Shown piece after piece: positions 1 through 64,000 of a stretch of 64,000 nt of DNA; the first letter of the stretch is position 1, and each line of letters starts with the position of its first letter. The stretch is from Bacillota bacterium (GTDB lineage Bacteria; Bacillota_I; Bacilli_A; RF39; UBA660), in the NCBI GenBank assembly GCA_003524085.1, contig DOEC01000029.1, positions 21,819 to 85,818 on the forward strand. The letters run 5' to 3'. The translations under genes and the position numbers were made by a program. The notes beneath the pieces are model-generated. The model searched no databases, had not been told where the DNA came from, and saw nothing but the letters and a program-made list of their open reading frames with translations.

Positions 1-2
1 AG

Positions 3-326
3 TTTTATAGTGTTATGGATAGAGCTAGTATCTTGGCTCAGGCAAAAGATAAGAACATCGTTAGCTTGGAAACTCATGGAGATAAGCTTATATTAACATC
101 AAGTAGTCCAGAGATTGGTAAAATTGAAGAAGTTATGAACATTGAAGTTTTAAAGGGAGAAGATATTAAGATTTCATTTAGTGTTAAGTATATGATGGAG
201 GCTATTAAGAGTTTTGATAGCAAGAGTATTACACTTTACTTTAATGGGGAGATTAAGCCAATTATTGTTAAAGAAAATGATAATGGAGATTTACTTCAAC
301 TTATTTTACCAATTAAAACTTACTAA
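3..326 (+). CDS. dnaN: DNA polymerase III beta sliding clamp, C-terminal fragment (5' end outside window)
   Basis: Frame is open from the window edge to TAA 324-326. Sequence is clamp C-terminal-domain-like and lies directly upstream of recF-gyrB-gyrA. Confidence 0.75.
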   Translation, partial: FYSVMDRASILAQAKDKNIVSLETHGDKLILTSSSPEIGKIEEVMNIEVLKGEDIKISFSVKYMMEAIKSFDSKSITLYFNGEIKPIIVKENDNGDLLQLILPIKTY

Positions 327-341
327 ATTTAAGTATAAAAT

Positions 342-370
342 CGAAAATTTAAACGTTTTCGGTTTTTTTT
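342..370 (+). terminator. Rho-independent terminator after dnaN
   Basis: Stem CGAAAA (342-347) / TTTTCG (356-361) followed by G + T8 run (362-370). Confidence 0.6.
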
Positions 371-388
371 GTGAATATTATTTTCTAA

Positions 389-413
389 TCGACGTAATTC
401 GACAAAATACGAC
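389..413 (+). repeat. Three 10-bp-phased (T/A)CGAC direct repeats upstream of the comK-like gene
   Basis: TCGAC 389-393, TCGAC 399-403 and ACGAC 409-413, with exact 10-bp periodicity, 43 bp upstream of ATG 456. Confidence 0.35.
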
Positions 414-455
414 AATCTGTTTTGTTAGTATATTGGTCTTGAAAGGGGGATATTT

Positions 456-911
456 ATGGATTATGAAATAAATGACGAGACTTTGGCTGTGATACCAACT
501 GATGAAGGTAAATGTGAGGCAATTGAGTTACATGGAAATATTCCTATTAAAGATACTTCTCTTACTGTAATAGAGCATAGTTGCGAGTACTTTGGTATTA
601 ACTATAAGACTAGATTAAATAGTACGTATAAGTTTATTAAAGCTAGATATAAAGCTCCAGTTGTTGTGGAAGAAAGTTCTAGGCTTATCTTTTTTCCAAT
701 TAGTTCTCCAAGAAATAAAGATACTGTTTGGATGAGTTATAATAATATACTTGCATATGAAAAAAGTGAAGAAAAAAATGAGACTATTGTTAAATTTAAT
801 AATGGTTATTCTATGAAAGTGCCAGTATCTTATTACACTTTTAATAGTCAATATTCTAAAGCAGCTAGATTGCACGCCTCATATAGTGTTAGAAATGGCA
901 AAAAAAGATAA
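456..911 (+). CDS. ComK-family competence transcription factor-like protein
   Basis: 151 aa. Three blocks line up with B. subtilis ComK as I recall it: TLAVIP, IEHSCEYFG..Y, and K.PVVV....IFFP..SP.....W. The C-terminal block is TIVKFNNG..M.VPVSY..F..Q. RBS is GGGGGA. Confidence 0.75.
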   Translation: MDYEINDETLAVIPTDEGKCEAIELHGNIPIKDTSLTVIEHSCEYFGINYKTRLNSTYKFIKARYKAPVVVEESSRLIFFPISSPRNKDTVWMSYNNILAYEKSEEKNETIVKFNNGYSMKVPVSYYTFNSQYSKAARLHASYSVRNGKKR

Positions 912-951
912 AAAAAGCTTTTAAATTGGCCTGTTTTTATGGTATAATTGT

Positions 952-987
952 AATAGGTATAGGAGTACTGGTATACCTATTATTTTT
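952..987 (+). terminator. Rho-independent terminator after the comK-like gene
   Basis: 10-bp stem AATAGGTATA (952-961) / TATACCTATT (972-981) followed by ATTTTT. Confidence 0.65.
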
Positions 988-1014
988 GATTAGAATGTTA
1001 TAAGAGGTTTTAAA

Positions 1015-2095
1015 ATGCAGGTCAGAAAGATTGAACTAACAAATTTTAGAAATTATAAGAAATTTAAAATTGAAGATTTAGATAATATTAACATTATTAT
1101 TGGTAATAACGGAATTGGTAAAACATCTATTTTAGAAAGTATTTATGTTGCTTGTACTGCTAGGACATTTAAATCTAATGATGAAGATGTTCTTATAAAT
1201 GGTGGGAAAGAATTTTTTAAGATTAAAATCGAGTTAGAAAACGCTGGCAAGATTAAGAAACTAGATTATACTTTGACTGATAAGGGAAAGAAAACTAAGA
1301 TTAATAACAATTTGAAGAAGAAAATAAGTGAATATATATTTCAGTATAAGGTTATACTTTTTTCTCCAGATGAGCTTAGAATTATTAAGGAAAGTCCTAA
1401 TGTTAGGAGAAGCTATTTGAATGTAGCTCTGTCTCAAATTAATAAGAGTTATGTAAAGTTATTAAAAGATTATAATGTTTTAATAAAAAATAAAAATGAA
1501 TATTTAAAGAGAATGATGATTAATTCTAATATGGATAGTCTTTACTTGGATATACTTGATCAAAAAATCGCGGATATTGGTGGAGAAATATGTGACATTA
1601 GAAGTGATTATATTGAAAAGATTAACAAGCATATTAAGAAGATTTTTAGTAAATTTAAGAAGAATGATATGCTTTATGTTAAGTATTCAAGCCAGTTTTT
1701 AGAAAAGAATAAAGAGGAAAAATTAAAATTGTTAAAGAAAAACAGAAATAATGAAATGAACTTGGGTTTAACAAAAACCGGAGTTCATAGGGATGATATT
1801 GTTTTTTTACATAACAATTTGAATGCGAAGGATTATAGTAGTGAGGGAACACAAAAGTTGATATTACTTTGTTTTAAGATGGCAGAGTTAGAAGTGTTAA
1901 CAAATGACTACTATGAGGAACCTATATTACTTTTAGATGACTTGTTTAGTGAGCTTGATATAGTTAATCAGAACAATGTTATAAGTAATTTGAATACTAA
2001 AATTCAGGTGTTTATTACTACAACTGATGTTAATAATGTAAAACCTAGTTTAGTTAAGAAAGCTAAGATTATTGATTTGAATGGAGGAGGAAAGT

Positions 2096-2106
<11 letters not shown>
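1015..2106 (+). CDS. recF: DNA replication/repair protein RecF
   Basis: 363 aa. N-terminal Walker A is [14 protein letters not shown], the C-terminal Walker B-like motif is LLLDD, and the position is canonical between dnaN and gyrB. Confidence 0.9.
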
Positions 2107-4018
<1,912 letters not shown>

Positions 4019-4030
4019 GAGGTTTTATAA

Positions 4031-6637
4031 ATGAATGATGATTTAGATAGATTACTTGAAAAAGCTAATGAGTTAGAAAATGAAGAAGAAAATACTACAG
4101 TAACTAATGATCCAGTGAGTAATGAAACTGAAAATAAAAATGAAGATAATTCTAACTATTTTGGTGGGGAGTTTCACGAAAGAGATAAACTTTCAGTTAA
4201 TAATATCGTTGATGAAGTTGAAACATCATTTCTTGACTATTCAATGAGTGTTATTAAAGCACGTGCTTTACCTGATTTAAGAGATGGTTTAAAGCCTGTT
4301 CATAGAAGAATTTTGTGGAGTATGTATGAATGTGGGTATACACCAGATAAGCCTCATAAGAAATGCGCGACTACGGTTGGTTATGTTATTGGTCATTATC
4401 ATCCACATGGTGATACTTCTGTATATGATGCAATGGTAAGACTGGCTCAAGATTTTAATCAAAGGTATATTTTAGTTGATGGACATGGAAACTTTGGTAA
4501 TATTGAGGGAGATAGTGCTGCGGCGTATCGTTATACTGAGTCTAGACTATCAAAAATTAGTTTGGAGTTATTAAGAGACATTAATAAAAATACTGTAGAT
4601 ATGGAAGACAACTTTGATGTTACAAAGAAGGAACCTAAGGTTTTACCTTCTAGATATCCTAATATTTTAGTAAATGGTTCAATGGGTATTGCTGTTGGTA
4701 TGGCTACTAATATTCCACCACATAATTTAGGAGAAGTTATTGATGGATGTGTTGCCTATATTGATAATCCTGATATTGATACTATTGGTCTAATGCAGTA
4801 TATTAAGGGACCAGATTTTCCAACTGGTGGTGTTATTTTAGGTAATTCTGGTATTAAGCAAGCTTATGAAACAGGAAGAGGCAGTATTACTATTAGAAGT
4901 AAAGCTACAATTGAAGAAATTAAGGGTCACCCTACTATTGTTATTACTGAAGTACCTTATGGTGTTAATACTATGGAGTTAAAGAATAAGGTTGCTGAAC
5001 TTGTTCACAATAAGATTATTGATGGAATAACTGATTACCATACTGATTTAAAAGATGGAGTAAAGATAACTATTACGTTAAAGAAGGATGCTAATGCACA
5101 GGTAATTCTTAACAATTTATATAAGCATACACAATTTCAAATCAATTATGGTATTATTTTCTTGATGCTTGATGGTTTGACACCTAAGACTTTACCTTTG
5201 AAAAGTATTATTAGTAAGTATATTGACCATCAAAAAGAAGTTATTTATAGAAGAACTAAGTTTGACCTTGCAAAGAGTGAGAACAGGGTTCATATTTTAG
5301 AGGGTTATAAAATAGCACTTGATAATATTGATGAAGTTGTTAATATTATTAGGAATGCAGGGGATGATGATGAGGCTAGAACTAAACTTATTAACAGATT
5401 TGGTTTAAGTGTAGTTCAAGCTGATAGTATTCTTGAATTAAAGTTAAAGAGATTAACTGGACTAGAAAGAAATAAAATAGAGGAAGAGTTATCAACATTG
5501 TTAAAATTAATAGATGAATTGAGGTCTATTTTAGCTGATGAGAAGAAAGTTCTTGATATTATTAAGAGAGAAATGTTAGATATTAAGAATAGATTTGGTG
5601 ATGAAAGAAGAACTTCAATTGATATGACAGCAATTGATTATATTGAGGATGAATCTTTGATACCAGAAGAGGATGTAATTGTTACTATCAGTAACAAAAA
5701 TTATATAAAAAGAATGATTACAGATAATTATAAGACTCAAAATCGTGGAGGTGTTGGAATTAAGGGAATGGCTACTAATGAAGAGGACTTTGTAGAGCAA
5801 ATGATTAACTTATCCACACATGATTATTTACTTTTCTTCACAAATAAGGGTAAGGTTTATAGGTTAAAAGGCTATGAAATTCCAGAATTTTCTAGAACTA
5901 GCAAGGGTCTACCTATTATCAACTTAATTCAAATTGAAAAGGGAGAAACTGTAAGTGCAGTTGTTAAAGTAGAAAAGGAAAATGCTTATAAGTACTTTAT
6001 ATTTGGTACTAAGGAAGGTGTTATTAAGAGAACTTTAATTAGCGAATTTGATAATATTCGTCAAAAAGGTAAGATTGCTATTACTTTAAGAGAAGGAGAC
6101 GAGTTAAATTCTGTTAAGAAGTCTACTGGTGATGATTTTGTTCTTATGTGTTCTAGCCAAGGCAGAATGGTAAGGTTTAATGAGAATGAAGTTAGAATAA
6201 TGGGAAGAAGCGCTGCAGGTGTAAGAGGTATTAATTTAGTTAATGACACTTGCGTAGGTACTGAAGTAGCTCAGGATTCTCAGGAGGTATTAGTTGTTAC
6301 TTCTAAGGGTTATGGTAAGAAGACTGCTGTTAGTGAGTATAGAGAGACTAAACGTGGTAGTAAGGGTGTTAAAACGTTAAATATTACTGATAAGAACGGT
6401 GAAATCGTTGGATTTAAGTCGGTTTATAATGACTGTGATCTTATGATTATTACTAATTCAGGTATTATTATTAGATTGGATATGAATAGTGTTTCAACTA
6501 TGGGTAGAGTAACTCAAGGTGTTAGACTTATCAACTTAAAAGAGAACAGCGTTGTGTCTTCTGTCTCAATTGTTAACAAAAATTCTGAAGAAGAAGAGTT
6601 ATCAGATGATGTTTTTGATTCAAAAATTGAAGAATAA
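4031..6637 (+). CDS. gyrA: DNA gyrase subunit A
   Basis: Motifs DGLKPVHRRIL and AAAYRYTES (catalytic Tyr) are present, along with a C-terminal beta-pinwheel region and an acidic tail. A strong RBS AGGAGG precedes ATG 4031. Confidence 0.95.
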   Translation: MNDDLDRLLEKANELENEEENTTVTNDPVSNETENKNEDNSNYFGGEFHERDKLSVNNIVDEVETSFLDYSMSVIKARALPDLRDGLKPVHRRILWSMYECGYTPDKPHKKCATTVGYVIGHYHPHGDTSVYDAMVRLAQDFNQRYILVDGHGNFGNIEGDSAAAYRYTESRLSKISLELLRDINKNTVDMEDNFDVTKKEPKVLPSRYPNILVNGSMGIAVGMATNIPPHNLGEVIDGCVAYIDNPDIDTIGLMQYIKGPDFPTGGVILGNSGIKQAYETGRGSITIRSKATIEEIKGHPTIVITEVPYGVNTMELKNKVAELVHNKIIDGITDYHTDLKDGVKITITLKKDANAQVILNNLYKHTQFQINYGIIFLMLDGLTPKTLPLKSIISKYIDHQKEVIYRRTKFDLAKSENRVHILEGYKIALDNIDEVVNIIRNAGDDDEARTKLINRFGLSVVQADSILELKLKRLTGLERNKIEEELSTLLKLIDELRSILADEKKVLDIIKREMLDIKNRFGDERRTSIDMTAIDYIEDESLIPEEDVIVTISNKNYIKRMITDNYKTQNRGGVGIKGMATNEEDFVEQMINLSTHDYLLFFTNKGKVYRLKGYEIPEFSRTSKGLPIINLIQIEKGETVSAVVKVEKENAYKYFIFGTKEGVIKRTLISEFDNIRQKGKIAITLREGDELNSVKKSTGDDFVLMCSSQGRMVRFNENEVRIMGRSAAGVRGINLVNDTCVGTEVAQDSQEVLVVTSKGYGKKTAVSEYRETKRGSKGVKTLNITDKNGEIVGFKSVYNDCDLMIITNSGIIIRLDMNSVSTMGRVTQGVRLINLKENSVVSSVSIVNKNSEEEELSDDVFDSKIEE

Positions 6638-6648
6638 TGTTTAAATAT

Positions 6649-6676
6649 AAACAATGTTTCACGTGAAACATTGTTT
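6649..6676. promoter_or_regulatory. parS site 1 (28-bp palindrome)
   Basis: 16-mer TGTTTCACGTGAAACA at 6655-6670. Arms are extended by 5 bp. A T7 run follows, so the site doubles as the gyrA terminator hairpin. Confidence 0.8.
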
Positions 6677-6736
6677 TTTTGTACTCGTAATTTCTTTAGT
6701 TACGTATTAATTTGGTTAAAATGTATTAAATTAGAG

Positions 6737-6745
6737 TTATCCACA
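6737..6745 (+). promoter_or_regulatory. Perfect DnaA-box 9-mer TTATCCACA
   Basis: Exact consensus DnaA box between parS sites 1 and 2. It is a single copy, so function is unproven. Confidence 0.35.
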
Positions 6746-6793
6746 TTTTTTTGTGACAAAAAAATGATTAAATTTAAAAAAATATATGTTTAT

Positions 6794-6817
6794 TATATGT
6801 TTCACGTGAAACATATA
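6794..6817. promoter_or_regulatory. parS site 2 (24-bp palindrome)
   Basis: 16-mer TGTTTCACGTGAAACA at 6798-6813. Arms are extended by 3 bp. Confidence 0.8.
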
Positions 6818-6853
6818 GAAGTAATATATTAATTATAATGATATTAAACTATT

Positions 6854-6883
6854 TAATTAATGTTCCACGTGGAACATTAATTA
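6854..6883. promoter_or_regulatory. parS site 3 (30-bp perfect palindrome)
   Basis: 16-mer TGTTCCACGTGGAACA at 6861-6876. Arms are extended by 6 bp (TAATTA). Confidence 0.8.
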
Positions 6884-6974
6884 CAGCTGTTTTTTAGATT
6901 ATTAAATAGTTAATAAATAGATAAAATATTTTTTTATATTATTTGAATTTAAACTTTAAGTTATTTTGTTATTT

Positions 6975-7006
6975 ATATACAATGTTCCACGTGAAACATT
7001 GTATAT
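6975..7006. promoter_or_regulatory. parS site 4 (32-bp palindrome, one central asymmetry)
   Basis: 16-mer TGTTCCACGTGAAACA at 6983-6998, the exact B. subtilis consensus. Arms are extended by 7 bp. Confidence 0.85.
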
Positions 7007-7090
7007 GATAATTTGCTTATTTTCTAACCTTACTTTATTAAATATTTGATATTTTTTAAGTTTTAGATTTTATAATCCTAAAGTATTGTG

Positions 7091-7124
7091 TTATTATAAT
7101 GTTTCACGTGAAACATTATAATAA
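7091..7124. promoter_or_regulatory. parS site 5 (34-bp perfect palindrome)
   Basis: 16-mer TGTTTCACGTGAAACA at 7100-7115. Arms are extended by 8 bp. Confidence 0.8.
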
Positions 7125-7233
7125 AAAATATTTAATTTTAAATACGTATAAAACTATATTAATATCTATCTATGTGCATTAATATGTTATAAATATTTTA
7201 TTTTAATTAATATAACGTGATTAATATCTATAT

Positions 7234-7259
7234 TTTTATGTTTCACGTGGAACATAAAA
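7234..7259. promoter_or_regulatory. parS site 6 (26-bp palindrome)
   Basis: 16-mer TGTTTCACGTGGAACA at 7239-7254. Arms are extended by 4 bp. Confidence 0.8.
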
Positions 7260-7352
7260 CTTATCAATGTCTGCATATTCTAACTTTTAATTTATTTTTA
7301 TATATTTAATAAATTTAAATGTTTTTTTATGTAATCCTAAGTCACACTATAC

Positions 7353-7384
7353 TTTATTAATGTTCCACGTGAAACATTAATAAA
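7353..7384. promoter_or_regulatory. parS site 7 (32-bp palindrome)
   Basis: 16-mer TGTTCCACGTGAAACA at 7361-7376, the exact consensus. Arms are extended by 7 bp. Confidence 0.85.
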
Positions 7385-7485
7385 ATTAAATTATTAAAAA
7401 TAATAGTAGATACATTAAGTGATGAGTATTTATGAAAATTTAAATAATTAAATTTTTATTACATAAATCTTAAAATAATGTTTAA

Positions 7486-7513
7486 ATTTAATGTTCCACG
7501 TGGAACATTAAAT
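7486..7513. promoter_or_regulatory. parS site 8 (28-bp perfect palindrome)
   Basis: 16-mer TGTTCCACGTGGAACA at 7492-7507. Arms are extended by 5 bp. Confidence 0.8.
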
Positions 7514-7658
7514 ATTTTTTGAAAATATAATTTAATTGTTAATTGTATTATTTAATCTTTAGTATGTTGATTTAAACACATTATTAATTATTTATATAGA
7601 AATTATTATTATTTTAACGTGTTGGTATGATTATTAACACTTTATAATAATTAAAACA

Positions 7659-7676
7659 ATGTTTCACGTGAAACAT
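7659..7676. promoter_or_regulatory. parS site 9 (18-bp core only)
   Basis: 16-mer TGTTTCACGTGAAACA at 7660-7675. There is no arm extension. The site lies 17 bp upstream of the ffs -35 box. Confidence 0.8.
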
Positions 7677-7692
7677 ATAGTGTTTTATTATT

Positions 7693-7720
7693 TTGAATAC
7701 TTCACTTTTTATGTTATAAT
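7693..7720 (+). promoter_or_regulatory. Sigma-A type promoter of ffs
   Basis: TTGAAT (7693-7698), a 16-nt spacer, then extended -10 TGTTATAAT (7712-7720). Confidence 0.65.
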
Positions 7721-7725
7721 GTATT

Positions 7726-7804
7726 CGTGCAATGGGTGACGTGGAACCAGGTCAGAATCGGAAGATAGCAGCCTTAACATTAATCATTCATGTGCACTTT
7801 TTTT
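7726..7804 (+). ncRNA. ffs: Small (4.5S-like) signal recognition particle RNA
   Basis: The domain IV core CCAGGTCAGAATCGGAAGATAGCAGCC carries a GGAA tetraloop (7760-7763). The closing helix is GTGCAATGGGTGA / TCATTCATGTGCAC, followed by a T-run. No Alu domain is present. Confidence 0.8.
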
Positions 7805-7818
7805 AAAGGAGAAAATCA

Positions 7819-8229
7819 ATGAATGAGAGTTATCAACAAATTTTATATAAATTAGCTATGAAAGCTTATAAGAAGGGTGACATACCTGTTGCAGCAATTT
7901 TAGTTAAAGATAATAAGATAGTAGCAAAAGCTTATAATAAAAGGTTTAAAAATAATAGTTTACTAGGTCATGCTGAAATAATATGTATTTTAAAAGGTAC
8001 AAAAAAGTTAAAATCATGGAGATTAACTGACTGTGATTTATATGTTACTTTGGAACCTTGTGCTATGTGTCGTGAAGTTATTAAGGAAGCTAGAGTTGAA
8101 AATGTTTATTATTTATGTGATAAGACAAAAAATGTGGTTAATAAAACGCATTTTATTAAGTTAAATAGCAGTACAAATGATCTGTATTCTAGGCTGTTAA
8201 CAGATTTTTTTGATACTCTTAGAAAATAA
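7819..8229 (+). CDS. tadA: tRNA adenosine(34) deaminase
   Basis: 136 aa with CMP/dCMP deaminase zinc motifs HAEI and PCAMC. RBS is AAAGGAG. Confidence 0.85.
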   Translation: MNESYQQILYKLAMKAYKKGDIPVAAILVKDNKIVAKAYNKRFKNNSLLGHAEIICILKGTKKLKSWRLTDCDLYVTLEPCAMCREVIKEARVENVYYLCDKTKNVVNKTHFIKLNSSTNDLYSRLLTDFFDTLRK

Positions 8230-8261
8230 TTAAAATGTAGCGAACAAATGTAATTAATTGC

Positions 8262-8290
8262 TTGACTTATACACAAGTATGTGCTATATT
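8262..8290 (+). promoter_or_regulatory. Sigma-A type promoter of dnaX operon
   Basis: TTGACT (8262-8267), a 17-nt spacer, then TATATT (8285-8290). Confidence 0.6.
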
Positions 8291-8314
8291 ATTAAGTAGT
8301 TTGGAGGCGATAAA

Positions 8315-10024
8315 ATGGCATACACTGCTTTATATAGAAAATACAGACCATCTAATTTTGCAAGTGTGGTTGGACAGGAAGTTGTAGTAGATATTTTGAA
8401 GAATTCTATATTAAATAATAAGGTTAGCCACGCTTATTTATTTACTGGACCAAGGGGTACTGGTAAAACGAGTATAGCTAAAATTCTTGCTCATGCTGTA
8501 AATTGTCTTAATTTTAACGGCGATATATGTGGTGAGTGCGAAGTTTGTAAGAATTTAGAGATAAATGATAGTGATATTATAGAAATAGACGCTGCAAGTA
8601 ATAATGGTGTTGATGAGATTAGAACTTTGAGGGATAATGTTAAATTGTTGCCAAGTTTTTGTAAGTATAAAATTTACATTATTGACGAAGTACATATGTT
8701 GTCTACAGGCGCTTTTAATGCGTTATTAAAGACACTAGAAGAACCACCCAGTCATGTCATTTTTATTCTAGCTACAACTGAACCTAATAAGATACCTTTG
8801 ACTATTTTGTCAAGGTGTCAGAGATTTGACTTTAATAAGATTTCTAATGAAAAATTGGTTAGTAGACTTCTATATATTGCTACTCAGGAAGGAAAAATCG
8901 TTGATAAATCAATTTTAGAATATATTGCTGAGATTTCTGATGGTGGATTAAGAGATGCAATTAATTTGCTTGACCAAGTTATATCTTTACCACAGGAAAG
9001 TGTTACTTTAGAAGAGATTGATAGATTATCTGGTAGAATTTCTCAAAATACTTTATTTGAATTACTAAATGCTATTTCAATTGGTAATTATCTTTCTATT
9101 TTAAATATTTCTGATATAATTTACGGAGAAGGCAAGAATTATAAAGATATTGCTGATGGAATGTTAGCAATTGTCAGAGATTTGAGTATTAATTTTGAGG
9201 TTGATAATTATTTTAATAAGGATTACTCTTCAAAACTTGCTACTATTAATATACCTTTTGATAAATTAATTTCTATTACATCTCTTTTAAACGAACTTAT
9301 AAAAGAATTAAAAAATTCTAATGACCCTAAAATGCTTTTTGATATTTATATGGTCAATATTTGTAATAGTTTGTCATCTAAAGGTAATTTAAGTGTTAAA
9401 AAAGAAGATATTAACAATTCTCAAACGGTTGAACTTAAAAATAAAGAGGTTATTAACATATCTAATATCAAGGAAAATAAGAAAAAAATAAATATTAACA
9501 AAGACTCAGATGAGGATACTATAAATGAAAAAACAGTTAACACTTCAAATGATATAATTAATGGTGATTTAAAGAGTATAAGAATTAATAATGTATTAGC
9601 TGAAGCAGATAAAAACATTTTAAACAATATAGTTAAGTCGTATGATAAGATAGGCGATTATGTTTCTAATAAGGTTTATAATACTCTTTCAATTTTGCTT
9701 TTGGATGGTCATGTAGTCGTTGCTTCTACAAAATATTTGCTATTTGCCTTTGAAAGTGAAGAAGATGTGACTTTATTTGATAATAATTATAAACAAATTG
9801 AATTATTTATTAAGGAAGTGTTTGAAGAAACATATAAAGTGGCTGCAGTAACAAAAAAAGAATGGCAAAGGATAAAGGAAGATTTTATAAAAAATAAAAA
9901 AAATCAAATTCCGTATGTATTTATTGATGAAAATGATGTAAAATTAGATATGGGTGTAAGTTTTAATGATTTAGAAAACTCAGCATTAGATTTATTTGGA
10001 GAAGACACAATAAGTGTTAGATAG
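8315..10024 (+). CDS. dnaX: DNA polymerase III subunit tau/gamma
   Basis: Walker A GPRGTGKTS, zinc module CGECEVC and SRCQRF box are present. The C-terminal half is low-complexity. Confidence 0.9.
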   Translation: MAYTALYRKYRPSNFASVVGQEVVVDILKNSILNNKVSHAYLFTGPRGTGKTSIAKILAHAVNCLNFNGDICGECEVCKNLEINDSDIIEIDAASNNGVDEIRTLRDNVKLLPSFCKYKIYIIDEVHMLSTGAFNALLKTLEEPPSHVIFILATTEPNKIPLTILSRCQRFDFNKISNEKLVSRLLYIATQEGKIVDKSILEYIAEISDGGLRDAINLLDQVISLPQESVTLEEIDRLSGRISQNTLFELLNAISIGNYLSILNISDIIYGEGKNYKDIADGMLAIVRDLSINFEVDNYFNKDYSSKLATINIPFDKLISITSLLNELIKELKNSNDPKMLFDIYMVNICNSLSSKGNLSVKKEDINNSQTVELKNKEVINISNIKENKKKININKDSDEDTINEKTVNTSNDIINGDLKSIRINNVLAEADKNILNNIVKSYDKIGDYVSNKVYNTLSILLLDGHVVVASTKYLLFAFESEEDVTLFDNNYKQIELFIKEVFEETYKVAAVTKKEWQRIKEDFIKNKKNQIPYVFIDENDVKLDMGVSFNDLENSALDLFGEDTISVR

Positions 10025-10033
10025 GAGGAAATT

Positions 10034-10327
10034 ATGAATATACAAAATTTAATGGCACAAGCTCAAAGAGTACAAAAAGATTTAGAAAGGGCTAATAATG
10101 AGATAGAAAATACTGTTTTTGAAGGTGTTAGTGGAGCAGTTAAGGTAACTATATCTGGTAAACATGAAGTTAAAAGCGTAGTGATTACTGATGATAGCGT
10201 TTTAAGTGATAAAGAAATGCTTGAAGATATGATTTTAATTGCTGTTAATGATGGATTAAAGAAAATTTCAAAAATGAAAGAAGAAAAAATGGGTAAATAT
10301 ACTGGTGGTTTAGGGGGACTTTTCTAG
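10034..10327 (+). CDS. ybaB: Nucleoid-associated protein YbaB/EbfC
   Basis: 97 aa, with N-terminal NLMAQAQRVQKDLE and C-terminal GGLGGLF. It sits in the conserved dnaX-ybaB-recR order. Confidence 0.85.
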   Translation: MNIQNLMAQAQRVQKDLERANNEIENTVFEGVSGAVKVTISGKHEVKSVVITDDSVLSDKEMLEDMILIAVNDGLKKISKMKEEKMGKYTGGLGGLF

Positions 10328-10331
10328 TATA

Positions 10332-10931
10332 ATGATTTATCCTGATGAATTTGAAAAATTAAAAGAAAGTTTTCAGTTATTGCCTGGTGTGGGAGAAAAG
10401 TCTGCTGAAAGATATGTTTATGCAGTTAATGAAATTGATATTGATAAAATAGAAGAATTTGCTGCTAATTTAAACAGATTTAAAGAAAATATGAGAAAAT
10501 GTAAGGTATGTGGACATTTAACTAATAAGAAAATTTGTAATATTTGTGATAATGAACATAGAGATAAGTCTACTATTTGTGTTGTGGAAGACTCAAAAAG
10601 TGTGTTTATGTTTGAAAAAACTGGAAAATATAGTGGAGTTTACCATGTGCTTGGTGGATTAATATCTCCAATTGATGAGGTAAATCCAGAAGATATTAAT
10701 TTAAATTCTTTGATTTCTGAACGTATTAATGATGAAGTAAAAGAAGTTATAATTGCACTTAACCCTTCTGTAGAAGGTGAAATGACTAGTCTTTATATTC
10801 AAAAGTTATTAGAGAAAAAGAATGTAAAAGTTTCTAGACTTTCTTATGGACTTCCAATGGGTGCAGACATTGAGTATTTAGACCCATTAACAATTATTAG
10901 AGCAATTGATGATAGAAAATTTTTGTCATAA
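10332..10931 (+). CDS. recR: Recombination protein RecR
   Basis: 199 aa with an HhH-type N-terminus (LPGVGEKSAER), a C4 zinc finger (CKVCGH...CNIC) and a Toprim domain. Confidence 0.9.
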   Translation: MIYPDEFEKLKESFQLLPGVGEKSAERYVYAVNEIDIDKIEEFAANLNRFKENMRKCKVCGHLTNKKICNICDNEHRDKSTICVVEDSKSVFMFEKTGKYSGVYHVLGGLISPIDEVNPEDINLNSLISERINDEVKEVIIALNPSVEGEMTSLYIQKLLEKKNVKVSRLSYGLPMGADIEYLDPLTIIRAIDDRKFLS

Positions 10932-10968
10932 ATAATGAATAAGTTTATACTATTAATTGGAGGATATT

Positions 10969-11151
10969 ATGCAATTTATAGTATTAGTTATTAAAAGACT
11001 TGTGATGGCTTTATGTATGCTTTATACAGTTGATTTGATTACTTCAAGTGCAGGGTTTATAATACCTATTAATGTTGTAAGTGTTATATTTGTAAGTTTA
11101 TTAGGTATTCCTGCTTTGTTTGGTCTTGCATTTTTAAAGCATTTTATGTGA
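10969..11151 (+). CDS. bofA: Pro-sigma-K processing inhibitor BofA-like small membrane protein
   Basis: 60 aa with two TM segments and C-terminal LLGIPALFGL. Its position after recR matches B. subtilis. ATG 10969 follows RBS GGAGGA, and the track's TTG 10957 overlaps that RBS. Confidence 0.55.
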   Translation: MQFIVLVIKRLVMALCMLYTVDLITSSAGFIIPINVVSVIFVSLLGIPALFGLAFLKHFM

Positions 11152-11167
11152 GATAGTAGGTGGTATT

Positions 11168-11986
11168 ATGGAAGAAAAGCTTAGTAATTATTTTGAACAA
11201 ATGGCTAGTCAAGATAGGATTAGTCATGCTTTTTTGGTGTGTAATACTGAATATTCTGTTATAAAAGAAGAACTCTCTTTCTTGTTAAATAATTATTTTT
11301 TTGAAGAAAGTGTTGATATTGATAATTGTAGTGATGTGGTTATTGTTAAACCCATAAATGATAAAATTGTTAAAGAGCAAATATTAGAACTACAAAATAA
11401 ACTTAAAAGTTATAGTCAAACTCATAAAAACAGAGTGTATATAATTAATGAGGCTCATAAAATGAATGATTATGCAGCAAATTCACTACTAAAATTCTTG
11501 GAAGAACCAGAAAGTAATATTTATGCTTTTTTGATAACTACTAATATAAATAAGATATTACCAACTATAAAGAGCAGATGTCAGGTTTTATCAATACAAA
11601 ATATCAAAGTTTTAGATATTAAAAGTTATTCAGATGAAGTAATTCTTAAAACAATTCAATTAATTAGACTTATGGAAGAAAAAAAGTCTTCTTCTTTTGG
11701 GTATTTGTATGATATAATTAGTAAGAAGGAAGAAAAAGATAATGTAATTAATATGTTAAAAATTATGAAATACTTTTATAGTGATGTTTTTAATCTTATA
11801 TTAGGTAGAAATATTATTTATTTTGAAGAGTATCTAAGTGATTTAAAGTATGTAAGTGATTTAAATTCTACACATGATATTATTAGAAAGATGTTTGTAC
11901 TTAGTAAGAGTGAAAATAAACTTGAGTATAATTTAAATATTAATTTATTTATGATAAGACTTATTAGTGAGATGGTAGGTGATTAA
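11168..11986 (+). CDS. holB: DNA polymerase III subunit delta'
   Basis: 272 aa with the HAFL motif, an AAA-like core (LLKFLEEP) and the SRCQ box. Confidence 0.8.
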   Translation: MEEKLSNYFEQMASQDRISHAFLVCNTEYSVIKEELSFLLNNYFFEESVDIDNCSDVVIVKPINDKIVKEQILELQNKLKSYSQTHKNRVYIINEAHKMNDYAANSLLKFLEEPESNIYAFLITTNINKILPTIKSRCQVLSIQNIKVLDIKSYSDEVILKTIQLIRLMEEKKSSSFGYLYDIISKKEEKDNVINMLKIMKYFYSDVFNLILGRNIIYFEEYLSDLKYVSDLNSTHDIIRKMFVLSKSENKLEYNLNINLFMIRLISEMVGD

Positions 11987-12796
11987 ATGAAAAATGTAGT
12001 TGCTGTTAGTTTTAAGGAGAATGGAAAGTATTATTTTTTCAATGGTAATAATTTGAAAATAAAAGATGGAGACTTTGTTGTTGTGACTACTGAAAGAGGT
12101 CTTCAAGTGGGTAAAGTTATAATAAGTAATATTATTAATAAAGAAGAATTAAGTAATATGAAAGATGTAGTGAGAATTGCAACACCTAAGGATTTGAAAA
12201 TACATGAATCTAATTTAAAAAATGCTGAAGAAGCTTTAAATACTGCTAGAAAAATAGCGCAGAAGTTAAAACTTAATATGAATTTAATTGAAGCTAGTTT
12301 TACTTTTGAAAGAAATCAGTTAATCTTCTTCTTTCTATCTGACCAAAGAGTAGATTTTAGAGATATGGCTAAAGAATTAGCGTCAATTTATAAAACAAGA
12401 ATTGAGTTAAGACAAATTGGTGTTAGAGATAAGGCAAGAGAAGTTTCTGGAATTGGGCAATGTGGGCGTGTTTTGTGCTGCGCAAGTTATATGAAAAATT
12501 TTGTTGATTCCGTTTCAATAAATATGGCTAAAAATCAAAGCTTAGCGCTTAATCCTAGTAAAATTAATGGACAGTGTGGAAGGTTACTTTGTTGTTTGAC
12601 TTATGAAGATGAAGTGTATTCTGAAAATAGAAAAGAAATGCCTATTTTAGGAGAAAAAGTAGAGACTGAAAAGGGAACTGGGACTGTGGTTTCAATTGAT
12701 ATATTAAAGAAAATTTATGTTGTTGATGTTCCTAATGAAGGTAGAATTGAAGTTACTTTGAAAAGTAAGTGTGATGAATGTGAAAAATGTAATTAA
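11987..12796 (+). CDS. ricT: PSP1-domain protein RicT/YaaT (stage 0 sporulation)
   Basis: Cys-rich PSP1 motifs GQCGRVLCC and GQCGRLLCCL are present, and the gene follows holB as in B. subtilis. Confidence 0.85.
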   Translation: MKNVVAVSFKENGKYYFFNGNNLKIKDGDFVVVTTERGLQVGKVIISNIINKEELSNMKDVVRIATPKDLKIHESNLKNAEEALNTARKIAQKLKLNMNLIEASFTFERNQLIFFFLSDQRVDFRDMAKELASIYKTRIELRQIGVRDKAREVSGIGQCGRVLCCASYMKNFVDSVSINMAKNQSLALNPSKINGQCGRLLCCLTYEDEVYSENRKEMPILGEKVETEKGTGTVVSIDILKKIYVVDVPNEGRIEVTLKSKCDECEKCN

Positions 12797-13502
12797 TGAT
12801 TTAGTTGGCTATGATGGGTTAAAGATAGTCCAAAACAATGAGTACTTTAATTTCAGCTTGGAGTCTGTTATGATTCCAAGATTTTGCGTGCTTAGAGATA
12901 ATATGAGAATACTTGATTTGTGTACGGGAAATGCTCCTATACCAATGATACTTAGTACTATTACAAAGTCTAATATATTGGGAGTTGAAATTCAAAAGGA
13001 AATTTATGATTTAGCAAGTGAGTCTGTTAAAATTAATAATTTACAAGATAGAATAGAGTTATTAAATATGGATGTTAAAGATTTAGATAAGGTATTTGAA
13101 ACAGATACGTTTGATTTGATAACTTGTAATCCTCCTTATTTTAAAGTGTGTGAGACAAGTAATTTGAATGATAATATGGTTAAGTCTATTGCAAGACATG
13201 AAATACTTTTGAATTTAGAAGATATTTGTAGAATAAGCAGAAAATTACTAAAGAATAATGGAAGTTTGGTTCTAGTTCATAGAACTGATAGGCTTGTTGA
13301 AATAATAAATATGCTTACAAAGTATAATTTGCAGCCGAAAAGAATTAGATTTGTTTATCCTAAAACGAAAGAAAATTCAAATTTGGTATTAATTGACGCT
13401 AAAAAAAATGGAAAAGTTGGATTAAAAGTTTTAGAACCACTTATTTGTCACAATAGTGATGGCAGTTATACAGAAGAAATAAATAGAATGTTAGAGAGGT
13501 AG
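12771..13502 (+). CDS. SAM-dependent N6-adenine methyltransferase (YabB / TrmN6-like)
   Basis: Motif I is DLCTGNAPI and motif IV is NPPYF. The position is syntenic with yabB. The start could instead be ATG 12774. Confidence 0.7.
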   Translation: MMNVKNVINDLVGYDGLKIVQNNEYFNFSLESVMIPRFCVLRDNMRILDLCTGNAPIPMILSTITKSNILGVEIQKEIYDLASESVKINNLQDRIELLNMDVKDLDKVFETDTFDLITCNPPYFKVCETSNLNDNMVKSIARHEILLNLEDICRISRKLLKNNGSLVLVHRTDRLVEIINMLTKYNLQPKRIRFVYPKTKENSNLVLIDAKKNGKVGLKVLEPLICHNSDGSYTEEINRMLER

Positions 13503-13504
13503 TT

Positions 13505-14344
13505 ATGATACAAAAGAGTTATGATAAGGAAATTAGTAATTGTTATATAGTACCTACACCTATTGGAAATATGAAAGATATGACCTTTAGAAGTGTTGAA
13601 GTGCTTAAACAAGTAGATGCAGTTTTTGCAGAAGATACTAGAGTAACTGGCGTACTTTTAAATAACTTAGATATTAAAAAGAAGATTTATCAAAATCAGA
13701 AGTTTAATGAAGCTAAAGCTAGTGGTGTGGCAGTGGAGTTATTAAAAGAAGGAAAAAATATTGCAGTTGTTACAGATAGGGGAACTCCACTTATAAGTGA
13801 CCCTGGAAATGTTTTGGTGTCTGAAGTTATAAAGAATGGATTTAATGTGATAGCTTTACCCGGCGCTTGTGCTTTTGTACCTGCTTTAAATATGTCTAAT
13901 ATTAATCAAGAAAAATTTTTGTTTTATGGTTTTTTGAGTTCTAAAGAAGGACAGGCGTGTCATGAATTAGAGAAGTTAAAGAGTATCAACTTTACAATAG
14001 TTTTATATGAAGCACCTCATAGACTTTATAAAACTTTACAAAATATAGAAAAAATCTTGGGAAATATTCAAATAAGTATTTCCCGGGAAATAACTAAGCT
14101 TCATGAAGAGGTGTTTAGGGGTAGTGTTAGCGAGGCTTTGGAAATTTATAAAGAAGTTAAAGGCGAAATTGTAATCGTTATTGATAATAATAAGAATGAA
14201 GTTGACTATGAAGTTTCTTTTAAGGAAGTTATGGACTTAATTAAACTTGGTGTTAAACCAAATGATGCAGTTAAATATGTTTCTAAGAAAAATGAAGTTA
14301 GTAGGAATATTTTATATAGTATGTATGAGGAGGGTAAGAAATGA
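13505..14344 (+). CDS. rsmI: 16S rRNA (cytidine1402-2'-O)-methyltransferase
   Basis: N-terminal YIVPTPIGNMKDMTFR..L..VD.VFAEDTR and the REITKLHEE motif are present (tetrapyrrole-methylase fold family). Confidence 0.85.
   Translation: MIQKSYDKEISNCYIVPTPIGNMKDMTFRSVEVLKQVDAVFAEDTRVTGVLLNNLDIKKKIYQNQKFNEAKASGVAVELLKEGKNIAVVTDRGTPLISDPGNVLVSEVIKNGFNVIALPGACAFVPALNMSNINQEKFLFYGFLSSKEGQACHELEKLKSINFTIVLYEAPHRLYKTLQNIEKILGNIQISISREITKLHEEVFRGSVSEALEIYKEVKGEIVIVIDNNKNEVDYEVSFKEVMDLIKLGVKPNDAVKYVSKKNEVSRNILYSMYEEGKK
14078..14091. promoter_or_regulatory. Noc-binding-site (NBS) palindrome ATTTCCCGGGAAAT inside rsmI
   Basis: Exact match to the 14-bp B. subtilis NBS consensus, and a 16-bp palindrome over 14077-14092. 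It encodes I-S-R-E-I using the codons TCC and CGG. Confidence 0.55.
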
Positions 14345-14886
14345 AATTAATCGTTGGACTTGGTAATCCAGGAGAAGAATATCAAAATACTAGACATAAT
14401 GCTGGATTTATGGCTATTGATAATTATATTGATGGGTCAAATTTTAAGAAGAAAGATAATTATATGATAGTTGAAAAGGTAATTAATGGAGAGAAAATCT
14501 TATTTGTTAAACCACTTACTTATATGAATGATAGTGGACAGGCTGTTAGAAAAGTAATGGATTATTATAAGATTAACTTAGAAGATATTTTAATAATCTA
14601 TGATGATATGGATTTTAATGTTGGGACTATTAAGATAAAAGCGAGTGGTTCAAGTGGTGGACATAATGGAATTAAGAGTATTATTAAATGTTTAGGTACA
14701 GAAAACTTTAAGAGAATTAGAATTGGAATATCGAAACCTGAAGGAGATACAATTGATTATGTCTTGGGAAAATTTAGCAAGCATGATTTGAATAATTTAT
14801 ATTATGTGTTTAATACTATTAATAGGATAATTGAAGATTTTGTAGTCTTGCCATTTGAAAAGTTAATGAGTAAATATAATGGGTGA
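14341..14886 (+). CDS. pth: Peptidyl-tRNA hydrolase
   Basis: LIVGLGNPGEEYQNTRHNAGF at the N-terminus. ATGA overlap with rsmI. Confidence 0.92.
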   Translation: MKLIVGLGNPGEEYQNTRHNAGFMAIDNYIDGSNFKKKDNYMIVEKVINGEKILFVKPLTYMNDSGQAVRKVMDYYKINLEDILIIYDDMDFNVGTIKIKASGSSGGHNGIKSIIKCLGTENFKRIRIGISKPEGDTIDYVLGKFSKHDLNNLYYVFNTINRIIEDFVVLPFEKLMSKYNG

Positions 14887-17800
14887 ATATTATGCTTAAT
14901 GGTTTGTTTGATTTTAAATTTAAAGATGGAATGAAGATTAACGTTAGTAAAAATGAAATATACAATCAAATGCTTTTGTATATGTTTTTTGCTTGGAAGA
15001 AAAGCGTTGTTATAGTTACTCCGACTTTAAATGAGGCTAACCAGCTTTATAGGGATTTACAGTATTATTTAAAGGAAAGTGTGTATATTTTTCCGGATGA
15101 TGATTTTCTTACTAAGAAAGCTATCGCGTCTAGTCCTGAGTTAATGTACATGAGAATGAAGTTCTTAAATAATATAGATAGTACAGATAATAAGATTTTA
15201 ATATGTCATACAAGTAGTTTTTTGAAGAAATTTCCAGCTAAAAATAGTTTTGAAGAAAAAGCTATTAATTTGAAAGTTGGTAAAACTATTGATAGAGATG
15301 ATTTAATAGAAAAGTTAACAAATATTGGTTATAAGAGAGAAAGTTTAGTTACGAATACTGGGGAATTTAGTGTAAGAGGATTTGTAATTGATGTGTTTCC
15401 AATATTTTCTGATCATCCAGTTAGAATTGAATTTTTTGATGAAGAGATAGATGAGATTAAGTATTTTAATGAGAATACACAATTGTCTATTCAAAATACG
15501 CAAGAAGTTGTTATTAAGCCAGTTAATGATGAATATAATGGTAGCAATTCAAGTATACTATCTTATTTAAATGAGCCTTTATTAGTATATCAAGATTATA
15601 ATCAAATAATGATGGTTGAAAAAAGTTTAATAGAACAGATTAATTATTATAATGAAGAAAACTATAATTTTTTATTAGCTGATATAGAGTCTGATAGTAA
15701 GTTATTTGTAGATACAATAGAAAATGGAAAATCAGATTTAAACATTGCGGCCGTAAAAATAGTTAACTATAATAATGATGTTAATAAGTTTGTTAGTGAT
15801 TTAAACGAAAAAAATAGTTTTTTGTGCTCTAATGATGAAAAGTTTATTAAGAAATTAAAAATTGATAAGAGCAAAGTAATTGATACAGATTTATTAGAAG
15901 GTTTTGTTTATGAAGGCAAAGCTTATTACTCAAAAAATGATTTGAATGGACATGAAGAGAAGATTAAATATAATACTGGTTATAAGATGGGTAAAAAGAT
16001 AGATTCTATTGATAAACTGGAAGTTGGAGATTATGTCGTTCATAAAGAGTCAGGGATTGGTGTTTATATGGGAATAAGCACTATAATGAAGAATGGTTTA
16101 CCAAGAGATTATATTTTGATTAAGTATAAGGGGGACGATAAATTATATTTACCTGTTGATAAAGTAGATAAACTTTATAAGTATTCTTCTAAAGATGGTG
16201 CAAGGCCTGTAATTCATAAGTTAAATAGTGTTGAATGGCAAAAAACAAAGATGAAGATTAGAAAGAAAATTTATGATATAAGCGAAGAGTTAATCAAAAT
16301 TTATAAAAATAGAAGTATATCAAAAGTTGAACCTTTCAAGGAAGATACACCAGAGCAACAGATTTTTGAGAGTGAATTTGTTTATCAGGAAACTCCAGAC
16401 CAATTAAAGACTACTATGGAAATAAAAAAAGACTTAGAAAGTTCTAAACCAATGGATAGACTTTTATGTGGAGATGTTGGTTATGGTAAGACTGAAGTTG
16501 TTTTTAGGGCGATGTTTAAGGCAGTAATGAATGATAAGCAAGTAATGTACTTATGTCCAACAACACTTTTAAGTTATCAACAGTATATAAGTGCGACTAA
16601 AAGATTTAAAAATTATGCTGTAAATATAGCTTTATTAAATAGGTATACTACAGCTAAAGAAGTTAAAAATATTTTATCTGACTTAGAAAGTGGAAAAATT
16701 GATATTGTTTTTGGAACACATAGGCTACTTTCTGGTGATATTAAATTTAAGGATTTGGGTTTTTTAGTAATTGATGAAGAGCAAAGATTTGGTGTTATGC
16801 ATAAAGAGAAAATTAAGGAGATCAAGTCTAATGTTCATGTTCTTTCTGTTTCTGCTACACCTATACCAAGAAGTTTACAAATGAGTTTGATTGGAGTTAG
16901 AGATTTATCGTTAATTGAAACTCCGCCTGTTAATAAGTTGCCTGTTCAAACTTATGTTATTAGTTATGATGCTTATGTTTTAAGGGATGTTGTATTGAAA
17001 GAAAAAGCTAGAGGTGGGCAAGTGTTTATTCTTTATAATAAAGTTGAGGATATGCCTAGCATTGCAGAAAAGTTTAGAAAGCTATTGCCTGAAGTTAGTA
17101 TTAATTATGCTCATGGGAAGATGAATAAGGAGCAAATGCAAGATATAATGTATGATTTTACTTTAGGAAAGTTTGATGTTCTTTTAAGTACGACTATTAT
17201 TGAAAATGGAATAGATATACCTAATGCTAATACTATTATAGTAATGGATGCTGATAGATTTGGACTTTCACAGCTTTATCAAATTAGAGGAAGAGTTGGA
17301 AGAGGAGATAGGCAAGCTTATGCTTATTTGATGTACAATAAAGAAAAGGTGCTTGGTGAGACAGCACAAAAGAGATTAGAAGCGATAAAAGAGTTCACTG
17401 AGCTTGGAAGTGGTTATAAAATTGCAATGAGAGATTTAAGTATTCGTGGAGCTGGGGATTTACTTGGTAGTGAACAAGCTGGGTTTATTGATTCAGTTGG
17501 AGTAGATATGTACATTGAGCTAATTAATGAAGAGTTAAATGGTGTAGTGATGGATGAAGAGGAAAAAGAGACTAATATAGACGATGTTGCTACACATATA
17601 GGAAGTGAGTACTCTAATGAAGATGCAATTATAATTGAGATACACAAAATGATAAGTGAAATTAATAGTATTACTGAATATGAAACGGTGTATGATGTTA
17701 TTAAAGATAGATTTGGTACTGTTAGCGAAGAAATTGATATTTATATGAAACAGGAATTAGTTGAAAAGTTAATTGATAAACTTAAAATTAAGTTGTTAGT

Positions 17801-18023
17801 TAATGATAAGATGAAATTTACTTTAAAACTAGATAATGATGTGTATAGTAAACTTAATATTGAAGATTTGTTTATTGAGGCAACTAAAATTTGTACAAGA
17901 TTTAATTTTGCTTTTAGGGCAGATGCTATACATATAAGTTTAAATAAGGAAAATCTAGAGAAACATTACATTAACTATATTATGGAGTTGTTAATATATA
18001 TAGATAGCAATATTAAAAGATAA
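14883..18023 (+). CDS. mfd: Transcription-repair coupling factor
   Basis: Helicase motifs GDVGYGKTE, DEEQRFGV and TATPIPRSL are present, with a CarD-like domain and a TRG region. ATG 14892 is an alternative start. Confidence 0.92.
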   Translation: MNIMLNGLFDFKFKDGMKINVSKNEIYNQMLLYMFFAWKKSVVIVTPTLNEANQLYRDLQYYLKESVYIFPDDDFLTKKAIASSPELMYMRMKFLNNIDSTDNKILICHTSSFLKKFPAKNSFEEKAINLKVGKTIDRDDLIEKLTNIGYKRESLVTNTGEFSVRGFVIDVFPIFSDHPVRIEFFDEEIDEIKYFNENTQLSIQNTQEVVIKPVNDEYNGSNSSILSYLNEPLLVYQDYNQIMMVEKSLIEQINYYNEENYNFLLADIESDSKLFVDTIENGKSDLNIAAVKIVNYNNDVNKFVSDLNEKNSFLCSNDEKFIKKLKIDKSKVIDTDLLEGFVYEGKAYYSKNDLNGHEEKIKYNTGYKMGKKIDSIDKLEVGDYVVHKESGIGVYMGISTIMKNGLPRDYILIKYKGDDKLYLPVDKVDKLYKYSSKDGARPVIHKLNSVEWQKTKMKIRKKIYDISEELIKIYKNRSISKVEPFKEDTPEQQIFESEFVYQETPDQLKTTMEIKKDLESSKPMDRLLCGDVGYGKTEVVFRAMFKAVMNDKQVMYLCPTTLLSYQQYISATKRFKNYAVNIALLNRYTTAKEVKNILSDLESGKIDIVFGTHRLLSGDIKFKDLGFLVIDEEQRFGVMHKEKIKEIKSNVHVLSVSATPIPRSLQMSLIGVRDLSLIETPPVNKLPVQTYVISYDAYVLRDVVLKEKARGGQVFILYNKVEDMPSIAEKFRKLLPEVSINYAHGKMNKEQMQDIMYDFTLGKFDVLLSTTIIENGIDIPNANTIIVMDADRFGLSQLYQIRGRVGRGDRQAYAYLMYNKEKVLGETAQKRLEAIKEFTELGSGYKIAMRDLSIRGAGDLLGSEQAGFIDSVGVDMYIELINEELNGVVMDEEEKETNIDDVATHIGSEYSNEDAIIIEIHKMISEINSITEYETVYDVIKDRFGTVSEEIDIYMKQELVEKLIDKLKIKLLVNDKMKFTLKLDNDVYSKLNIEDLFIEATKICTRFNFAFRADAIHISLNKENLEKHYINYIMELLIYIDSNIKR

Positions 18024-18085
18024 AGAAAAACTGATACTTTGATATGAACCCCGTTTCTTGGACACAAGAGAAACGAGGTTTTTAT

Positions 18086-18598
18086 ATGTCAAAATTAACT
18101 TATGAAGATAAAATTAATATATATATTGATAAAAAAGGGGGAATGTCAGTAGGAAGTCTATCAAGTAAATACAAGGTAAGTAAAAATATAATCAATTATC
18201 TAACAGCATTAATAGATAAACATGGAATAGACATTTTAAGAACAGATAAAAATAGAATTCATACTAAATTCGAGAAACAGGAAGCAATAGATAGAGTTTT
18301 AATTAATGGTGAAGCAAAATGGGCTGTAGCATTAGATTTAGGCCTATTAAGTAAAGGAATGTTAGTTAATTGGATTAAAAATTATAAAGAAATGAGTTAT
18401 AATATAGTTGAACGAAAAAGAGGAAGGAGTCCAACTATGTCAAAAAAGCCTAAAATAACAAACAAAATAGAAACTATAGAAGAAGAAAATGAAAGATTAA
18501 AAAAAGAAAACTTATATTTAAAGGCGGAGCTAGAATACTCAAAAAAATTGAGAGCTGTTGTTCAAGCAAGGAAGAATCAACAACAGAAGAAAAAGTAA
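18086..18598 (+). CDS. IS3 transposase OrfA (HTH, leucine-zipper-like C-terminus)
   Basis: ATG 18086 follows RBS GAGG, and the track start at 18044 lies inside IRL. The C-terminus is a coiled coil, EEENERLKKENLYLKAELEY. Confidence 0.8.
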   Translation: MSKLTYEDKINIYIDKKGGMSVGSLSSKYKVSKNIINYLTALIDKHGIDILRTDKNRIHTKFEKQEAIDRVLINGEAKWAVALDLGLLSKGMLVNWIKNYKEMSYNIVERKRGRSPTMSKKPKITNKIETIEEENERLKKENLYLKAELEYSKKLRAVVQARKNQQQKKK

Positions 18599-18630
18599 GT
18601 GTTGTAAGTGAACTTCGGCTAATATATCCA

Positions 18631-19443
18631 TTGATGATTCTTCTACAAGTATCTGGTTTAGCTAAATCAGTATATTATTATACCTTATCTAAAATAGATA
18701 AAGATGATAAAAATAAAGAAATAATAGATAAAATAAAAGAAATATTTATTAATAATAAAGAAAGATATGGTTATCGCAGAATTACGTTAGAATTAAGAAA
18801 CCAAGGTTATAATGTTAATCATAAAAAAGTTTATAGAATAATGGTTAAACTAAGTTTAAAGCCATTAAAAAGAAACAAAAGAAAATATTCATCTTATAAA
18901 GGAACCATTGGTAAAATTGCTGATAATTTAATTGAAAGAAATTTTAATGCAGAAAAGCCTAATCAAAAATGGTATACAGATGTTACTGAATTTAATCTTC
19001 GAGGAGAAAAATGTTATTTATCACCAATATTAGATGGATTTAACGGTGAAGTTATTTCTTATAACACTTCTAAATCACCAAATCTAGAGCAGATAAGTGA
19101 TATGCTTAATAAAGCATTTGATGGCAAAAATCTAGAAGGATTAATATTTCATTCAGATCAGGGATGGCAATATCAACACCAATCTTATCAGCAAAGACTA
19201 AAAAATAAAGGTATAAAACAAAGTATGTCCAGAAAAGGAAATAGTATGGATAATGGAATGATGGAAAACTTTTTTGGACTACTTAAAACTGAAATGTTTT
19301 ATGATCAAGAAGATAAATACAAAACACTAGATGAATTAATTTTAGCAATTGATGACTATATTAATTATTATAATTATGATAGAATTAAAATAAAATTAAA
19401 AGGACTGTCTCCTGTAAATTACAGGTTACAATCCTCTAATTAG
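18631..19443 (+). CDS. IS3 transposase OrfB (DDE integrase core), expressed as OrfAB by -1 frameshift
   Basis: The -1 frame is open from 18493. Slippery A-runs lie at 18499-18505 and 18541-18547. Motifs present are W.TD.TE, HSDQG and the NFFG.LK..E region. Confidence 0.85.
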   Translation: MMILLQVSGLAKSVYYYTLSKIDKDDKNKEIIDKIKEIFINNKERYGYRRITLELRNQGYNVNHKKVYRIMVKLSLKPLKRNKRKYSSYKGTIGKIADNLIERNFNAEKPNQKWYTDVTEFNLRGEKCYLSPILDGFNGEVISYNTSKSPNLEQISDMLNKAFDGKNLEGLIFHSDQGWQYQHQSYQQRLKNKGIKQSMSRKGNSMDNGMMENFFGLLKTEMFYDQEDKYKTLDELILAIDDYINYYNYDRIKIKLKGLSPVNYRLQSSN

Positions 19444-19494
19444 AAACTATTTATAAACTGTCCAACTTTTGGGGTTCAGTTCACTTAGTTTTAG

Positions 19495-19986
19495 CTAGTT
19501 ATCAGTTTTTTTGTATGTGTCTTTTGTTTTTTCAATTAATTTTATAGTATCTTTTAATGGGTAAAAATCTTTAGTTTCTACTGTTATATTTTGTAGTGTT
19601 TTATAGTTTTGAAAGAAATCTTTTATCTCAGCTTTTTGATGTTCTGTTAAATCGTCAAGTGTATTTATGTTATCAAATCTTGGGTCTTTATCTACAACAG
19701 CAATTACTTTTTCGTCATTATAACCATTATCAATAACCTTTAAATAACCTAGAACTCTTGCTGGTACAACACAGCCTGGAAATGTTGGGTATGAACTTAA
19801 TACTAGTATATCAAGTGGGTCTTTATCGTCAGCTATTGTGTTTTCAATATAGCCGTATTCTCCAGGATATGTAAGTGCACTATAAAGAACTCTGTCAAGG
19901 GTTATTTTTCCAGTTTCTTTGTTTACTTCAAATTTGTTTTTTGTTCCCATTGGAATTTCTATAATTGCGTCTACTATATACTTCAT
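19495..19986 (-). CDS. ppa: Family I inorganic pyrophosphatase
   Basis: EIPMGTKNKFEV and DPLDILV motifs are present. The start is ATG 19986 with RBS AGGTGA. Confidence 0.88.
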   Translation of the reverse strand: MKYIVDAIIEIPMGTKNKFEVNKETGKITLDRVLYSALTYPGEYGYIENTIADDKDPLDILVLSSYPTFPGCVVPARVLGYLKVIDNGYNDEKVIAVVDKDPRFDNINTLDDLTEHQKAEIKDFFQNYKTLQNITVETKDFYPLKDTIKLIEKTKDTYKKTDN

Positions 19987-20079
19987 TTTTATCACCTACA
20001 TTAAGTTTACAAAAATAAAACCGATTTGTCTAGTATAATTATTAAATTTTTATTTAAAATAAGATATAGAGGTGTTTAA

Positions 20080-20580
20080 ATGGATACAGGTGTTGTAAGA
20101 AAAATAGATGAACTTGGTAGAATTGTTATTCCTAAGGAAATTAGAAAAAATTTAAATATTAGAAATGGAGAAGATGTAAGTATTTTTGTTAAAGATAATA
20201 TGATAGTTTTAAAAAAGTATGAAAGAGCTTTAACTATAAAAGAGATATCTCAAAAGTATATTAATGCATTTAAGAAAATTAATGATGACGTTATTTTAAT
20301 AAGTGATAAGAATTCTATTATAAGTAGTAGTAATTTAGAATATATTGATAAGAAGATAGATAATAAGATATTTAACTTGATTAATGAAAGAAAAAGTGAA
20401 GAAGGAACTGTCCTTAATTTAGGTGGAGAAGTTATAAATAGTGCATATATTGTCTCGCCAATAATTGTGGATACTGATGCTATTGGTGCGGTTATTTCTC
20501 TTTGTAAAGATAGATTAAATGAAAAAAGTAAGATATTTAATAATGTCATAAACATACTAATTACACTTAATTTATGTTAA
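20080..20580 (+). CDS. spoVT: Stage V sporulation regulator SpoVT (AbrB-type N-terminal domain + GAF-like C-terminal domain)
   Basis: VRKIDELGRIVIPKEIRKNL is a SpoVT/AbrB swapped-hairpin motif. At 166 aa it is too long for AbrB. The neighbourhood downstream of mfd is syntenic. Confidence 0.8.
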   Translation: MDTGVVRKIDELGRIVIPKEIRKNLNIRNGEDVSIFVKDNMIVLKKYERALTIKEISQKYINAFKKINDDVILISDKNSIISSSNLEYIDKKIDNKIFNLINERKSEEGTVLNLGGEVINSAYIVSPIIVDTDAIGAVISLCKDRLNEKSKIFNNVINILITLNLC

Positions 20581-20677
20581 ATTTACTGAAAATGCTTGCA
20601 GAAAGTGAAAAAATATGGTATATTACATAAGCGAAAAGGTTTCTATAACTATATAGTTATGGCGAAAGGAGTGTAAT

Positions 20678-20875
20678 ATGAAAAAGGGTATACATCCAGA
20701 ACTAAAAGAATGTAAGGTAAAATGTGCTTGTGGTAATGAGTTCACAACTTTAAGTACAAAGAGTGAAATTCAACTTGAAACTTGTAATAAATGTCATTCA
20801 TTTTATACAGGTAAACATTTAACTGCAAGAACTGGTAATGTTCAAAAGTTTAAAGAAAAATATGGAATGAAATAG
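20678..20875 (+). CDS. rpmE: 50S ribosomal protein L31 (zinc-binding type)
   Basis: MKKGIHPE N-terminus, with CxC...CxxC cysteines. Confidence 0.92.
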   Translation: MKKGIHPELKECKVKCACGNEFTTLSTKSEIQLETCNKCHSFYTGKHLTARTGNVQKFKEKYGMK

Positions 20876-20898
20876 TCAAGTAAATGACTATTTTTTTG
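20872..20898 (+). terminator. Rho-independent terminator after rpmE
   Basis: Stem ATAGTCA (20872-20878) / TGACTAT (20885-20891) followed by T6-7. Confidence 0.7.
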
Positions 20899-20957
20899 TT
20901 TGCTTGTGTAATTTGTGTAAAATTAGTTTATAATATAAATTGAAGAGGTGTTAATTT

Positions 20958-21407
20958 ATGAGAGTTGGAATAGCAAGTGATCATAGAGGATATAAAGCAA
21001 AAGAAAAGTTAAAGAAATATTTTGTAAAGAAACGTATTGAGTTTGTTGATTATGGTACAGATTCAGAAGAGATAGTTGATTATCCCGTGTTTGCGACTTC
21101 AGTTTGTAAAGGTGTTATAAGAGGCGAAGTAGAATGTGGTATACTTATATGTGGTACTGGTATTGGAATGAGTATTGCTGCTAATAAATTTCGCGGTATC
21201 ATGTGTGCAAAAGTAGATAATAGTGATGAAGCAAGACTTGCTAAAGAACATAATCACGCTAATGTGATAAGTTTTTCTGAGAAGAAAACTATGTGGGAGA
21301 TTAAAGATATTGTGGATGCTTATTTAAAGGCTACACCATTAGAAGGTGAAAGATATTTAAGAAGAATAGAAGAAATCAAGGATATAGAAAAAAAGAAAAA
21401 GTACTAG
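20958..21407 (+). CDS. rpiB: Ribose-5-phosphate isomerase B
   Basis: IASDHRGY and GILICGTGIGMSIAANK motifs of the LacAB/RpiB family. Confidence 0.88.
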   Translation: MRVGIASDHRGYKAKEKLKKYFVKKRIEFVDYGTDSEEIVDYPVFATSVCKGVIRGEVECGILICGTGIGMSIAANKFRGIMCAKVDNSDEARLAKEHNHANVISFSEKKTMWEIKDIVDAYLKATPLEGERYLRRIEEIKDIEKKKKY

Positions 21408-21422
21408 TTTTAAGTACTAAAT

Positions 21423-21451
21423 TTGACTTTTTTTCTTTTTTTTGCTATAAT
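21423..21451 (+). promoter_or_regulatory. Near-consensus sigma-A promoter
   Basis: TTGACT (21423-21428), a 17-nt spacer, then TATAAT (21446-21451). Confidence 0.65.
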
Positions 21452-21457
21452 TTAGAT

Positions 21458-21920
21458 GTGTGGAGCATTATGCTAGTCAAACACACCTTATGAAGATGGG
21501 GCTAAAAATCCATCAATTGTGCAATGTCACTTTATATATTTTGCTTCTTTCGCCCAGATTGGGGCAGGTATGTAATTTTAGGTATTAGGAGAAGATATAA
21601 CGGCATATATTCATATCCTATTATCAGATGAATTAGTAAAAAGCATATGTCGTGAGTGGGATATAGGGATATTATTTGAAATATAAACTGCAAAAGCGAA
21701 TAAATAAGGTTAATGTTTGCCTGGGAAAACCTCTAGCATGTCTATATTATAAAGATTGAAGTGCGGACTAAGTGGTGATCGAGTGGTCATTTAAGGTAAC
21801 TGATGATTAATATTATGAAAGAGAAATCGCCGGTGGGTAACCTAAGGTTAATATTAGAGAAATTCAACTCGACCAAAGCCGTAAAATTAATTTATAGTAT
21901 TCCATACATTTTTTCTCAAA
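21458..21920 (+). other. ~460-nt promoter-driven non-coding region (unidentified structured RNA or very long 5' leader)
   Basis: The track shows no ORF here. G+C is visibly higher than in neighbouring spacers. Local hairpins include GATGG..CCATC and GCCC..GGGC. I recognised no Rfam-type signature. Confidence 0.35.
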
Positions 21921-21936
21921 GGGAGTTTATTGTAAA

Positions 21937-22461
21937 GTGAAGAAGAATAATTGGATAGTAAAGGCATTTTTGCTAACTTTTTTTATAGCGTTAATTTTTA
22001 ATTTTGTATCGAATATAGTTGTAAATAAATTTAATAATATTATAGTTTTATCTGTTTTATGTTTACTGTTTGTTTTAATAGGGATATTATTTGATATTAT
22101 TGGTACTGCGGTGTTATCTGCTAAAGAGGCTGTTTTTCATGCTAAGAGTTCTAAAAAGATTAGAGGTAGCAAGGAAGGCGTTTATTTAGTAAAGAATTCT
22201 AGTACTATTGCAAGTATTTGTAATGATGTAATAGGTGATATATGTGGTATTGTGAGTGGTTCAATTGCAGCTATGCTTGGAATTATAATTGCTAATAAAT
22301 TTAATATTTCGTTAGTGTTTGTAACTCTTTTAGTAAGTTCTTTTATTTCATCAATTACGGTTGGTGGAAAAGCAATTGGTAAAAGATATGCAATAAAAAA
22401 TGCTGATAAAATTATATTTGTAGTTGCAAAAGTGTTAAATAGATTTAAATTTAAGAAATAG
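21937..22461 (+). CDS. Hypothetical integral membrane protein (about 4 TM)
   Basis: 174 aa. GTG start with RBS AAAGGGAG. Hydrophobic segments are present but I recognised no family. Confidence 0.5.
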   Translation: MKKNNWIVKAFLLTFFIALIFNFVSNIVVNKFNNIIVLSVLCLLFVLIGILFDIIGTAVLSAKEAVFHAKSSKKIRGSKEGVYLVKNSSTIASICNDVIGDICGIVSGSIAAMLGIIIANKFNISLVFVTLLVSSFISSITVGGKAIGKRYAIKNADKIIFVVAKVLNRFKFKK

Positions 22462-22504
22462 TATTTTTTATGAATATTATTTTTTTTATAGCATAAGATA
22501 TTGT

Positions 22505-23404
22505 ATGAAAAAGTATATTTTAGTAATAATTATGTTGATAACTCTATATTTTGGTTATTCAAATAAGAAAGAAAATGAAGTAGTAATTAATCAAGAAGAA
22601 AAAATGAGTAATGTGGATAGTCTAATGGTTAATATGAGTAGTTTTAATGAAAAAGATATGCCTTTAAGTGAGTTTTTAGAAGGTGTAGTTTCATGTGAAA
22701 TGCCAGCACTTTTTATGGAAGAAGCTTTGAAGTCCGGAGTAGTTGCAGCTAGAACTTTTTACTTGTATAACTATACTAATAATGAAAATTATATTCCTAC
22801 TAGTGGTGGACAATGTTATATGACTAAGGAAGAACTTAAAACTAAGTGGGGTAATAAGTATGAAGAGTATTTAAGTAAGATAAAAAAAGTAGTCAAGGAG
22901 ACTAAGAATGAAGTTATTGTTTATAATGATGAAGTAATTGAGGCTTTTTATTTTAGTATGAGTAATGGATATACAGAAGATGCGAGCAACGTTTTTAATA
23001 TTTCAAAGCCTTATTTAGTAAGTGTTTCTTCTAGTTATGATAAAGATATTAACAATAATTTTAAAGAATACTCAGTTGATTTAAGTAGATTTAAAAGTGT
23101 GCTTGGCTTAGAAGAAGAGTCTATAGTTATTAACAATATTATTAGAAATCAAAGTAATCGTATTTTAAAGATTTGTGTTAATTTAAAGTGTTATACAGGA
23201 GTAGAGTTTAGAAAACTTTTTGGACTTAGAAGTACAGACTTTGATGTAAATATTGAAAATGATATGGTTAGTTTTGTTACAAGAGGGTATGGACATGGTG
23301 TAGGAATGAGTCAGTATGGCGCTAATGAAATGGCGAAGTTGGGTTATAATTATAAAGAAATTTTAAAATATTATTATAAAGGTACTGAAATTATGTATAA
23401 ATAA
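22505..23404 (+). CDS. spoIID: Stage II sporulation protein D (lytic transglycosylase)
   Basis: SpoIID/LytB domain with the C-terminal GHGVGMSQYGANEMA motif and an N-terminal anchor. Confidence 0.85.
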   Translation: MKKYILVIIMLITLYFGYSNKKENEVVINQEEKMSNVDSLMVNMSSFNEKDMPLSEFLEGVVSCEMPALFMEEALKSGVVAARTFYLYNYTNNENYIPTSGGQCYMTKEELKTKWGNKYEEYLSKIKKVVKETKNEVIVYNDEVIEAFYFSMSNGYTEDASNVFNISKPYLVSVSSSYDKDINNNFKEYSVDLSRFKSVLGLEEESIVINNIIRNQSNRILKICVNLKCYTGVEFRKLFGLRSTDFDVNIENDMVSFVTRGYGHGVGMSQYGANEMAKLGYNYKEILKYYYKGTEIMYK

Positions 23405-23442
23405 ATAATAATTGTTCACATTAACTAATGGGAGAGTGAACA

Positions 23443-24084
23443 ATGAAAAGTGTTAAAAAATTATTTGTACCTACTGTTTATTTAGTTGCAGTGTTATCTG
23501 TGGTTGGATGTGTTTTTCTTACTATATTTAGCATAAACAAGTATTTAACGGAAAGAGAGAGGTTTGATTATTCAATTAATGGTATTATTGATGGTAAAGT
23601 AAAACCTGTTCAAGGTGAAGAAGTGAAACCTCAAGTAAATTCTATTATTAAACCTTATAGGGGAGAAGATGTAAGTATTGGAAGATATTTTTATGATTTT
23701 GAAGGAGAACAGGCAAGTCAGGAAAAGTCAATAATATTCTATGAAAATACTTATATGCAAAACTCAGGAGTAGATTATGTAAGTGAGAAAGCATTTGATG
23801 TCGTAAGTGTTTTAGCGGGTAAAGTAGTAAGTGTTGATGTAGATGAGACTTTGGGAAATATCGTTAAGATAGAACATGATAAAGGAATTATTACAACATA
23901 CCAAGGAATTGATAATGTCGCTTTAAAAGTTGGTGACAATGTAACACAAGGAACAGTAGTAGGAACGAGTGGTAAATCGTTAGTAAATTCTAATTACACA
24001 ACTTCACTTCATTTTGAAGTAAGTTATAAGGGTGAACTAGTAGACCCTGAAAATTTTTATTCATTGAATATTGATGAGTTATAA
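23443..24084 (+). CDS. Membrane-anchored M23/LytM-family peptidase (SpoIIQ-like architecture)
   Basis: N-terminal TM plus a C-terminal LytM domain (LHFEVSYKGELVDP). Confidence 0.6.
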   Translation: MKSVKKLFVPTVYLVAVLSVVGCVFLTIFSINKYLTERERFDYSINGIIDGKVKPVQGEEVKPQVNSIIKPYRGEDVSIGRYFYDFEGEQASQEKSIIFYENTYMQNSGVDYVSEKAFDVVSVLAGKVVSVDVDETLGNIVKIEHDKGIITTYQGIDNVALKVGDNVTQGTVVGTSGKSLVNSNYTTSLHFEVSYKGELVDPENFYSLNIDEL

Positions 24085-24113
24085 TCAACTTTATTAAAAA
24101 AGTTGATTTTTTT
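24084..24113 (+). terminator. Rho-independent terminator
   Basis: Stem ATCAACTT (24084-24091) / AAGTTGAT (24100-24107) followed by T6. Confidence 0.7.
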
Positions 24114-24171
24114 GTTGAAAAAAGAAGTTTTTTGGAGAAATTTTTAAAAAAGACTTTATTATTTTAAAAAA

Positions 24172-24182
24172 TGTGGTATGAT
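24172..24182 (+). promoter_or_regulatory. Extended -10 promoter element TGTGGTATGAT upstream of response regulator
   Basis: TRTG-type extended -10, 46 nt upstream of ATG 24229. It is part of a 17-nt repeat shared with 27194-27210. Confidence 0.45.
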
Positions 24183-24228
24183 GTATATATGTGATGTAAA
24201 AATATATTTGGTGGGGAGAGATGAGAAA

Positions 24229-24963
24229 ATGATAAATTTTGTTATTATGGAAGATAATAAGAGACATTTAAGAATTACTAAGAAGTATATTAAAAAGTAT
24301 ATGGTTGGTAAGACATTTGAGTATGAAATTTATGGATTTTCAAAGATTAGTCCTAAGTTTACTGGCTTTGTAAAAAGGAATGTATTTAAGAATATATATA
24401 TTTTAGATTATGATTTAGGGGTTGACTCACTTACTAATGGAGTAGATGCTGCTAGAATAATTCGTCAATATGACTGGACTAGTCCTATAATATTCTTAAG
24501 CGTTAATGGGAAAGAGGCGCTTGACGTGTTTAAATCAAGACTACAAATATTAGATTTTGTTGATAAACAAGTAAATCCTGAACTAGAGTTGAGACAAATA
24601 TTTAAGATTTGTTTCCAACAATTACAAATTAATGATACGTTGAAAATTAACAGAGCTGGTAAAACTTATTGTATTAATTGTAATGATATTCTATATATTT
24701 ATAGAGATACAGTTGATAGAAAGAGTGTGGTTGTAACTGATAAAAACATAATCCCAATTAACTTACCGTTACATAAAGTTTATGGTTTACTGCCGTTTGA
24801 GTTCAGATATAGTCATAAGTCTTATATTCTGAATACTGATAGAGTGGAAGATTATGACTGGGATGATTATTACGTTATATTTGATAATGGTAGTAGAGAA
24901 CCATTGATATCTAGAACGCATAAAAAAGAATTAAATGAGATTATGGAGTTGAGGGATAAATGA
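24229..24963 (+). CDS. LytTR-family response regulator (AgrA-like)
   Basis: Receiver domain (MEDN..., ILDYDLG Asp pocket) plus a C-terminal LytTR DNA-binding domain. ATG 24229 with RBS GGGGAGAG. Confidence 0.8.
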   Translation: MINFVIMEDNKRHLRITKKYIKKYMVGKTFEYEIYGFSKISPKFTGFVKRNVFKNIYILDYDLGVDSLTNGVDAARIIRQYDWTSPIIFLSVNGKEALDVFKSRLQILDFVDKQVNPELELRQIFKICFQQLQINDTLKINRAGKTYCINCNDILYIYRDTVDRKSVVVTDKNIIPINLPLHKVYGLLPFEFRYSHKSYILNTDRVEDYDWDDYYVIFDNGSREPLISRTHKKELNEIMELRDK

Positions 24964-26258
24964 ATTTTGTAGGGTATGTGGCCTGTTATTTGGCAATATT
25001 ATTGAATTCTTATGTATTGTTTTGGTGTTATTCTAAGACTGGTGTTGAAAGAAAGAGTAATAAGATTAAATGTGTAATTTCTTTGGTCATATTGTCTGCA
25101 CTAGTATATTTAGTAAATGTTTACGATACAACAAGTATAAAATGGTTAGCAATTTATTTACTTATGTGTATCATGTTTTATATAAATTATGATGAGGATA
25201 TTGCTAATACTTTGACAAAAACATTTTTGATGTACGTAACTATGATTTTCTCAGATTTATTATCTTCTTTATTTTTAATGATTATATTAAAAGTATTTAA
25301 GTCAATTGATATTAATTCGTTAAGACCAGTTGCTACACTCTTGAATACTATATTTATGTTTATGTTTTTTAAAATGAATTTTTTCACTAGAGTTTTTACT
25401 GATTTTACTAATAAGGTGGCAAAAAGATTAAATAATACTATTATAGGTTTTTCTCTGTTTGTTTTGTTCTTTTTTTGGTTAATTGAGTATTATCACGGTT
25501 ATATTTTCACTTATGTTACATTAATTACTTCGGTGTTAATTATTTTGTTGTTATTATTCTTATCTATTCAGGTCGTACTTCAATATTACAAAAATAAAAA
25601 CATTGAAAATGAGAAACAACAATTACAAGTATTAATGCACGAATATGAAAGTGTTTTAAATCAAACTAGTGAGAATAGACATGAGATGTTAAATGATTTA
25701 TTAATATTAAGAAGTATTTCTGATAAAAATTCTAGTGAGTTTACTAGAACTTTAGATGGTATTATAAGACAATATGATACTAAGAAATTTAAAAAATATA
25801 CAAGCTTAGCAAAATTACCTACTGGTGTTAAAGGTATGATTTATTATAAAATCGCTTTTATTAACGAAAATGAAATTAATTTTGATACAGTTGTTAATGG
25901 TGTAGATTATGCTAAATTTGAAGCAATGGATAAAGACTTATATTACAAAGTTTGTAAAATTTTAGGAATACTTATGGATAATGCAATTGATGCGTGTGTA
26001 GATAGTGACAAAAAGAAGCTTGTTGTTTCTGTTTATACTGAAAATGAAGATTTATGTGTTGAAATTGATAACAGCTATTCTGGAATAATAGATAAAGATG
26101 GAATTAAGAAAAAAGGCTATACTACTAAAGGTAAAAATCATGGTCATGGACTTACTATTTTAAATAGAATAGTTGATGAAACAGAAGAATTAAATTTTGA
26201 ACAAAGTATTAATGATAAAGATAAACTATTTACTTCTATATTAAAAATAAAACTCTAG
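24960..26258 (+). CDS. AgrC-like GHKL sensor histidine kinase (HPK10 type)
   Basis: About 6 N-terminal TM segments, with C-terminal HATPase motifs DNAIDA and GKNHGHGLTILNRIV. ATGA overlap with the regulator gene. Confidence 0.8.
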   Translation: MNFVGYVACYLAILLNSYVLFWCYSKTGVERKSNKIKCVISLVILSALVYLVNVYDTTSIKWLAIYLLMCIMFYINYDEDIANTLTKTFLMYVTMIFSDLLSSLFLMIILKVFKSIDINSLRPVATLLNTIFMFMFFKMNFFTRVFTDFTNKVAKRLNNTIIGFSLFVLFFFWLIEYYHGYIFTYVTLITSVLIILLLLFLSIQVVLQYYKNKNIENEKQQLQVLMHEYESVLNQTSENRHEMLNDLLILRSISDKNSSEFTRTLDGIIRQYDTKKFKKYTSLAKLPTGVKGMIYYKIAFINENEINFDTVVNGVDYAKFEAMDKDLYYKVCKILGILMDNAIDACVDSDKKKLVVSVYTENEDLCVEIDNSYSGIIDKDGIKKKGYTTKGKNHGHGLTILNRIVDETEELNFEQSINDKDKLFTSILKIKL

Positions 26259-26275
26259 ACAAAATCTAGAGTTTT
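26249..26275. terminator. Bidirectional terminator shared by kinase (+) and agrD (-)
   Basis: Symmetric AAAACTCTAGA (26249-26259) / TCTAGAGTTTT (26265-26275), with A/T runs on both sides. Confidence 0.7.
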
Positions 26276-26294
26276 AAAACGATTACGATTATAA

Positions 26295-26414
26295 TTATTT
26301 AATTAGACTTTCTGGCATTTCTTCTTCGTTAAAGAAGCTGAAGAAACAAGCTCCTGAAGTAGTTTTACCAATAAGCCCACCTAACATACCTAATAAATTT
26401 GCAAATAATTTCAT
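26295..26414 (-). CDS. agrD: AgrD-like autoinducing-peptide precursor (39 aa; not in ORF track)
   Basis: MKLFANLLGMLGGLIGKTTSGACFFSFFNEEEMPESLIK. It has an amphipathic leader, a Cys core and an acidic tail with the E-x-P-E-x-L motif. RBS is AAGGGAGAA. It starts 5 nt after the agrB stop. Confidence 0.8.
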   Translation of the reverse strand: MKLFANLLGMLGGLIGKTTSGACFFSFFNEEEMPESLIK

Positions 26415-26418
26415 ATTA

Positions 26419-27042
26419 TCATTCTCCCTTCTTATAATATTTATAATTATTATAACTTACTCCAAATATTTTGTAAGTTATGGGTAAGATAACAAATACC
26501 GCGATAAGTAGTGAAAATAGTATACAGTTTGATAAAGTATTGTTTCTTACAATGAAGAACATCATTGTATATATGGTTCCGTTTATCAAGCTAATTGTTT
26601 TAAAAATGGTTCTTCTTTTTTTATTTATTAATGGTCGTTTCTTTGTGTCTGCAGGGGCAAAGAAGGCAAATAGTATTATTGAGGTAATTGCTAATGCTAT
26701 TTTAACTTTGATATCTATATATAAGGTTTCACAAAGGTATGGAACTAGTAAGAATATAATACTGCTACTTATCCAACAGTCTATACTTCTTTTAGCATGA
26801 ACTCCATATACAGTTAGTCTTAATATAGTATAAAGTCCCATTAATATTAGAAGTGTTTTCAAATTTCCTAACAAATATGATATTCCAAATATAACAAGTG
26901 TCTTAGTAATATTTAAGTATAGGCTAGCTAATCCGTATCTTATTATTTCCAATTGTTCCTTGTCATAGCTGTTATACCGTTTTATGTTATTCATTAAGGA
27001 ATTGATTATAAGGCCTTTCATATTTATCACTTCCGAGAACAT
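26419..27042 (-). CDS. agrB: AgrB-like AgrD-processing membrane peptidase
   Basis: Polytopic membrane protein with the catalytic His/Cys motif YGVHAKRSIDC. ATG 27021 is an alternative start. Confidence 0.85.
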   Translation of the reverse strand: MFSEVINMKGLIINSLMNNIKRYNSYDKEQLEIIRYGLASLYLNITKTLVIFGISYLLGNLKTLLILMGLYTILRLTVYGVHAKRSIDCWISSSIIFLLVPYLCETLYIDIKVKIALAITSIILFAFFAPADTKKRPLINKKRRTIFKTISLINGTIYTMMFFIVRNNTLSNCILFSLLIAVFVILPITYKIFGVSYNNYKYYKKGE

Positions 27043-27196
27043 TATAAATCCTTTTTTTGCAATATTTTAGTTTTTGATAGTATTCTTTCATTTCTTTCAT
27101 TTTTTATATAAAAAACGATATATTTGTTCACGTCAAAATACAGATGAAGCACGATTTTGGACATTTTACGCAAAAATGCTGTTTTCTAAATTGAAA

Positions 27197-27207
27197 TGTG
27201 GTATGAT
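27197..27207 (+). promoter_or_regulatory. Extended -10 promoter element TGTGGTATGAT upstream of csp
   Basis: Same element as 24172-24182, 67 nt upstream of ATG 27275. Confidence 0.45.
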
Positions 27208-27274
27208 GTAACTACAGCAAGTTAAAAGACATGTTGTGACGTGAAAATTTAGAGGAAGAGAGGTGTTAAGAGTT

Positions 27275-27502
27275 ATGAATACTAGAAAAGGTATAGTCAA
27301 GTGGTTCAATAATCAAAAAGGTTATGGATTTATTGACTCAGGTGCTGGTGTTGGAGAAGATGTATTTGTGCATTATTCGGCTATTGAACAAGATGGGTAT
27401 AAGTCATTAAAAGAAGGCGATGTAGTAGAATTTACGTTAATTGATACATCAAAAGGAAAACAAGCAGTTCAAGTTAAAGAAGTTGAACTAACAAGGGTTT
27501 AA
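27275..27502 (+). CDS. Cold-shock protein (CspA family)
   Basis: RNP1 is KGYGFI and RNP2 is VFVHY. I preferred ATG 27275 over the track's GTG 27263, which abuts the RBS. Confidence 0.9.
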
Positions 27503-27607
27503 AATATTAGGTGGCATTAAAGAAAGGAAAATAATCGACGATGACGTTTAGGCTAGTAAATAGATTTTATACAGAAACTGAAGAAGTGTAAAATTATCTA
27601 GGGAATG

Positions 27608-27629
27608 ACTACAGAGTGTAGTTTTTTTC
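27608..27629 (+). terminator. Rho-independent terminator after csp
   Basis: Stem ACTACA (27608-27613) / TGTAGT (27617-27622) followed by T7. Confidence 0.65.
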
Positions 27630-27669
27630 TTTCTTTTGTGATAGAATATTAATAGGGAGATGATGATTG

Positions 27670-28188
27670 ATGAAATATTTTATTAGAGGTGACAAATTAG
27701 CTGTAACTGATGCAATTAGGGATTATGCAATAAGTAAAATTGACAGAATGGAAAAGTATTTTGATAAACCTGAAGATGTAAGTGTTAAAGTGATTTTTAG
27801 TGTTAGAGGTAGAGAACAAAAAGTAGAAATTACTATAAATGGTATAAATTTTGATTTAAGAAGTGAAGTATCACATAGTGATATGTATGCGGCAATTGAT
27901 TTAGCTGTTGATAAATTAGAACAACAAATGAGAAAGTTTAAGAGTAAACTTATGAGTAAAGAAAGAGTAGAAATTGTTTATGATGAAGATATTATAGATG
28001 ATGATGTTTTAGAAGATGTTGTTAAAAGAAAGAAAGTTTATTTAAAACCGATGGATGAAGAAGAAGCAATTATGCAGATGGAACTTCTAGGGCATACATT
28101 CTTTGTGTTTAAAGATATTAAAACAGAAAAAGTAAATGTTCTATATAAGAGACTTGATGGAGCATATGGAGTTATTGAAACTAATTAA
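27670..28188 (+). CDS. hpf: Ribosome hibernation promoting factor (long form)
   Basis: S30AE N-terminal domain plus a C-terminal dimerisation domain (KPMDEEEAIMQMELLGHTFFVF). RBS is AGGGAG. Confidence 0.88.
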   Translation: MKYFIRGDKLAVTDAIRDYAISKIDRMEKYFDKPEDVSVKVIFSVRGREQKVEITINGINFDLRSEVSHSDMYAAIDLAVDKLEQQMRKFKSKLMSKERVEIVYDEDIIDDDVLEDVVKRKKVYLKPMDEEEAIMQMELLGHTFFVFKDIKTEKVNVLYKRLDGAYGVIETN

Positions 28189-28273
28189 TAACTCTTTTTT
28201 TCTGTGTAATTTTTGTGAAAAGACTTTTATTATCAGGTTAAATTTGGTAAAATAGATGATGGACGGTGATAAT

Positions 28274-30766
28274 ATGAACATATTTAAAAAAATGTTTGAC
28301 CATGAATATAAAGAATTAAAAAGGTTTGAGGAGTTGGCAGATAAAGTATTAGCATTAGATAGTGAAATGAGTAAGTTAACTCCACTTGAATTAAAAGCTA
28401 AAACTAGTGAATTTAAAAGTAGATTAAGTGAAGGAGAGACACTAGATGATATTTTAGTTGAAGCGTTTGCAGTTGTTAGAGAAGCTGCTTATAGAGTGCT
28501 TGGAGAAAAGCCTTATAAAGTTCAAGTAATTGGTGGTATTTGTATACATTATGGTAATATTGCTGAAATGAAAACTGGTGAAGGTAAGACTTTAACTAGT
28601 ACAATGCCAGCATACTTAAATGCTTTAAGTGGGGACGGGGTACACGTTATTACAGTTAATGAGTACTTAAGTGAAAGAGACGCTAATTGGATGGGACAAG
28701 TGTATAACTACCTAGATATTAGTGTTGGTGTTAACAAGAAAGATATGTCTAGAGAAGAAAAGAGAGAAGCTTATTCTAAAGATATAACATATACCACTAA
28801 TAATGAACTTGGGTTTGATTATTTAAGAGATAATATGGTTGTAAGAAAAGAAGATAGAGTTCAAAGAAAACTTAATTTTGCAATCATTGATGAAGTTGAT
28901 TCAATACTTATAGATGAAGCTAGAACTCCATTAATTATAAGTGGTGGGGTTAGTAAAAGTGCGGACCTTTATAAGTTAGCAGATAAGACTGCTAAGAGTT
29001 TAAGAAGTGAAGACTATAATTTAGATGAGAAAACTAGGGGTGTTACTTTAACTGAAGAAGGTATTAAGAAGTGTGAAAAACTTTTAAATGTAGATAACTT
29101 ATATGATATTAGTAATGCAGGACTCGTTCACAATTTAGATAAAGCACTTGTTGCTAATTATGGGTTTAAGAAAGATGTTGATTATGTTGTTCAAAATGAT
29201 CAAATTATTATAGTTGATTCATTTACCGGTAGACTTATGCATGGTAGACAATATAGTGATGGATTACATCAAGCACTTGAAGCTAAAGAAGGCGTTAAGA
29301 TAAATGAAGAAACTAAGGTACTTGCTACAATAACTTTTCAAAATTTATTTAGAATGTATAATAAGTTAAGTGGCATGACAGGTACAGCTAAGACTGAAGA
29401 AGAAGAGTTTAGAAATATATATAATATGTATGTTATAGAGATACCTACTAATGTGCCAGTTAAAAGAGTTGATATGGAAGACTTGGTGTATGTTAACATG
29501 AGAGGTAAATTTAATGCTCTTGCTAATACTATTGAAGAAATTCATAAGACTGGACAACCAATACTTGTTGGTACTGCTTCTATTGAAAGTTCTGAAAGGT
29601 TAAGTGATTTACTTAATAAAAGAGGAATTAAACATGAGCTTTTGAATGCTAAGAATCATGAAAGAGAGGCTCATATTATTGAGAATGCAGGGCAAAAGGG
29701 TGCTGTTACTATTGCTACAAATATGGCTGGACGTGGTACTGATATTAAGCTTGGAGAAGGTGTTAAAGAGCTAGGAGGACTTGTTGTTTTGGGTAGTGAA
29801 AGGCATGAGAGTAGACGTATTGATAACCAACTTCGTGGACGTGCAGGTAGACAAGGAGACCCTGGTACTACAAGATTTTATATTTCTATGGAAGATGATT
29901 TGATGGTTAAGTTTGGTAGTGAAAAGATTAAGGGCATAATGTTAAGTCTTGGATTTACTGAAGATACTCCTATTACACATAAAATGATGAGTAAGAATAT
30001 TGAGAGTAGTCAAAAGAGAGTTGAAGGATTTAACTATGATAGAAGAAAAGCATTACTAGACTATGATAATGTTATTAGTAAGCAAAGAGAAATTGTTTAT
30101 GAAAGAAGAAATGAAATATTAGATAAGGATAGTATTAGAGATAGAGTTCTAACTATATTTAAAGATTATGTTGTAGAGACAGTTAATGATCATTTTGTTC
30201 CAGAAGACGTGTTAACTCATAATGATATCGTTAATATATGCGAGATATTTAATTCTAATTTGTTAAAGAGTGAAAAATTAGTTGAGAAAGATTTAGAGAA
30301 TAAGAGTATAGACGAGGTACAAAATACTATTTATGATATAGTTGTAAAAGATTATAATGAGAAACTTAAGGATGTACCTAAAGAAATTCAAGATGACTTT
30401 GAAAAAGCAATAACTTTAAGAGTGCTTGATAAAAATTGGATGAACCAACTTGATAATATGGAACAACTTAAGGAAGGTATTGGTTTAAGAGGATATGCTC
30501 AAACTAATCCACTTCAAGCTTATGCTTTAGAAGGTTTTCAAATGTTTGATAATATGCTTAAGGAAACTAATAGGGAGATTACTACATATTTACTTAAGGC
30601 TGAAGTTAGACAAAATTTAGAGAGACATGAGAATAAGAATATTAAGACTAATGATAGTAGTGAAAGCACTAAGAAGACACCTAAGAAAGCAGAAAATAAA
30701 ATTGGTAGAAATGATCCATGTCCTTGTGGCTCAGGGAAAAAATATAAACAATGTTGTGGTAAATAA
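28274..30766 (+). CDS. secA: Preprotein translocase ATPase SecA
   Basis: Motifs MKTGEGKTL, DEVDSILIDEARTPLIISG and TNMAGRGTDI are present, with a C-terminal SEC-C zinc motif CPCGSGKKYKQCCG. Confidence 0.95.
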   Translation: MNIFKKMFDHEYKELKRFEELADKVLALDSEMSKLTPLELKAKTSEFKSRLSEGETLDDILVEAFAVVREAAYRVLGEKPYKVQVIGGICIHYGNIAEMKTGEGKTLTSTMPAYLNALSGDGVHVITVNEYLSERDANWMGQVYNYLDISVGVNKKDMSREEKREAYSKDITYTTNNELGFDYLRDNMVVRKEDRVQRKLNFAIIDEVDSILIDEARTPLIISGGVSKSADLYKLADKTAKSLRSEDYNLDEKTRGVTLTEEGIKKCEKLLNVDNLYDISNAGLVHNLDKALVANYGFKKDVDYVVQNDQIIIVDSFTGRLMHGRQYSDGLHQALEAKEGVKINEETKVLATITFQNLFRMYNKLSGMTGTAKTEEEEFRNIYNMYVIEIPTNVPVKRVDMEDLVYVNMRGKFNALANTIEEIHKTGQPILVGTASIESSERLSDLLNKRGIKHELLNAKNHEREAHIIENAGQKGAVTIATNMAGRGTDIKLGEGVKELGGLVVLGSERHESRRIDNQLRGRAGRQGDPGTTRFYISMEDDLMVKFGSEKIKGIMLSLGFTEDTPITHKMMSKNIESSQKRVEGFNYDRRKALLDYDNVISKQREIVYERRNEILDKDSIRDRVLTIFKDYVVETVNDHFVPEDVLTHNDIVNICEIFNSNLLKSEKLVEKDLENKSIDEVQNTIYDIVVKDYNEKLKDVPKEIQDDFEKAITLRVLDKNWMNQLDNMEQLKEGIGLRGYAQTNPLQAYALEGFQMFDNMLKETNREITTYLLKAEVRQNLERHENKNIKTNDSSESTKKTPKKAENKIGRNDPCPCGSGKKYKQCCGK

Positions 30767-30812
30767 CTCGCAAAACCCGATAAAATAAGGGAAAACGCGA
30801 GTTTTTCTTTTT
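30766..30812 (+). terminator. Probable terminator after secA
   Basis: ACTCGC (30766-30771) / GCGAGT (30797-30802), with an inner CCC..GGG pairing, followed by TTTTCTTTTT. Confidence 0.5.
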
Positions 30813-30887
30813 ATCAAAAAATAGCCTAAAATTGGCTTTAGAATTATTTTGTAGTATAATATTTAACAAATTTAAGGAGTTGAGAAA

Positions 30888-31877
30888 ATGAAAGCAGTAA
30901 ATGGAGAAGAATTAGATTTAGAGAATGATTATAATTTTTTAATGTTATGTAATGATTTTATAGTAGATATTTTAAAATGTACTGATAAATATCAATGGAG
31001 TTCCGAAAAAATAGATATTAAAGAAAAGGATATTAAAAAATTTAATTCATCAAAATATGATATATTTTATTTTAGAGAACATGGCTATGCAACAGTAATA
31101 AATAGAAGCTTATATAAACATATAGTGTTTTCTCTTGTTGCTGATTATAATACCTATGTATTTGATGCCATTAATTGTGCTTTAAGATATCACTTTGGAA
31201 CAGCATTTACCTTATTAAGGAAACCATTTAAGGACGATCTTCTTTTATTAGAAATGATTTATGTTAAAGGTTATAGATTTGTACCTGAATTTTTAAATAA
31301 ACCAATTAAAAATTTTTCTATAGATAAAATAACGAAAGAAGAAAAAAAGAAAATATTAAGAAAATGTTGTAAAAAGATTAATTTCTTCACGGGTAAAAGG
31401 ATGTATGATTTAAGATATGAAAAAAGTTCAAAGGAGAGTCTAGAAAAAATATGGAATAAAACTTCACATATAATAACAAATGCTAAGGATTATGCAACAG
31501 AAGATGGTAACTTAAATATTATATTTGCAACAGAAGATATTGTTGAAGAGAATCTTGTATATTTTTATAAAGTTTGCTGTAGTGTTCAATTATATTTTGT
31601 TACTCTTCTTTTAAATATTTTGAAAGATGAAGAACTAATATCTGAAGAATGTTTTAATCAAAACATGGGAAATTTATACTTTGCTTTTTCATGTACATTA
31701 GGAAACGATTTGCCTGAAGAAATTGTTAAATCAATAATACTTAAATGTAATCATTGTGGTTCGATTACAAATATAACAAGCAAAATGATAAATAAAAATA
31801 ATAAAAACAAGACTTTTAAATATAAATGTGAACATTGTAAAAAAGAATCAATAATAAATGGATTTATATTATCATAA
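30888..31877 (+). CDS. Hypothetical protein with C-terminal CxxC...CxxC zinc ribbon (orphan)
   Basis: 329 aa. RBS AAGGAG and an upstream TATAAT at 30855-30860. The C-terminus is CNHCGS...CEHCKK. I recognised no family. Confidence 0.55.
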   Translation: MKAVNGEELDLENDYNFLMLCNDFIVDILKCTDKYQWSSEKIDIKEKDIKKFNSSKYDIFYFREHGYATVINRSLYKHIVFSLVADYNTYVFDAINCALRYHFGTAFTLLRKPFKDDLLLLEMIYVKGYRFVPEFLNKPIKNFSIDKITKEEKKKILRKCCKKINFFTGKRMYDLRYEKSSKESLEKIWNKTSHIITNAKDYATEDGNLNIIFATEDIVEENLVYFYKVCCSVQLYFVTLLLNILKDEELISEECFNQNMGNLYFAFSCTLGNDLPEEIVKSIILKCNHCGSITNITSKMINKNNKNKTFKYKCEHCKKESIINGFILS

Positions 31878-31979
31878 TTGTTAGTTCAGTTTCAAAATGA
31901 CATTGGTAAGCGAGTTTAAAACATATAATATTAAATAAAAATAAAGAATAATATGGTATAATGTTTATAGGAGGGTTTT

Positions 31980-32753
31980 ATGGAAATAGGACAATTAAAA
32001 CAAATATTAATACAATCTTGGAATTTGGAAACATGCTCACCAGGATTAAGAGATAAATGGAATGAAGAAAATCCATCAATAGGACAATGTGCAATTACAG
32101 CTCTAATAGTAAATGATTTTTTTGGCGGAAAAATTATGAGATGCATGGCATCATCCGGAAGTCATTACTACAATATAATAGATGATGAACTTGTTGATTT
32201 AACAGTAGAACAATTTTTAGGAGAAATTCCTCAATATGAAAATGGTGAAGAGAGAACAAGAGAATATTTGTTAAGTAACAAAGATACAAAAAATAGCTAT
32301 GAGAAATTACTTTATAATTTAAAACAGTTAATTAGACAGTTTCAAGGCAAACAGTTCAAATTAATTGATTGCAATGGACAAGAGTATTTGAGTAATACCC
32401 CAGGAACATTAGCTGGCAATAGAAAATTAAAAATATATGGAAGACTTGACTGCCAATCAGCCAAAAGATGGATTGAAAAAGGTTATTATATTTCAAATAG
32501 AGTTTTTTTTCAAAATGAAGGTATAGCAATTGCTGCCGGATATCGTCCATGTGCAAAATGTATGCCTGATAAATATAAAGAGTGGAAAAATGACCAAATA
32601 AGAAAAAATAGATTTCAAATGTGTGCTGATCAAAGAACACAATTTATGTTAGAAGAAGTTTCACAAGAATTTAGAGATCTTTTACAATTATGTAGTAACC
32701 AACTTTATCTTGATGAAGATGGAATGGTAAAACAGAAGAAGAAAAAGTTATAA
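31980..32753 (+). CDS. YunG-like domain fused to Ada-type zinc-binding domain
   Basis: The N-terminus, W..ETCSP......NPS.GQCAITAL...DFFGG.I, resembles YunG. The C-terminus has the Ada_Zn_binding-like signature RLDC......N.VFFQNEG.AIAAGYRPCAKCMP. Confidence 0.55.
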   Translation: MEIGQLKQILIQSWNLETCSPGLRDKWNEENPSIGQCAITALIVNDFFGGKIMRCMASSGSHYYNIIDDELVDLTVEQFLGEIPQYENGEERTREYLLSNKDTKNSYEKLLYNLKQLIRQFQGKQFKLIDCNGQEYLSNTPGTLAGNRKLKIYGRLDCQSAKRWIEKGYYISNRVFFQNEGIAIAAGYRPCAKCMPDKYKEWKNDQIRKNRFQMCADQRTQFMLEEVSQEFRDLLQLCSNQLYLDEDGMVKQKKKKL

Positions 32754-32814
32754 AAATTGCAATACAAAAAATATTCGAAAAATACTAATTTTTGAATTTT
32801 AGATACTTTTTTAG

Positions 32815-32970
32815 ATACCTTCTGCTAGGTTTCCCGAGTGCTCTCGGAAGCTCCCAAGTGCATTCAATAGCCGAAAAGAGCCAAAAAAAGTTCTGGAAAG
32901 CTACCAAAACTCCTACTATAAAAATCCATGTGTAAGTGGCAAAAAGTATAAAAACTGTTGTGGAAAATAA
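32815..32970 (+). pseudogene. Relic 3' end of a SEC-C-motif protein gene (51 codons, no start)
   Basis: The frame is open only from the TAG at 32812-32814. It ends ...YKNPCVSGKKYKNCCGK*, compared with the secA tail NDPCPCGSGKKYKQCCGK*. The second Cys of the motif is lost. Confidence 0.55.
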
Positions 32971-33019
32971 TTTAAGATGTGGATAAACATTGTTTTATTC
33001 ACATTTTTTATATGAGTTA

Positions 33020-33570
33020 ATGGCTATGAATGATAAAATTATAGGAAATGAAAAGAATATAATATTTTATAATGATGAAGATGGAAATGCTAAGATAGAG
33101 GTATTACTTGAAAATGAGAATGTTTGGTTAAATGCTGATACTTTAGCGATTCTTTTTGATATTGATAGAAGTGACATTGTTAGACACATTAATAATATCT
33201 ATAAAGATGAAGAATTGATTGAGGATGGCAAATGTGCAAATATTGCACACATGGGTAATGATGGAAAACAGTAATTAAAGATTGTATGGTTCAGGGTTTT
33301 GCTTTAAATTATGATAGATTTATGAAAGCTAGAAAATCTGATCAAGAGTATTTTAAAAGATTACTTGAAAGAATAAAATTAATTCGTACAAGTGAGAGAA
33401 TGTTTTATCAAAAAATTACTGATATATTTGCTGAAAACTCTGTAGATTATGATAAAAATAGTGAAACAGCTATAATTTTTTATAAGACTATAAAAATAAG
33501 TTTTATTATGCAATAACTAGTAGTACTGCAGCAAAAATAATATATAATATTGTTGTGTTAGCCAAGTAAT
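33020..33570 (+). pseudogene. RhuM-family protein gene, frameshifted and internally deleted
   Basis: RhuM-like N-terminus (IIFYNDEDGNAKIEVLLENENVWLN...) in 33020-33274, and a middle block (GFALNYDRF...IRTSERMFYQKITDIF) in 33286-33516. A further fragment (TSSTAAKIIY) lies in another frame. Confidence 0.6.
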
Positions 33571-33851
33571 ACAGCGTGGTGAAGTTGTGAATGAAGAGAA
33601 ATTAATTAGTGTATAAAATAGAAATGCAAATCTTTATAATTATACTATTAGTAAAAATATTCAATTTGATTATTTGATAAGTATTATAGTTGTTATGAGA
33701 AAGTGAAAGACGCTTATTTCGTAGTTACTTATGCTTCAGTTAGAGATATTATTATTTGTGAATATATTTAAAAAATTAATACACTTTCAATAAAATTGTT
33801 GGTGCATTTTTCTTTTTAATGTGGTATTATAATTATAAGGAGGAGTAGAAA

Positions 33852-34418
33852 GTGATAAAAAAGTATATTAAGAAGTGTGAAATGTATTCTATGATTATTT
33901 CTATACTTATGATAGTTTTATCTTTGTTTTTAATATTTAAACCAATTAAATCTATTGAGACTTTTGTATTATTATTTTCAGTTATAATGCTTGTTAATGG
34001 TGTTATTGGAGTAGTTACATATTTTACTATTGAAAGTGATGAAAGATTATTTAGTTTTGATTTACTTAGTGGTATTACAAATATTATAGCTGGTGTACTT
34101 GTGTTCATTTATAGAAGTAGTTTAGTAGAAGTATTTCCTATTATGTTAGGTATTTATGTTATAGTAAGTAATTTACTAAAAATGCAAATCTCAATTAACT
34201 TGAGTAATGTACCTGAAAGTAATTGGGTTTTACTTGTTATTATGTCAATTTTAAATATGATAATAGGTATACTTTTAATTACTAATCCATTTGAGTCTAT
34301 TATAACAATTACAACATTATGTGGTATTTTCTTATTAGTAAGTGAAGTAATTAGTTTAGTAGAAGAAATATATGTTTTGATTAAAATTAAAAAATTTGAA
34401 AAAACTATAGGCATGTAG
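33852..34418 (+). CDS. HdeD/DUF308-family membrane protein
   Basis: 188 aa with six hydrophobic helices in the repeated DUF308 pattern. GTG start after RBS AAGGAGG. Confidence 0.5.
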   Translation: MIKKYIKKCEMYSMIISILMIVLSLFLIFKPIKSIETFVLLFSVIMLVNGVIGVVTYFTIESDERLFSFDLLSGITNIIAGVLVFIYRSSLVEVFPIMLGIYVIVSNLLKMQISINLSNVPESNWVLLVIMSILNMIIGILLITNPFESIITITTLCGIFLLVSEVISLVEEIYVLIKIKKFEKTIGM

Positions 34419-34438
34419 ATTTAATTTACATGTTTTTT
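34412..34438 (+). terminator. Rho-independent terminator
   Basis: CATGTA (34412-34417) / TACATG (34427-34432) followed by T6. Confidence 0.55.
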
Positions 34439-34476
34439 CTTTTGTTATGTGATATAATTAGAATGGTGGTTATATT

Positions 34477-34956
34477 ATGGCAAAAGAAAATTTTTTATCG
34501 TCAATTTATTTAATTATAAAGAATGAAAAAGGAGAGATACTTTTACAACGTAGAAAGGGTACTAAATTATGGTGTGGTTTTTTGGCTCTTCCTGCTGGGC
34601 ATGTTGATTTAGGGGAAAACGTGTATGAAGCAATGATGAGAGAAGCTAAAGAAGAATTGGGTATTGAAGTTAGAGTTTCAGATATAATTGATACTTTTGT
34701 AGTTAATAGAAAAAATGTGAGTTTACCAAATTACTTTGATGTTTATTTTGAATTTAAGAGTTACGTTGGAGAAATTAAAATTAATGAAAAAGATAAATGT
34801 GAAGAATTAGTGTGGGCTAGAATAGATGATTTACCAAGTGAAATGATAACATTTGAAAAGGAAGCTATAGCTAATAATTCTAATGGAATTAAGTTTAGTG
34901 TAATACTTGCTGATAATGAAGAAAAACTAGTTAAAATGAAAAGTGTAAATTCATAA
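34477..34956 (+). CDS. NUDIX hydrolase
   Basis: The NUDIX box GHVDLGENVYEAMMREAKEELGI fits GX5EX7REUXEEXGU. Confidence 0.85.
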   Translation: MAKENFLSSIYLIIKNEKGEILLQRRKGTKLWCGFLALPAGHVDLGENVYEAMMREAKEELGIEVRVSDIIDTFVVNRKNVSLPNYFDVYFEFKSYVGEIKINEKDKCEELVWARIDDLPSEMITFEKEAIANNSNGIKFSVILADNEEKLVKMKSVNS

Positions 34957-35054
34957 AGGAAGTTATGTCAAATTTAAAGATATAACTCTTTTTTTGTTTA
35001 AGTTTATGAAAGAAAATGATATAATTATAGTATATTATATTAAGTGAGGTAAAT

Positions 35055-37253
35055 ATGAAGAAGTATTATAAATATATAGATGTTTTAAGAGTAATAGCGT
35101 GCTTATTTGTGCTTTTATATCATTTAGGCTTATCAAAGGGTGGTTATTTGGCTGTTTGCACTTTTTTTGTAATGAGTGGGTATTTTACTTGTAAGAGTTT
35201 ATTTAAAAATGAAAAAGTTTCTTTAAAGAAATATTATAAAGATAGGTTTTTTAAGATATATTTACCACTTTTCGTAGTTGTTTTATTAACAATTGGTGTG
35301 GTTAGTTTAATTCCTAATGTTTCATGGTTTAATTTAAAACCAGAAAGCACTAGTGCACTTTTAGGGTACAATAATATTTGGCAAGTTGGGGCTAGTTTAG
35401 ACTATTTTTCAAGACATATTAATTCACCATTTATGCATTTATGGTATATATCTATACTTCTTCAATTTGATTTAGTTTTTCCTTTTATATTTTTGATTCT
35501 TAAGAAATTAGGTGATAAATTAGGTAAGAGTACACCTGTTGTAATTACATTTTTAGTAAGTATTATTAGTACAGTATATTTTTATAAAGTTAGTTTAAAT
35601 GGAAGTACAATGGCTTTGTATTATGGAACTTTCACACGTATGTTTTCAATTTGGTTTGGCGTATTTTTGGGAATGGTACATCACTATTACAGACCTATTA
35701 TATTTAATAATAAGAAGTTAAGTAAGATAATATATTTTGTTTATTTAGTAATTTTAATTGGTATGTTTGTAACTGTAGGATATGACTCAAAGTATTTTAG
35801 TGTTGCAATGATTTTAGCAAGTCTAATTAGCATGAGATTAATTAGTTATGGTACAGTAGATGTAAATGTTAAAAATGAGACTAACTTCTTTGGATATGTT
35901 ATTAAGAAATTTAGTGATATAAGTTATTTAGTATATTTAGTACAATATCCTGTTATATATTTAATTCAGTACAGTGGGTTAGAAGGATTTAAAAAAGTAA
36001 GTTTAATCTTTGTTTTAGTTATAGTTATTTCTATAATTTTACATATTGCTTTAGATTTTAAGAGTTCTAAGTATAAAAAGATAAGATGTTTATTAGTTAT
36101 TTTAGTTGGATGTTTTATGATATATGGTGGGCTAAAATTTGCTGAAAGTAAAGATCATACTAGTGAAATGAAAGCATTGGAAAAAGAGTTAGAAGAAAAT
36201 AAAAAGTTAGTAAACGAAAATCAAGAGAATTATCAGAAAGAACTTGAAAAGGAAAGAGAAGATTTAGATAAAATATTAAGTGAACTTGATGTTGATAAAG
36301 ATAAGTTAATGGAAGTGATTAAGTCTTTTCCTATAATTGGAATAGGAGACTCAGTTATGCTGGGGGCTATAAACAACTTGTATGAAGCTTTTCCTAATGG
36401 ATACTTTGATGCTAAGGTGAGTAGGACTGACTATGAAGTGGATGATATATTAATAGATTTGAAGAAAAAGAATATGCTAGGGGAGCCTATCTTAATTCAT
36501 TTGGGTACTAATGGGGACTGCAGTAGAAGTTGTAAGTTACAGATTATGAAGTTAACTGAAGGACATGAGGTGTTCTGGATAAATACTACTAATTTAGATT
36601 ATGTTAATGAGAAATTGAAGAAGTATGAAAGTGAGTTTAGTAATTTACATATAATAGACTGGAAGAGTTTGAGTAAGGGGCATGATGAATACTTTTATAG
36701 TGATGGAATACATTTAAATCCAGTTGGTAGAAAAGCTTATACTGAAGTAATTTTGAATGAATTATATAATTATTATATGAATGAATATAAGAAGAAGCAA
36801 GATGAAGCTATTGGTAAGTATGAAGAAGAACAAAAAAGTAAGATTACATTTTATGGAGATACACTTTTACTTAGTGTTTTTCAAAATTTTAAGAGTGAGT
36901 TTAGTAAAAGTAATTTTATAACTAGAGATAAATTTAGTTATAGTGATTTAATGAGTTTAATAAGTGAAAGTATTGAAAAGAAAGAAATTACTAATCGTGT
37001 GGTATTAATGTTTGATGAAGATATTAAAGTAAGTGAATATAAAGAAATAGCTAAAATGTTAGAAGGAAAAGATTTATATGTAATAAGTGTTACCAATGAA
37101 ATTAGTGAGTTAAGTAAGTTAGAGAATGTTAAGGTAATTAAACTTGATGTTAAAAATAATAAAGATTATTTGATGGCGGATAATAAACATTTAAGTAAGA
37201 CTGGAAAAGATGAGCTAACTAAGTTAGTGAGCGAGGTAATTAATAATGAATGA
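35055..37253 (+). CDS. Acyltransferase-3 + SGNH O-acetyltransferase (OatA-like) with extra C-terminal domain
   Basis: The polytopic N-terminal half is acyltransferase_3-like. SGNH block I is GDSVMLG and block V is DGIHLN. A coiled-coil linker separates them, and about 140 extra C-terminal residues follow. Confidence 0.7.
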   Translation: MKKYYKYIDVLRVIACLFVLLYHLGLSKGGYLAVCTFFVMSGYFTCKSLFKNEKVSLKKYYKDRFFKIYLPLFVVVLLTIGVVSLIPNVSWFNLKPESTSALLGYNNIWQVGASLDYFSRHINSPFMHLWYISILLQFDLVFPFIFLILKKLGDKLGKSTPVVITFLVSIISTVYFYKVSLNGSTMALYYGTFTRMFSIWFGVFLGMVHHYYRPIIFNNKKLSKIIYFVYLVILIGMFVTVGYDSKYFSVAMILASLISMRLISYGTVDVNVKNETNFFGYVIKKFSDISYLVYLVQYPVIYLIQYSGLEGFKKVSLIFVLVIVISIILHIALDFKSSKYKKIRCLLVILVGCFMIYGGLKFAESKDHTSEMKALEKELEENKKLVNENQENYQKELEKEREDLDKILSELDVDKDKLMEVIKSFPIIGIGDSVMLGAINNLYEAFPNGYFDAKVSRTDYEVDDILIDLKKKNMLGEPILIHLGTNGDCSRSCKLQIMKLTEGHEVFWINTTNLDYVNEKLKKYESEFSNLHIIDWKSLSKGHDEYFYSDGIHLNPVGRKAYTEVILNELYNYYMNEYKKKQDEAIGKYEEEQKSKITFYGDTLLLSVFQNFKSEFSKSNFITRDKFSYSDLMSLISESIEKKEITNRVVLMFDEDIKVSEYKEIAKMLEGKDLYVISVTNEISELSKLENVKVIKLDVKNNKDYLMADNKHLSKTGKDELTKLVSEVINNE

Positions 37254-37725
37254 AGTAGTTAATGAGTTATTAAAACTAGGTAAGAAAGTAAGTACAATGG
37301 AGTCTTGTACTGGTGGATATATTGCTAATATTATTACTAATGTAGAGGGGTCAAGTGAAGTGTTTAACTTTGGGGCAGTGACTTATAGTAATTCATTTAA
37401 GGAAAAACTTGGAGTTAGCAGTGAAGTAATACTTAAGTATTCAGTATATAGTATGGAGACATCTATGGAAATGAGTAAAAATATTAGCTTGTATACTGGT
37501 GCTAATTATGGAATAGGTATAACTGGTAAGTTAAATCGTGTTGATAAAGAGAATTTATTTGGTAGTGATAATGTTGTATTTGTAAGTATATATGATAGGG
37601 ATAATAATGAGTACTTTAATAAAAGAATTGAAGTTGGTAAGAGTAGTCGAGTTGAAAATAAAGAATATATTGGAGAGATAGTTACAGAAATGATGTTATC
37701 AATATTAAAGTATGGAAAGCTTTAG
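37246..37725 (+). CDS. CinA C-terminal-domain protein (PncC-like NMN amidohydrolase)
   Basis: MESCTGGYIANIITNVEGSS motif. 159 aa. Confidence 0.75.
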   Translation: MNEVVNELLKLGKKVSTMESCTGGYIANIITNVEGSSEVFNFGAVTYSNSFKEKLGVSSEVILKYSVYSMETSMEMSKNISLYTGANYGIGITGKLNRVDKENLFGSDNVVFVSIYDRDNNEYFNKRIEVGKSSRVENKEYIGEIVTEMMLSILKYGKL

Positions 37726-37745
37726 TTTAATCTAAAGTTTTTTTG
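37720..37745 (+). terminator. Rho-independent terminator
   Basis: CTTTAG (37720-37725) / CTAAAG (37732-37737) followed by T7. Confidence 0.55.
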
Positions 37746-37746
37746 T

Positions 37747-37775
37747 TTGACATATTGTACCAAATATGGTATCAT
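37747..37775 (+). promoter_or_regulatory. Consensus sigma-A promoter of the HExxH/kinase-like operon
   Basis: TTGACA (37747-37752), a 17-nt spacer, then TATCAT (37770-37775). Confidence 0.6.
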
Positions 37776-37799
37776 ATATAACTAAAAGAAGGGGTACTT

Positions 37800-38642
37800 A
37801 TGGAATTAATTGATGAAGGATTATTTGATTATAGTGAAAGTGCTAATGAGTTAGGGAATTTGATAATTAAGTTTTCTAAGAATTTAAAAAGTAATCAGTC
37901 TTTTGAAAGTTATATAAGTTATGAAGAATTTGAGAATTTAATTAGAAGTTTTATTAATGATGTTATGTGTTATTATCTTAAAAGAATAAATGTATCTAGA
38001 GAAGTGCTAGTATTAGTTTTTGATTATTGGTTTTCAGGAGCATTTCTTGAAACTGGTAATGGAATAGTTATACAAAGTGAAATAATGGAAAGTATATATA
38101 AGGGTAACATTGAATATTTATCTGTTGTTTTTCATGAACTAGTACATTTTCAAGTGTATTGTGATATTAATTATAGGAAAATTGTTAATGAAGATACAGT
38201 TAGAATACTTAAAGAAAAATTGATTAGATTTTATGTTGTGGAGCATAACTTTGATGATAGTTATTATTATGGTAATTATCAATATTATTCAGAAGAAGTT
38301 TTTGCTAATAATGAAGCTATTAATCAGTTTGTTCAGTTTTTCTATTTAGTATTTAATTCTAAGATTAAAGATAAGAAAACTTTATATAATGATATGTTTG
38401 TATTAGAAGCTAGTTTAAGAGAAAATGCGCCTGATTATGAAGAGTTATATAAAAATAAAATGAGAAATTTTAAGAATGTAGGTTATTTTAATGATAATGT
38501 AATGAGCTTTGAAGATGCATTTGACTATTTAATTAAGTATAATCCTAGATGGTTAGAGTATTCACAGATAAGTTCCTTGTATGAATGTGTTCATGGGGAT
38601 ATTAGAAGAAAAGAAGAATATAGGAGAATATTATGCAGATAA
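37800..38642 (+). CDS. Hypothetical HExxH (zincin-like) protein
   Basis: 280 aa. HELVH lies at 38133-38147, with downstream Glu candidates. I recognised no family. RBS is GAAGGGG. Confidence 0.5.
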   Translation: MELIDEGLFDYSESANELGNLIIKFSKNLKSNQSFESYISYEEFENLIRSFINDVMCYYLKRINVSREVLVLVFDYWFSGAFLETGNGIVIQSEIMESIYKGNIEYLSVVFHELVHFQVYCDINYRKIVNEDTVRILKEKLIRFYVVEHNFDDSYYYGNYQYYSEEVFANNEAINQFVQFFYLVFNSKIKDKKTLYNDMFVLEASLRENAPDYEELYKNKMRNFKNVGYFNDNVMSFEDAFDYLIKYNPRWLEYSQISSLYECVHGDIRRKEEYRRILCR

Positions 38643-39340
38643 GTAGAAGACAGTTGGACAAATTATTATATAAGTTATCTTATTTGGGTGCAGGAAGTCA
38701 AGGAAGTTGCTATGTTGATAAGAGTAATGATTTAGTGTATAAAGTATTTCATACATACACAGAAAAAGAAAATTCAATGTATACTATGGGAGATATTCTT
38801 AAGTTTTCTGATGTTGTTAATGATACATATAAGTTTCCTAAAGATGTTATTATGGTAGATGGCATAGTTGAAGGATATACTTTAGAATATTTTAAGGGGC
38901 ATGATTTGTGTCAGATGAACCCCTTTAGAATTGATTTAGATAATTTTGAGAATTTGATATCTAAAGTTTATAAAGATATTAAAATTATTAGTGATAAAGG
39001 TGTTTGTACTTATGATGTTTTATATAATATAATGTATTCTAAAGATGCACTAGCTATAGTAGATACACTAGAGTACTCTAAAAATAGTGATGTTTATGTA
39101 GATAATAGATATAACTTTGATATTGGAATAAATAGTTTTTTAGTTGATAGTTTTTTTAATCATTTTGTTCTTAGTGACACTATGCTTAAAGAGATGTATA
39201 TTAGTAAAGATGTTAGTTCTTTAGAGTTTTTAAAAATGTTTAGAACTAAGATAAGTGAGTACTTAGGGCATGAAATTACTTATTTAGAGGAAGCTAAGTG
39301 TTTAGTTAGAAGAACTTATCCTGACTATATAAGAGGGTAA
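38633..39340 (+). CDS. Hypothetical minimal protein-kinase-like fold protein
   Basis: 235 aa with a Gly-rich loop LGAGSQGSCY, a VYKVF Lys, a YDVLYNIM catalytic-loop-like segment and an IVDT metal-loop-like segment. Overlaps the upstream gene by 10 nt. Confidence 0.45.
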   Translation: MQISRRQLDKLLYKLSYLGAGSQGSCYVDKSNDLVYKVFHTYTEKENSMYTMGDILKFSDVVNDTYKFPKDVIMVDGIVEGYTLEYFKGHDLCQMNPFRIDLDNFENLISKVYKDIKIISDKGVCTYDVLYNIMYSKDALAIVDTLEYSKNSDVYVDNRYNFDIGINSFLVDSFFNHFVLSDTMLKEMYISKDVSSLEFLKMFRTKISEYLGHEITYLEEAKCLVRRTYPDYIRG

Positions 39341-39408
39341 AATATTAAATTTATACTTTAGAAATAGTAAAATATGTGGTAAAATGTAATAGTAAGGGAA
39401 GTGAGATA

Positions 39409-39963
39409 ATGGATATTATTTTATATGTATCTGGTGTTTTAGTACTTATTGTTAGTATTACGCTTATATTTTTTATTAGTAAAGGGGAAAGAGTTGTTAA
39501 TTTAGTTTATAAATTTAATATGTGTGAAAAAGAGATAATAGAGTTTTTAAACAATAAAGAAAGTTTAATTTTAAGAGTTATTGGTATTATTGAAAGAGAG
39601 TTAAAAAGTGAATTTAAGGTATTTGAAGATGTTAAGAACATTAAAGTAAGCAAGCCTAGTCCTTATGAAAAAGATAAGCTTTTAACTAGTGCATTTGAAG
39701 AAATTACTAAGATATATACTGATAATCCTAACCTTAAAGAGATTAAGAGTTTTGATGGTATTATTAAAGATATAAATAAGAATGAAATTAAATTAATATC
39801 GCTTAGAACTCTATATAATAAATGTGCGATGGAATTTAATAGTATATGTAATAAGTTTCCTTATAAAGTGATATGTAAGTTTAAGAAATTTAAAGAGAGA
39901 ACTTTATATGAAGGAAAAGAATTAAATGATGAAATAGAAAAAGAATTAAATTTTGTAGTTTAA
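39409..39963 (+). CDS. LemA-family membrane-anchored protein
   Basis: N-terminal TM, with a C-terminal Y N..a.eFN......FP...i...f.f pattern. ATG 39409 with RBS AAGGGAAG. Confidence 0.55.
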   Translation: MDIILYVSGVLVLIVSITLIFFISKGERVVNLVYKFNMCEKEIIEFLNNKESLILRVIGIIERELKSEFKVFEDVKNIKVSKPSPYEKDKLLTSAFEEITKIYTDNPNLKEIKSFDGIIKDINKNEIKLISLRTLYNKCAMEFNSICNKFPYKVICKFKKFKERTLYEGKELNDEIEKELNFVV

Positions 39964-40631
39964 TTCTTTTTGTTTAAGTCCCAATTTATTTCTGGAATAT
40001 TGTTTTGTTTTAAAAAGTTATTAGTTCTTGAAAATGGTTTGCTACCAAAGAAACCGTTGTATGCTGAGAATGGACTAGGGTGTGGACTTTCAATTATTAA
40101 GTGTTTTTTGTTTGTGATAAAAGCTTTTTTACTTCTTGCAAAGTTACCCCAAAGTATAAAGACTACTGGTGTTTGTTTCATGTTTATAAGTTTTATTATA
40201 TGGTCTGTTAGTAAGTTCCAACCTAAGTCTTTATGGGAAGCTGCTTTATCTTTTTCTACAGTTAGAACACTGTTAAGTAAAAGTACTCCTTGTTTAGCCC
40301 ATGCAGTTAAGTCACCACTAATTGGTTCAGCGTAACCTAAGTCATTATTTAATTCTTTAAATATATTTTTTAATGAAGGGGGTTTTGGAGTGCCATCAAG
40401 AACAGAGAAAGACAAACCATGTGCTTCACCTGTCCCGTGATAAGGATCTTGGCCTAGGATTACAACTTTAATATTTTCGTATGGAGTTAATTTAAGTGCA
40501 TTAAAAATGTTATCGTATTCAGGAAAACAAGTGCTTTCTTCATATTTACTTTTAATCATTTCCATAAATTTTTTAAAACCAGTGCTGTTTAAAACACTAG
40601 ATAGTACTATATCCCAGTCATTATTAATCAT
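39960..40631 (-). CDS. ung: Uracil-DNA glycosylase
   Basis: GQDPYH and HPSPFSA motifs. Confidence 0.92.
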   Translation of the reverse strand: MINNDWDIVLSSVLNSTGFKKFMEMIKSKYEESTCFPEYDNIFNALKLTPYENIKVVILGQDPYHGTGEAHGLSFSVLDGTPKPPSLKNIFKELNNDLGYAEPISGDLTAWAKQGVLLLNSVLTVEKDKAASHKDLGWNLLTDHIIKLINMKQTPVVFILWGNFARSKKAFITNKKHLIIESPHPSPFSAYNGFFGSKPFSRTNNFLKQNNIPEINWDLNKKN

Positions 40632-40654
40632 TTAACTTCACCACATTAATTTTA

Positions 40655-41920
40655 TCACACAAAGTCATTTAAGTCACTTAATTTGTGGATAATTATTAAA
40701 TTTAGAGATATTAGTACAAACATCATTATATCAATGAATTTCCATATTAAAGTAGTGTCTATATATACTCCTAGAATTAAAGAAGATAAAATAAAAATTT
40801 TAGTAATATTAATAATTAATTTGTTTTTAGTTAGATGTGTTATATTTGATAAACCTATATATATTCCTGAAATAATACTAGAAGACGCTAGAAGTGTGAT
40901 AATTAAGGCTAAAAAATCGTTACCAAAGTTTTGGTAGTGGAAATAAAATACGTGTTTTAATAGTGAAATGTAAGAAGTGTCATGTATACCGAACTTGTAG
41001 ATATAAATTAAATTAAGTAAAGCAATTAGTGTAGAAATTACAAATACTATAAAGTAAGAACCTAATACCAAAGTATTTGCAGTTATATATGCATTTTTAT
41101 TTCCGACAGCACTAGACATACTAGTGGTACCTATTAATAGTTCATTTAAAAATATACTTCTTTTTATGCCAATTACTAGACCTATAGTTATGCTTTTTAA
41201 TGTGAATAAGTCTTTAAAAATAAGTTTGATAATGTTAGGTAGTAAGGCTATGTTTTTTAAAATTGTGTATAAAGAAATTGATATAAAGAATACAGTGATT
41301 ATTGGTACTAGTTTGTTTAGTATTTTTCTTATTTCGTCAACGTTGTTAGTTATTAACAAAGTAACTAGAATTATTAAAATTAAAGTGAATAACTTCTTAT
41401 TTATTAACAATGTATTTATTATTGTGTTTGTTTGTATCATTAAAAAGAATATACTATATGTAGTTATGAAGATTATTAACATAAGTGTAGCTAATTTTTT
41501 ATTTTTTAGACCTTGTTTTGTATAGTAATATATTCCGCCTATGTAACTAGTCATGGTTTTTTCTTTGTATTTGCTACCTAAATAACTTTCTACATAGATT
41601 AAACTTGAAGAAATGATAGTAAATAAGTATATCCATATAATGGTGGAAGGGCCACCTATATAAATAGAAAGAGTTGTCCCAATAATCGTGCCTACACCCA
41701 TTTTAGTTCCTAGTGCTAAAAAAAGACTTTCTTTGTTTATTCCACTTGTCAAATTTTTAAAATTGTAATTTTTAAAATTAATTTTTTTTGAAAAATATAT
41801 ACCAGAAAAGATAATAGTAATTATTAATATAAACCATATTTTATCTAACATATTAAAGTATATTCTTTTTTTTGTAAAAATATGTGTCAATTTATGGCTT
41901 AGTTTGTCGAAAAATGCCAA
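40655..41920 (-). CDS. Alanine/glycine:cation symporter (AGCS) family transporter
   Basis: Polytopic membrane protein. GVGTIIGT..SIYIGGPSTIIWIYL resembles the AGCS signature. ATG 41851 is an alternative start. Confidence 0.55.
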   Translation of the reverse strand: MAFFDKLSHKLTHIFTKKRIYFNMLDKIWFILIITIIFSGIYFSKKINFKNYNFKNLTSGINKESLFLALGTKMGVGTIIGTTLSIYIGGPSTIIWIYLFTIISSSLIYVESYLGSKYKEKTMTSYIGGIYYYTKQGLKNKKLATLMLIIFITTYSIFFLMIQTNTIINTLLINKKLFTLILIILVTLLITNNVDEIRKILNKLVPIITVFFISISLYTILKNIALLPNIIKLIFKDLFTLKSITIGLVIGIKRSIFLNELLIGTTSMSSAVGNKNAYITANTLVLGSYFIVFVISTLIALLNLIYIYKFGIHDTSYISLLKHVFYFHYQNFGNDFLALIITLLASSSIISGIYIGLSNITHLTKNKLIINITKIFILSSLILGVYIDTTLIWKFIDIMMFVLISLNLIIIHKLSDLNDFV

Positions 41921-41960
41921 AGTTGTAATAATTTATGATAAACTAGTATCAGTGATAATT

Positions 41961-42131
41961 ATGAAAATATGTGAAACTAAGAATAATGCAGTAAAAAGAG
42001 CAGTAAAATGTGTTTTGTGGTGCTTGTTAGTAGTTTTGTATTTTGTTTATACTGGAATTGATGAGTTTTACGAAATAGTTATTCCAGTATGTATTACAGC
42101 TTTAATAATTAAGTTTTATTTAGTTGATTAG
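41961..42131 (+). CDS. Possible small 2-TM membrane protein
   Basis: 56 aa counted from ATG 41961, sitting immediately upstream of tatD. The longer track ORF starts inside the divergent promoter region. Confidence 0.3.
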   Translation: MKICETKNNAVKRAVKCVLWCLLVVLYFVYTGIDEFYEIVIPVCITALIIKFYLVD

Positions 42132-42143
42132 TAGGTGAAGTTT

Positions 42144-42887
42144 ATGTTTATCGATACACATGCTCATATACCTTTTGAAAAAAGTGAGAGTTTTGTTAAG
42201 AATGCAAAAGAAGCAAATGTTAATATAATTGTTAATGCAAGTGAAGACTTGAAAACAAGTATAACAAGTGTAGAGTTGTCTAAATTATATGATGGAGTTT
42301 ATGCATGTATTGGAGTACATCCAGAACACGCGAAAGATTTTAATTTTAGTGAAATGAATAAGTTTAGAGAACTAATTAAAAATGAAAAAGTGGTAGCTAT
42401 TGGTGAAATTGGGCTAGACTACTATTATGGAAAAGATGATATGGAAAGTCAAAAACGAGTTTTTAGGGCTTTTCTAGAACTCGCAAAAGAAGTTAATAAA
42501 CCTGTAGTTATCCACACAAGAGATGCTGTGATGGATACAATTAACACTTTAAAAGAATACAATTTAAAAGGAATTATACATTGTTTTAGTTCTTCTAAAG
42601 AAGTGGGAATGGAATACATAAAATTAGGTTATAAACTAGGCATAGGTGGGGTATTAACTTTTAAGAACTCTAACTTAAGGAATACTGTTAAAAGTTTAGG
42701 ACTAGAGAATTTAGTTTTAGAAACTGATTCACCTTTTTTGAGTCCAGAACCTTATAGGGGAAAAGAGAATGAAAGCAAGAATATTCCTATAATTGCTAAA
42801 GTGCTTGCTGATAGTTTAGGCCAAGACTTATTTAGGGTGGAAGAAGTTACAACTAATAATGCAATAGACATTTTTGACATACACTAG
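42144..42887 (+). CDS. tatD: TatD-family metal-dependent DNase
   Basis: DTHAH and GEIGLDYYY motifs. ATG 42144 follows RBS AGGTGAAG. Confidence 0.88.
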   Translation: MFIDTHAHIPFEKSESFVKNAKEANVNIIVNASEDLKTSITSVELSKLYDGVYACIGVHPEHAKDFNFSEMNKFRELIKNEKVVAIGEIGLDYYYGKDDMESQKRVFRAFLELAKEVNKPVVIHTRDAVMDTINTLKEYNLKGIIHCFSSSKEVGMEYIKLGYKLGIGGVLTFKNSNLRNTVKSLGLENLVLETDSPFLSPEPYRGKENESKNIPIIAKVLADSLGQDLFRVEEVTTNNAIDIFDIH

Positions 42888-42925
42888 ATTATTTGATATA
42901 ATTATTCATGTAGGAGAGTGTAAAA

Positions 42926-43546
42926 GTGAAAAAATATAAACCTAAAAAATGGTTTACATATACAAGATTAGTAATTGTTTTTGCAGTAGTTTTTTTGCTT
43001 GGTAGAACAACTAATGTTATGTACGATGTAATTACTGTAGAGAATACAAATGAACTAAAGAGTTTAAGTCAGAATGTTATTTCTGAAAATAAAGAAGAGA
43101 TATATACAACTGAAAATCCGGTTTTAACTAAGTATTTAAGTTTACCTGAAAAAGGTTTTATTCTAAGTGCTGATAATAAGGAATATGAGTTATATGGGCT
43201 TGATTATGACAAGTTTGTAGCTGTTGTTGCAAGTGAAAGTAGAGCTAATAAAGATGATGTTTTAGCTGTTGTTAGTGTTATTTTAAATAGAAGTGACAGC
43301 AGTGGTAAAACTCCACTTCAAGTAGTTACTGCACCTGGACAATTTACTGGATATTTAGATGGACATTATTTGAAGTTTTTAAATGCAGATGGAACACTTA
43401 ATGTTAAGAGTGTTGGTGTTGTTAAAGAAGTAGTGGATGATGCTTTAAATGGTGTAAGAAACTGTAATTATTATAGTTTTAGAAGCAATTGGGTAACTAG
43501 TTTTAGTGACAATCAAATCGCTTATAAGGGTAATAGGTTTAAATAA
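42926..43546 (+). CDS. Cell-wall hydrolase, SleB-type (Hydrolase_2) domain, membrane anchored
   Basis: VASESRAN...VVSVILNR......TPLQVVTAPGQFTGY motif. Confidence 0.65.
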   Translation: MKKYKPKKWFTYTRLVIVFAVVFLLGRTTNVMYDVITVENTNELKSLSQNVISENKEEIYTTENPVLTKYLSLPEKGFILSADNKEYELYGLDYDKFVAVVASESRANKDDVLAVVSVILNRSDSSGKTPLQVVTAPGQFTGYLDGHYLKFLNADGTLNVKSVGVVKEVVDDALNGVRNCNYYSFRSNWVTSFSDNQIAYKGNRFK

Positions 43547-44328
43547 TGGATAATTTTAATTTTAAGAAGAGTTTAGGTCAAAATTTTTTGATAGATAATA
43601 ATATTAGAGAAAAGATAGTTTCTTCAGCTAGTATTGAAGATAATTCTTTAATAATAGAAGTAGGACCAGGCAATGGGTCAATTACTAAGTTACTTGTTAA
43701 ACTTGGAGTAGAAGTTATTGCTTTTGAAATTGATACAAGACTTAAGGATGAACTTGATAAGATAGAAAGTGATAATTTAACAGTAATTTACGATGATTTT
43801 TTAAGTGTTGATTTAAAGGAAGTTTTATCTAAATATAAGGGTAAGAAACTTCATTTAATAGCGAATTTACCATATTATATAACTACGCCTATAATTACTA
43901 AAGTTATTAATGAGACAGATGTAAGTGAAATGATTATAATGGTTCAGAAGGAAGTGGGAGATAGATTTAAAAGTATGCCTGGAAGTAAAGACTATAATAG
44001 TTTAAGTGTTTATTTACAATATTACTTTGATATTGAAAAAGTTTGCTTAGTTAGTAAGTCTTGTTTTGTTCCTAAACCTAATGTTGATAGTATAGTTGTT
44101 AAGTTTACTAGAAAGAAAGAATTGTTAAAATTAAAAGATAAGGAGTTGTTTTTTAAATTTGTAAGGGATGCATTTAAACAGAAGAGAAAGAATTTAAGAA
44201 ATAATTTAAAAGAATATGATTTAGAAAAAGTAGAAGAGTCTTTAAATAAAATAGGTAAAGATTTAACTTATAGAGCAGAACAGTTAAGTTTAGAAGATTT
44301 CGTTAGTGTTTTTAATGAGATATGTTAA
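43546..44328 (+). CDS. rsmA: 16S rRNA (adenine1518/1519-N6)-dimethyltransferase
   Basis: LGQNFL, EVGPGNGSIT and NLPYYITTP motifs. Confidence 0.92.
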   Translation: MDNFNFKKSLGQNFLIDNNIREKIVSSASIEDNSLIIEVGPGNGSITKLLVKLGVEVIAFEIDTRLKDELDKIESDNLTVIYDDFLSVDLKEVLSKYKGKKLHLIANLPYYITTPIITKVINETDVSEMIIMVQKEVGDRFKSMPGSKDYNSLSVYLQYYFDIEKVCLVSKSCFVPKPNVDSIVVKFTRKKELLKLKDKELFFKFVRDAFKQKRKNLRNNLKEYDLEKVEESLNKIGKDLTYRAEQLSLEDFVSVFNEIC

Positions 44329-44403
44329 AAAATTCACTTTTAATTAAGTGATTTTTTTTGTTATTAAATTAATAATTATGCATATATTTTTTTAGGGGGT
44401 ATT

Positions 44404-45156
44404 ATGATAAAATTAGGAGATTATGTTAGTAGGAAGAGTTATAATAATGATGTTATTTTTGAGGTTATTGGAATAGAAAAGGATATTTGTAAATTAAGGG
44501 GAATTGATTATAGGTTACTAGCTGACGCGCCTATAAGTGATTTGGTTACTTGTGAAAGGGGAAAGTGTGATGATTTTTTTCCTTCTTTAGATAATAATTT
44601 AGATAGAGACGAGTTTTTTTATATGCCTGGAAAAATATTACATATTGATGGGGACAAGTCTTATTTGAGTAGGTGTATGGATTTTTATAAGAAGAATAAT
44701 GTTAAAGCAGTTGGAAAGAGTGTTAAGGAAAGTGAGATGAGTGCAGAAGTTAGGAAGTTTTTAAATGAAGTAAACCCTGATATTCTTGTTATAACTGGGC
44801 ATGATGCGTTTTTGAAGAAAGGTGTTTATAAGAATAGTAATAATTTTTGTAAGACTGTAAATGAGGCTAGAAAGTACGAGAAGTCTAGTGATAAACTTAT
44901 TATAATTGCAGGTGCATGTCAGAGTGATTATGAATCTCTTTTAAAGAGTGGGGCTACGTTTGCAAGTAGTCCTAAAAGAATTAATATTCATGCTCTAGAT
45001 CCAGCTATTATTGCGACTAGCCTTAGTTTACTTGATAGAAATAAGAATTGTGATTTAAAGAGTTTACTTGGGAAAACTAAGTATGGAAAAGATGGTATAG
45101 GTGGACTTATAAGTAAAGGAACTATGTATACAGGGTATCCTAGGAGTGAAGCATGA
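44404..45156 (+). CDS. yabG: Sporulation-specific protease YabG
   Basis: ILHIDGD...LVITGHD pattern, and the ksgA-yabG-veg synteny seen in B. subtilis. Confidence 0.7.
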   Translation: MIKLGDYVSRKSYNNDVIFEVIGIEKDICKLRGIDYRLLADAPISDLVTCERGKCDDFFPSLDNNLDRDEFFYMPGKILHIDGDKSYLSRCMDFYKKNNVKAVGKSVKESEMSAEVRKFLNEVNPDILVITGHDAFLKKGVYKNSNNFCKTVNEARKYEKSSDKLIIIAGACQSDYESLLKSGATFASSPKRINIHALDPAIIATSLSLLDRNKNCDLKSLLGKTKYGKDGIGGLISKGTMYTGYPRSEA

Positions 45157-45371
45157 ACATAAAAAAAACAAAAGATTTTGTAACGTCTTTAGTAGGAAAG
45201 CCATGCTTGTTTAAGGTTAATGTTGGTAGGAATAAGTGGGAGAAATTTGAGGGTGTTATAATTAGTGTTTATGATAAAGTTTTTACAGTGCTAGTCGGGA
45301 GTGTTACAAAAAGTTTTAGTTATAATGATGTGTTAATCAAGGATGTTCAGATAAAAGAAAATAACTTGTAG
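45153..45371 (+). CDS. veg: Veg protein
   Basis: 72 aa. The pattern LVGKPCLFKVNVGRNKWEKFEGVI..VY..VF is Veg-like and the position is syntenic. Confidence 0.65.
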   Translation: MNIKKTKDFVTSLVGKPCLFKVNVGRNKWEKFEGVIISVYDKVFTVLVGSVTKSFSYNDVLIKDVQIKENNL

Positions 45372-45460
45372 TGTTTTGTGTAAACATATTCAAAATCACT
45401 TGAAAACTTACTCTAGTTATTATATAATTATGTTAGTAGTTACAAGAGGAGGAATGAAAG

Positions 45461-45736
45461 ATGAAGATAACTAACGTAAGCATACGTAAGAGTGATAGAG
45501 AAGACTCTCGTATGAAAGCAATTGCATCTGTTTTATTAGATGACGAATTCGCAGTACATGATATTAGAATCATAGAAGGGACAAAAGGATTATTTATAGC
45601 AATGCCTAGTAGAAAAACTAGCAGTGGTGGTTATAGAGATATAGCTCATCCAATTAGTCAAGAAGTAAGAACTATGTTTGAAAAAGAAATTCTTGATGCT
45701 TATGAAAAATCTTTAAATGAACCAACAGAAGAGTAG
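45461..45736 (+). CDS. spoVG: Septation protein SpoVG
   Basis: MKITNVSIRK....RMKAIASV.LDDEFAVHDIRIIEG..GLFIAMPSRK. Confidence 0.92.
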   Translation: MKITNVSIRKSDREDSRMKAIASVLLDDEFAVHDIRIIEGTKGLFIAMPSRKTSSGGYRDIAHPISQEVRTMFEKEILDAYEKSLNEPTEE

Positions 45737-45754
45737 TAATATTCTTCTTTTTTT
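45727..45754 (+). terminator. Rho-independent terminator after spoVG
   Basis: AGAAGA (45727-45732) / TCTTCT (45743-45748) followed by T6. Confidence 0.65.
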
Positions 45755-45781
45755 ATGCATATTATTTTGTGGGTGAAATGT

Positions 45782-46072
45782 ATGGATAAAAAGGATAGAG
45801 AGAGTAATTTTAATCATTTAGTAGAAATAAACGAGAGAAAGACTTTAGTAGTAAGTGGTGTTAAAAAGTTAGAGAGTTTTGATAGTAAGGAATTCTTTTT
45901 AGAGAGTGTGATGGGGTATATTTTAATAAAGGGACAAGACTTAGAACTTATTAAACTAGATACTTGGGAAGGAACTTTGTCTATTAAGGGAAAAATAAAT
46001 TCTTTTAATTATTTAGATAATGGGGGAAAGAAAGCTAAAGAAGAGAGTGTGCTTTCTAAGCTATTTAAATGA
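45782..46072 (+). CDS. yabP: Sporulation protein YabP
   Basis: NHLVEINERKTLVVSGVKKLESFDSKEF...IKGQDLELIKLD pattern. I preferred ATG 45782, because the track start at 45755 abuts the terminator T-run. Confidence 0.65.
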   Translation: MDKKDRESNFNHLVEINERKTLVVSGVKKLESFDSKEFFLESVMGYILIKGQDLELIKLDTWEGTLSIKGKINSFNYLDNGGKKAKEESVLSKLFK

Positions 46073-46389
46073 AGTTAGATATACAACTACTAAGTATTAT
46101 TTTTTCTTTTAGTTATGGTATTATTGTTAGTTATTTATATAATATTAGTTATTCATTTTTGTATAAAACGAGTATTCTTTATAGAGTAGTTATTAACGTA
46201 TTATTTTGTATAGATGTCGGTCTTATTTATTTTCTTTTGTTAAAAGTTATTAACTATGGAGTTGTTCACATTTATTTTGTGATGGTATTTTTGATTAGTT
46301 TTATTTTGTTTAGTGGGAAATATAAAAATTTGAGAAAATGTGTAAAGTTAAAGAAAAGTAAAGTGAAATCTATGGATAAAAAATGTTAG
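46069..46389 (+). CDS. yabQ: Spore cortex biosynthesis membrane protein YabQ-like
   Basis: 106 aa with 3 TM. ATGA overlap with yabP. Position is syntenic. Confidence 0.5.
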   Translation: MKLDIQLLSIIFSFSYGIIVSYLYNISYSFLYKTSILYRVVINVLFCIDVGLIYFLLLKVINYGVVHIYFVMVFLISFILFSGKYKNLRKCVKLKKSKVKSMDKKC

Positions 46390-46425
46390 ATGTGGTATTA
46401 TATATTAGGAAGGGTAGATAATATT

Positions 46426-46704
46426 ATGACTAAAAAGGATAAAAGAAGAATTACTTTACTATTTATGATTATGATACCACTTTTGGTACTCTTTGTTAGT
46501 AGAATGTTTAGCTATTGGTCTGTTATTATTACGAATATTAATGAAAAGAAAGAGTTAGAAACAAAGTATAAAGAGATTTTAGAGAAAGAAGACCTTTTAA
46601 AGAGTGAGATAAATAAACTTCAAGATAAAGAGTATGTAGCTAGATATGCTAGAGAGAAACTTCTTTATAGTAAAGATGGGGAAATTATTATTAAGATGGA
46701 TTAG
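46426..46704 (+). CDS. divIC: Septum formation initiator DivIC/FtsB family
   Basis: N-terminal TM, a coiled coil and the YVARYAREKL motif. ATG 46426. Confidence 0.6.
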   Translation: MTKKDKRRITLLFMIMIPLLVLFVSRMFSYWSVIITNINEKKELETKYKEILEKEDLLKSEINKLQDKEYVARYAREKLLYSKDGEIIIKMD

Positions 46705-46706
46705 TT

Positions 46707-47000
46707 ATGAATATGGATGAGATTTATAATAGTATAAGAGATATACGTGAGGCGATGCTTGTTAATTTAGGTAGTGTTAAAGCTAGAGTTAATTCTATTA
46801 TTGTTAGTAGAAATAGGGATGCTAATTATATTGGGAGAGTGTTTGATGAACTACTTGATTATATGAGTTTATGTTATTATGAAGTGAAACCGATGTATCT
46901 TAGATTACTAGAGTATACTAGTACGTTTGATATTGAGTTAACTAATGACTATATTAGTATATTTAATAAAATGTTTGATGAAAAAATAAGAAAACTTTAA
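46707..47000 (+). CDS. Hypothetical protein (97 aa)
   Basis: The ORF is tightly packed after divIC. I recognised no family. Confidence 0.4.
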   Translation: MNMDEIYNSIRDIREAMLVNLGSVKARVNSIIVSRNRDANYIGRVFDELLDYMSLCYYEVKPMYLRLLEYTSTFDIELTNDYISIFNKMFDEKIRKL

Positions 47001-47062
47001 AAGTCAAGAGTTTTCTTTTTTATTTGGGTGTTGTATAATAGATAAGAAGAGTGGTGAATTAT

Positions 47063-49144
47063 ATGGTTAAATTAAATGATAAACAAAAAGAGGCAGTTGA
47101 ATTTATGGATGGACCATGTCTAGTACTTGCAGGTGCTGGAAGTGGAAAGACTAAAGTTTTAACTGAGAGAATAGTAAATTTAATAAATAACGGAGTAAGT
47201 CCATATAATATACTTGCAATTACTTTTACTAATAAGGCTGCTAGAGAAATGAGAAGTAGAGTTGAAAATAGTACTAGAGAAGAGGCTGATAAAATATTTA
47301 TAGGGACATTTCATAGTTTTGGATTAAAGGTATTAAGAGAAAATGCTAGTGTTTTAGGGTATTCAAATAACGTTACTATACTTGATAGGGATGACGTTAA
47401 TACTTTGATTAAAAGATTTATGAAAGAGTTAAATTTAGATAGTGATATGTATCCTGTTAAGAGTATTTTAAATAAAATTAGTTTTGCAAAGAATGAGGGT
47501 TTAAGTCCAGAAGAGTATGAAAAGTTTGCAAAGGCACCACTTGATTCTGCTGCTTGTAAGATATATAAGATGTACTTGAGTGCTTTAAAGAGAAGTAATA
47601 GTGTTGACTTTGACGATTTGTTAATCATGCCTTTAGAGATATTTAAGAAAGATAGGAGTGTTTTAGAGAAGTATCAAGAGCATTATAAGTATATCTTAGT
47701 AGATGAGTATCAAGATACAAATATGGTTCAATATGATTTATGTAAGATTTTAAGTAGTAAATATAGGAATTTGTTTGTAGTTGGAGATATGGATCAAAGC
47801 ATTTATAGTTTTAGATTTGCTAATTATATGAATGTTCTTAATTTTGAAAAAGATAATAAAGATGCGAAGACTATAGTACTAGATGAAAACTATAGAAGTA
47901 CTAATAATATTTTGAATGCTGCCAATAGTGTGATTAAGAATAATAAAGAGAGAAAAGAAAAGAACTTATGGAGTAGTAAGGGCGACGGGGATAAGATTAA
48001 GTATATTAGATGTGATAATGAACTAGAAGAAGCTGGTACTGTTGTTAGACTTACTAAGGGGTTAATTGAAAGTGGAGAAAGTCCTAGTGAGATAGCAGTT
48101 TTATATAGAACAAATGGACAAAGTCGTGTGTTTGAAGAGGCTTTTCTTAAAGAGAATATTCCTTTTAAGATAGTTGGGTCTTACTTTTTCTATAATAGAA
48201 AAGAAATAAAAGATCTAATTAGTTATATGCATTTAATATATAATAATAATGATGATGCTAGTTTGGAGAGAGTTATTAATGTTCCTAAAAGGGGTATTGG
48301 TAATAAGACAATTGATAGGCTTAGAACTGAAGCTAAAATAAGTGATACTAGTATGTTTAGTGTTATAACTGAAGGCAGAGAACTTAATTTTAAGAATTTG
48401 ATACTTGAGTTAACTGAGATATCAAAGAATACTGATTTAGTTGGATTAGTTGATGCAATTTTGGATAAGTCTGGACTTAAGGCTGATTTACTTGAACAGA
48501 ATAGTTTGGAAAGTGAGATAAAACTTGAAAACTTAGAAGAGTTTAAGAGTATTGCACTTGGTTTTCAAGAGAGAGGTATTTTTAGTTTAGAAGATTTCTT
48601 AGAGAATATTAGTTTAGTTAGTGATAGAAATGAGTATAAGGAAGTAGAAAACGGGGTTAATTTGATGACTCTTCATAGTGCGAAAGGGCTTGAATTTAAT
48701 GATGTTTTCTTAGTTGGAATGGAAGAAGGAGTTTTTCCTCATAATAGAAGTTTTGAAAGTGAAAGTGATCTTGAAGAAGAAAGACGCCTTTGTTATGTAG
48801 GCATTACAAGAGCTAAAGAGAAACTTTGGATAATGAATGCTAAAAAGAGAACTTTATTTGGACAAGTGAGTAATAATTTACCTAGTAGATTTATTGGGGA
48901 AATTGATAGTGAGTTACTTGATAAAGAAGAGAGTATTACAAGAAATACAAGCTCTGTTATAGTAGGAAATATGTATGACGAAGACAGAAATGAAGATTTG
49001 AAAGTAGGAGATAAGATACATCATGATAAGTTTGGCGATGGAGTTGTAGTAGGAATTGATGGAAGTATTGCAAGTATTGCTTTTGGTTATATGTATGGTG
49101 TTAAACAGCTTGCTAAAAATCATAAAAGTATAAAGAAGATATAA
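47063..49144 (+). CDS. pcrA: ATP-dependent DNA helicase PcrA (UvrD family)
   Basis: AGAGSGKT, DEYQDTN and VGITRAK motifs. Confidence 0.92.
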   Translation: MVKLNDKQKEAVEFMDGPCLVLAGAGSGKTKVLTERIVNLINNGVSPYNILAITFTNKAAREMRSRVENSTREEADKIFIGTFHSFGLKVLRENASVLGYSNNVTILDRDDVNTLIKRFMKELNLDSDMYPVKSILNKISFAKNEGLSPEEYEKFAKAPLDSAACKIYKMYLSALKRSNSVDFDDLLIMPLEIFKKDRSVLEKYQEHYKYILVDEYQDTNMVQYDLCKILSSKYRNLFVVGDMDQSIYSFRFANYMNVLNFEKDNKDAKTIVLDENYRSTNNILNAANSVIKNNKERKEKNLWSSKGDGDKIKYIRCDNELEEAGTVVRLTKGLIESGESPSEIAVLYRTNGQSRVFEEAFLKENIPFKIVGSYFFYNRKEIKDLISYMHLIYNNNDDASLERVINVPKRGIGNKTIDRLRTEAKISDTSMFSVITEGRELNFKNLILELTEISKNTDLVGLVDAILDKSGLKADLLEQNSLESEIKLENLEEFKSIALGFQERGIFSLEDFLENISLVSDRNEYKEVENGVNLMTLHSAKGLEFNDVFLVGMEEGVFPHNRSFESESDLEEERRLCYVGITRAKEKLWIMNAKKRTLFGQVSNNLPSRFIGEIDSELLDKEESITRNTSSVIVGNMYDEDRNEDLKVGDKIHHDKFGDGVVVGIDGSIASIAFGYMYGVKQLAKNHKSIKKI

Positions 49145-49192
49145 TATGTGAAGTTAACTATAGAGTTAGCTTTTTCTTTTGCATAAAAAAAT

Positions 49193-49220
49193 ACAAATTC
49201 GGAATACAATTCCGAAAATG
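49193..49220 (+). repeat. 28-nt direct repeat copy A (contains 8-bp-stem hairpin)
   Basis: ACAAATTCGGAATaCAATTCCGAAAATG, with stem TTCGGAAT/ATTCCGAA. On the minus strand it is followed by TTTGTATTTTTTT, so it looks like the terminator for the ATPase gene. Confidence 0.7.
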
Positions 49221-49232
49221 TATAAAAAATTC

Positions 49233-50492
49233 TTAAATATATTCTATTGGAACCATGTAGTTATTTTCGTCAATTGCTATTATGTCTTTTGTCATACAAA
49301 GAACGATACCATTACCTTTTTCAGGTTCAAATTTATTTACTATATCAAAATTTTTGATTGCGTCTTTGTTAGGATTAGCACTTTTTTTAATTTCTATTGG
49401 ATACATAACATTATTATAATTTATAAGTAAGTCTATTTCTTTTTGGCTGTTGTCTCTATAAAAATATAAGTGTTTTCTAGCATCTTTACCATGATTTACA
49501 AATGATTTAATTATTTCTGTTACTACATATGTTTCAAATATTGGACCACTGTATGCACTTCTTTCTAAAGTAATTGGGTCAACGTATCCTGCTAAATAGC
49601 AAGCAAGACCTGTGTCCATAAAATATATTTTTTCTCTTTTAATTGCTCTACCAACAGCGTTATTCATATATGGTTGTAGTAAATAGATAAGTCCAGTATT
49701 TTTTAGTACAGATAACCAAGAAGTAGCTGTTTTATCGTCAATTCCAGCTTCAGAAGCCACAGATGTTGCGATAAATTCTTGACCAGTTCTTGCAGCTAAA
49801 GAAGAAATGTACTTTATAAATTTGTTTTCATCAGATATATTTATAAATTTTCTAATATCTTTTTCCATAAATGTTTTTAAGTAGTCGCTGTAATATTGTT
49901 CTATTTCTTTACTAGCTATATATAGTTCTGGATAAGTGCCTTTAAATATTTTTTTGTATAAGTTTAGAGTTGTTTTATATTCTGTTCTAACTCTTTTTTT
50001 TATGTCTTCAATTTTAGGAATAAATAATTCGTCTTTTTTATTTTCAATTTCTCTTTCAGTTAAACCATATAAATCTAATATTCCAACTCTTCCAGCAAGA
50101 GACTCACTTACTTCTTTCATTGTTTCAAAAATTTGACTGCCGGTTAAAAAATATAATGTTTCTGCTTTTTCCTTTTCTCCAAAAATTATTTTTTCATTTT
50201 CGTTATCAACGATCATTTTGATGTAAGATAAAATTTCTGGTGCTTTTTGAAATTCGTCAATAATTAATGGAGTATCATGTGTTCTTAAAAATAATTCAGG
50301 GTCATTAATTGCTTGTTCTCTAAGTTTATAGTCGTCTAATGTAACTCTGTTAATCTTTTTGTCTAGTTTTTTTGAAATATAGTTTAGTACTGTACTTTTT
50401 CCTACTTGTCTTGGGCCTGTAATCATTATAACTTGATAATTGTCTATCATAGAGATTAATTTTTCTTCAATAGTTCTTTTAATATATTTCAT
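49233..50492 (-). CDS. AAA-family ATPase with DUF4143-like C-terminal domain
   Basis: Walker A is GPRQVGKST and Walker B is LIIDEFQ. I preferred start MKYIKR (ATG 50492, RBS AGGTGA) over the track start at 50588. Confidence 0.75.
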   Translation of the reverse strand: MKYIKRTIEEKLISMIDNYQVIMITGPRQVGKSTVLNYISKKLDKKINRVTLDDYKLREQAINDPELFLRTHDTPLIIDEFQKAPEILSYIKMIVDNENEKIIFGEKEKAETLYFLTGSQIFETMKEVSESLAGRVGILDLYGLTEREIENKKDELFIPKIEDIKKRVRTEYKTTLNLYKKIFKGTYPELYIASKEIEQYYSDYLKTFMEKDIRKFINISDENKFIKYISSLAARTGQEFIATSVASEAGIDDKTATSWLSVLKNTGLIYLLQPYMNNAVGRAIKREKIYFMDTGLACYLAGYVDPITLERSAYSGPIFETYVVTEIIKSFVNHGKDARKHLYFYRDNSQKEIDLLINYNNVMYPIEIKKSANPNKDAIKNFDIVNKFEPEKGNGIVLCMTKDIIAIDENNYMVPIEYI

Positions 50493-50508
50493 AATATCAC
50501 CTGTTATA

Positions 50509-50537
50509 ATGATATCATAAACATAATAAAAAGTCAA
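50509..50537 (-). promoter_or_regulatory. Sigma-A promoter of the ATPase gene
   Basis: On the minus strand: TTGACT (50537-50532), a 17-nt spacer, then TATCAT (50514-50509). The -35 box abuts repeat copy B. Confidence 0.55.
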
Positions 50538-50564
50538 CAAATTCGGAATGCAATTCCGAAAATG
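50537..50564 (+). repeat. 28-nt direct repeat copy B
   Basis: ACAAATTCGGAATgCAATTCCGAAAATG, identical to copy A at 27 of 28 positions, with the one difference in the loop. Confidence 0.7.
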
Positions 50565-50641
50565 AGAAAATAATCTTAAGTCAACCATTAGTTGATTGCT
50601 TTTTTTGTTCTTTTTTAATATGATGTATATAGGTGAAGAAA

Positions 50642-51658
50642 ATGGATTTAAATAAAACTGGTAAATACTTAAAAAAACTAAGAGAAGAAAATAATTTAAC
50701 TCAAAAAGATGTGGCTTATCAATTAAATATAAGTGTACAAGCTGTTAGTAAGTGGGAAACGGGAAAAAGTTTTCCCGATGTGGGTTTGCTTGAAAGAATA
50801 AGTAAATTATATAATGTTAAGGTAGAATACTTATTAAATGGAAAACTTACTGAAACCATAGGATATTATAATAAAAAAACAAAGATGAAATCAATTTTAA
50901 TAATAACTTTAGTTATAGTATTTTCCATATTTACTTTGTTCTTTTTAACTACTTTTAATAAATTTAAAATTTATGAATTAAACTCTGGAGATGTGGCAAA
51001 AGGATATTTTGTTAGTACCACTGATTATAATGTGTTTGATTTAAAGTTAAGTAACACTGAGAATATAGAACGTGTAATGCTTTATTATAAGGTGGAAGAA
51101 CAAGGATATTTAATTATTAAAGGAGGACTTAGTGTACTTAATATAACGGGGGAATATAAATATGGTAATGAAATAGACATGATTAAAAATCATTTAAATG
51201 ATTTATATGTACGAATTTATTATAATGATAGTTACGAAGATATAAAAATTAATACAGAGTTAATACATGTTAATAATTCTTTAATTAATATTAAGCATCA
51301 GCCTGAGTATTCAAATTATATAGATCATGATATTATAATTAATAATATAGATGATATGAAAAAAGATTTAGTTAGTAAAGGGTTTGTTTTAAAGGATGGG
51401 TTATATGTTAAAGAAAGGGTTGATGGAGAAGTGATAGTAGATATAGATAAGGATAGTATAGAATTTAAGTCAGATAATTGTTATGCAAGTACTTTATTTA
51501 ATCAAGACTTAATAAAGCTAGTAGTAAATGGAAAAGAGTATTTACATAAACCTCTTGATGGTATGGCTGAATATGAAGACTGCTTACTGCTTGTTGACTT
51601 TGAATTTTCCTCTTTAAAGAACGATTATTTGGAAGTTTATATAAGGGAGAGGGGGTGA
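50642..51658 (+). CDS. Membrane-spanning XRE-family HTH regulator with extracytoplasmic domain
   Basis: HTH is LTQKDVAYQLNISVQAVSKWETGKSFP, followed by one TM (about residues 85-107) and then about 230 aa of unknown domain. Confidence 0.7.
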   Translation: MDLNKTGKYLKKLREENNLTQKDVAYQLNISVQAVSKWETGKSFPDVGLLERISKLYNVKVEYLLNGKLTETIGYYNKKTKMKSILIITLVIVFSIFTLFFLTTFNKFKIYELNSGDVAKGYFVSTTDYNVFDLKLSNTENIERVMLYYKVEEQGYLIIKGGLSVLNITGEYKYGNEIDMIKNHLNDLYVRIYYNDSYEDIKINTELIHVNNSLINIKHQPEYSNYIDHDIIINNIDDMKKDLVSKGFVLKDGLYVKERVDGEVIVDIDKDSIEFKSDNCYASTLFNQDLIKLVVNGKEYLHKPLDGMAEYEDCLLLVDFEFSSLKNDYLEVYIRERG

Positions 51659-52629
51659 AGAAAGTGAAAATTAAGAATTTCTTATTTTGTTTGGTTTGTG
51701 TTATTATTTTATTTAGTGATGTTAAAAAAGCAAATGCTTTAAGTGAATTAAATATAAATGACAATGATATTGATATATCAAGTGAACAGTTAATTGCTGA
51801 AGATACTAAATATTTTGCAACAGTTACCTTTTACAATAAAAATATTCTATATAGTGTAAATGGTGGCAGTGAATGGGCGACTCGTGCTTATACAATTGAA
51901 ATATCTGAGAATGAATACGAAACAGAAAATTTGAAAGATAATTATTATTTTGCTACAGGAGATGAAGAAGTGATAACTGATTATAAAAAATTGAAAACTA
52001 CAATATCAAAGAAAAATAGTCAATTTTATAATGTTAAGAATCAGCTTGATTGGAAAGCAGGTAAAATGCCTAAAACTCGTGGAATAGATTTGTTCGGGAT
52101 TAGAATTTCAGATGGCATACAACCTGTAGCAAATAGTAAGTCAGGCACTGTAGTTTATTCTATGTATAATGAATGTTTAGGTACAACTGAACAAAAAAGT
52201 ATAAATCTTGCTAGTAATGGAAGTTGGAAATTTGATAATTCTGGATATGGAGTTGCTTTTCAATTGCCTAAAAACACTACTTATAGTTTTTATTACGATA
52301 GATATTTTATAAATACTTGGGATTGCACTACTAGTTCTCCAAAAATCGCAGAATCTTCTGGTAATAAAAGTTTTCCAGTTACACTAAAATCTTTATCTTC
52401 AACAATGAGTTTTGATGTTACGAAAACTTATGCAAATGCTGTAATGAATGCCATCAGTGCTTATGGTACTTATCAACACTCTGTAAAGAGTTTAACTTTG
52501 AATGAAGCTTTATCATTTTCTATTGGCTCTAGTGGATTAGGCGGCGTCTTCGTTGTTTCAGCATCAATTAAAAATAAATATGATAATATGGGCGGAACAC
52601 ATGCTCAATTAATTGGAATTAATTGGTAA
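51655..52629 (+). CDS. Secreted hypothetical protein (signal peptide)
   Basis: N-terminal hydrophobic signal ending KKANA/LS. GTGA overlap with the XRE gene. I recognised no family. Confidence 0.5.
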   Translation: MKKVKIKNFLFCLVCVIILFSDVKKANALSELNINDNDIDISSEQLIAEDTKYFATVTFYNKNILYSVNGGSEWATRAYTIEISENEYETENLKDNYYFATGDEEVITDYKKLKTTISKKNSQFYNVKNQLDWKAGKMPKTRGIDLFGIRISDGIQPVANSKSGTVVYSMYNECLGTTEQKSINLASNGSWKFDNSGYGVAFQLPKNTTYSFYYDRYFINTWDCTTSSPKIAESSGNKSFPVTLKSLSSTMSFDVTKTYANAVMNAISAYGTYQHSVKSLTLNEALSFSIGSSGLGGVFVVSASIKNKYDNMGGTHAQLIGINW

Positions 52630-52653
52630 AGTACATTCACTTATTTTAAAATA

Positions 52654-52685
52654 CTTGGAAGTATTAAAACTTCTGAGTTTTTTCT
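52654..52685 (+). terminator. Probable terminator
   Basis: GGAAGT / ACTTCT imperfect stem followed by T7. Confidence 0.45.
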
Positions 52686-52724
52686 TTTAATTTGTTATGT
52701 TTTTTGATACAATTATATTGGTGA

Positions 52725-55071
<2,347 letters not shown>

Positions 55072-55282
55072 TGCTCATTTTTTCTTGTAATAGGTTATTT
55101 GACAATATTTTTAAGATATGCAAGTGTTATAATAAATTTTAGAATAAATGTCAGTATAATTTCTATTTAATTAGGTGTTTTTATGAATAAAGAGATGTTA
55201 AAGTAGTAATAATTAGTGTATAACTTAATGTAAACTAGAAATATTCTATAAAATATAGTATAATTTTATGTAGGTGATTTAT

Positions 55283-55747
55283 GTGAAGAAAATTTTAAAA
55301 GAAAATAGGACATTATTTGTGTTAGCGATAATTATATTAATATCATTAGTTTTGATGGGTGTAGGACTAATTAGTTATTTTTATGGTAATAATAAAAATC
55401 CTTATGGAGATAGACTAAAAGATATAGATAATCATAAAATTAGTGAGAGCATTGCTAGTGATATAAAAGGTATTTATGAAGAAAATGTTAGTGATGTTAG
55501 AGTTGAAGTGAAGGGAAAGATTATTTATATTATAATGAATGTAAATGATGGAGTAAGTAAAATAGATGCAGAAGGGTACGCTGTTAAGGCGCTAGAAAAA
55601 TTTAAGAGTGAAGATTTAGAGTATTATGATGTACAGTTTTTGATTACTTGTAGTGATGAAAAAAAAGAAGAAGATGAGAAAGCAATTTATCCAATTGCTG
55701 GAGCTAAAAAGGCTAAGGGTAGTCAAATAATTTGGAGTAATAATTAA
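55283..55747 (+). CDS. Hypothetical membrane-anchored protein
   Basis: GTG 55283 follows RBS AGGTGA (the track start at 55274 overlaps the RBS). N-terminal TM. Confidence 0.45.
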   Translation: MKKILKENRTLFVLAIIILISLVLMGVGLISYFYGNNKNPYGDRLKDIDNHKISESIASDIKGIYEENVSDVRVEVKGKIIYIIMNVNDGVSKIDAEGYAVKALEKFKSEDLEYYDVQFLITCSDEKKEEDEKAIYPIAGAKKAKGSQIIWSNN

Positions 55748-55756
55748 GGAGTTATA

Positions 55757-57754
55757 ATGAAAAAAAATAAGAAATATTTTTTAATAGGTGGACTTGTATT
55801 AGTTTTAATAGTTTTAATATTATGTTTACTTATGTACTTGAATAGTAGAAAGAATGGTTATTCTTTTAGTGAGAAGAGCTTTATTAATTCAAACTTAAAT
55901 AATGTAATAGATGTAAGTGTTGAAGGAAGTTTACCAATATTTAGTAATAGTGGTGTTGGAGTGTTCTATGATTTTGTTAATTTTATGGAAAGAGATACTA
56001 AACTTACTTTTAATGTTCAAGTTAATGGAAGTGGAACTTATAAATTTACAAATAAGAATGAACTAGGTGGTAATGATCTACTTTTTTATACTGATCACTT
56101 TGTTGTTGTTAGTACGTTGAGTGACGAGATAGTTGATTTAAATACTTTAAGTGGAAAAAATGTTGCTGTTATGGATACTGATAAAGATTATGTTAGTAAA
56201 TATATGAGTGAATATAATGTGAATATTGTTAGTTTTAGTCATTTTAATGATTTAACTGATCAAATGAGCGATAGCGTTTTATATGCAATATTACCAATGC
56301 AAAAGTATATTAATTCCATAGTTTATAATAAATATAATATAGTTTATCATATTGATGGACTACACTCTCATTATGTTTTGAGTATGAATGATGCTAGTAG
56401 TACGATGAGTAAGATATTCACTAAAGCATTTAATATGTGGAAAAGTGAAATTTTACCTAGCATTAATAGTCATTTTTTAGAGTTATATTATGACGCGTAC
56501 AACTTAACAGAAGTTGAAAAAGAAAGAGTAACAAGTGATGATTTAATAGTAGGATATGTTGATAATATGCCATTCGAAGGAAAACTTAATAGAAACTTTA
56601 GTGGTATTACTTCTACGTACTTAGGTATATTTAGTGATATGACAGGAGCTACTTATAAATACATTGAATACAAAAATATTAATAAATTAATAGAAGCATT
56701 AAATAATAAAAAAGTAGATTTGGCAGTAAACTATTATGATGTAAATAGTTCAAACTATGTTGATAGTGTAAGTTTAGGTACTATTAAGTATGTAATTCTT
56801 GCACATCAAAGTAATAAAGATAGTTTTGATAATTTAGTTTCAATAAGTGATGATAATATTAAAATGGTTGGGAATACTAAACTTTATAAGTATATAAGTG
56901 GTATAAATAGTAATATAAATACTTATAAAGATTATAAAAAAATGTTTAAGAGTTTAACAAAAGAAGATATTCTTGTAATTGAAAAGAGTACATATGATTA
57001 TTATAAAAATAGTAGTCTTAAGAAATATGTGATTAAATATATGGGTGAGAGTACTGTTAGTAATACATTCCTTTTAAATAATGATAATAAAGTTTTAAAT
57101 AATTTATTTAACTTTTATTTGAGCACTACTAGTAATAATAATATTGAGAGTATGGCTATTGATAATAGTTTAAATATGGCTAGTAGAAATATTTTAATTG
57201 AGTTTATTATAAGTAATATTACTTATTTAGTTCTTCTTGTTATTGCAGTAGTTTTCTTACTTTATAAGTTTAATAGAAAAGTTAAAGTAACTAAGAAGAT
57301 TAAAAAAGAAGATAAGATGATGTATTTAGATGTAATGACTAATTTAAAAAATAGAAATTATTTAAATGATAATTTAAGTTATTGGGAAGATAATAAAGTG
57401 TATCCTCAAGCTGTTGTAGTAATTGATTTAAATAATATTTCAATTATTAATGATACTAAAGGGCATGAAGAGGGAGACAGACAGATTAAGAGTGCAGCTA
57501 GTATTCTTATTAAAACACAAAGAGAAAATAGTGAGATTATTAGAACTGATGGTAATGAATTTCTTATATATTTAGTTGGTTATGAAGAAAATCAAATAGT
57601 GACTTATGTTAATAAGTTAATGAAGGAATTTAAGAGTCTTCCTTATGAATATGGAGCTAGTATGGGATACTTTATGATAACAAGTGAGAGTACTACTATA
57701 GATGATGCAATTAATGAAGCCTTAATTAAAATGAGAGAAAATAAAGGAGAGTAA
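55757..57754 (+). CDS. Membrane sensor with two periplasmic-binding-protein-like domains and a degenerate GGDEF domain
   Basis: N-terminal TM, about 450 aa extracytoplasmic, a second TM, and then a GGDEF fold (NRNYL..., IND..GHEEGD) whose active-site motif reads DGNEF (57548-57562). Confidence 0.7.
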   Translation: MKKNKKYFLIGGLVLVLIVLILCLLMYLNSRKNGYSFSEKSFINSNLNNVIDVSVEGSLPIFSNSGVGVFYDFVNFMERDTKLTFNVQVNGSGTYKFTNKNELGGNDLLFYTDHFVVVSTLSDEIVDLNTLSGKNVAVMDTDKDYVSKYMSEYNVNIVSFSHFNDLTDQMSDSVLYAILPMQKYINSIVYNKYNIVYHIDGLHSHYVLSMNDASSTMSKIFTKAFNMWKSEILPSINSHFLELYYDAYNLTEVEKERVTSDDLIVGYVDNMPFEGKLNRNFSGITSTYLGIFSDMTGATYKYIEYKNINKLIEALNNKKVDLAVNYYDVNSSNYVDSVSLGTIKYVILAHQSNKDSFDNLVSISDDNIKMVGNTKLYKYISGINSNINTYKDYKKMFKSLTKEDILVIEKSTYDYYKNSSLKKYVIKYMGESTVSNTFLLNNDNKVLNNLFNFYLSTTSNNNIESMAIDNSLNMASRNILIEFIISNITYLVLLVIAVVFLLYKFNRKVKVTKKIKKEDKMMYLDVMTNLKNRNYLNDNLSYWEDNKVYPQAVVVIDLNNISIINDTKGHEEGDRQIKSAASILIKTQRENSEIIRTDGNEFLIYLVGYEENQIVTYVNKLMKEFKSLPYEYGASMGYFMITSESTTIDDAINEALIKMRENKGE

Positions 57755-57756
57755 GT

Positions 57757-58638
57757 ATGCTAGATAGGTTCAAAGTATTTTGTAAAAACTTATATGATAT
57801 GATGATGAAACCTGAAATGCTTACTTTGCCTAGTAGTCTTGCGTATTACTTTGTACTAGCGGTTGTACCAATTATTTCAATACTTCTTTTGATAGCAACA
57901 GAGTTTAATTTATCAACTAGTTATATTACAGAGTTTTTGGAGAGTAATTTTAGTAGTGAACTTGCTAGTTTAGTTACGCCTATACTTACAAATCAGGGTT
58001 TGTCATTTGGTTTTGTAGTTTATATATTAGTAGCTTTCTTTATAGTTAGTAATGGTGCTGATGCAATAATAGTTGCAAGTAATATGATATTTAATATAGA
58101 GAATAAAAATTATTTTGTTAGAAGAATGAAAGCTTTTGTTTTAACACTTGTGTTATTCTTACTGTTTACATTTATGTTAGTTGTACCTGTGTTTGGTGAA
58201 CAGATACTTACAGTGTTAACTTATATCGGGTTTAATAATAAGATAATTGATGTGTTAAAAATGCTTTATCCAGTATTAAATGTTCCACTTACATTATTTG
58301 TGATGTACTTGGGAATAAAATTAATCTTTATAATAGCGCCTGATGAGAAAATAAAGAGTAAGTATGTTAATAAAGGGGCTATATTTACTACTGTTTGTTG
58401 GTTCTTAGTAACTTTAGTGTATAGCTATTATATCAAACATATTGCTACATATAACATTTATTATGCTGGACTTAGTACAATAGTAACACTTATGGTGTGG
58501 TTCTATTTTCTAGCATTCATATTCGTATTAGGATTATCTTTTAACTATAATACAGTTGAAAAGAAAATAGAAGAAACTAATGCAATTAAATTAAAAGAGA
58601 TTGAAGAAAAGGTTAAAATGAGTAAAAATCATGTTTGA
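57757..58638 (+). CDS. YihY/BrkB-family membrane protein
   Basis: LPSSLAYYFVLAVVPII N-terminal signature, with 6 TM. Confidence 0.6.
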   Translation: MLDRFKVFCKNLYDMMMKPEMLTLPSSLAYYFVLAVVPIISILLLIATEFNLSTSYITEFLESNFSSELASLVTPILTNQGLSFGFVVYILVAFFIVSNGADAIIVASNMIFNIENKNYFVRRMKAFVLTLVLFLLFTFMLVVPVFGEQILTVLTYIGFNNKIIDVLKMLYPVLNVPLTLFVMYLGIKLIFIIAPDEKIKSKYVNKGAIFTTVCWFLVTLVYSYYIKHIATYNIYYAGLSTIVTLMVWFYFLAFIFVLGLSFNYNTVEKKIEETNAIKLKEIEEKVKMSKNHV

Positions 58639-58733
58639 TCTTTTTTTAATTGTGACAATATTGTGAAAATGATGTGTATTTAATGACTTTTCTTCTGAAA
58701 TTTGGTAAAATATTGTTGTGAGGAATGATTAGA

Positions 58734-60692
58734 ATGAAGAATACTATTAAAAACTTTGTTAAGAAATTTAAAAAGTATTATAGTACTAATATTTTGTTTT
58801 TGACATATTCATTAACTTCTTTAATAATTGGGACTTTACTTAGAGCTTTAACAATGGGATTAACATTTGATTTTAGACCTTTTATATGGGACTTAGTTAT
58901 TATTCTTATATTTGGTTCTTTTGGTTATTTGTTTAAACCTAAAAATCAATTCAAGTATTTTTTAAGTGTTAATATAGTTTTTACACTTATATGTGTTGTT
59001 AATTCTATTTATTATATGTTTTATACTAATTATGTAAGTGTAAGTTTACTTAGTACAATGAGTATGTTTGGACAAGTAAGTGATTCGGTTACTACTAAAT
59101 TAAGATTAGAATACTTTGTTTATTTACTTGCGCCTATAACACTTATAGTAGTTAATAAACTTCTTGTTAAAAAGAATTATTATTACAATGTTGGAAAAGA
59201 AGAAAAAGGAAAGTTGATGTTCAGAAGGACTGGAGTGTGTGCACTTATTCTCGGAATTATGATAGGACTTACTATGACAAAGAGTGATGGAAGTAAATTA
59301 GTTAAACTTTGGAACAGGGATGCAGTTGTTAAAAGATTTGGAATATATACTTATATGTTAAGTGATATGGTAACAAGCTTAACTCCTGCGATTAGTCCGA
59401 TGTTTGGATATGATGAGAGTGCTCATACGTTTTTAGAGTTTTATAGTAAAGATAGAACTTATGAAACAAATAAGTACACTAATATATTTGAAGATAAGAA
59501 TGTAATATTTATTCATATGGAGAGTATTCAAAATTTCTTAATTGATTTAAAAGTTAATGGAGTAGAGATAACTCCTAATATAAATAAACTTAGTAGGGAA
59601 GGAATGTACTTTAGTAAGTTTTATCCACAAATTAGTATTGGAACAAGTAGTGATACTGAGTTTACTTTGAGTACTGGGATTTTACCAAGTTCTTCAGGGA
59701 CAGTGTTTGTAAATTATTTTAATAGAAAATATGAGAGTATGGAGAGAGCTTTTGATAATAAAGGCTACTACACATTTAGTATGCATGCTAATGTGGGAGA
59801 TTATTGGAATAGAAAGAATATGTATAATACTTTAGGATATAAAGAGTATTTTGATAAATCTTATTTTGAAGTACCAACTGACAAGAAAAGTGAAGATTTA
59901 GTAGGACTTGGGTTAAGTGATAAGTCTTTCTTTAAACAAATTATTCCTATTTTAAAAAATATTAAAGAAAGTAATACTAAGTATATGGGTAAGATTATTA
60001 CGTTAAGTAATCATAGTCCATTTGATGATGTTACTAAATATGGCAATATTGATTTAGGATATCTAAATGATACAGAAATGGGTAACTATTTAAAAAGTGC
60101 ACATTATGCTGATGAAGCACTTGGTATGTTCTTTAAACTTGTTAAAGAAAATGGGTTAGACGAGGACACCGTATTTATATTATACGGGGATCATGAGAGT
60201 AAACTAGGCAAAAAAAACTTGAATTTACTATATAATTACGATGAAAAATCAGGTGAATATAAGAATAAACTTGACCCTACTTATGTTGATTTAGACAATT
60301 ACCAATATGATATTCTTAAAAATACACCTTTGATTATCTATACAAGTAATGGTATAATAAATGGTGAAGTTAAAGATGTGATGGGAATGTGGGATGTGTT
60401 TCCAACTGTAGCAAACATGTTTAATTTAAGTTATAAGTATCCTTTAGGAAATGATATTTTCAGCAGAAATGATAAAATAGTAGTTTTTCCTAATGGAGAT
60501 ATTATTACAAATAAAGTGTTTTATAACAATTTAAGGGATGAATATGTTTCTTTGACTTCTGAGCCTATTAGTAGTGAGTATATTGATCAAATTAAGTTAT
60601 ATGCTGAAGTGAGACTTGAGGTAAGTAAAGGTATAATTGTACATAATTTGATAAGCACAGAGAGTGAGAAATTAGAAAGGATAAAAAGATGA
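58734..60692 (+). CDS. ltaS: Lipoteichoic acid synthase family protein (sulfatase domain)
   Basis: 5 TM followed by an extracellular sulfatase-like domain (HMESIQNF, TSSDTEFTLSTG). I preferred ATG 58734 over 58725. Confidence 0.7.
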   Translation: MKNTIKNFVKKFKKYYSTNILFLTYSLTSLIIGTLLRALTMGLTFDFRPFIWDLVIILIFGSFGYLFKPKNQFKYFLSVNIVFTLICVVNSIYYMFYTNYVSVSLLSTMSMFGQVSDSVTTKLRLEYFVYLLAPITLIVVNKLLVKKNYYYNVGKEEKGKLMFRRTGVCALILGIMIGLTMTKSDGSKLVKLWNRDAVVKRFGIYTYMLSDMVTSLTPAISPMFGYDESAHTFLEFYSKDRTYETNKYTNIFEDKNVIFIHMESIQNFLIDLKVNGVEITPNINKLSREGMYFSKFYPQISIGTSSDTEFTLSTGILPSSSGTVFVNYFNRKYESMERAFDNKGYYTFSMHANVGDYWNRKNMYNTLGYKEYFDKSYFEVPTDKKSEDLVGLGLSDKSFFKQIIPILKNIKESNTKYMGKIITLSNHSPFDDVTKYGNIDLGYLNDTEMGNYLKSAHYADEALGMFFKLVKENGLDEDTVFILYGDHESKLGKKNLNLLYNYDEKSGEYKNKLDPTYVDLDNYQYDILKNTPLIIYTSNGIINGEVKDVMGMWDVFPTVANMFNLSYKYPLGNDIFSRNDKIVVFPNGDIITNKVFYNNLRDEYVSLTSEPISSEYIDQIKLYAEVRLEVSKGIIVHNLISTESEKLERIKR

Positions 60693-61321
60693 GGAAAGTT
60701 TTAAATAAAAATAAGTTATTCTATTTTGTTATGATTAGTTTAATTTTAGTAGTTATTATAGTAATTGGTGTAAAGTTTACTCTTGAGTTTTTAGTTAAAG
60801 ATGATAAGAACGTAGTTACAAAGAAAGAACTTGATAGTTTAGAGTTGTATGGCTATACATTAGATGATTACGATAGTGATTTATATAAAGAGTATTTTAA
60901 TGATTTAAAGGGTACTTTAAATAGTAAAGAAGTTAATTATGAAGATTATGCTAAAGAAATAGTAAAATTATTTGTGAGTGATTTTTATACTTTAGATAAT
61001 AAACTTACTAGTAGTGATATAGGTGGTGTTGAATTTATTCCTAGTGATATGGTAGAGAACTTTAAAATGCATGCTGGAGATACTATGTATAATCATGTTA
61101 AAACTAATATTTATGGAGATAGAGTACAAAAGTTACCTATTGTAAAGAGTGTTGAAGTAACTAATATAGAGAATATTACTTATACTTATAAAGATAAAGA
61201 GTATTCAGCTTATAAAGTTAGTGCTAGGTGGGAATATCAAGAAGATTTGGGATATAAGAATAATGAAATATTTACTTTAATTAAAGATAATAATAAATTA
61301 TATATTGTTGTGGGGGAATAA
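60689..61321 (+). CDS. Hypothetical membrane-anchored protein
   Basis: 210 aa with an N-terminal TM. ATGA overlap with ltaS. Confidence 0.45.
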   Translation: MRKVLNKNKLFYFVMISLILVVIIVIGVKFTLEFLVKDDKNVVTKKELDSLELYGYTLDDYDSDLYKEYFNDLKGTLNSKEVNYEDYAKEIVKLFVSDFYTLDNKLTSSDIGGVEFIPSDMVENFKMHAGDTMYNHVKTNIYGDRVQKLPIVKSVEVTNIENITYTYKDKEYSAYKVSARWEYQEDLGYKNNEIFTLIKDNNKLYIVVGE

Positions 61322-61322
61322 T

Positions 61323-62648
61323 ATGAATGAAGTATATGATTATTTACTTAACAAGAGTGGTGTAAGATACAGAGATACTATAGTTTTAGGAATAAGTGGT
61401 GGGCCTGACTCGATGGCTTTACTTAGTATTATGCTTAAACTTAAAAGTGAACTAGATTTAGTTTTAATAGTTGCACATGTTAACCATAATGTTAGAGAAG
61501 AAAGTAAGGAAGAAGAAGAGTATGTAAGAAAGTATGCTAAAGAAATCGGAGTTATTTTTGAAGGACTAAGTGTTAAAAATTGGGGAGATGATAACTTTGA
61601 AAATGAAGCTAGAACTGTTAGATATAATTTCTTTGAAAAGATAGTTAGAGAATATAATGCTAAATATTTAATGACAGCACATCATGGGGACGATTTAATT
61701 GAGACTATTCTTATGCGTATAGTAAGAGGTTCTACTTTAAAAGGATATAGTGGATTTAGTAAATGTGTTGGTAGAGATGGGTATACAATTATTAGACCTT
61801 TAATTAGTGTTACAAAAGATACTTTAGTTAAATATTGTGAAGAAAATGGGGTAAAATATTATATAGATAAGACTAACTTAGATGATGTTCATACAAGAAA
61901 TAGATATAGGAAATGTATGTTACCATTTTTAAAAAAAGAAGACCCATTAGTACATGAAAAGTTTTTGAAGTTTAGTGAAACTTTGCTTTTATATAATAAT
62001 TATATTGATAAAGAAATTAAAGAAGTGATCACTAAAGTATTTAAAGGTGGAGTATTAGATATTCCTAAGTTTAAAGAGCTTGACTATTTAATTCAAAGTA
62101 AGATTATTTATAGTATACTAGAGAAAATATATGGAGATGATTTATTCATTGTTACTAGTACACATGTTAATTTGATATTTGATTTAATAAATAAAGAAAC
62201 TCCTAATAGTGTGGTTCATTTACCTAATAATGTTAAAGTGGTAAGAGCTTATGATGAAGTTAGTTTTGATTATGAAGAAGAAGAATCTAACGTGTATGAA
62301 ATTGAGATAAATGATGTTGTGAATTTACCTAATGGAAAGAATATTGAAGTAGTAAGTAGTTGTGAAGATACTAGTAACAATACTATTAGACTAAATATTG
62401 ATGATATTACATTACCTCTTTATGTTAGAACTAGAAGAAACGGAGACAAGATGATGGTTAAAGGAATGAATGGACATAAAAAGGTTAATGATATATTTAT
62501 AGATAGTAAGATTTCTACAAAAGATAGACATGTTTGGCCAGTTGTGAGTGATGCAGAAAATAACATTATTTGGATACCTGGACTTAAAAAGAGTAAATTT
62601 GATGTAGAAAAAGGTAAAAAGTGTGATATAATACTTAAGTACTATTAA
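61323..62648 (+). CDS. tilS: tRNA(Ile)-lysidine synthetase
   Basis: PP-loop GISGGPDSMAL. ATG 61323. Confidence 0.9.
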   Translation: MNEVYDYLLNKSGVRYRDTIVLGISGGPDSMALLSIMLKLKSELDLVLIVAHVNHNVREESKEEEEYVRKYAKEIGVIFEGLSVKNWGDDNFENEARTVRYNFFEKIVREYNAKYLMTAHHGDDLIETILMRIVRGSTLKGYSGFSKCVGRDGYTIIRPLISVTKDTLVKYCEENGVKYYIDKTNLDDVHTRNRYRKCMLPFLKKEDPLVHEKFLKFSETLLLYNNYIDKEIKEVITKVFKGGVLDIPKFKELDYLIQSKIIYSILEKIYGDDLFIVTSTHVNLIFDLINKETPNSVVHLPNNVKVVRAYDEVSFDYEEEESNVYEIEINDVVNLPNGKNIEVVSSCEDTSNNTIRLNIDDITLPLYVRTRRNGDKMMVKGMNGHKKVNDIFIDSKISTKDRHVWPVVSDAENNIIWIPGLKKSKFDVEKGKKCDIILKYY

Positions 62649-62663
62649 AGAAAGGAAGAGATT

Positions 62664-64000
62664 ATGAAAAAGAAAAATATGTTTAAAGACATTATGCCTT
62701 ATATTATGCTTATATTTGTAGTTGGTATTATTTACTATACATTTAATTTAAATAATGTTAAGGTTAATGAAATGAATTATAATGAGTTTTTAACTAATTT
62801 AAAAGGAGAAAAGGTTAAGGAATTAACTGTTACACCAAAAGATAGTGATAGTGTATATTTGATAACTGGTAAACTAGAAAACTATAGTAAAAACGAGACA
62901 TTTAAGTTGATTGTTCCATATACAGATAGTGTTATTGATAACATTCTTAGTATTAGTAATGAACAACAACTTGATGTTAAGATTAATAAAGATCCAGGAA
63001 GTGTTAGTTGGTTAGTAATAATTTTAGATTTCGTGCCAATACTTTTAATCGGTGGACTTACTATTTATTTAGTAAGAGCGATGATGGGTAATGGCAAAGG
63101 TGGAACACTAGACTTTGGAAGAAGTAGAGCTAAACTTAATCAAGAAGGTGGAAAAGTTACATTTAAGGATGTTGCTGGACTTAATGAAGAGAAAGAGGAA
63201 GTTAAAGAGTTAATAGACTTTTTAAAGAGTCCTAAGAAGTTTACTAAGTTAGGGGCTAGAATTCCTAAAGGTGTTTTATTAGTTGGTCCTCCAGGAACAG
63301 GTAAAACATTACTTGCAAAAGCAGTAGCTGGAGAAGCTAAAGTACCATTTTATTATATAAGTGGAAGTGATTTCGTTGAGTTATTCGTTGGTGTTGGTGC
63401 ATCACGTGTAAGAGATATGTTTAAACAAGCTAAACAAAATGCTCCATGTTTAATATTTATTGATGAAATAGATGCAGTGGGTAGACAAAGAGGAACAGGA
63501 TTAGGTGGAGGACATGATGAAAGAGAACAAACTTTAAACCAATTACTTACTGAGATGGATGGTTTTGGGGCTAATGAAGGTATTATAATTATAGCTGCAA
63601 CTAATAGACCAGATGTACTTGATCCTGCACTTTTAAGACCAGGTAGATTTGATAGACAAGTTACTGTTAATTTACCAGATGTTAGAGAAAGAGAAGCTAT
63701 ACTTAATGTTCATGCTAAGGGTAAGATTTTTGATAAAGCTGTTAACTTGAAGAGAATAGCTGAGAGAACTCCAGGGTATAGTGGAGCTGACTTAGAAAAC
63801 TTACTTAATGAAGCTGCACTTTTAGCTGTTAGAAGAAATAAAGACGATATTGGAATGGACGAGATAGATGAAGCTAGTGATAGGGTTCTTATGGGTCCTG
63901 CTAAAGTTAGTAGGAAAGTAACAGATTATGAAAAGAATATAGTAGCTTATCATGAAAGTGGACATGCCGTTTTAGGAATAGAACTTCCTAATGGTGAAGA
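62664..64000 (+). CDS. ftsH: ATP-dependent zinc metalloprotease FtsH (3' end outside window)
   Basis: ATG 62664 follows RBS AGGAAGAG. Walker [19 protein letters not shown], the SRH region and HESGHA at the window edge are present. The frame is open to position 64000. Confidence 0.92.

Follow-up and report, generated by a model that had tools for sequence, protein, structure and literature searches.

A nine-site parS array between gyrA and ffs as the probable centromere of an uncultured Bacilli chromosome

The gyrA-ffs spacer and its nine sites

The window, by which the whole 64-kb stretch of DNA analysed here is meant, has core genes in a Bacillus subtilis-like order on both flanks of one gene-free spacer (dnaA-dnaN-recF-gyrB-gyrA ... 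ffs-tadA-dnaX-ybaB-recR-bofA), with no integrase or other mobile-element genes among them. The spacer runs from the gyrA stop codon to the signal recognition particle (SRP) RNA gene ffs (Table 1). It contains 17% G+C (6640-7719), making it far richer in A+T than its flanks, and no Rfam family was detected inside it. The initial annotation had described this DNA as AT-rich and without an open reading frame (ORF) in its track; the composition is as claimed, and the single spacer ORF of at least 40 aa is a 53-aa TTG ORF at 6671-6832. A promoter-like TTGAAT-16-TATAAT with an extended TG (7693-7720) is predicted to serve ffs. Six DnaA boxes in the rpmH-dnaA spacer, together with a GC-skew switch at the same place, identify the replication origin, and skew is positive over the entire window. 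The gyrA-ffs spacer is therefore origin-proximal, with the sites described below lying about 9 kb right of oriC.

Nine exact TGTTYCACGTGRAACA sites occupy positions 6655-7675, compared with 0.00 matches in dinucleotide-preserving shuffles. All nine of the 16-mers initially annotated were recovered at the starts listed in Table 1 and with the start-to-start spacings claimed for them (143, 63, 122, 117, 139, 122, 131 and 168 bp). Copies 1, 2, 4, 5, 7 and 9 fit the parS consensus TGTTNCACGTGAAACA exactly, and the remaining three deviate from it only by a mirror-image G at position 12, in agreement with the earlier description of all copies as parS barring a symmetric A/G change. The accompanying claim that copies 4 and 7 match the consensus is correct for these two (both TGTTCCACGTGAAACA) but too narrow, given that six copies do so; copies 1, 2, 5 and 9 carry the fully symmetric TGTTTCACGTGAAACA, the symmetric optimum. 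The sites show no helical phasing, no head-to-tail repeat unit of 30 bp or more was found in the spacer (TRF), and the array units have no homology outside the site itself.

Table 1. Coordinates of the array, its flanking genes and the partition genes (window positions, except where L164 is given)
Feature	Position	Strand	Description
gyrA	4031..6637	+	868-aa ORF; Pfam DNA_topoisoIV and DNA_gyraseA_C; left boundary of array
Gene-free spacer	6638..7722	.	gyrA stop codon to SRP RNA gene; holds all nine sites
parS copy 1	6649..6676		28-bp palindrome, then T7; core 6655-6670, TGTTTCACGTGAAACA
DnaA box	6737..6745	+	perfect TTATCCACA, between copies 1 and 2; kept in L050
parS copy 2	6794..6817		24-bp palindrome; core 6798-6813, TGTTTCACGTGAAACA
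parS copy 3	6854..6883		30-bp palindrome; core 6861-6876, TGTTCCACGTGGAACA
parS copy 4	6975..7006		32-bp palindrome; core 6983-6998, TGTTCCACGTGAAACA
parS copy 5	7091..7124		34-bp palindrome; core 7100-7115, TGTTTCACGTGAAACA
parS copy 6	7234..7259		26-bp palindrome; core 7239-7254, TGTTTCACGTGGAACA
parS copy 7	7353..7384		32-bp palindrome; core 7361-7376, TGTTCCACGTGAAACA
parS copy 8	7486..7513		28-bp palindrome; core 7492-7507, TGTTCCACGTGGAACA
parS copy 9	7659..7676		only A/T flank paired (18 bp); core 7660-7675, TGTTTCACGTGAAACA
ffs	7723..7803	+	SRP RNA gene; Rfam RF00169, 46.1 bits (gathering score 40); right boundary of array
tadA	7819-8229		after ffs; Pfam dCMP_cyt_deam_1
parA (L164)	14429-15253		274 aa; Pfam ParA/CbiA/AAA_31; overlaps parB by 50 nt
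parB (L164)	15204-16088		294 aa; Pfam ParB_N and HTH_ParB

A relaxed search with TGTTNCACGTGNAACA, allowing up to two mismatches, found no further parS site in the 64-kb window, and none was present in the 20 kb to the left of gyrA or the 10 kb past the right end. The region inspected, made up of the window, L127 and L164, amounts to about 94 kb around oriC in a genome of at least 1.2 Mb, which may carry further parS sites elsewhere.

Each of the nine 16-mers forms the centre of a longer perfect palindrome (18-34 bp) whose sequence is specific to that copy. In copies 1-9, the arms reach past the 16-mer by 6, 4, 7, 8, 9, 5, 8, 6 and 1 bp, against a null mean of 0.62 in the same spacer, and the observed sum was reached in 0 of 100,000 resamplings. 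Single-stranded DNA hairpins are predicted for all copies at -5 to -11 kcal/mol (copy 1, -9.9; copy 5, -10.8), and three copies score as terminator-like where 0.1 would be expected. One of these matches, comprising 12 pairs and a T run, is copy 1, which with its T7 tail probably doubles as the gyrA terminator. At the other end of the array, 18 bp separate copy 9 from the downstream -35 element of the predicted ffs promoter. Perfect DnaA boxes number six in the window, compared with 0.93 expected; the relevance of the one inside the array is uncertain.

Conservation, turnover and the partition genes

Comparison with the sister species L050 (GyrA 97% identical) indicates that the sites evolve very differently from the DNA around them. 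The spacer is 83% identical between the two species and all site positions are kept, yet only 1 of 126 specified parS bases has changed (0.8%), compared with 3 of 18 at the two free N positions of the sites (17%), 14.5% of the palindrome arms and 18.0% of the spacer (binomial P = 4e-10). The sole core change converts CACGTG to CATGTG in copy 7 of L050. Judged by these substitutions, purifying selection on the sites is strong and base-specific. The slot is likewise conserved: comparison of the gyrA-ffs position across relatives, in line with a suggestion of the initial annotation, shows that it is kept over a broad clade, with the gyrA-[array]-tadA layout in 34 uncultured Bacilli genomes among the matches listed (GyrA 59-97% identical; 3-15 parS each), where gyrA is again the left neighbour. 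The clade's sites are flanked by A in 237 of 243 cases and by T in 242 of 243. No conclusion is drawn from a mode of about 120 bp in their spacing, which is biased by a search pattern that required two gaps of 100-130 bp.

Copy number and unit length vary. Strains carry eight or nine copies through fusion of neighbouring sites, as in strain L003, where copies 1 and 2 are fused by a 143-bp deletion, and in strains L166, L170 and L171, where copies 7 and 8 are fused; in strain L168, copy 3 has one mismatch. Some relatives possess freshly amplified tandem arrays with units of 40-126 bp that are 85-100% identical (for example, 10.7 x 125 bp at 91% in L051 and 7 x 64 bp at 100% in L041). Across relatives, array periods range from 36 bp to 127 bp, many arrays have no long arms, and those recently amplified show only 1 bp of extra pairing. 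Turnover of the array would take place through unequal exchange and tandem amplification among its sites. A pattern scan recovered dense parS arrays from many phyla, in at least 120 genomes, with up to 51 sites in 4.8 kb in the densest among the matches listed. Also among the matches listed, about 44 genomes of other phyla have the array immediately before parA-parB, on the upstream side; this is where most arrays elsewhere sit relative to parA, whereas that of the window is farther away.

Canonical partition genes are present in the species, as a check for soj and spo0J revealed. L164, from another strain of the same species, overlaps window positions 52676-64000 at 99.03% nucleotide identity and continues with tilS-ftsH-parA-parB-DUF951-abgT-ychF. 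The parA-parB pair begins 1.1 kb past the position of the window's right end, which places it about 57 kb from the array on the same replichore (position taken from strain L164). L164 ParB passes the NCBIfam model parB_part (192.7 bits, cutoff 58.45). Its DNA-binding region (GKSRSHITN..LK..MGHAR) carries R173 and G201 in Caulobacter numbering, the residues specific for parS; R173 occurs in every parS-specific variant (Jalal et al. 2020, PMC7383237). L164 ParA is 57% identical to Soj and ParB 42% to Spo0J, as measured with B. subtilis query sequences (Spo0J, Soj and Noc) that served only to locate and align homologues, families being assigned by Pfam and NCBIfam. The CTP-binding motif of L164 ParB reads GERRSIA, compared with GERRV(K/R)A in 120 relatives, such that Ile replaces the third basic residue. 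In B. subtilis, this arginine patch is required for ParB spreading. The clamp behaviour of L164 ParB may therefore be atypical.

Two other assignments were considered and rejected. A genome without ParB was suggested by the classical gidB locus, which holds only a Noc-type protein, and was ruled out by the parA-parB pair of L164. An abundant 293-aa ParB (P0164) has the context whiA-soj-spo0J and no overlap with the window; it comes from a different species of the clade and so is not evidence for this genome. It had been retrieved with the ParB of L148, a relative carrying noc-soj-spo0J that was itself fetched with the Noc-like protein. A hidden Markov model built from 36 ParBs found no further ParB in the window or L127, and no smc or scpAB genes occur in the roughly 94 kb inspected.

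The array as a candidate centromere

With nine perfect ParB sites in 1 kb of gene-free DNA, about 9 kb from oriC, the gyrA-ffs spacer is very probably the chromosome's centromere, presenting nine high-affinity loading sites for canonical ParB (Spo0J). The initial annotation had proposed a dedicated chromosomal centromere, and its proposal gains, at the level of sequence, from the origin-proximal location, the confinement of sites to the array in about 94 kb, the presence of parAB in the species, purifying selection and the conserved slot. By analogy with characterized systems, ParB dimers would engage every site, form closed CTP-bound clamps and then slide away into the neighbouring DNA. With nine such sites side by side, the loading rate would be multiplied and, in this model-based proposal, one large partition complex would so form at a single locus, on which ParA would act in separating sister origins. 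SMC-ScpAB would also be loaded at the array and, as all sites fall within 1 kb, loop extrusion would have one starting point instead of several competing ones. Between the probable gyrA terminator (copy 1) and the ffs promoter, this non-coding location would keep most sites outside transcribed DNA. A single parS is sufficient in several species (PMC7022226, PMC7083940), so the benefit of nine is one that we infer by analogy. In B. subtilis, ParB condensation scales with clustered parS, arrays of 7, 13 and 26 copies condensing and those of 1, 2 and 4 not doing so in that assay (PMC8299390). The single-island concentration in this clade also fits the view that tight site clustering avoids SMC collisions (PMC8357415).

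The simplest explanation of the long palindromes is that hairpin-templated correction of one arm by the other produces them incidentally. Copies 4, 5 and 8 differ from L050 by mirrored double changes in the arms (A:T to G:C in copy 4). These three events, against about 0.5 expected, are only suggestive of co-evolving arms, and a neutral mutational mechanism also explains them. There is an outside chance that the palindromes are instead selected and that centromere function depends on extruded hairpins or cruciforms, which may be preferred substrates for ParB clamp loading, barriers confining sliding ParB to the 1-kb island, or insulating bidirectional terminators; compensatory evolution would then preserve the pairing of the arms, much as it does in structured RNAs. 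In a weaker version, templated repair within each palindrome may make every parS 'self-healing', which would account for nine sites staying perfect in a very A+T-rich, fast-evolving spacer. Co-evolving arms of this kind provide a natural test case for templated palindrome correction versus selection on DNA secondary structure.

A ParB-bound array whose main role is regulatory or architectural, not segregational, is improbable even with its variants taken together (silencing or insulation of gyrA and ffs; modulation of DnaA via ParA near oriC; cruciforms or barriers confining ParB). Such roles would suit the placement of copies 1 and 9 at the probable gyrA terminator and predicted ffs promoter, the conserved perfect DnaA box and the arm complementarity kept through the mirrored substitutions, and ParB of Pseudomonas aeruginosa represses promoters adjoining intergenic parS (PMC7022226). 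However, unit length and copy number vary so widely in relatives that no fixed geometry relative to promoters is conserved, helical phasing is lacking and the mirrored changes have a sufficient neutral explanation.

Still less probable is that the array is bound not by canonical ParB but by the ParB-family protein encoded beside gidB (L127:14023-15180; 385 aa; ParB_N and HTH_ParB). This is the sole ParB homologue at the classical gidB-noc-soj-spo0J position, from which soj is absent in L127 and likewise in related species, and it is not a textbook Noc, as the N-terminal membrane helix seen in B. subtilis Noc is missing and V/A stands in place of the K171/S172 common to both families. Nevertheless, its best NCBIfam match is nucleoid_noc and its specificity residues are Q173, K179, N184 and R201; Q173 and R201 with a permissive lysine specify the Noc-binding site (NBS), though the QKNR variant itself does not appear in the supplement of the same study (Jalal et al. 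2020, PMC7383237). Perfect 16-bp NBS sites are available at window positions 14077-14092 and in the jag-trmE spacer, where conservation extends across species. The array sites are not NBS (ATTTCCCGGGAAAT), as their 16-mer carries G at its second position and A at its seventh, and the species possesses a canonical R173/G201 ParB. The Noc-type residues and perfect NBS sites together argue that the gidB-side protein is not the array's binder.

It is scarcely credible that the likeness to parS is accidental and that the sites are generic repeated extragenic palindromes, or simply terminators or hairpins of the intrinsic kind. The three terminator-like copies, the folding of all nine and arms that reach beyond the ParB site would be expected of such elements. 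Against this, the motif has no copy outside the array in the roughly 94 kb around oriC, its 14 conserved bases coincide exactly with pan-bacterial parS, these bases and not the arms are under selection, the same 16-mer is arrayed upstream of parA-parB in other phyla, and the newly amplified arrays of relatives evidently function with almost no extra pairing. Equally implausible is a foreign partition site, the centromere of an integrated plasmid or prophage stranded in the chromosome: dense non-coding arrays are typical of plasmids (such as F sopC) and the spacer's A+T-richness would suit this origin, but the flanks are core genes, the slot is shared by 34 genomes among the matches listed with GyrA identity down to 59%, the spacer has no similarity to 72,556 plasmid and 50,697 phage records (blastn), and the site is the chromosomal consensus served by a ParA/ParB of chromosomal type and context (ftsH-parA-parB-DUF951-ychF).

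Comparison with known systems

The very probable centromere described here is less unusual than it had been made to appear. The initial annotation had framed a dense array as exceptional and plasmid-like, which overstated its novelty: dense parS clusters are already known in other bacteria, most bacteria cluster parS, and the scattered pattern of B. subtilis is the exception (PMC8357415). A limited literature search found no survey of very dense parS arrays, which the pattern scan suggests are common in uncultured phyla. The clade offers modest but real comparative material on a centromere whose copy number evolves by amplification, fusion and decay. The array also provides a centromere landmark for an abundant, uncultured, small-genome lineage of human-gut Bacilli, with uses in origin calling, interpretation of metagenomic Hi-C and estimation of replication rates.

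The Spo0J(ParB)/Soj(ParA)/parS system of B. subtilis, reportedly described by Lin and Grossman in 1998, resembles that of the window in its identical 16-bp site, the origin-proximal position of sites and the Noc paralogue adjoining gidB. B. subtilis has 8-10 parS spread over about 0.75 Mb, mostly inside genes (PMC8357415). This scattered intragenic pattern fails for the present lineage, in which all detectable sites (nine in the window, within 1 kb) form one non-coding island, and parAB is apart from noc and gidB, across oriC on the other replichore. A paralogue of ParB, Noc has its own 16-bp palindrome, which differs from parS at two positions per half-site pair. The array sites have G1/A6, as in parS, rather than A1/C6, as in NBS; both systems coexist in this genome, the NBS sites being single and dispersed, unlike the clustered parS.

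The sopC centromere of the F plasmid consists of 12 x 43-bp true tandem repeats of a different sequence, bound by SopB. It shares with the array the arrangement of many short palindromic sites for a ParB-family protein in non-coding DNA, and the tandem arrays of relatives (periods of 40-126 bp) have the same repeat architecture. In contrast, the window's units share no homology outside the site, and its site is the chromosomal consensus without similarity to plasmids.

Among chromosomes, Corynebacterium glutamicum has 10 parS in 35 kb and P. aeruginosa four near oriC; one site is sufficient in both and multiplicity is thought to add robustness (PMC7022226, PMC7083940). Their multiple intergenic sites near oriC act as one hub for SMC loading and segregation, to which those of the window may be likened, at a density one to two orders of magnitude lower than in the window. 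Myxococcus xanthus is closer, with 22 parS repeats in about 3 kb, approximately 4 kb upstream of parA; its ParB binds the cluster and forms a large complex, and ParABS is essential in this organism with a 9-Mb high-G+C genome (Iniesta 2014, PMC3899335). In both species, consensus parS sites are densely arrayed on the chromosome, at about 7 per kb in M. xanthus and about 9 per kb in the present array. The latter differs in lying 57 kb from parAB, in a small genome of 28% G+C, and in the copy-specific extended palindromes that enclose its sites.

The parS array and its setting

Nine parS sites, the number first reported, are confirmed by a pattern scan: TGTTYCACGTGRAACA has exactly nine matches in the window and no match in dinucleotide-preserving shuffles, and no further parS was found in the 64 kb when any base was allowed at the two degenerate positions together with up to two mismatches. 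Exact agreement with the consensus, previously ascribed to copies 4 and 7 alone, extends to six of the nine copies for TGTTNCACGTGAAACA, four of which are the fully symmetric TGTTTCACGTGAAACA. The gyrA-ffs spacer is extremely AT-rich, as had been proposed (17% G+C), and its description as gene-free holds save for one 53-aa ORF with a TTG start; no other ORF in it reaches 40 aa. No helical phasing is present among the array sites. A promoter match (TTGAAT-16-TATAAT, extended -10) suits ffs. Perfect DnaA boxes number six in the window, against 0.93 expected; the box between copies 1 and 2, within the array, is kept in the sister species.

Features of the array locus and the ParB-family genes (window positions unless prefixed; L127, contig reaching left of the window; L164, contig of another strain of the same species; NBS, Noc-binding site)
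Feature	Position	Remark
Noc-type gene	L127:14023-15180	~16 kb left of window start
Second perfect NBS	L127:9928	jag-trmE spacer
ComK-family gene	456-911	Pfam PF06338
gyrA	4031-6637	stop codon is the array's left edge
parS copies 1-9 (starts)	6655, 6798, 6861, 6983, 7100, 7239, 7361, 7492, 7660	
Perfect DnaA boxes TTATCCACA	5810, 6737, 32978, 40684, 42508, 59621	
Promoter match	7693-7720	3' of copy 9
SRP RNA gene ffs	7723-7803	right edge of array spacer; Rfam, 46.1 bits
Perfect 16-bp NBS (TATTTCCCGGGAAATA)	14077-14092	inside rsmI-like gene
OLE RNA	21444-21921	Rfam RF01071, 209 bits
parA-parB	L164:14429-16088	window-equivalent ~65,117-66,776

Many human-gut metagenome contigs encode the exact GyrA protein, and the gene order on them is trmE-jag-yidC-rnpA-rpmH / dnaA-dnaN-comK-recF-gyrB-gyrA-[array]-ffs-tadA-dnaX-ybaB-recR-bofA. 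This order is that of B. subtilis, with the gyrA-tadA interval much shortened in the window's species. Six DnaA boxes (at most one mismatch) cluster in the rpmH-dnaA spacer, where GC skew also switches sign, which puts oriC ~9 kb to the left of the array. Skew is very strong and uniformly positive across window positions 1-64000 (~0.3-0.5 in most 1-kb windows); nearly all window genes lie on the + strand, which together with the skew fits PolC-type leading-strand bias just right of oriC. The ComK-family gene stands between dnaN and recF, a placement common to many clade relatives, and an OLE (ornate large extremophilic) RNA is encoded in this host, one of the uncultured human-gut Bacilli with 28% G+C.

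Alignment of the spacer with relatives had initially been proposed as a check. The sister species (locus L050; GyrA 97% identical) keeps all nine positions in a spacer that is 83% identical. Counted from the gyrA stop to the ffs promoter, 18.0% of the spacer, 14.5% of the 12-bp flanks of the sites and 3/18 (16.7%) of the two free N positions have changed, compared with 1/126 (0.8%) of the 14 specified bases (binomial probability for so few changes, 4e-10). Constraint therefore sits exactly on the bases read by ParB. The sole core change, CACGTG to CATGTG, is predicted to inactivate copy 7 in L050.

Two ParB-family proteins

The classical position after gidB holds one ParB-family gene (385 aa; Pfam ParB_N and HTH_ParB), and no parA was found there. 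The best NCBIfam model for its product is nucleoid_noc, at 289 bits (below the cutoff of 315), and its four specificity positions are Q173, K179, N184 and R201. A permissive lysine combined with Q173 and R201 confers specificity for the NBS, the site bound by the nucleoid-occlusion paralogue Noc, and R173 is always present in parS-specific variants (Jalal et al. 2020, PMC7383237). Two perfect NBS lie in the region, the second of which is kept in several related species. Judged by the NCBIfam match, the specificity residues and the NBS sites, the gidB-side protein is of the Noc type and therefore very probably not the array's binder. The amphipathic helix at the N terminus of B. subtilis Noc is missing from it, and it has an acidic insert of ~130 aa and V/A in place of the otherwise conserved DNA contacts K171/S172; these features are kept in related species. 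A search with an HMM of 36 ParBs gave no further ParB homologue in the window or the 20 kb leftward.

A genome encoding no ParB had been named as grounds against a centromere; this objection falls with the canonical parA-parB pair found in the same-species strain L164. This contig overlaps window positions 52676-64000 at 99.03% identity and continues with tilS, ftsH, parA (274 aa), parB (294 aa), DUF951, abgT and ychF, putting the pair 1.1 kb past the window's right end and 57 kb from the array. Its ParB has the motifs LGKGL (N-terminal) and GERR (box II), passes NCBIfam parB_part, and is of parS type in its DNA-binding region (GKSR...MGHAR, giving R173 and G201). With the reference sequences serving as probes only, identity to Soj is 57% for ParA, and identity to Spo0J is 42% for ParB. 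The two reading frames overlap by 50 nt in L164, and the pair stands apart from gidB-noc, after ftsH, on the side of oriC opposite to the classical position. No parS was found in or near parAB in L164. The arginine patch reads GERRSIA in L164 ParB (one strain) versus GERRV[K/R]A in 120 relatives, and Ile at the third basic position could alter ParB spreading.

Distribution, turnover and palindromic arms

A scan of 185,579 species genomes for three parS with gaps of 100-130 bp returned at least 120 loci. Among the matches listed, 34 loci belong to low-G+C "uncultured Bacilli/Tenericutes/Mycoplasma sp.", with GyrA 59-97% identical to that of the window and 3-15 sites (median 7) in the same gyrA-tadA slot. 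The base preceding these clade sites is A in 237/243 and the base following is T in 242/243, making the conserved unit an 18-mer. About 44 other loci among the matches listed carry an array with parA/parB in the same 8-kb chunk, usually directly upstream of parA (hosts include Bdellovibrionota, Acidobacteriota, Actinomycetota, Clostridia, Achromobacter and others). Of the 86 non-clade loci among the matches listed, 15 reach nine or more sites within 1 kb, and one, in a Granulosicoccaceae MAG (L092), has 51 parS in 4.8 kb. Since the loci span the clade and many other taxa, dense parS arrays are widespread. In a Saprospirales MAG (L114), one site centres a perfect inverted repeat of >3.8 kb, possibly an assembly artefact; in a Treponema MAG (L093), the array directly follows gyrA as in the Bacilli clade, apparently by convergence.

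Strains of the window's species mostly have nine copies. Eight remain in L003, where copies 1 and 2 are fused with loss of 143 bp, and in L166, L170 and L171, where copies 7 and 8 are fused with loss of ~130 bp; L168 has one point mismatch in copy 3. Several relatives have true tandem arrays (units of 40, 46, 63-64, 117, 120 and 125-126 bp; 85-100% identity), and others, like the window, have units without homology. Near-identical tandem repeats in the gyrA-tadA slot (L009, L014, L023, L041, L051, L078, L102, L110, L126 and others; Tandem Repeats Finder periods between 40 and 258 bp, as many as 15 sites, spacing down to 36 bp) imply recent amplification at this locus. Taken with the fusions, the coexistence of tandem and diverged arrays shows that the locus goes through repeated amplification, divergence and loss, always keeping several sites.

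A previously unremarked feature is that every 16-mer is centred in a longer perfect palindrome (28, 24, 30, 32, 34, 26, 32, 28 and 18 bp for copies 1-9), with an arm sequence outside the 16-mer that differs in each copy. Arm extension sums to 54 bp over the nine copies, a value reached by no resampling of nine spacer positions (random spacer positions average 0.62 bp), and Tandem Repeats Finder detected no homology between the ~120-140-bp units outside the palindromes. Compared with L050, the arms change nearly as fast as the spacer, yet copies 4, 5 and 8 each carry a mirrored double substitution that preserves complementarity, three events against a rough chance expectation of ~0.5 that assumes independence. 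The most economical explanation is hairpin-templated correction of one arm by the other around a core that selection holds fixed; template switching at quasipalindromes is a well-established source of mutation. Less probably, selection maintains the arms because they form hairpins or cruciforms or act as terminators. Predicted single-strand folding of the sites is -5 to -11 kcal/mol. Copy 1, which T7 directly follows, begins 12 nt 3' of the gyrA stop, and copies 1, 3 and 8 scored as terminator-like in a consensus scan (0.1 expected). Long arms are present in the clade's diverged arrays and recur in some arrays from other phyla, but recently amplified arrays carry only the A/T pair, so long arms are not needed for function.

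Probable centromere function and known systems

The array is a conserved, origin-proximal, non-coding run of perfect parS with ParA and ParB as its cognate pair, and its interpretation as a centromere is supported. The sequence inspected comprises ~94 kb around oriC, with parAB read from another strain of the species. The initial annotation likened the array to a plasmid or phage centromere; such an origin is rejected given the core-gene flanks and the lack of any sequence match among 72,556 plasmid and 50,697 phage records, and clustering is normal for chromosomes (PMC8357415). An NBS array is rejected because the sites are parS and the perfect NBS lie elsewhere, and a dispersed REP-like palindrome, raised at the outset as a counter-explanation, because no copy exists beyond the array in the ~94 kb.

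By extension from model organisms, each site would load ParB as a CTP-dependent clamp that slides outward, nine adjacent loading sites would raise loading flux and local ParB density, and a single ParB complex would be moved by ParA and would load SMC. With more clustered parS, DNA condensation by B. subtilis ParB occurs at a higher force (PMC8299390), and SMC collisions are caused by widely separated loading sites, not by tightly clustered ones (PMC8357415); both results bear on the possible benefit of many sites in cis.

The window's species shares its site, proteins and origin-proximal position with chromosomal ParABS systems. The parS of most bacteria form clusters, confined to 5-40 kb or with sites a few kb from one another, and scattered parS are peculiar to a few lineages, Bacilli among them (PMC8357415); the array thus belongs to a known class. 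Described cases include the 22 repeats in ~3 kb of M. xanthus, bound by its ParB as a large complex (PMC3899335), and the ten sites in 35 kb of C. glutamicum, 9/10 of them intergenic (PMC7083940). Compared with described cases, the present array is denser than most, unusual for Bacilli and far from parAB.
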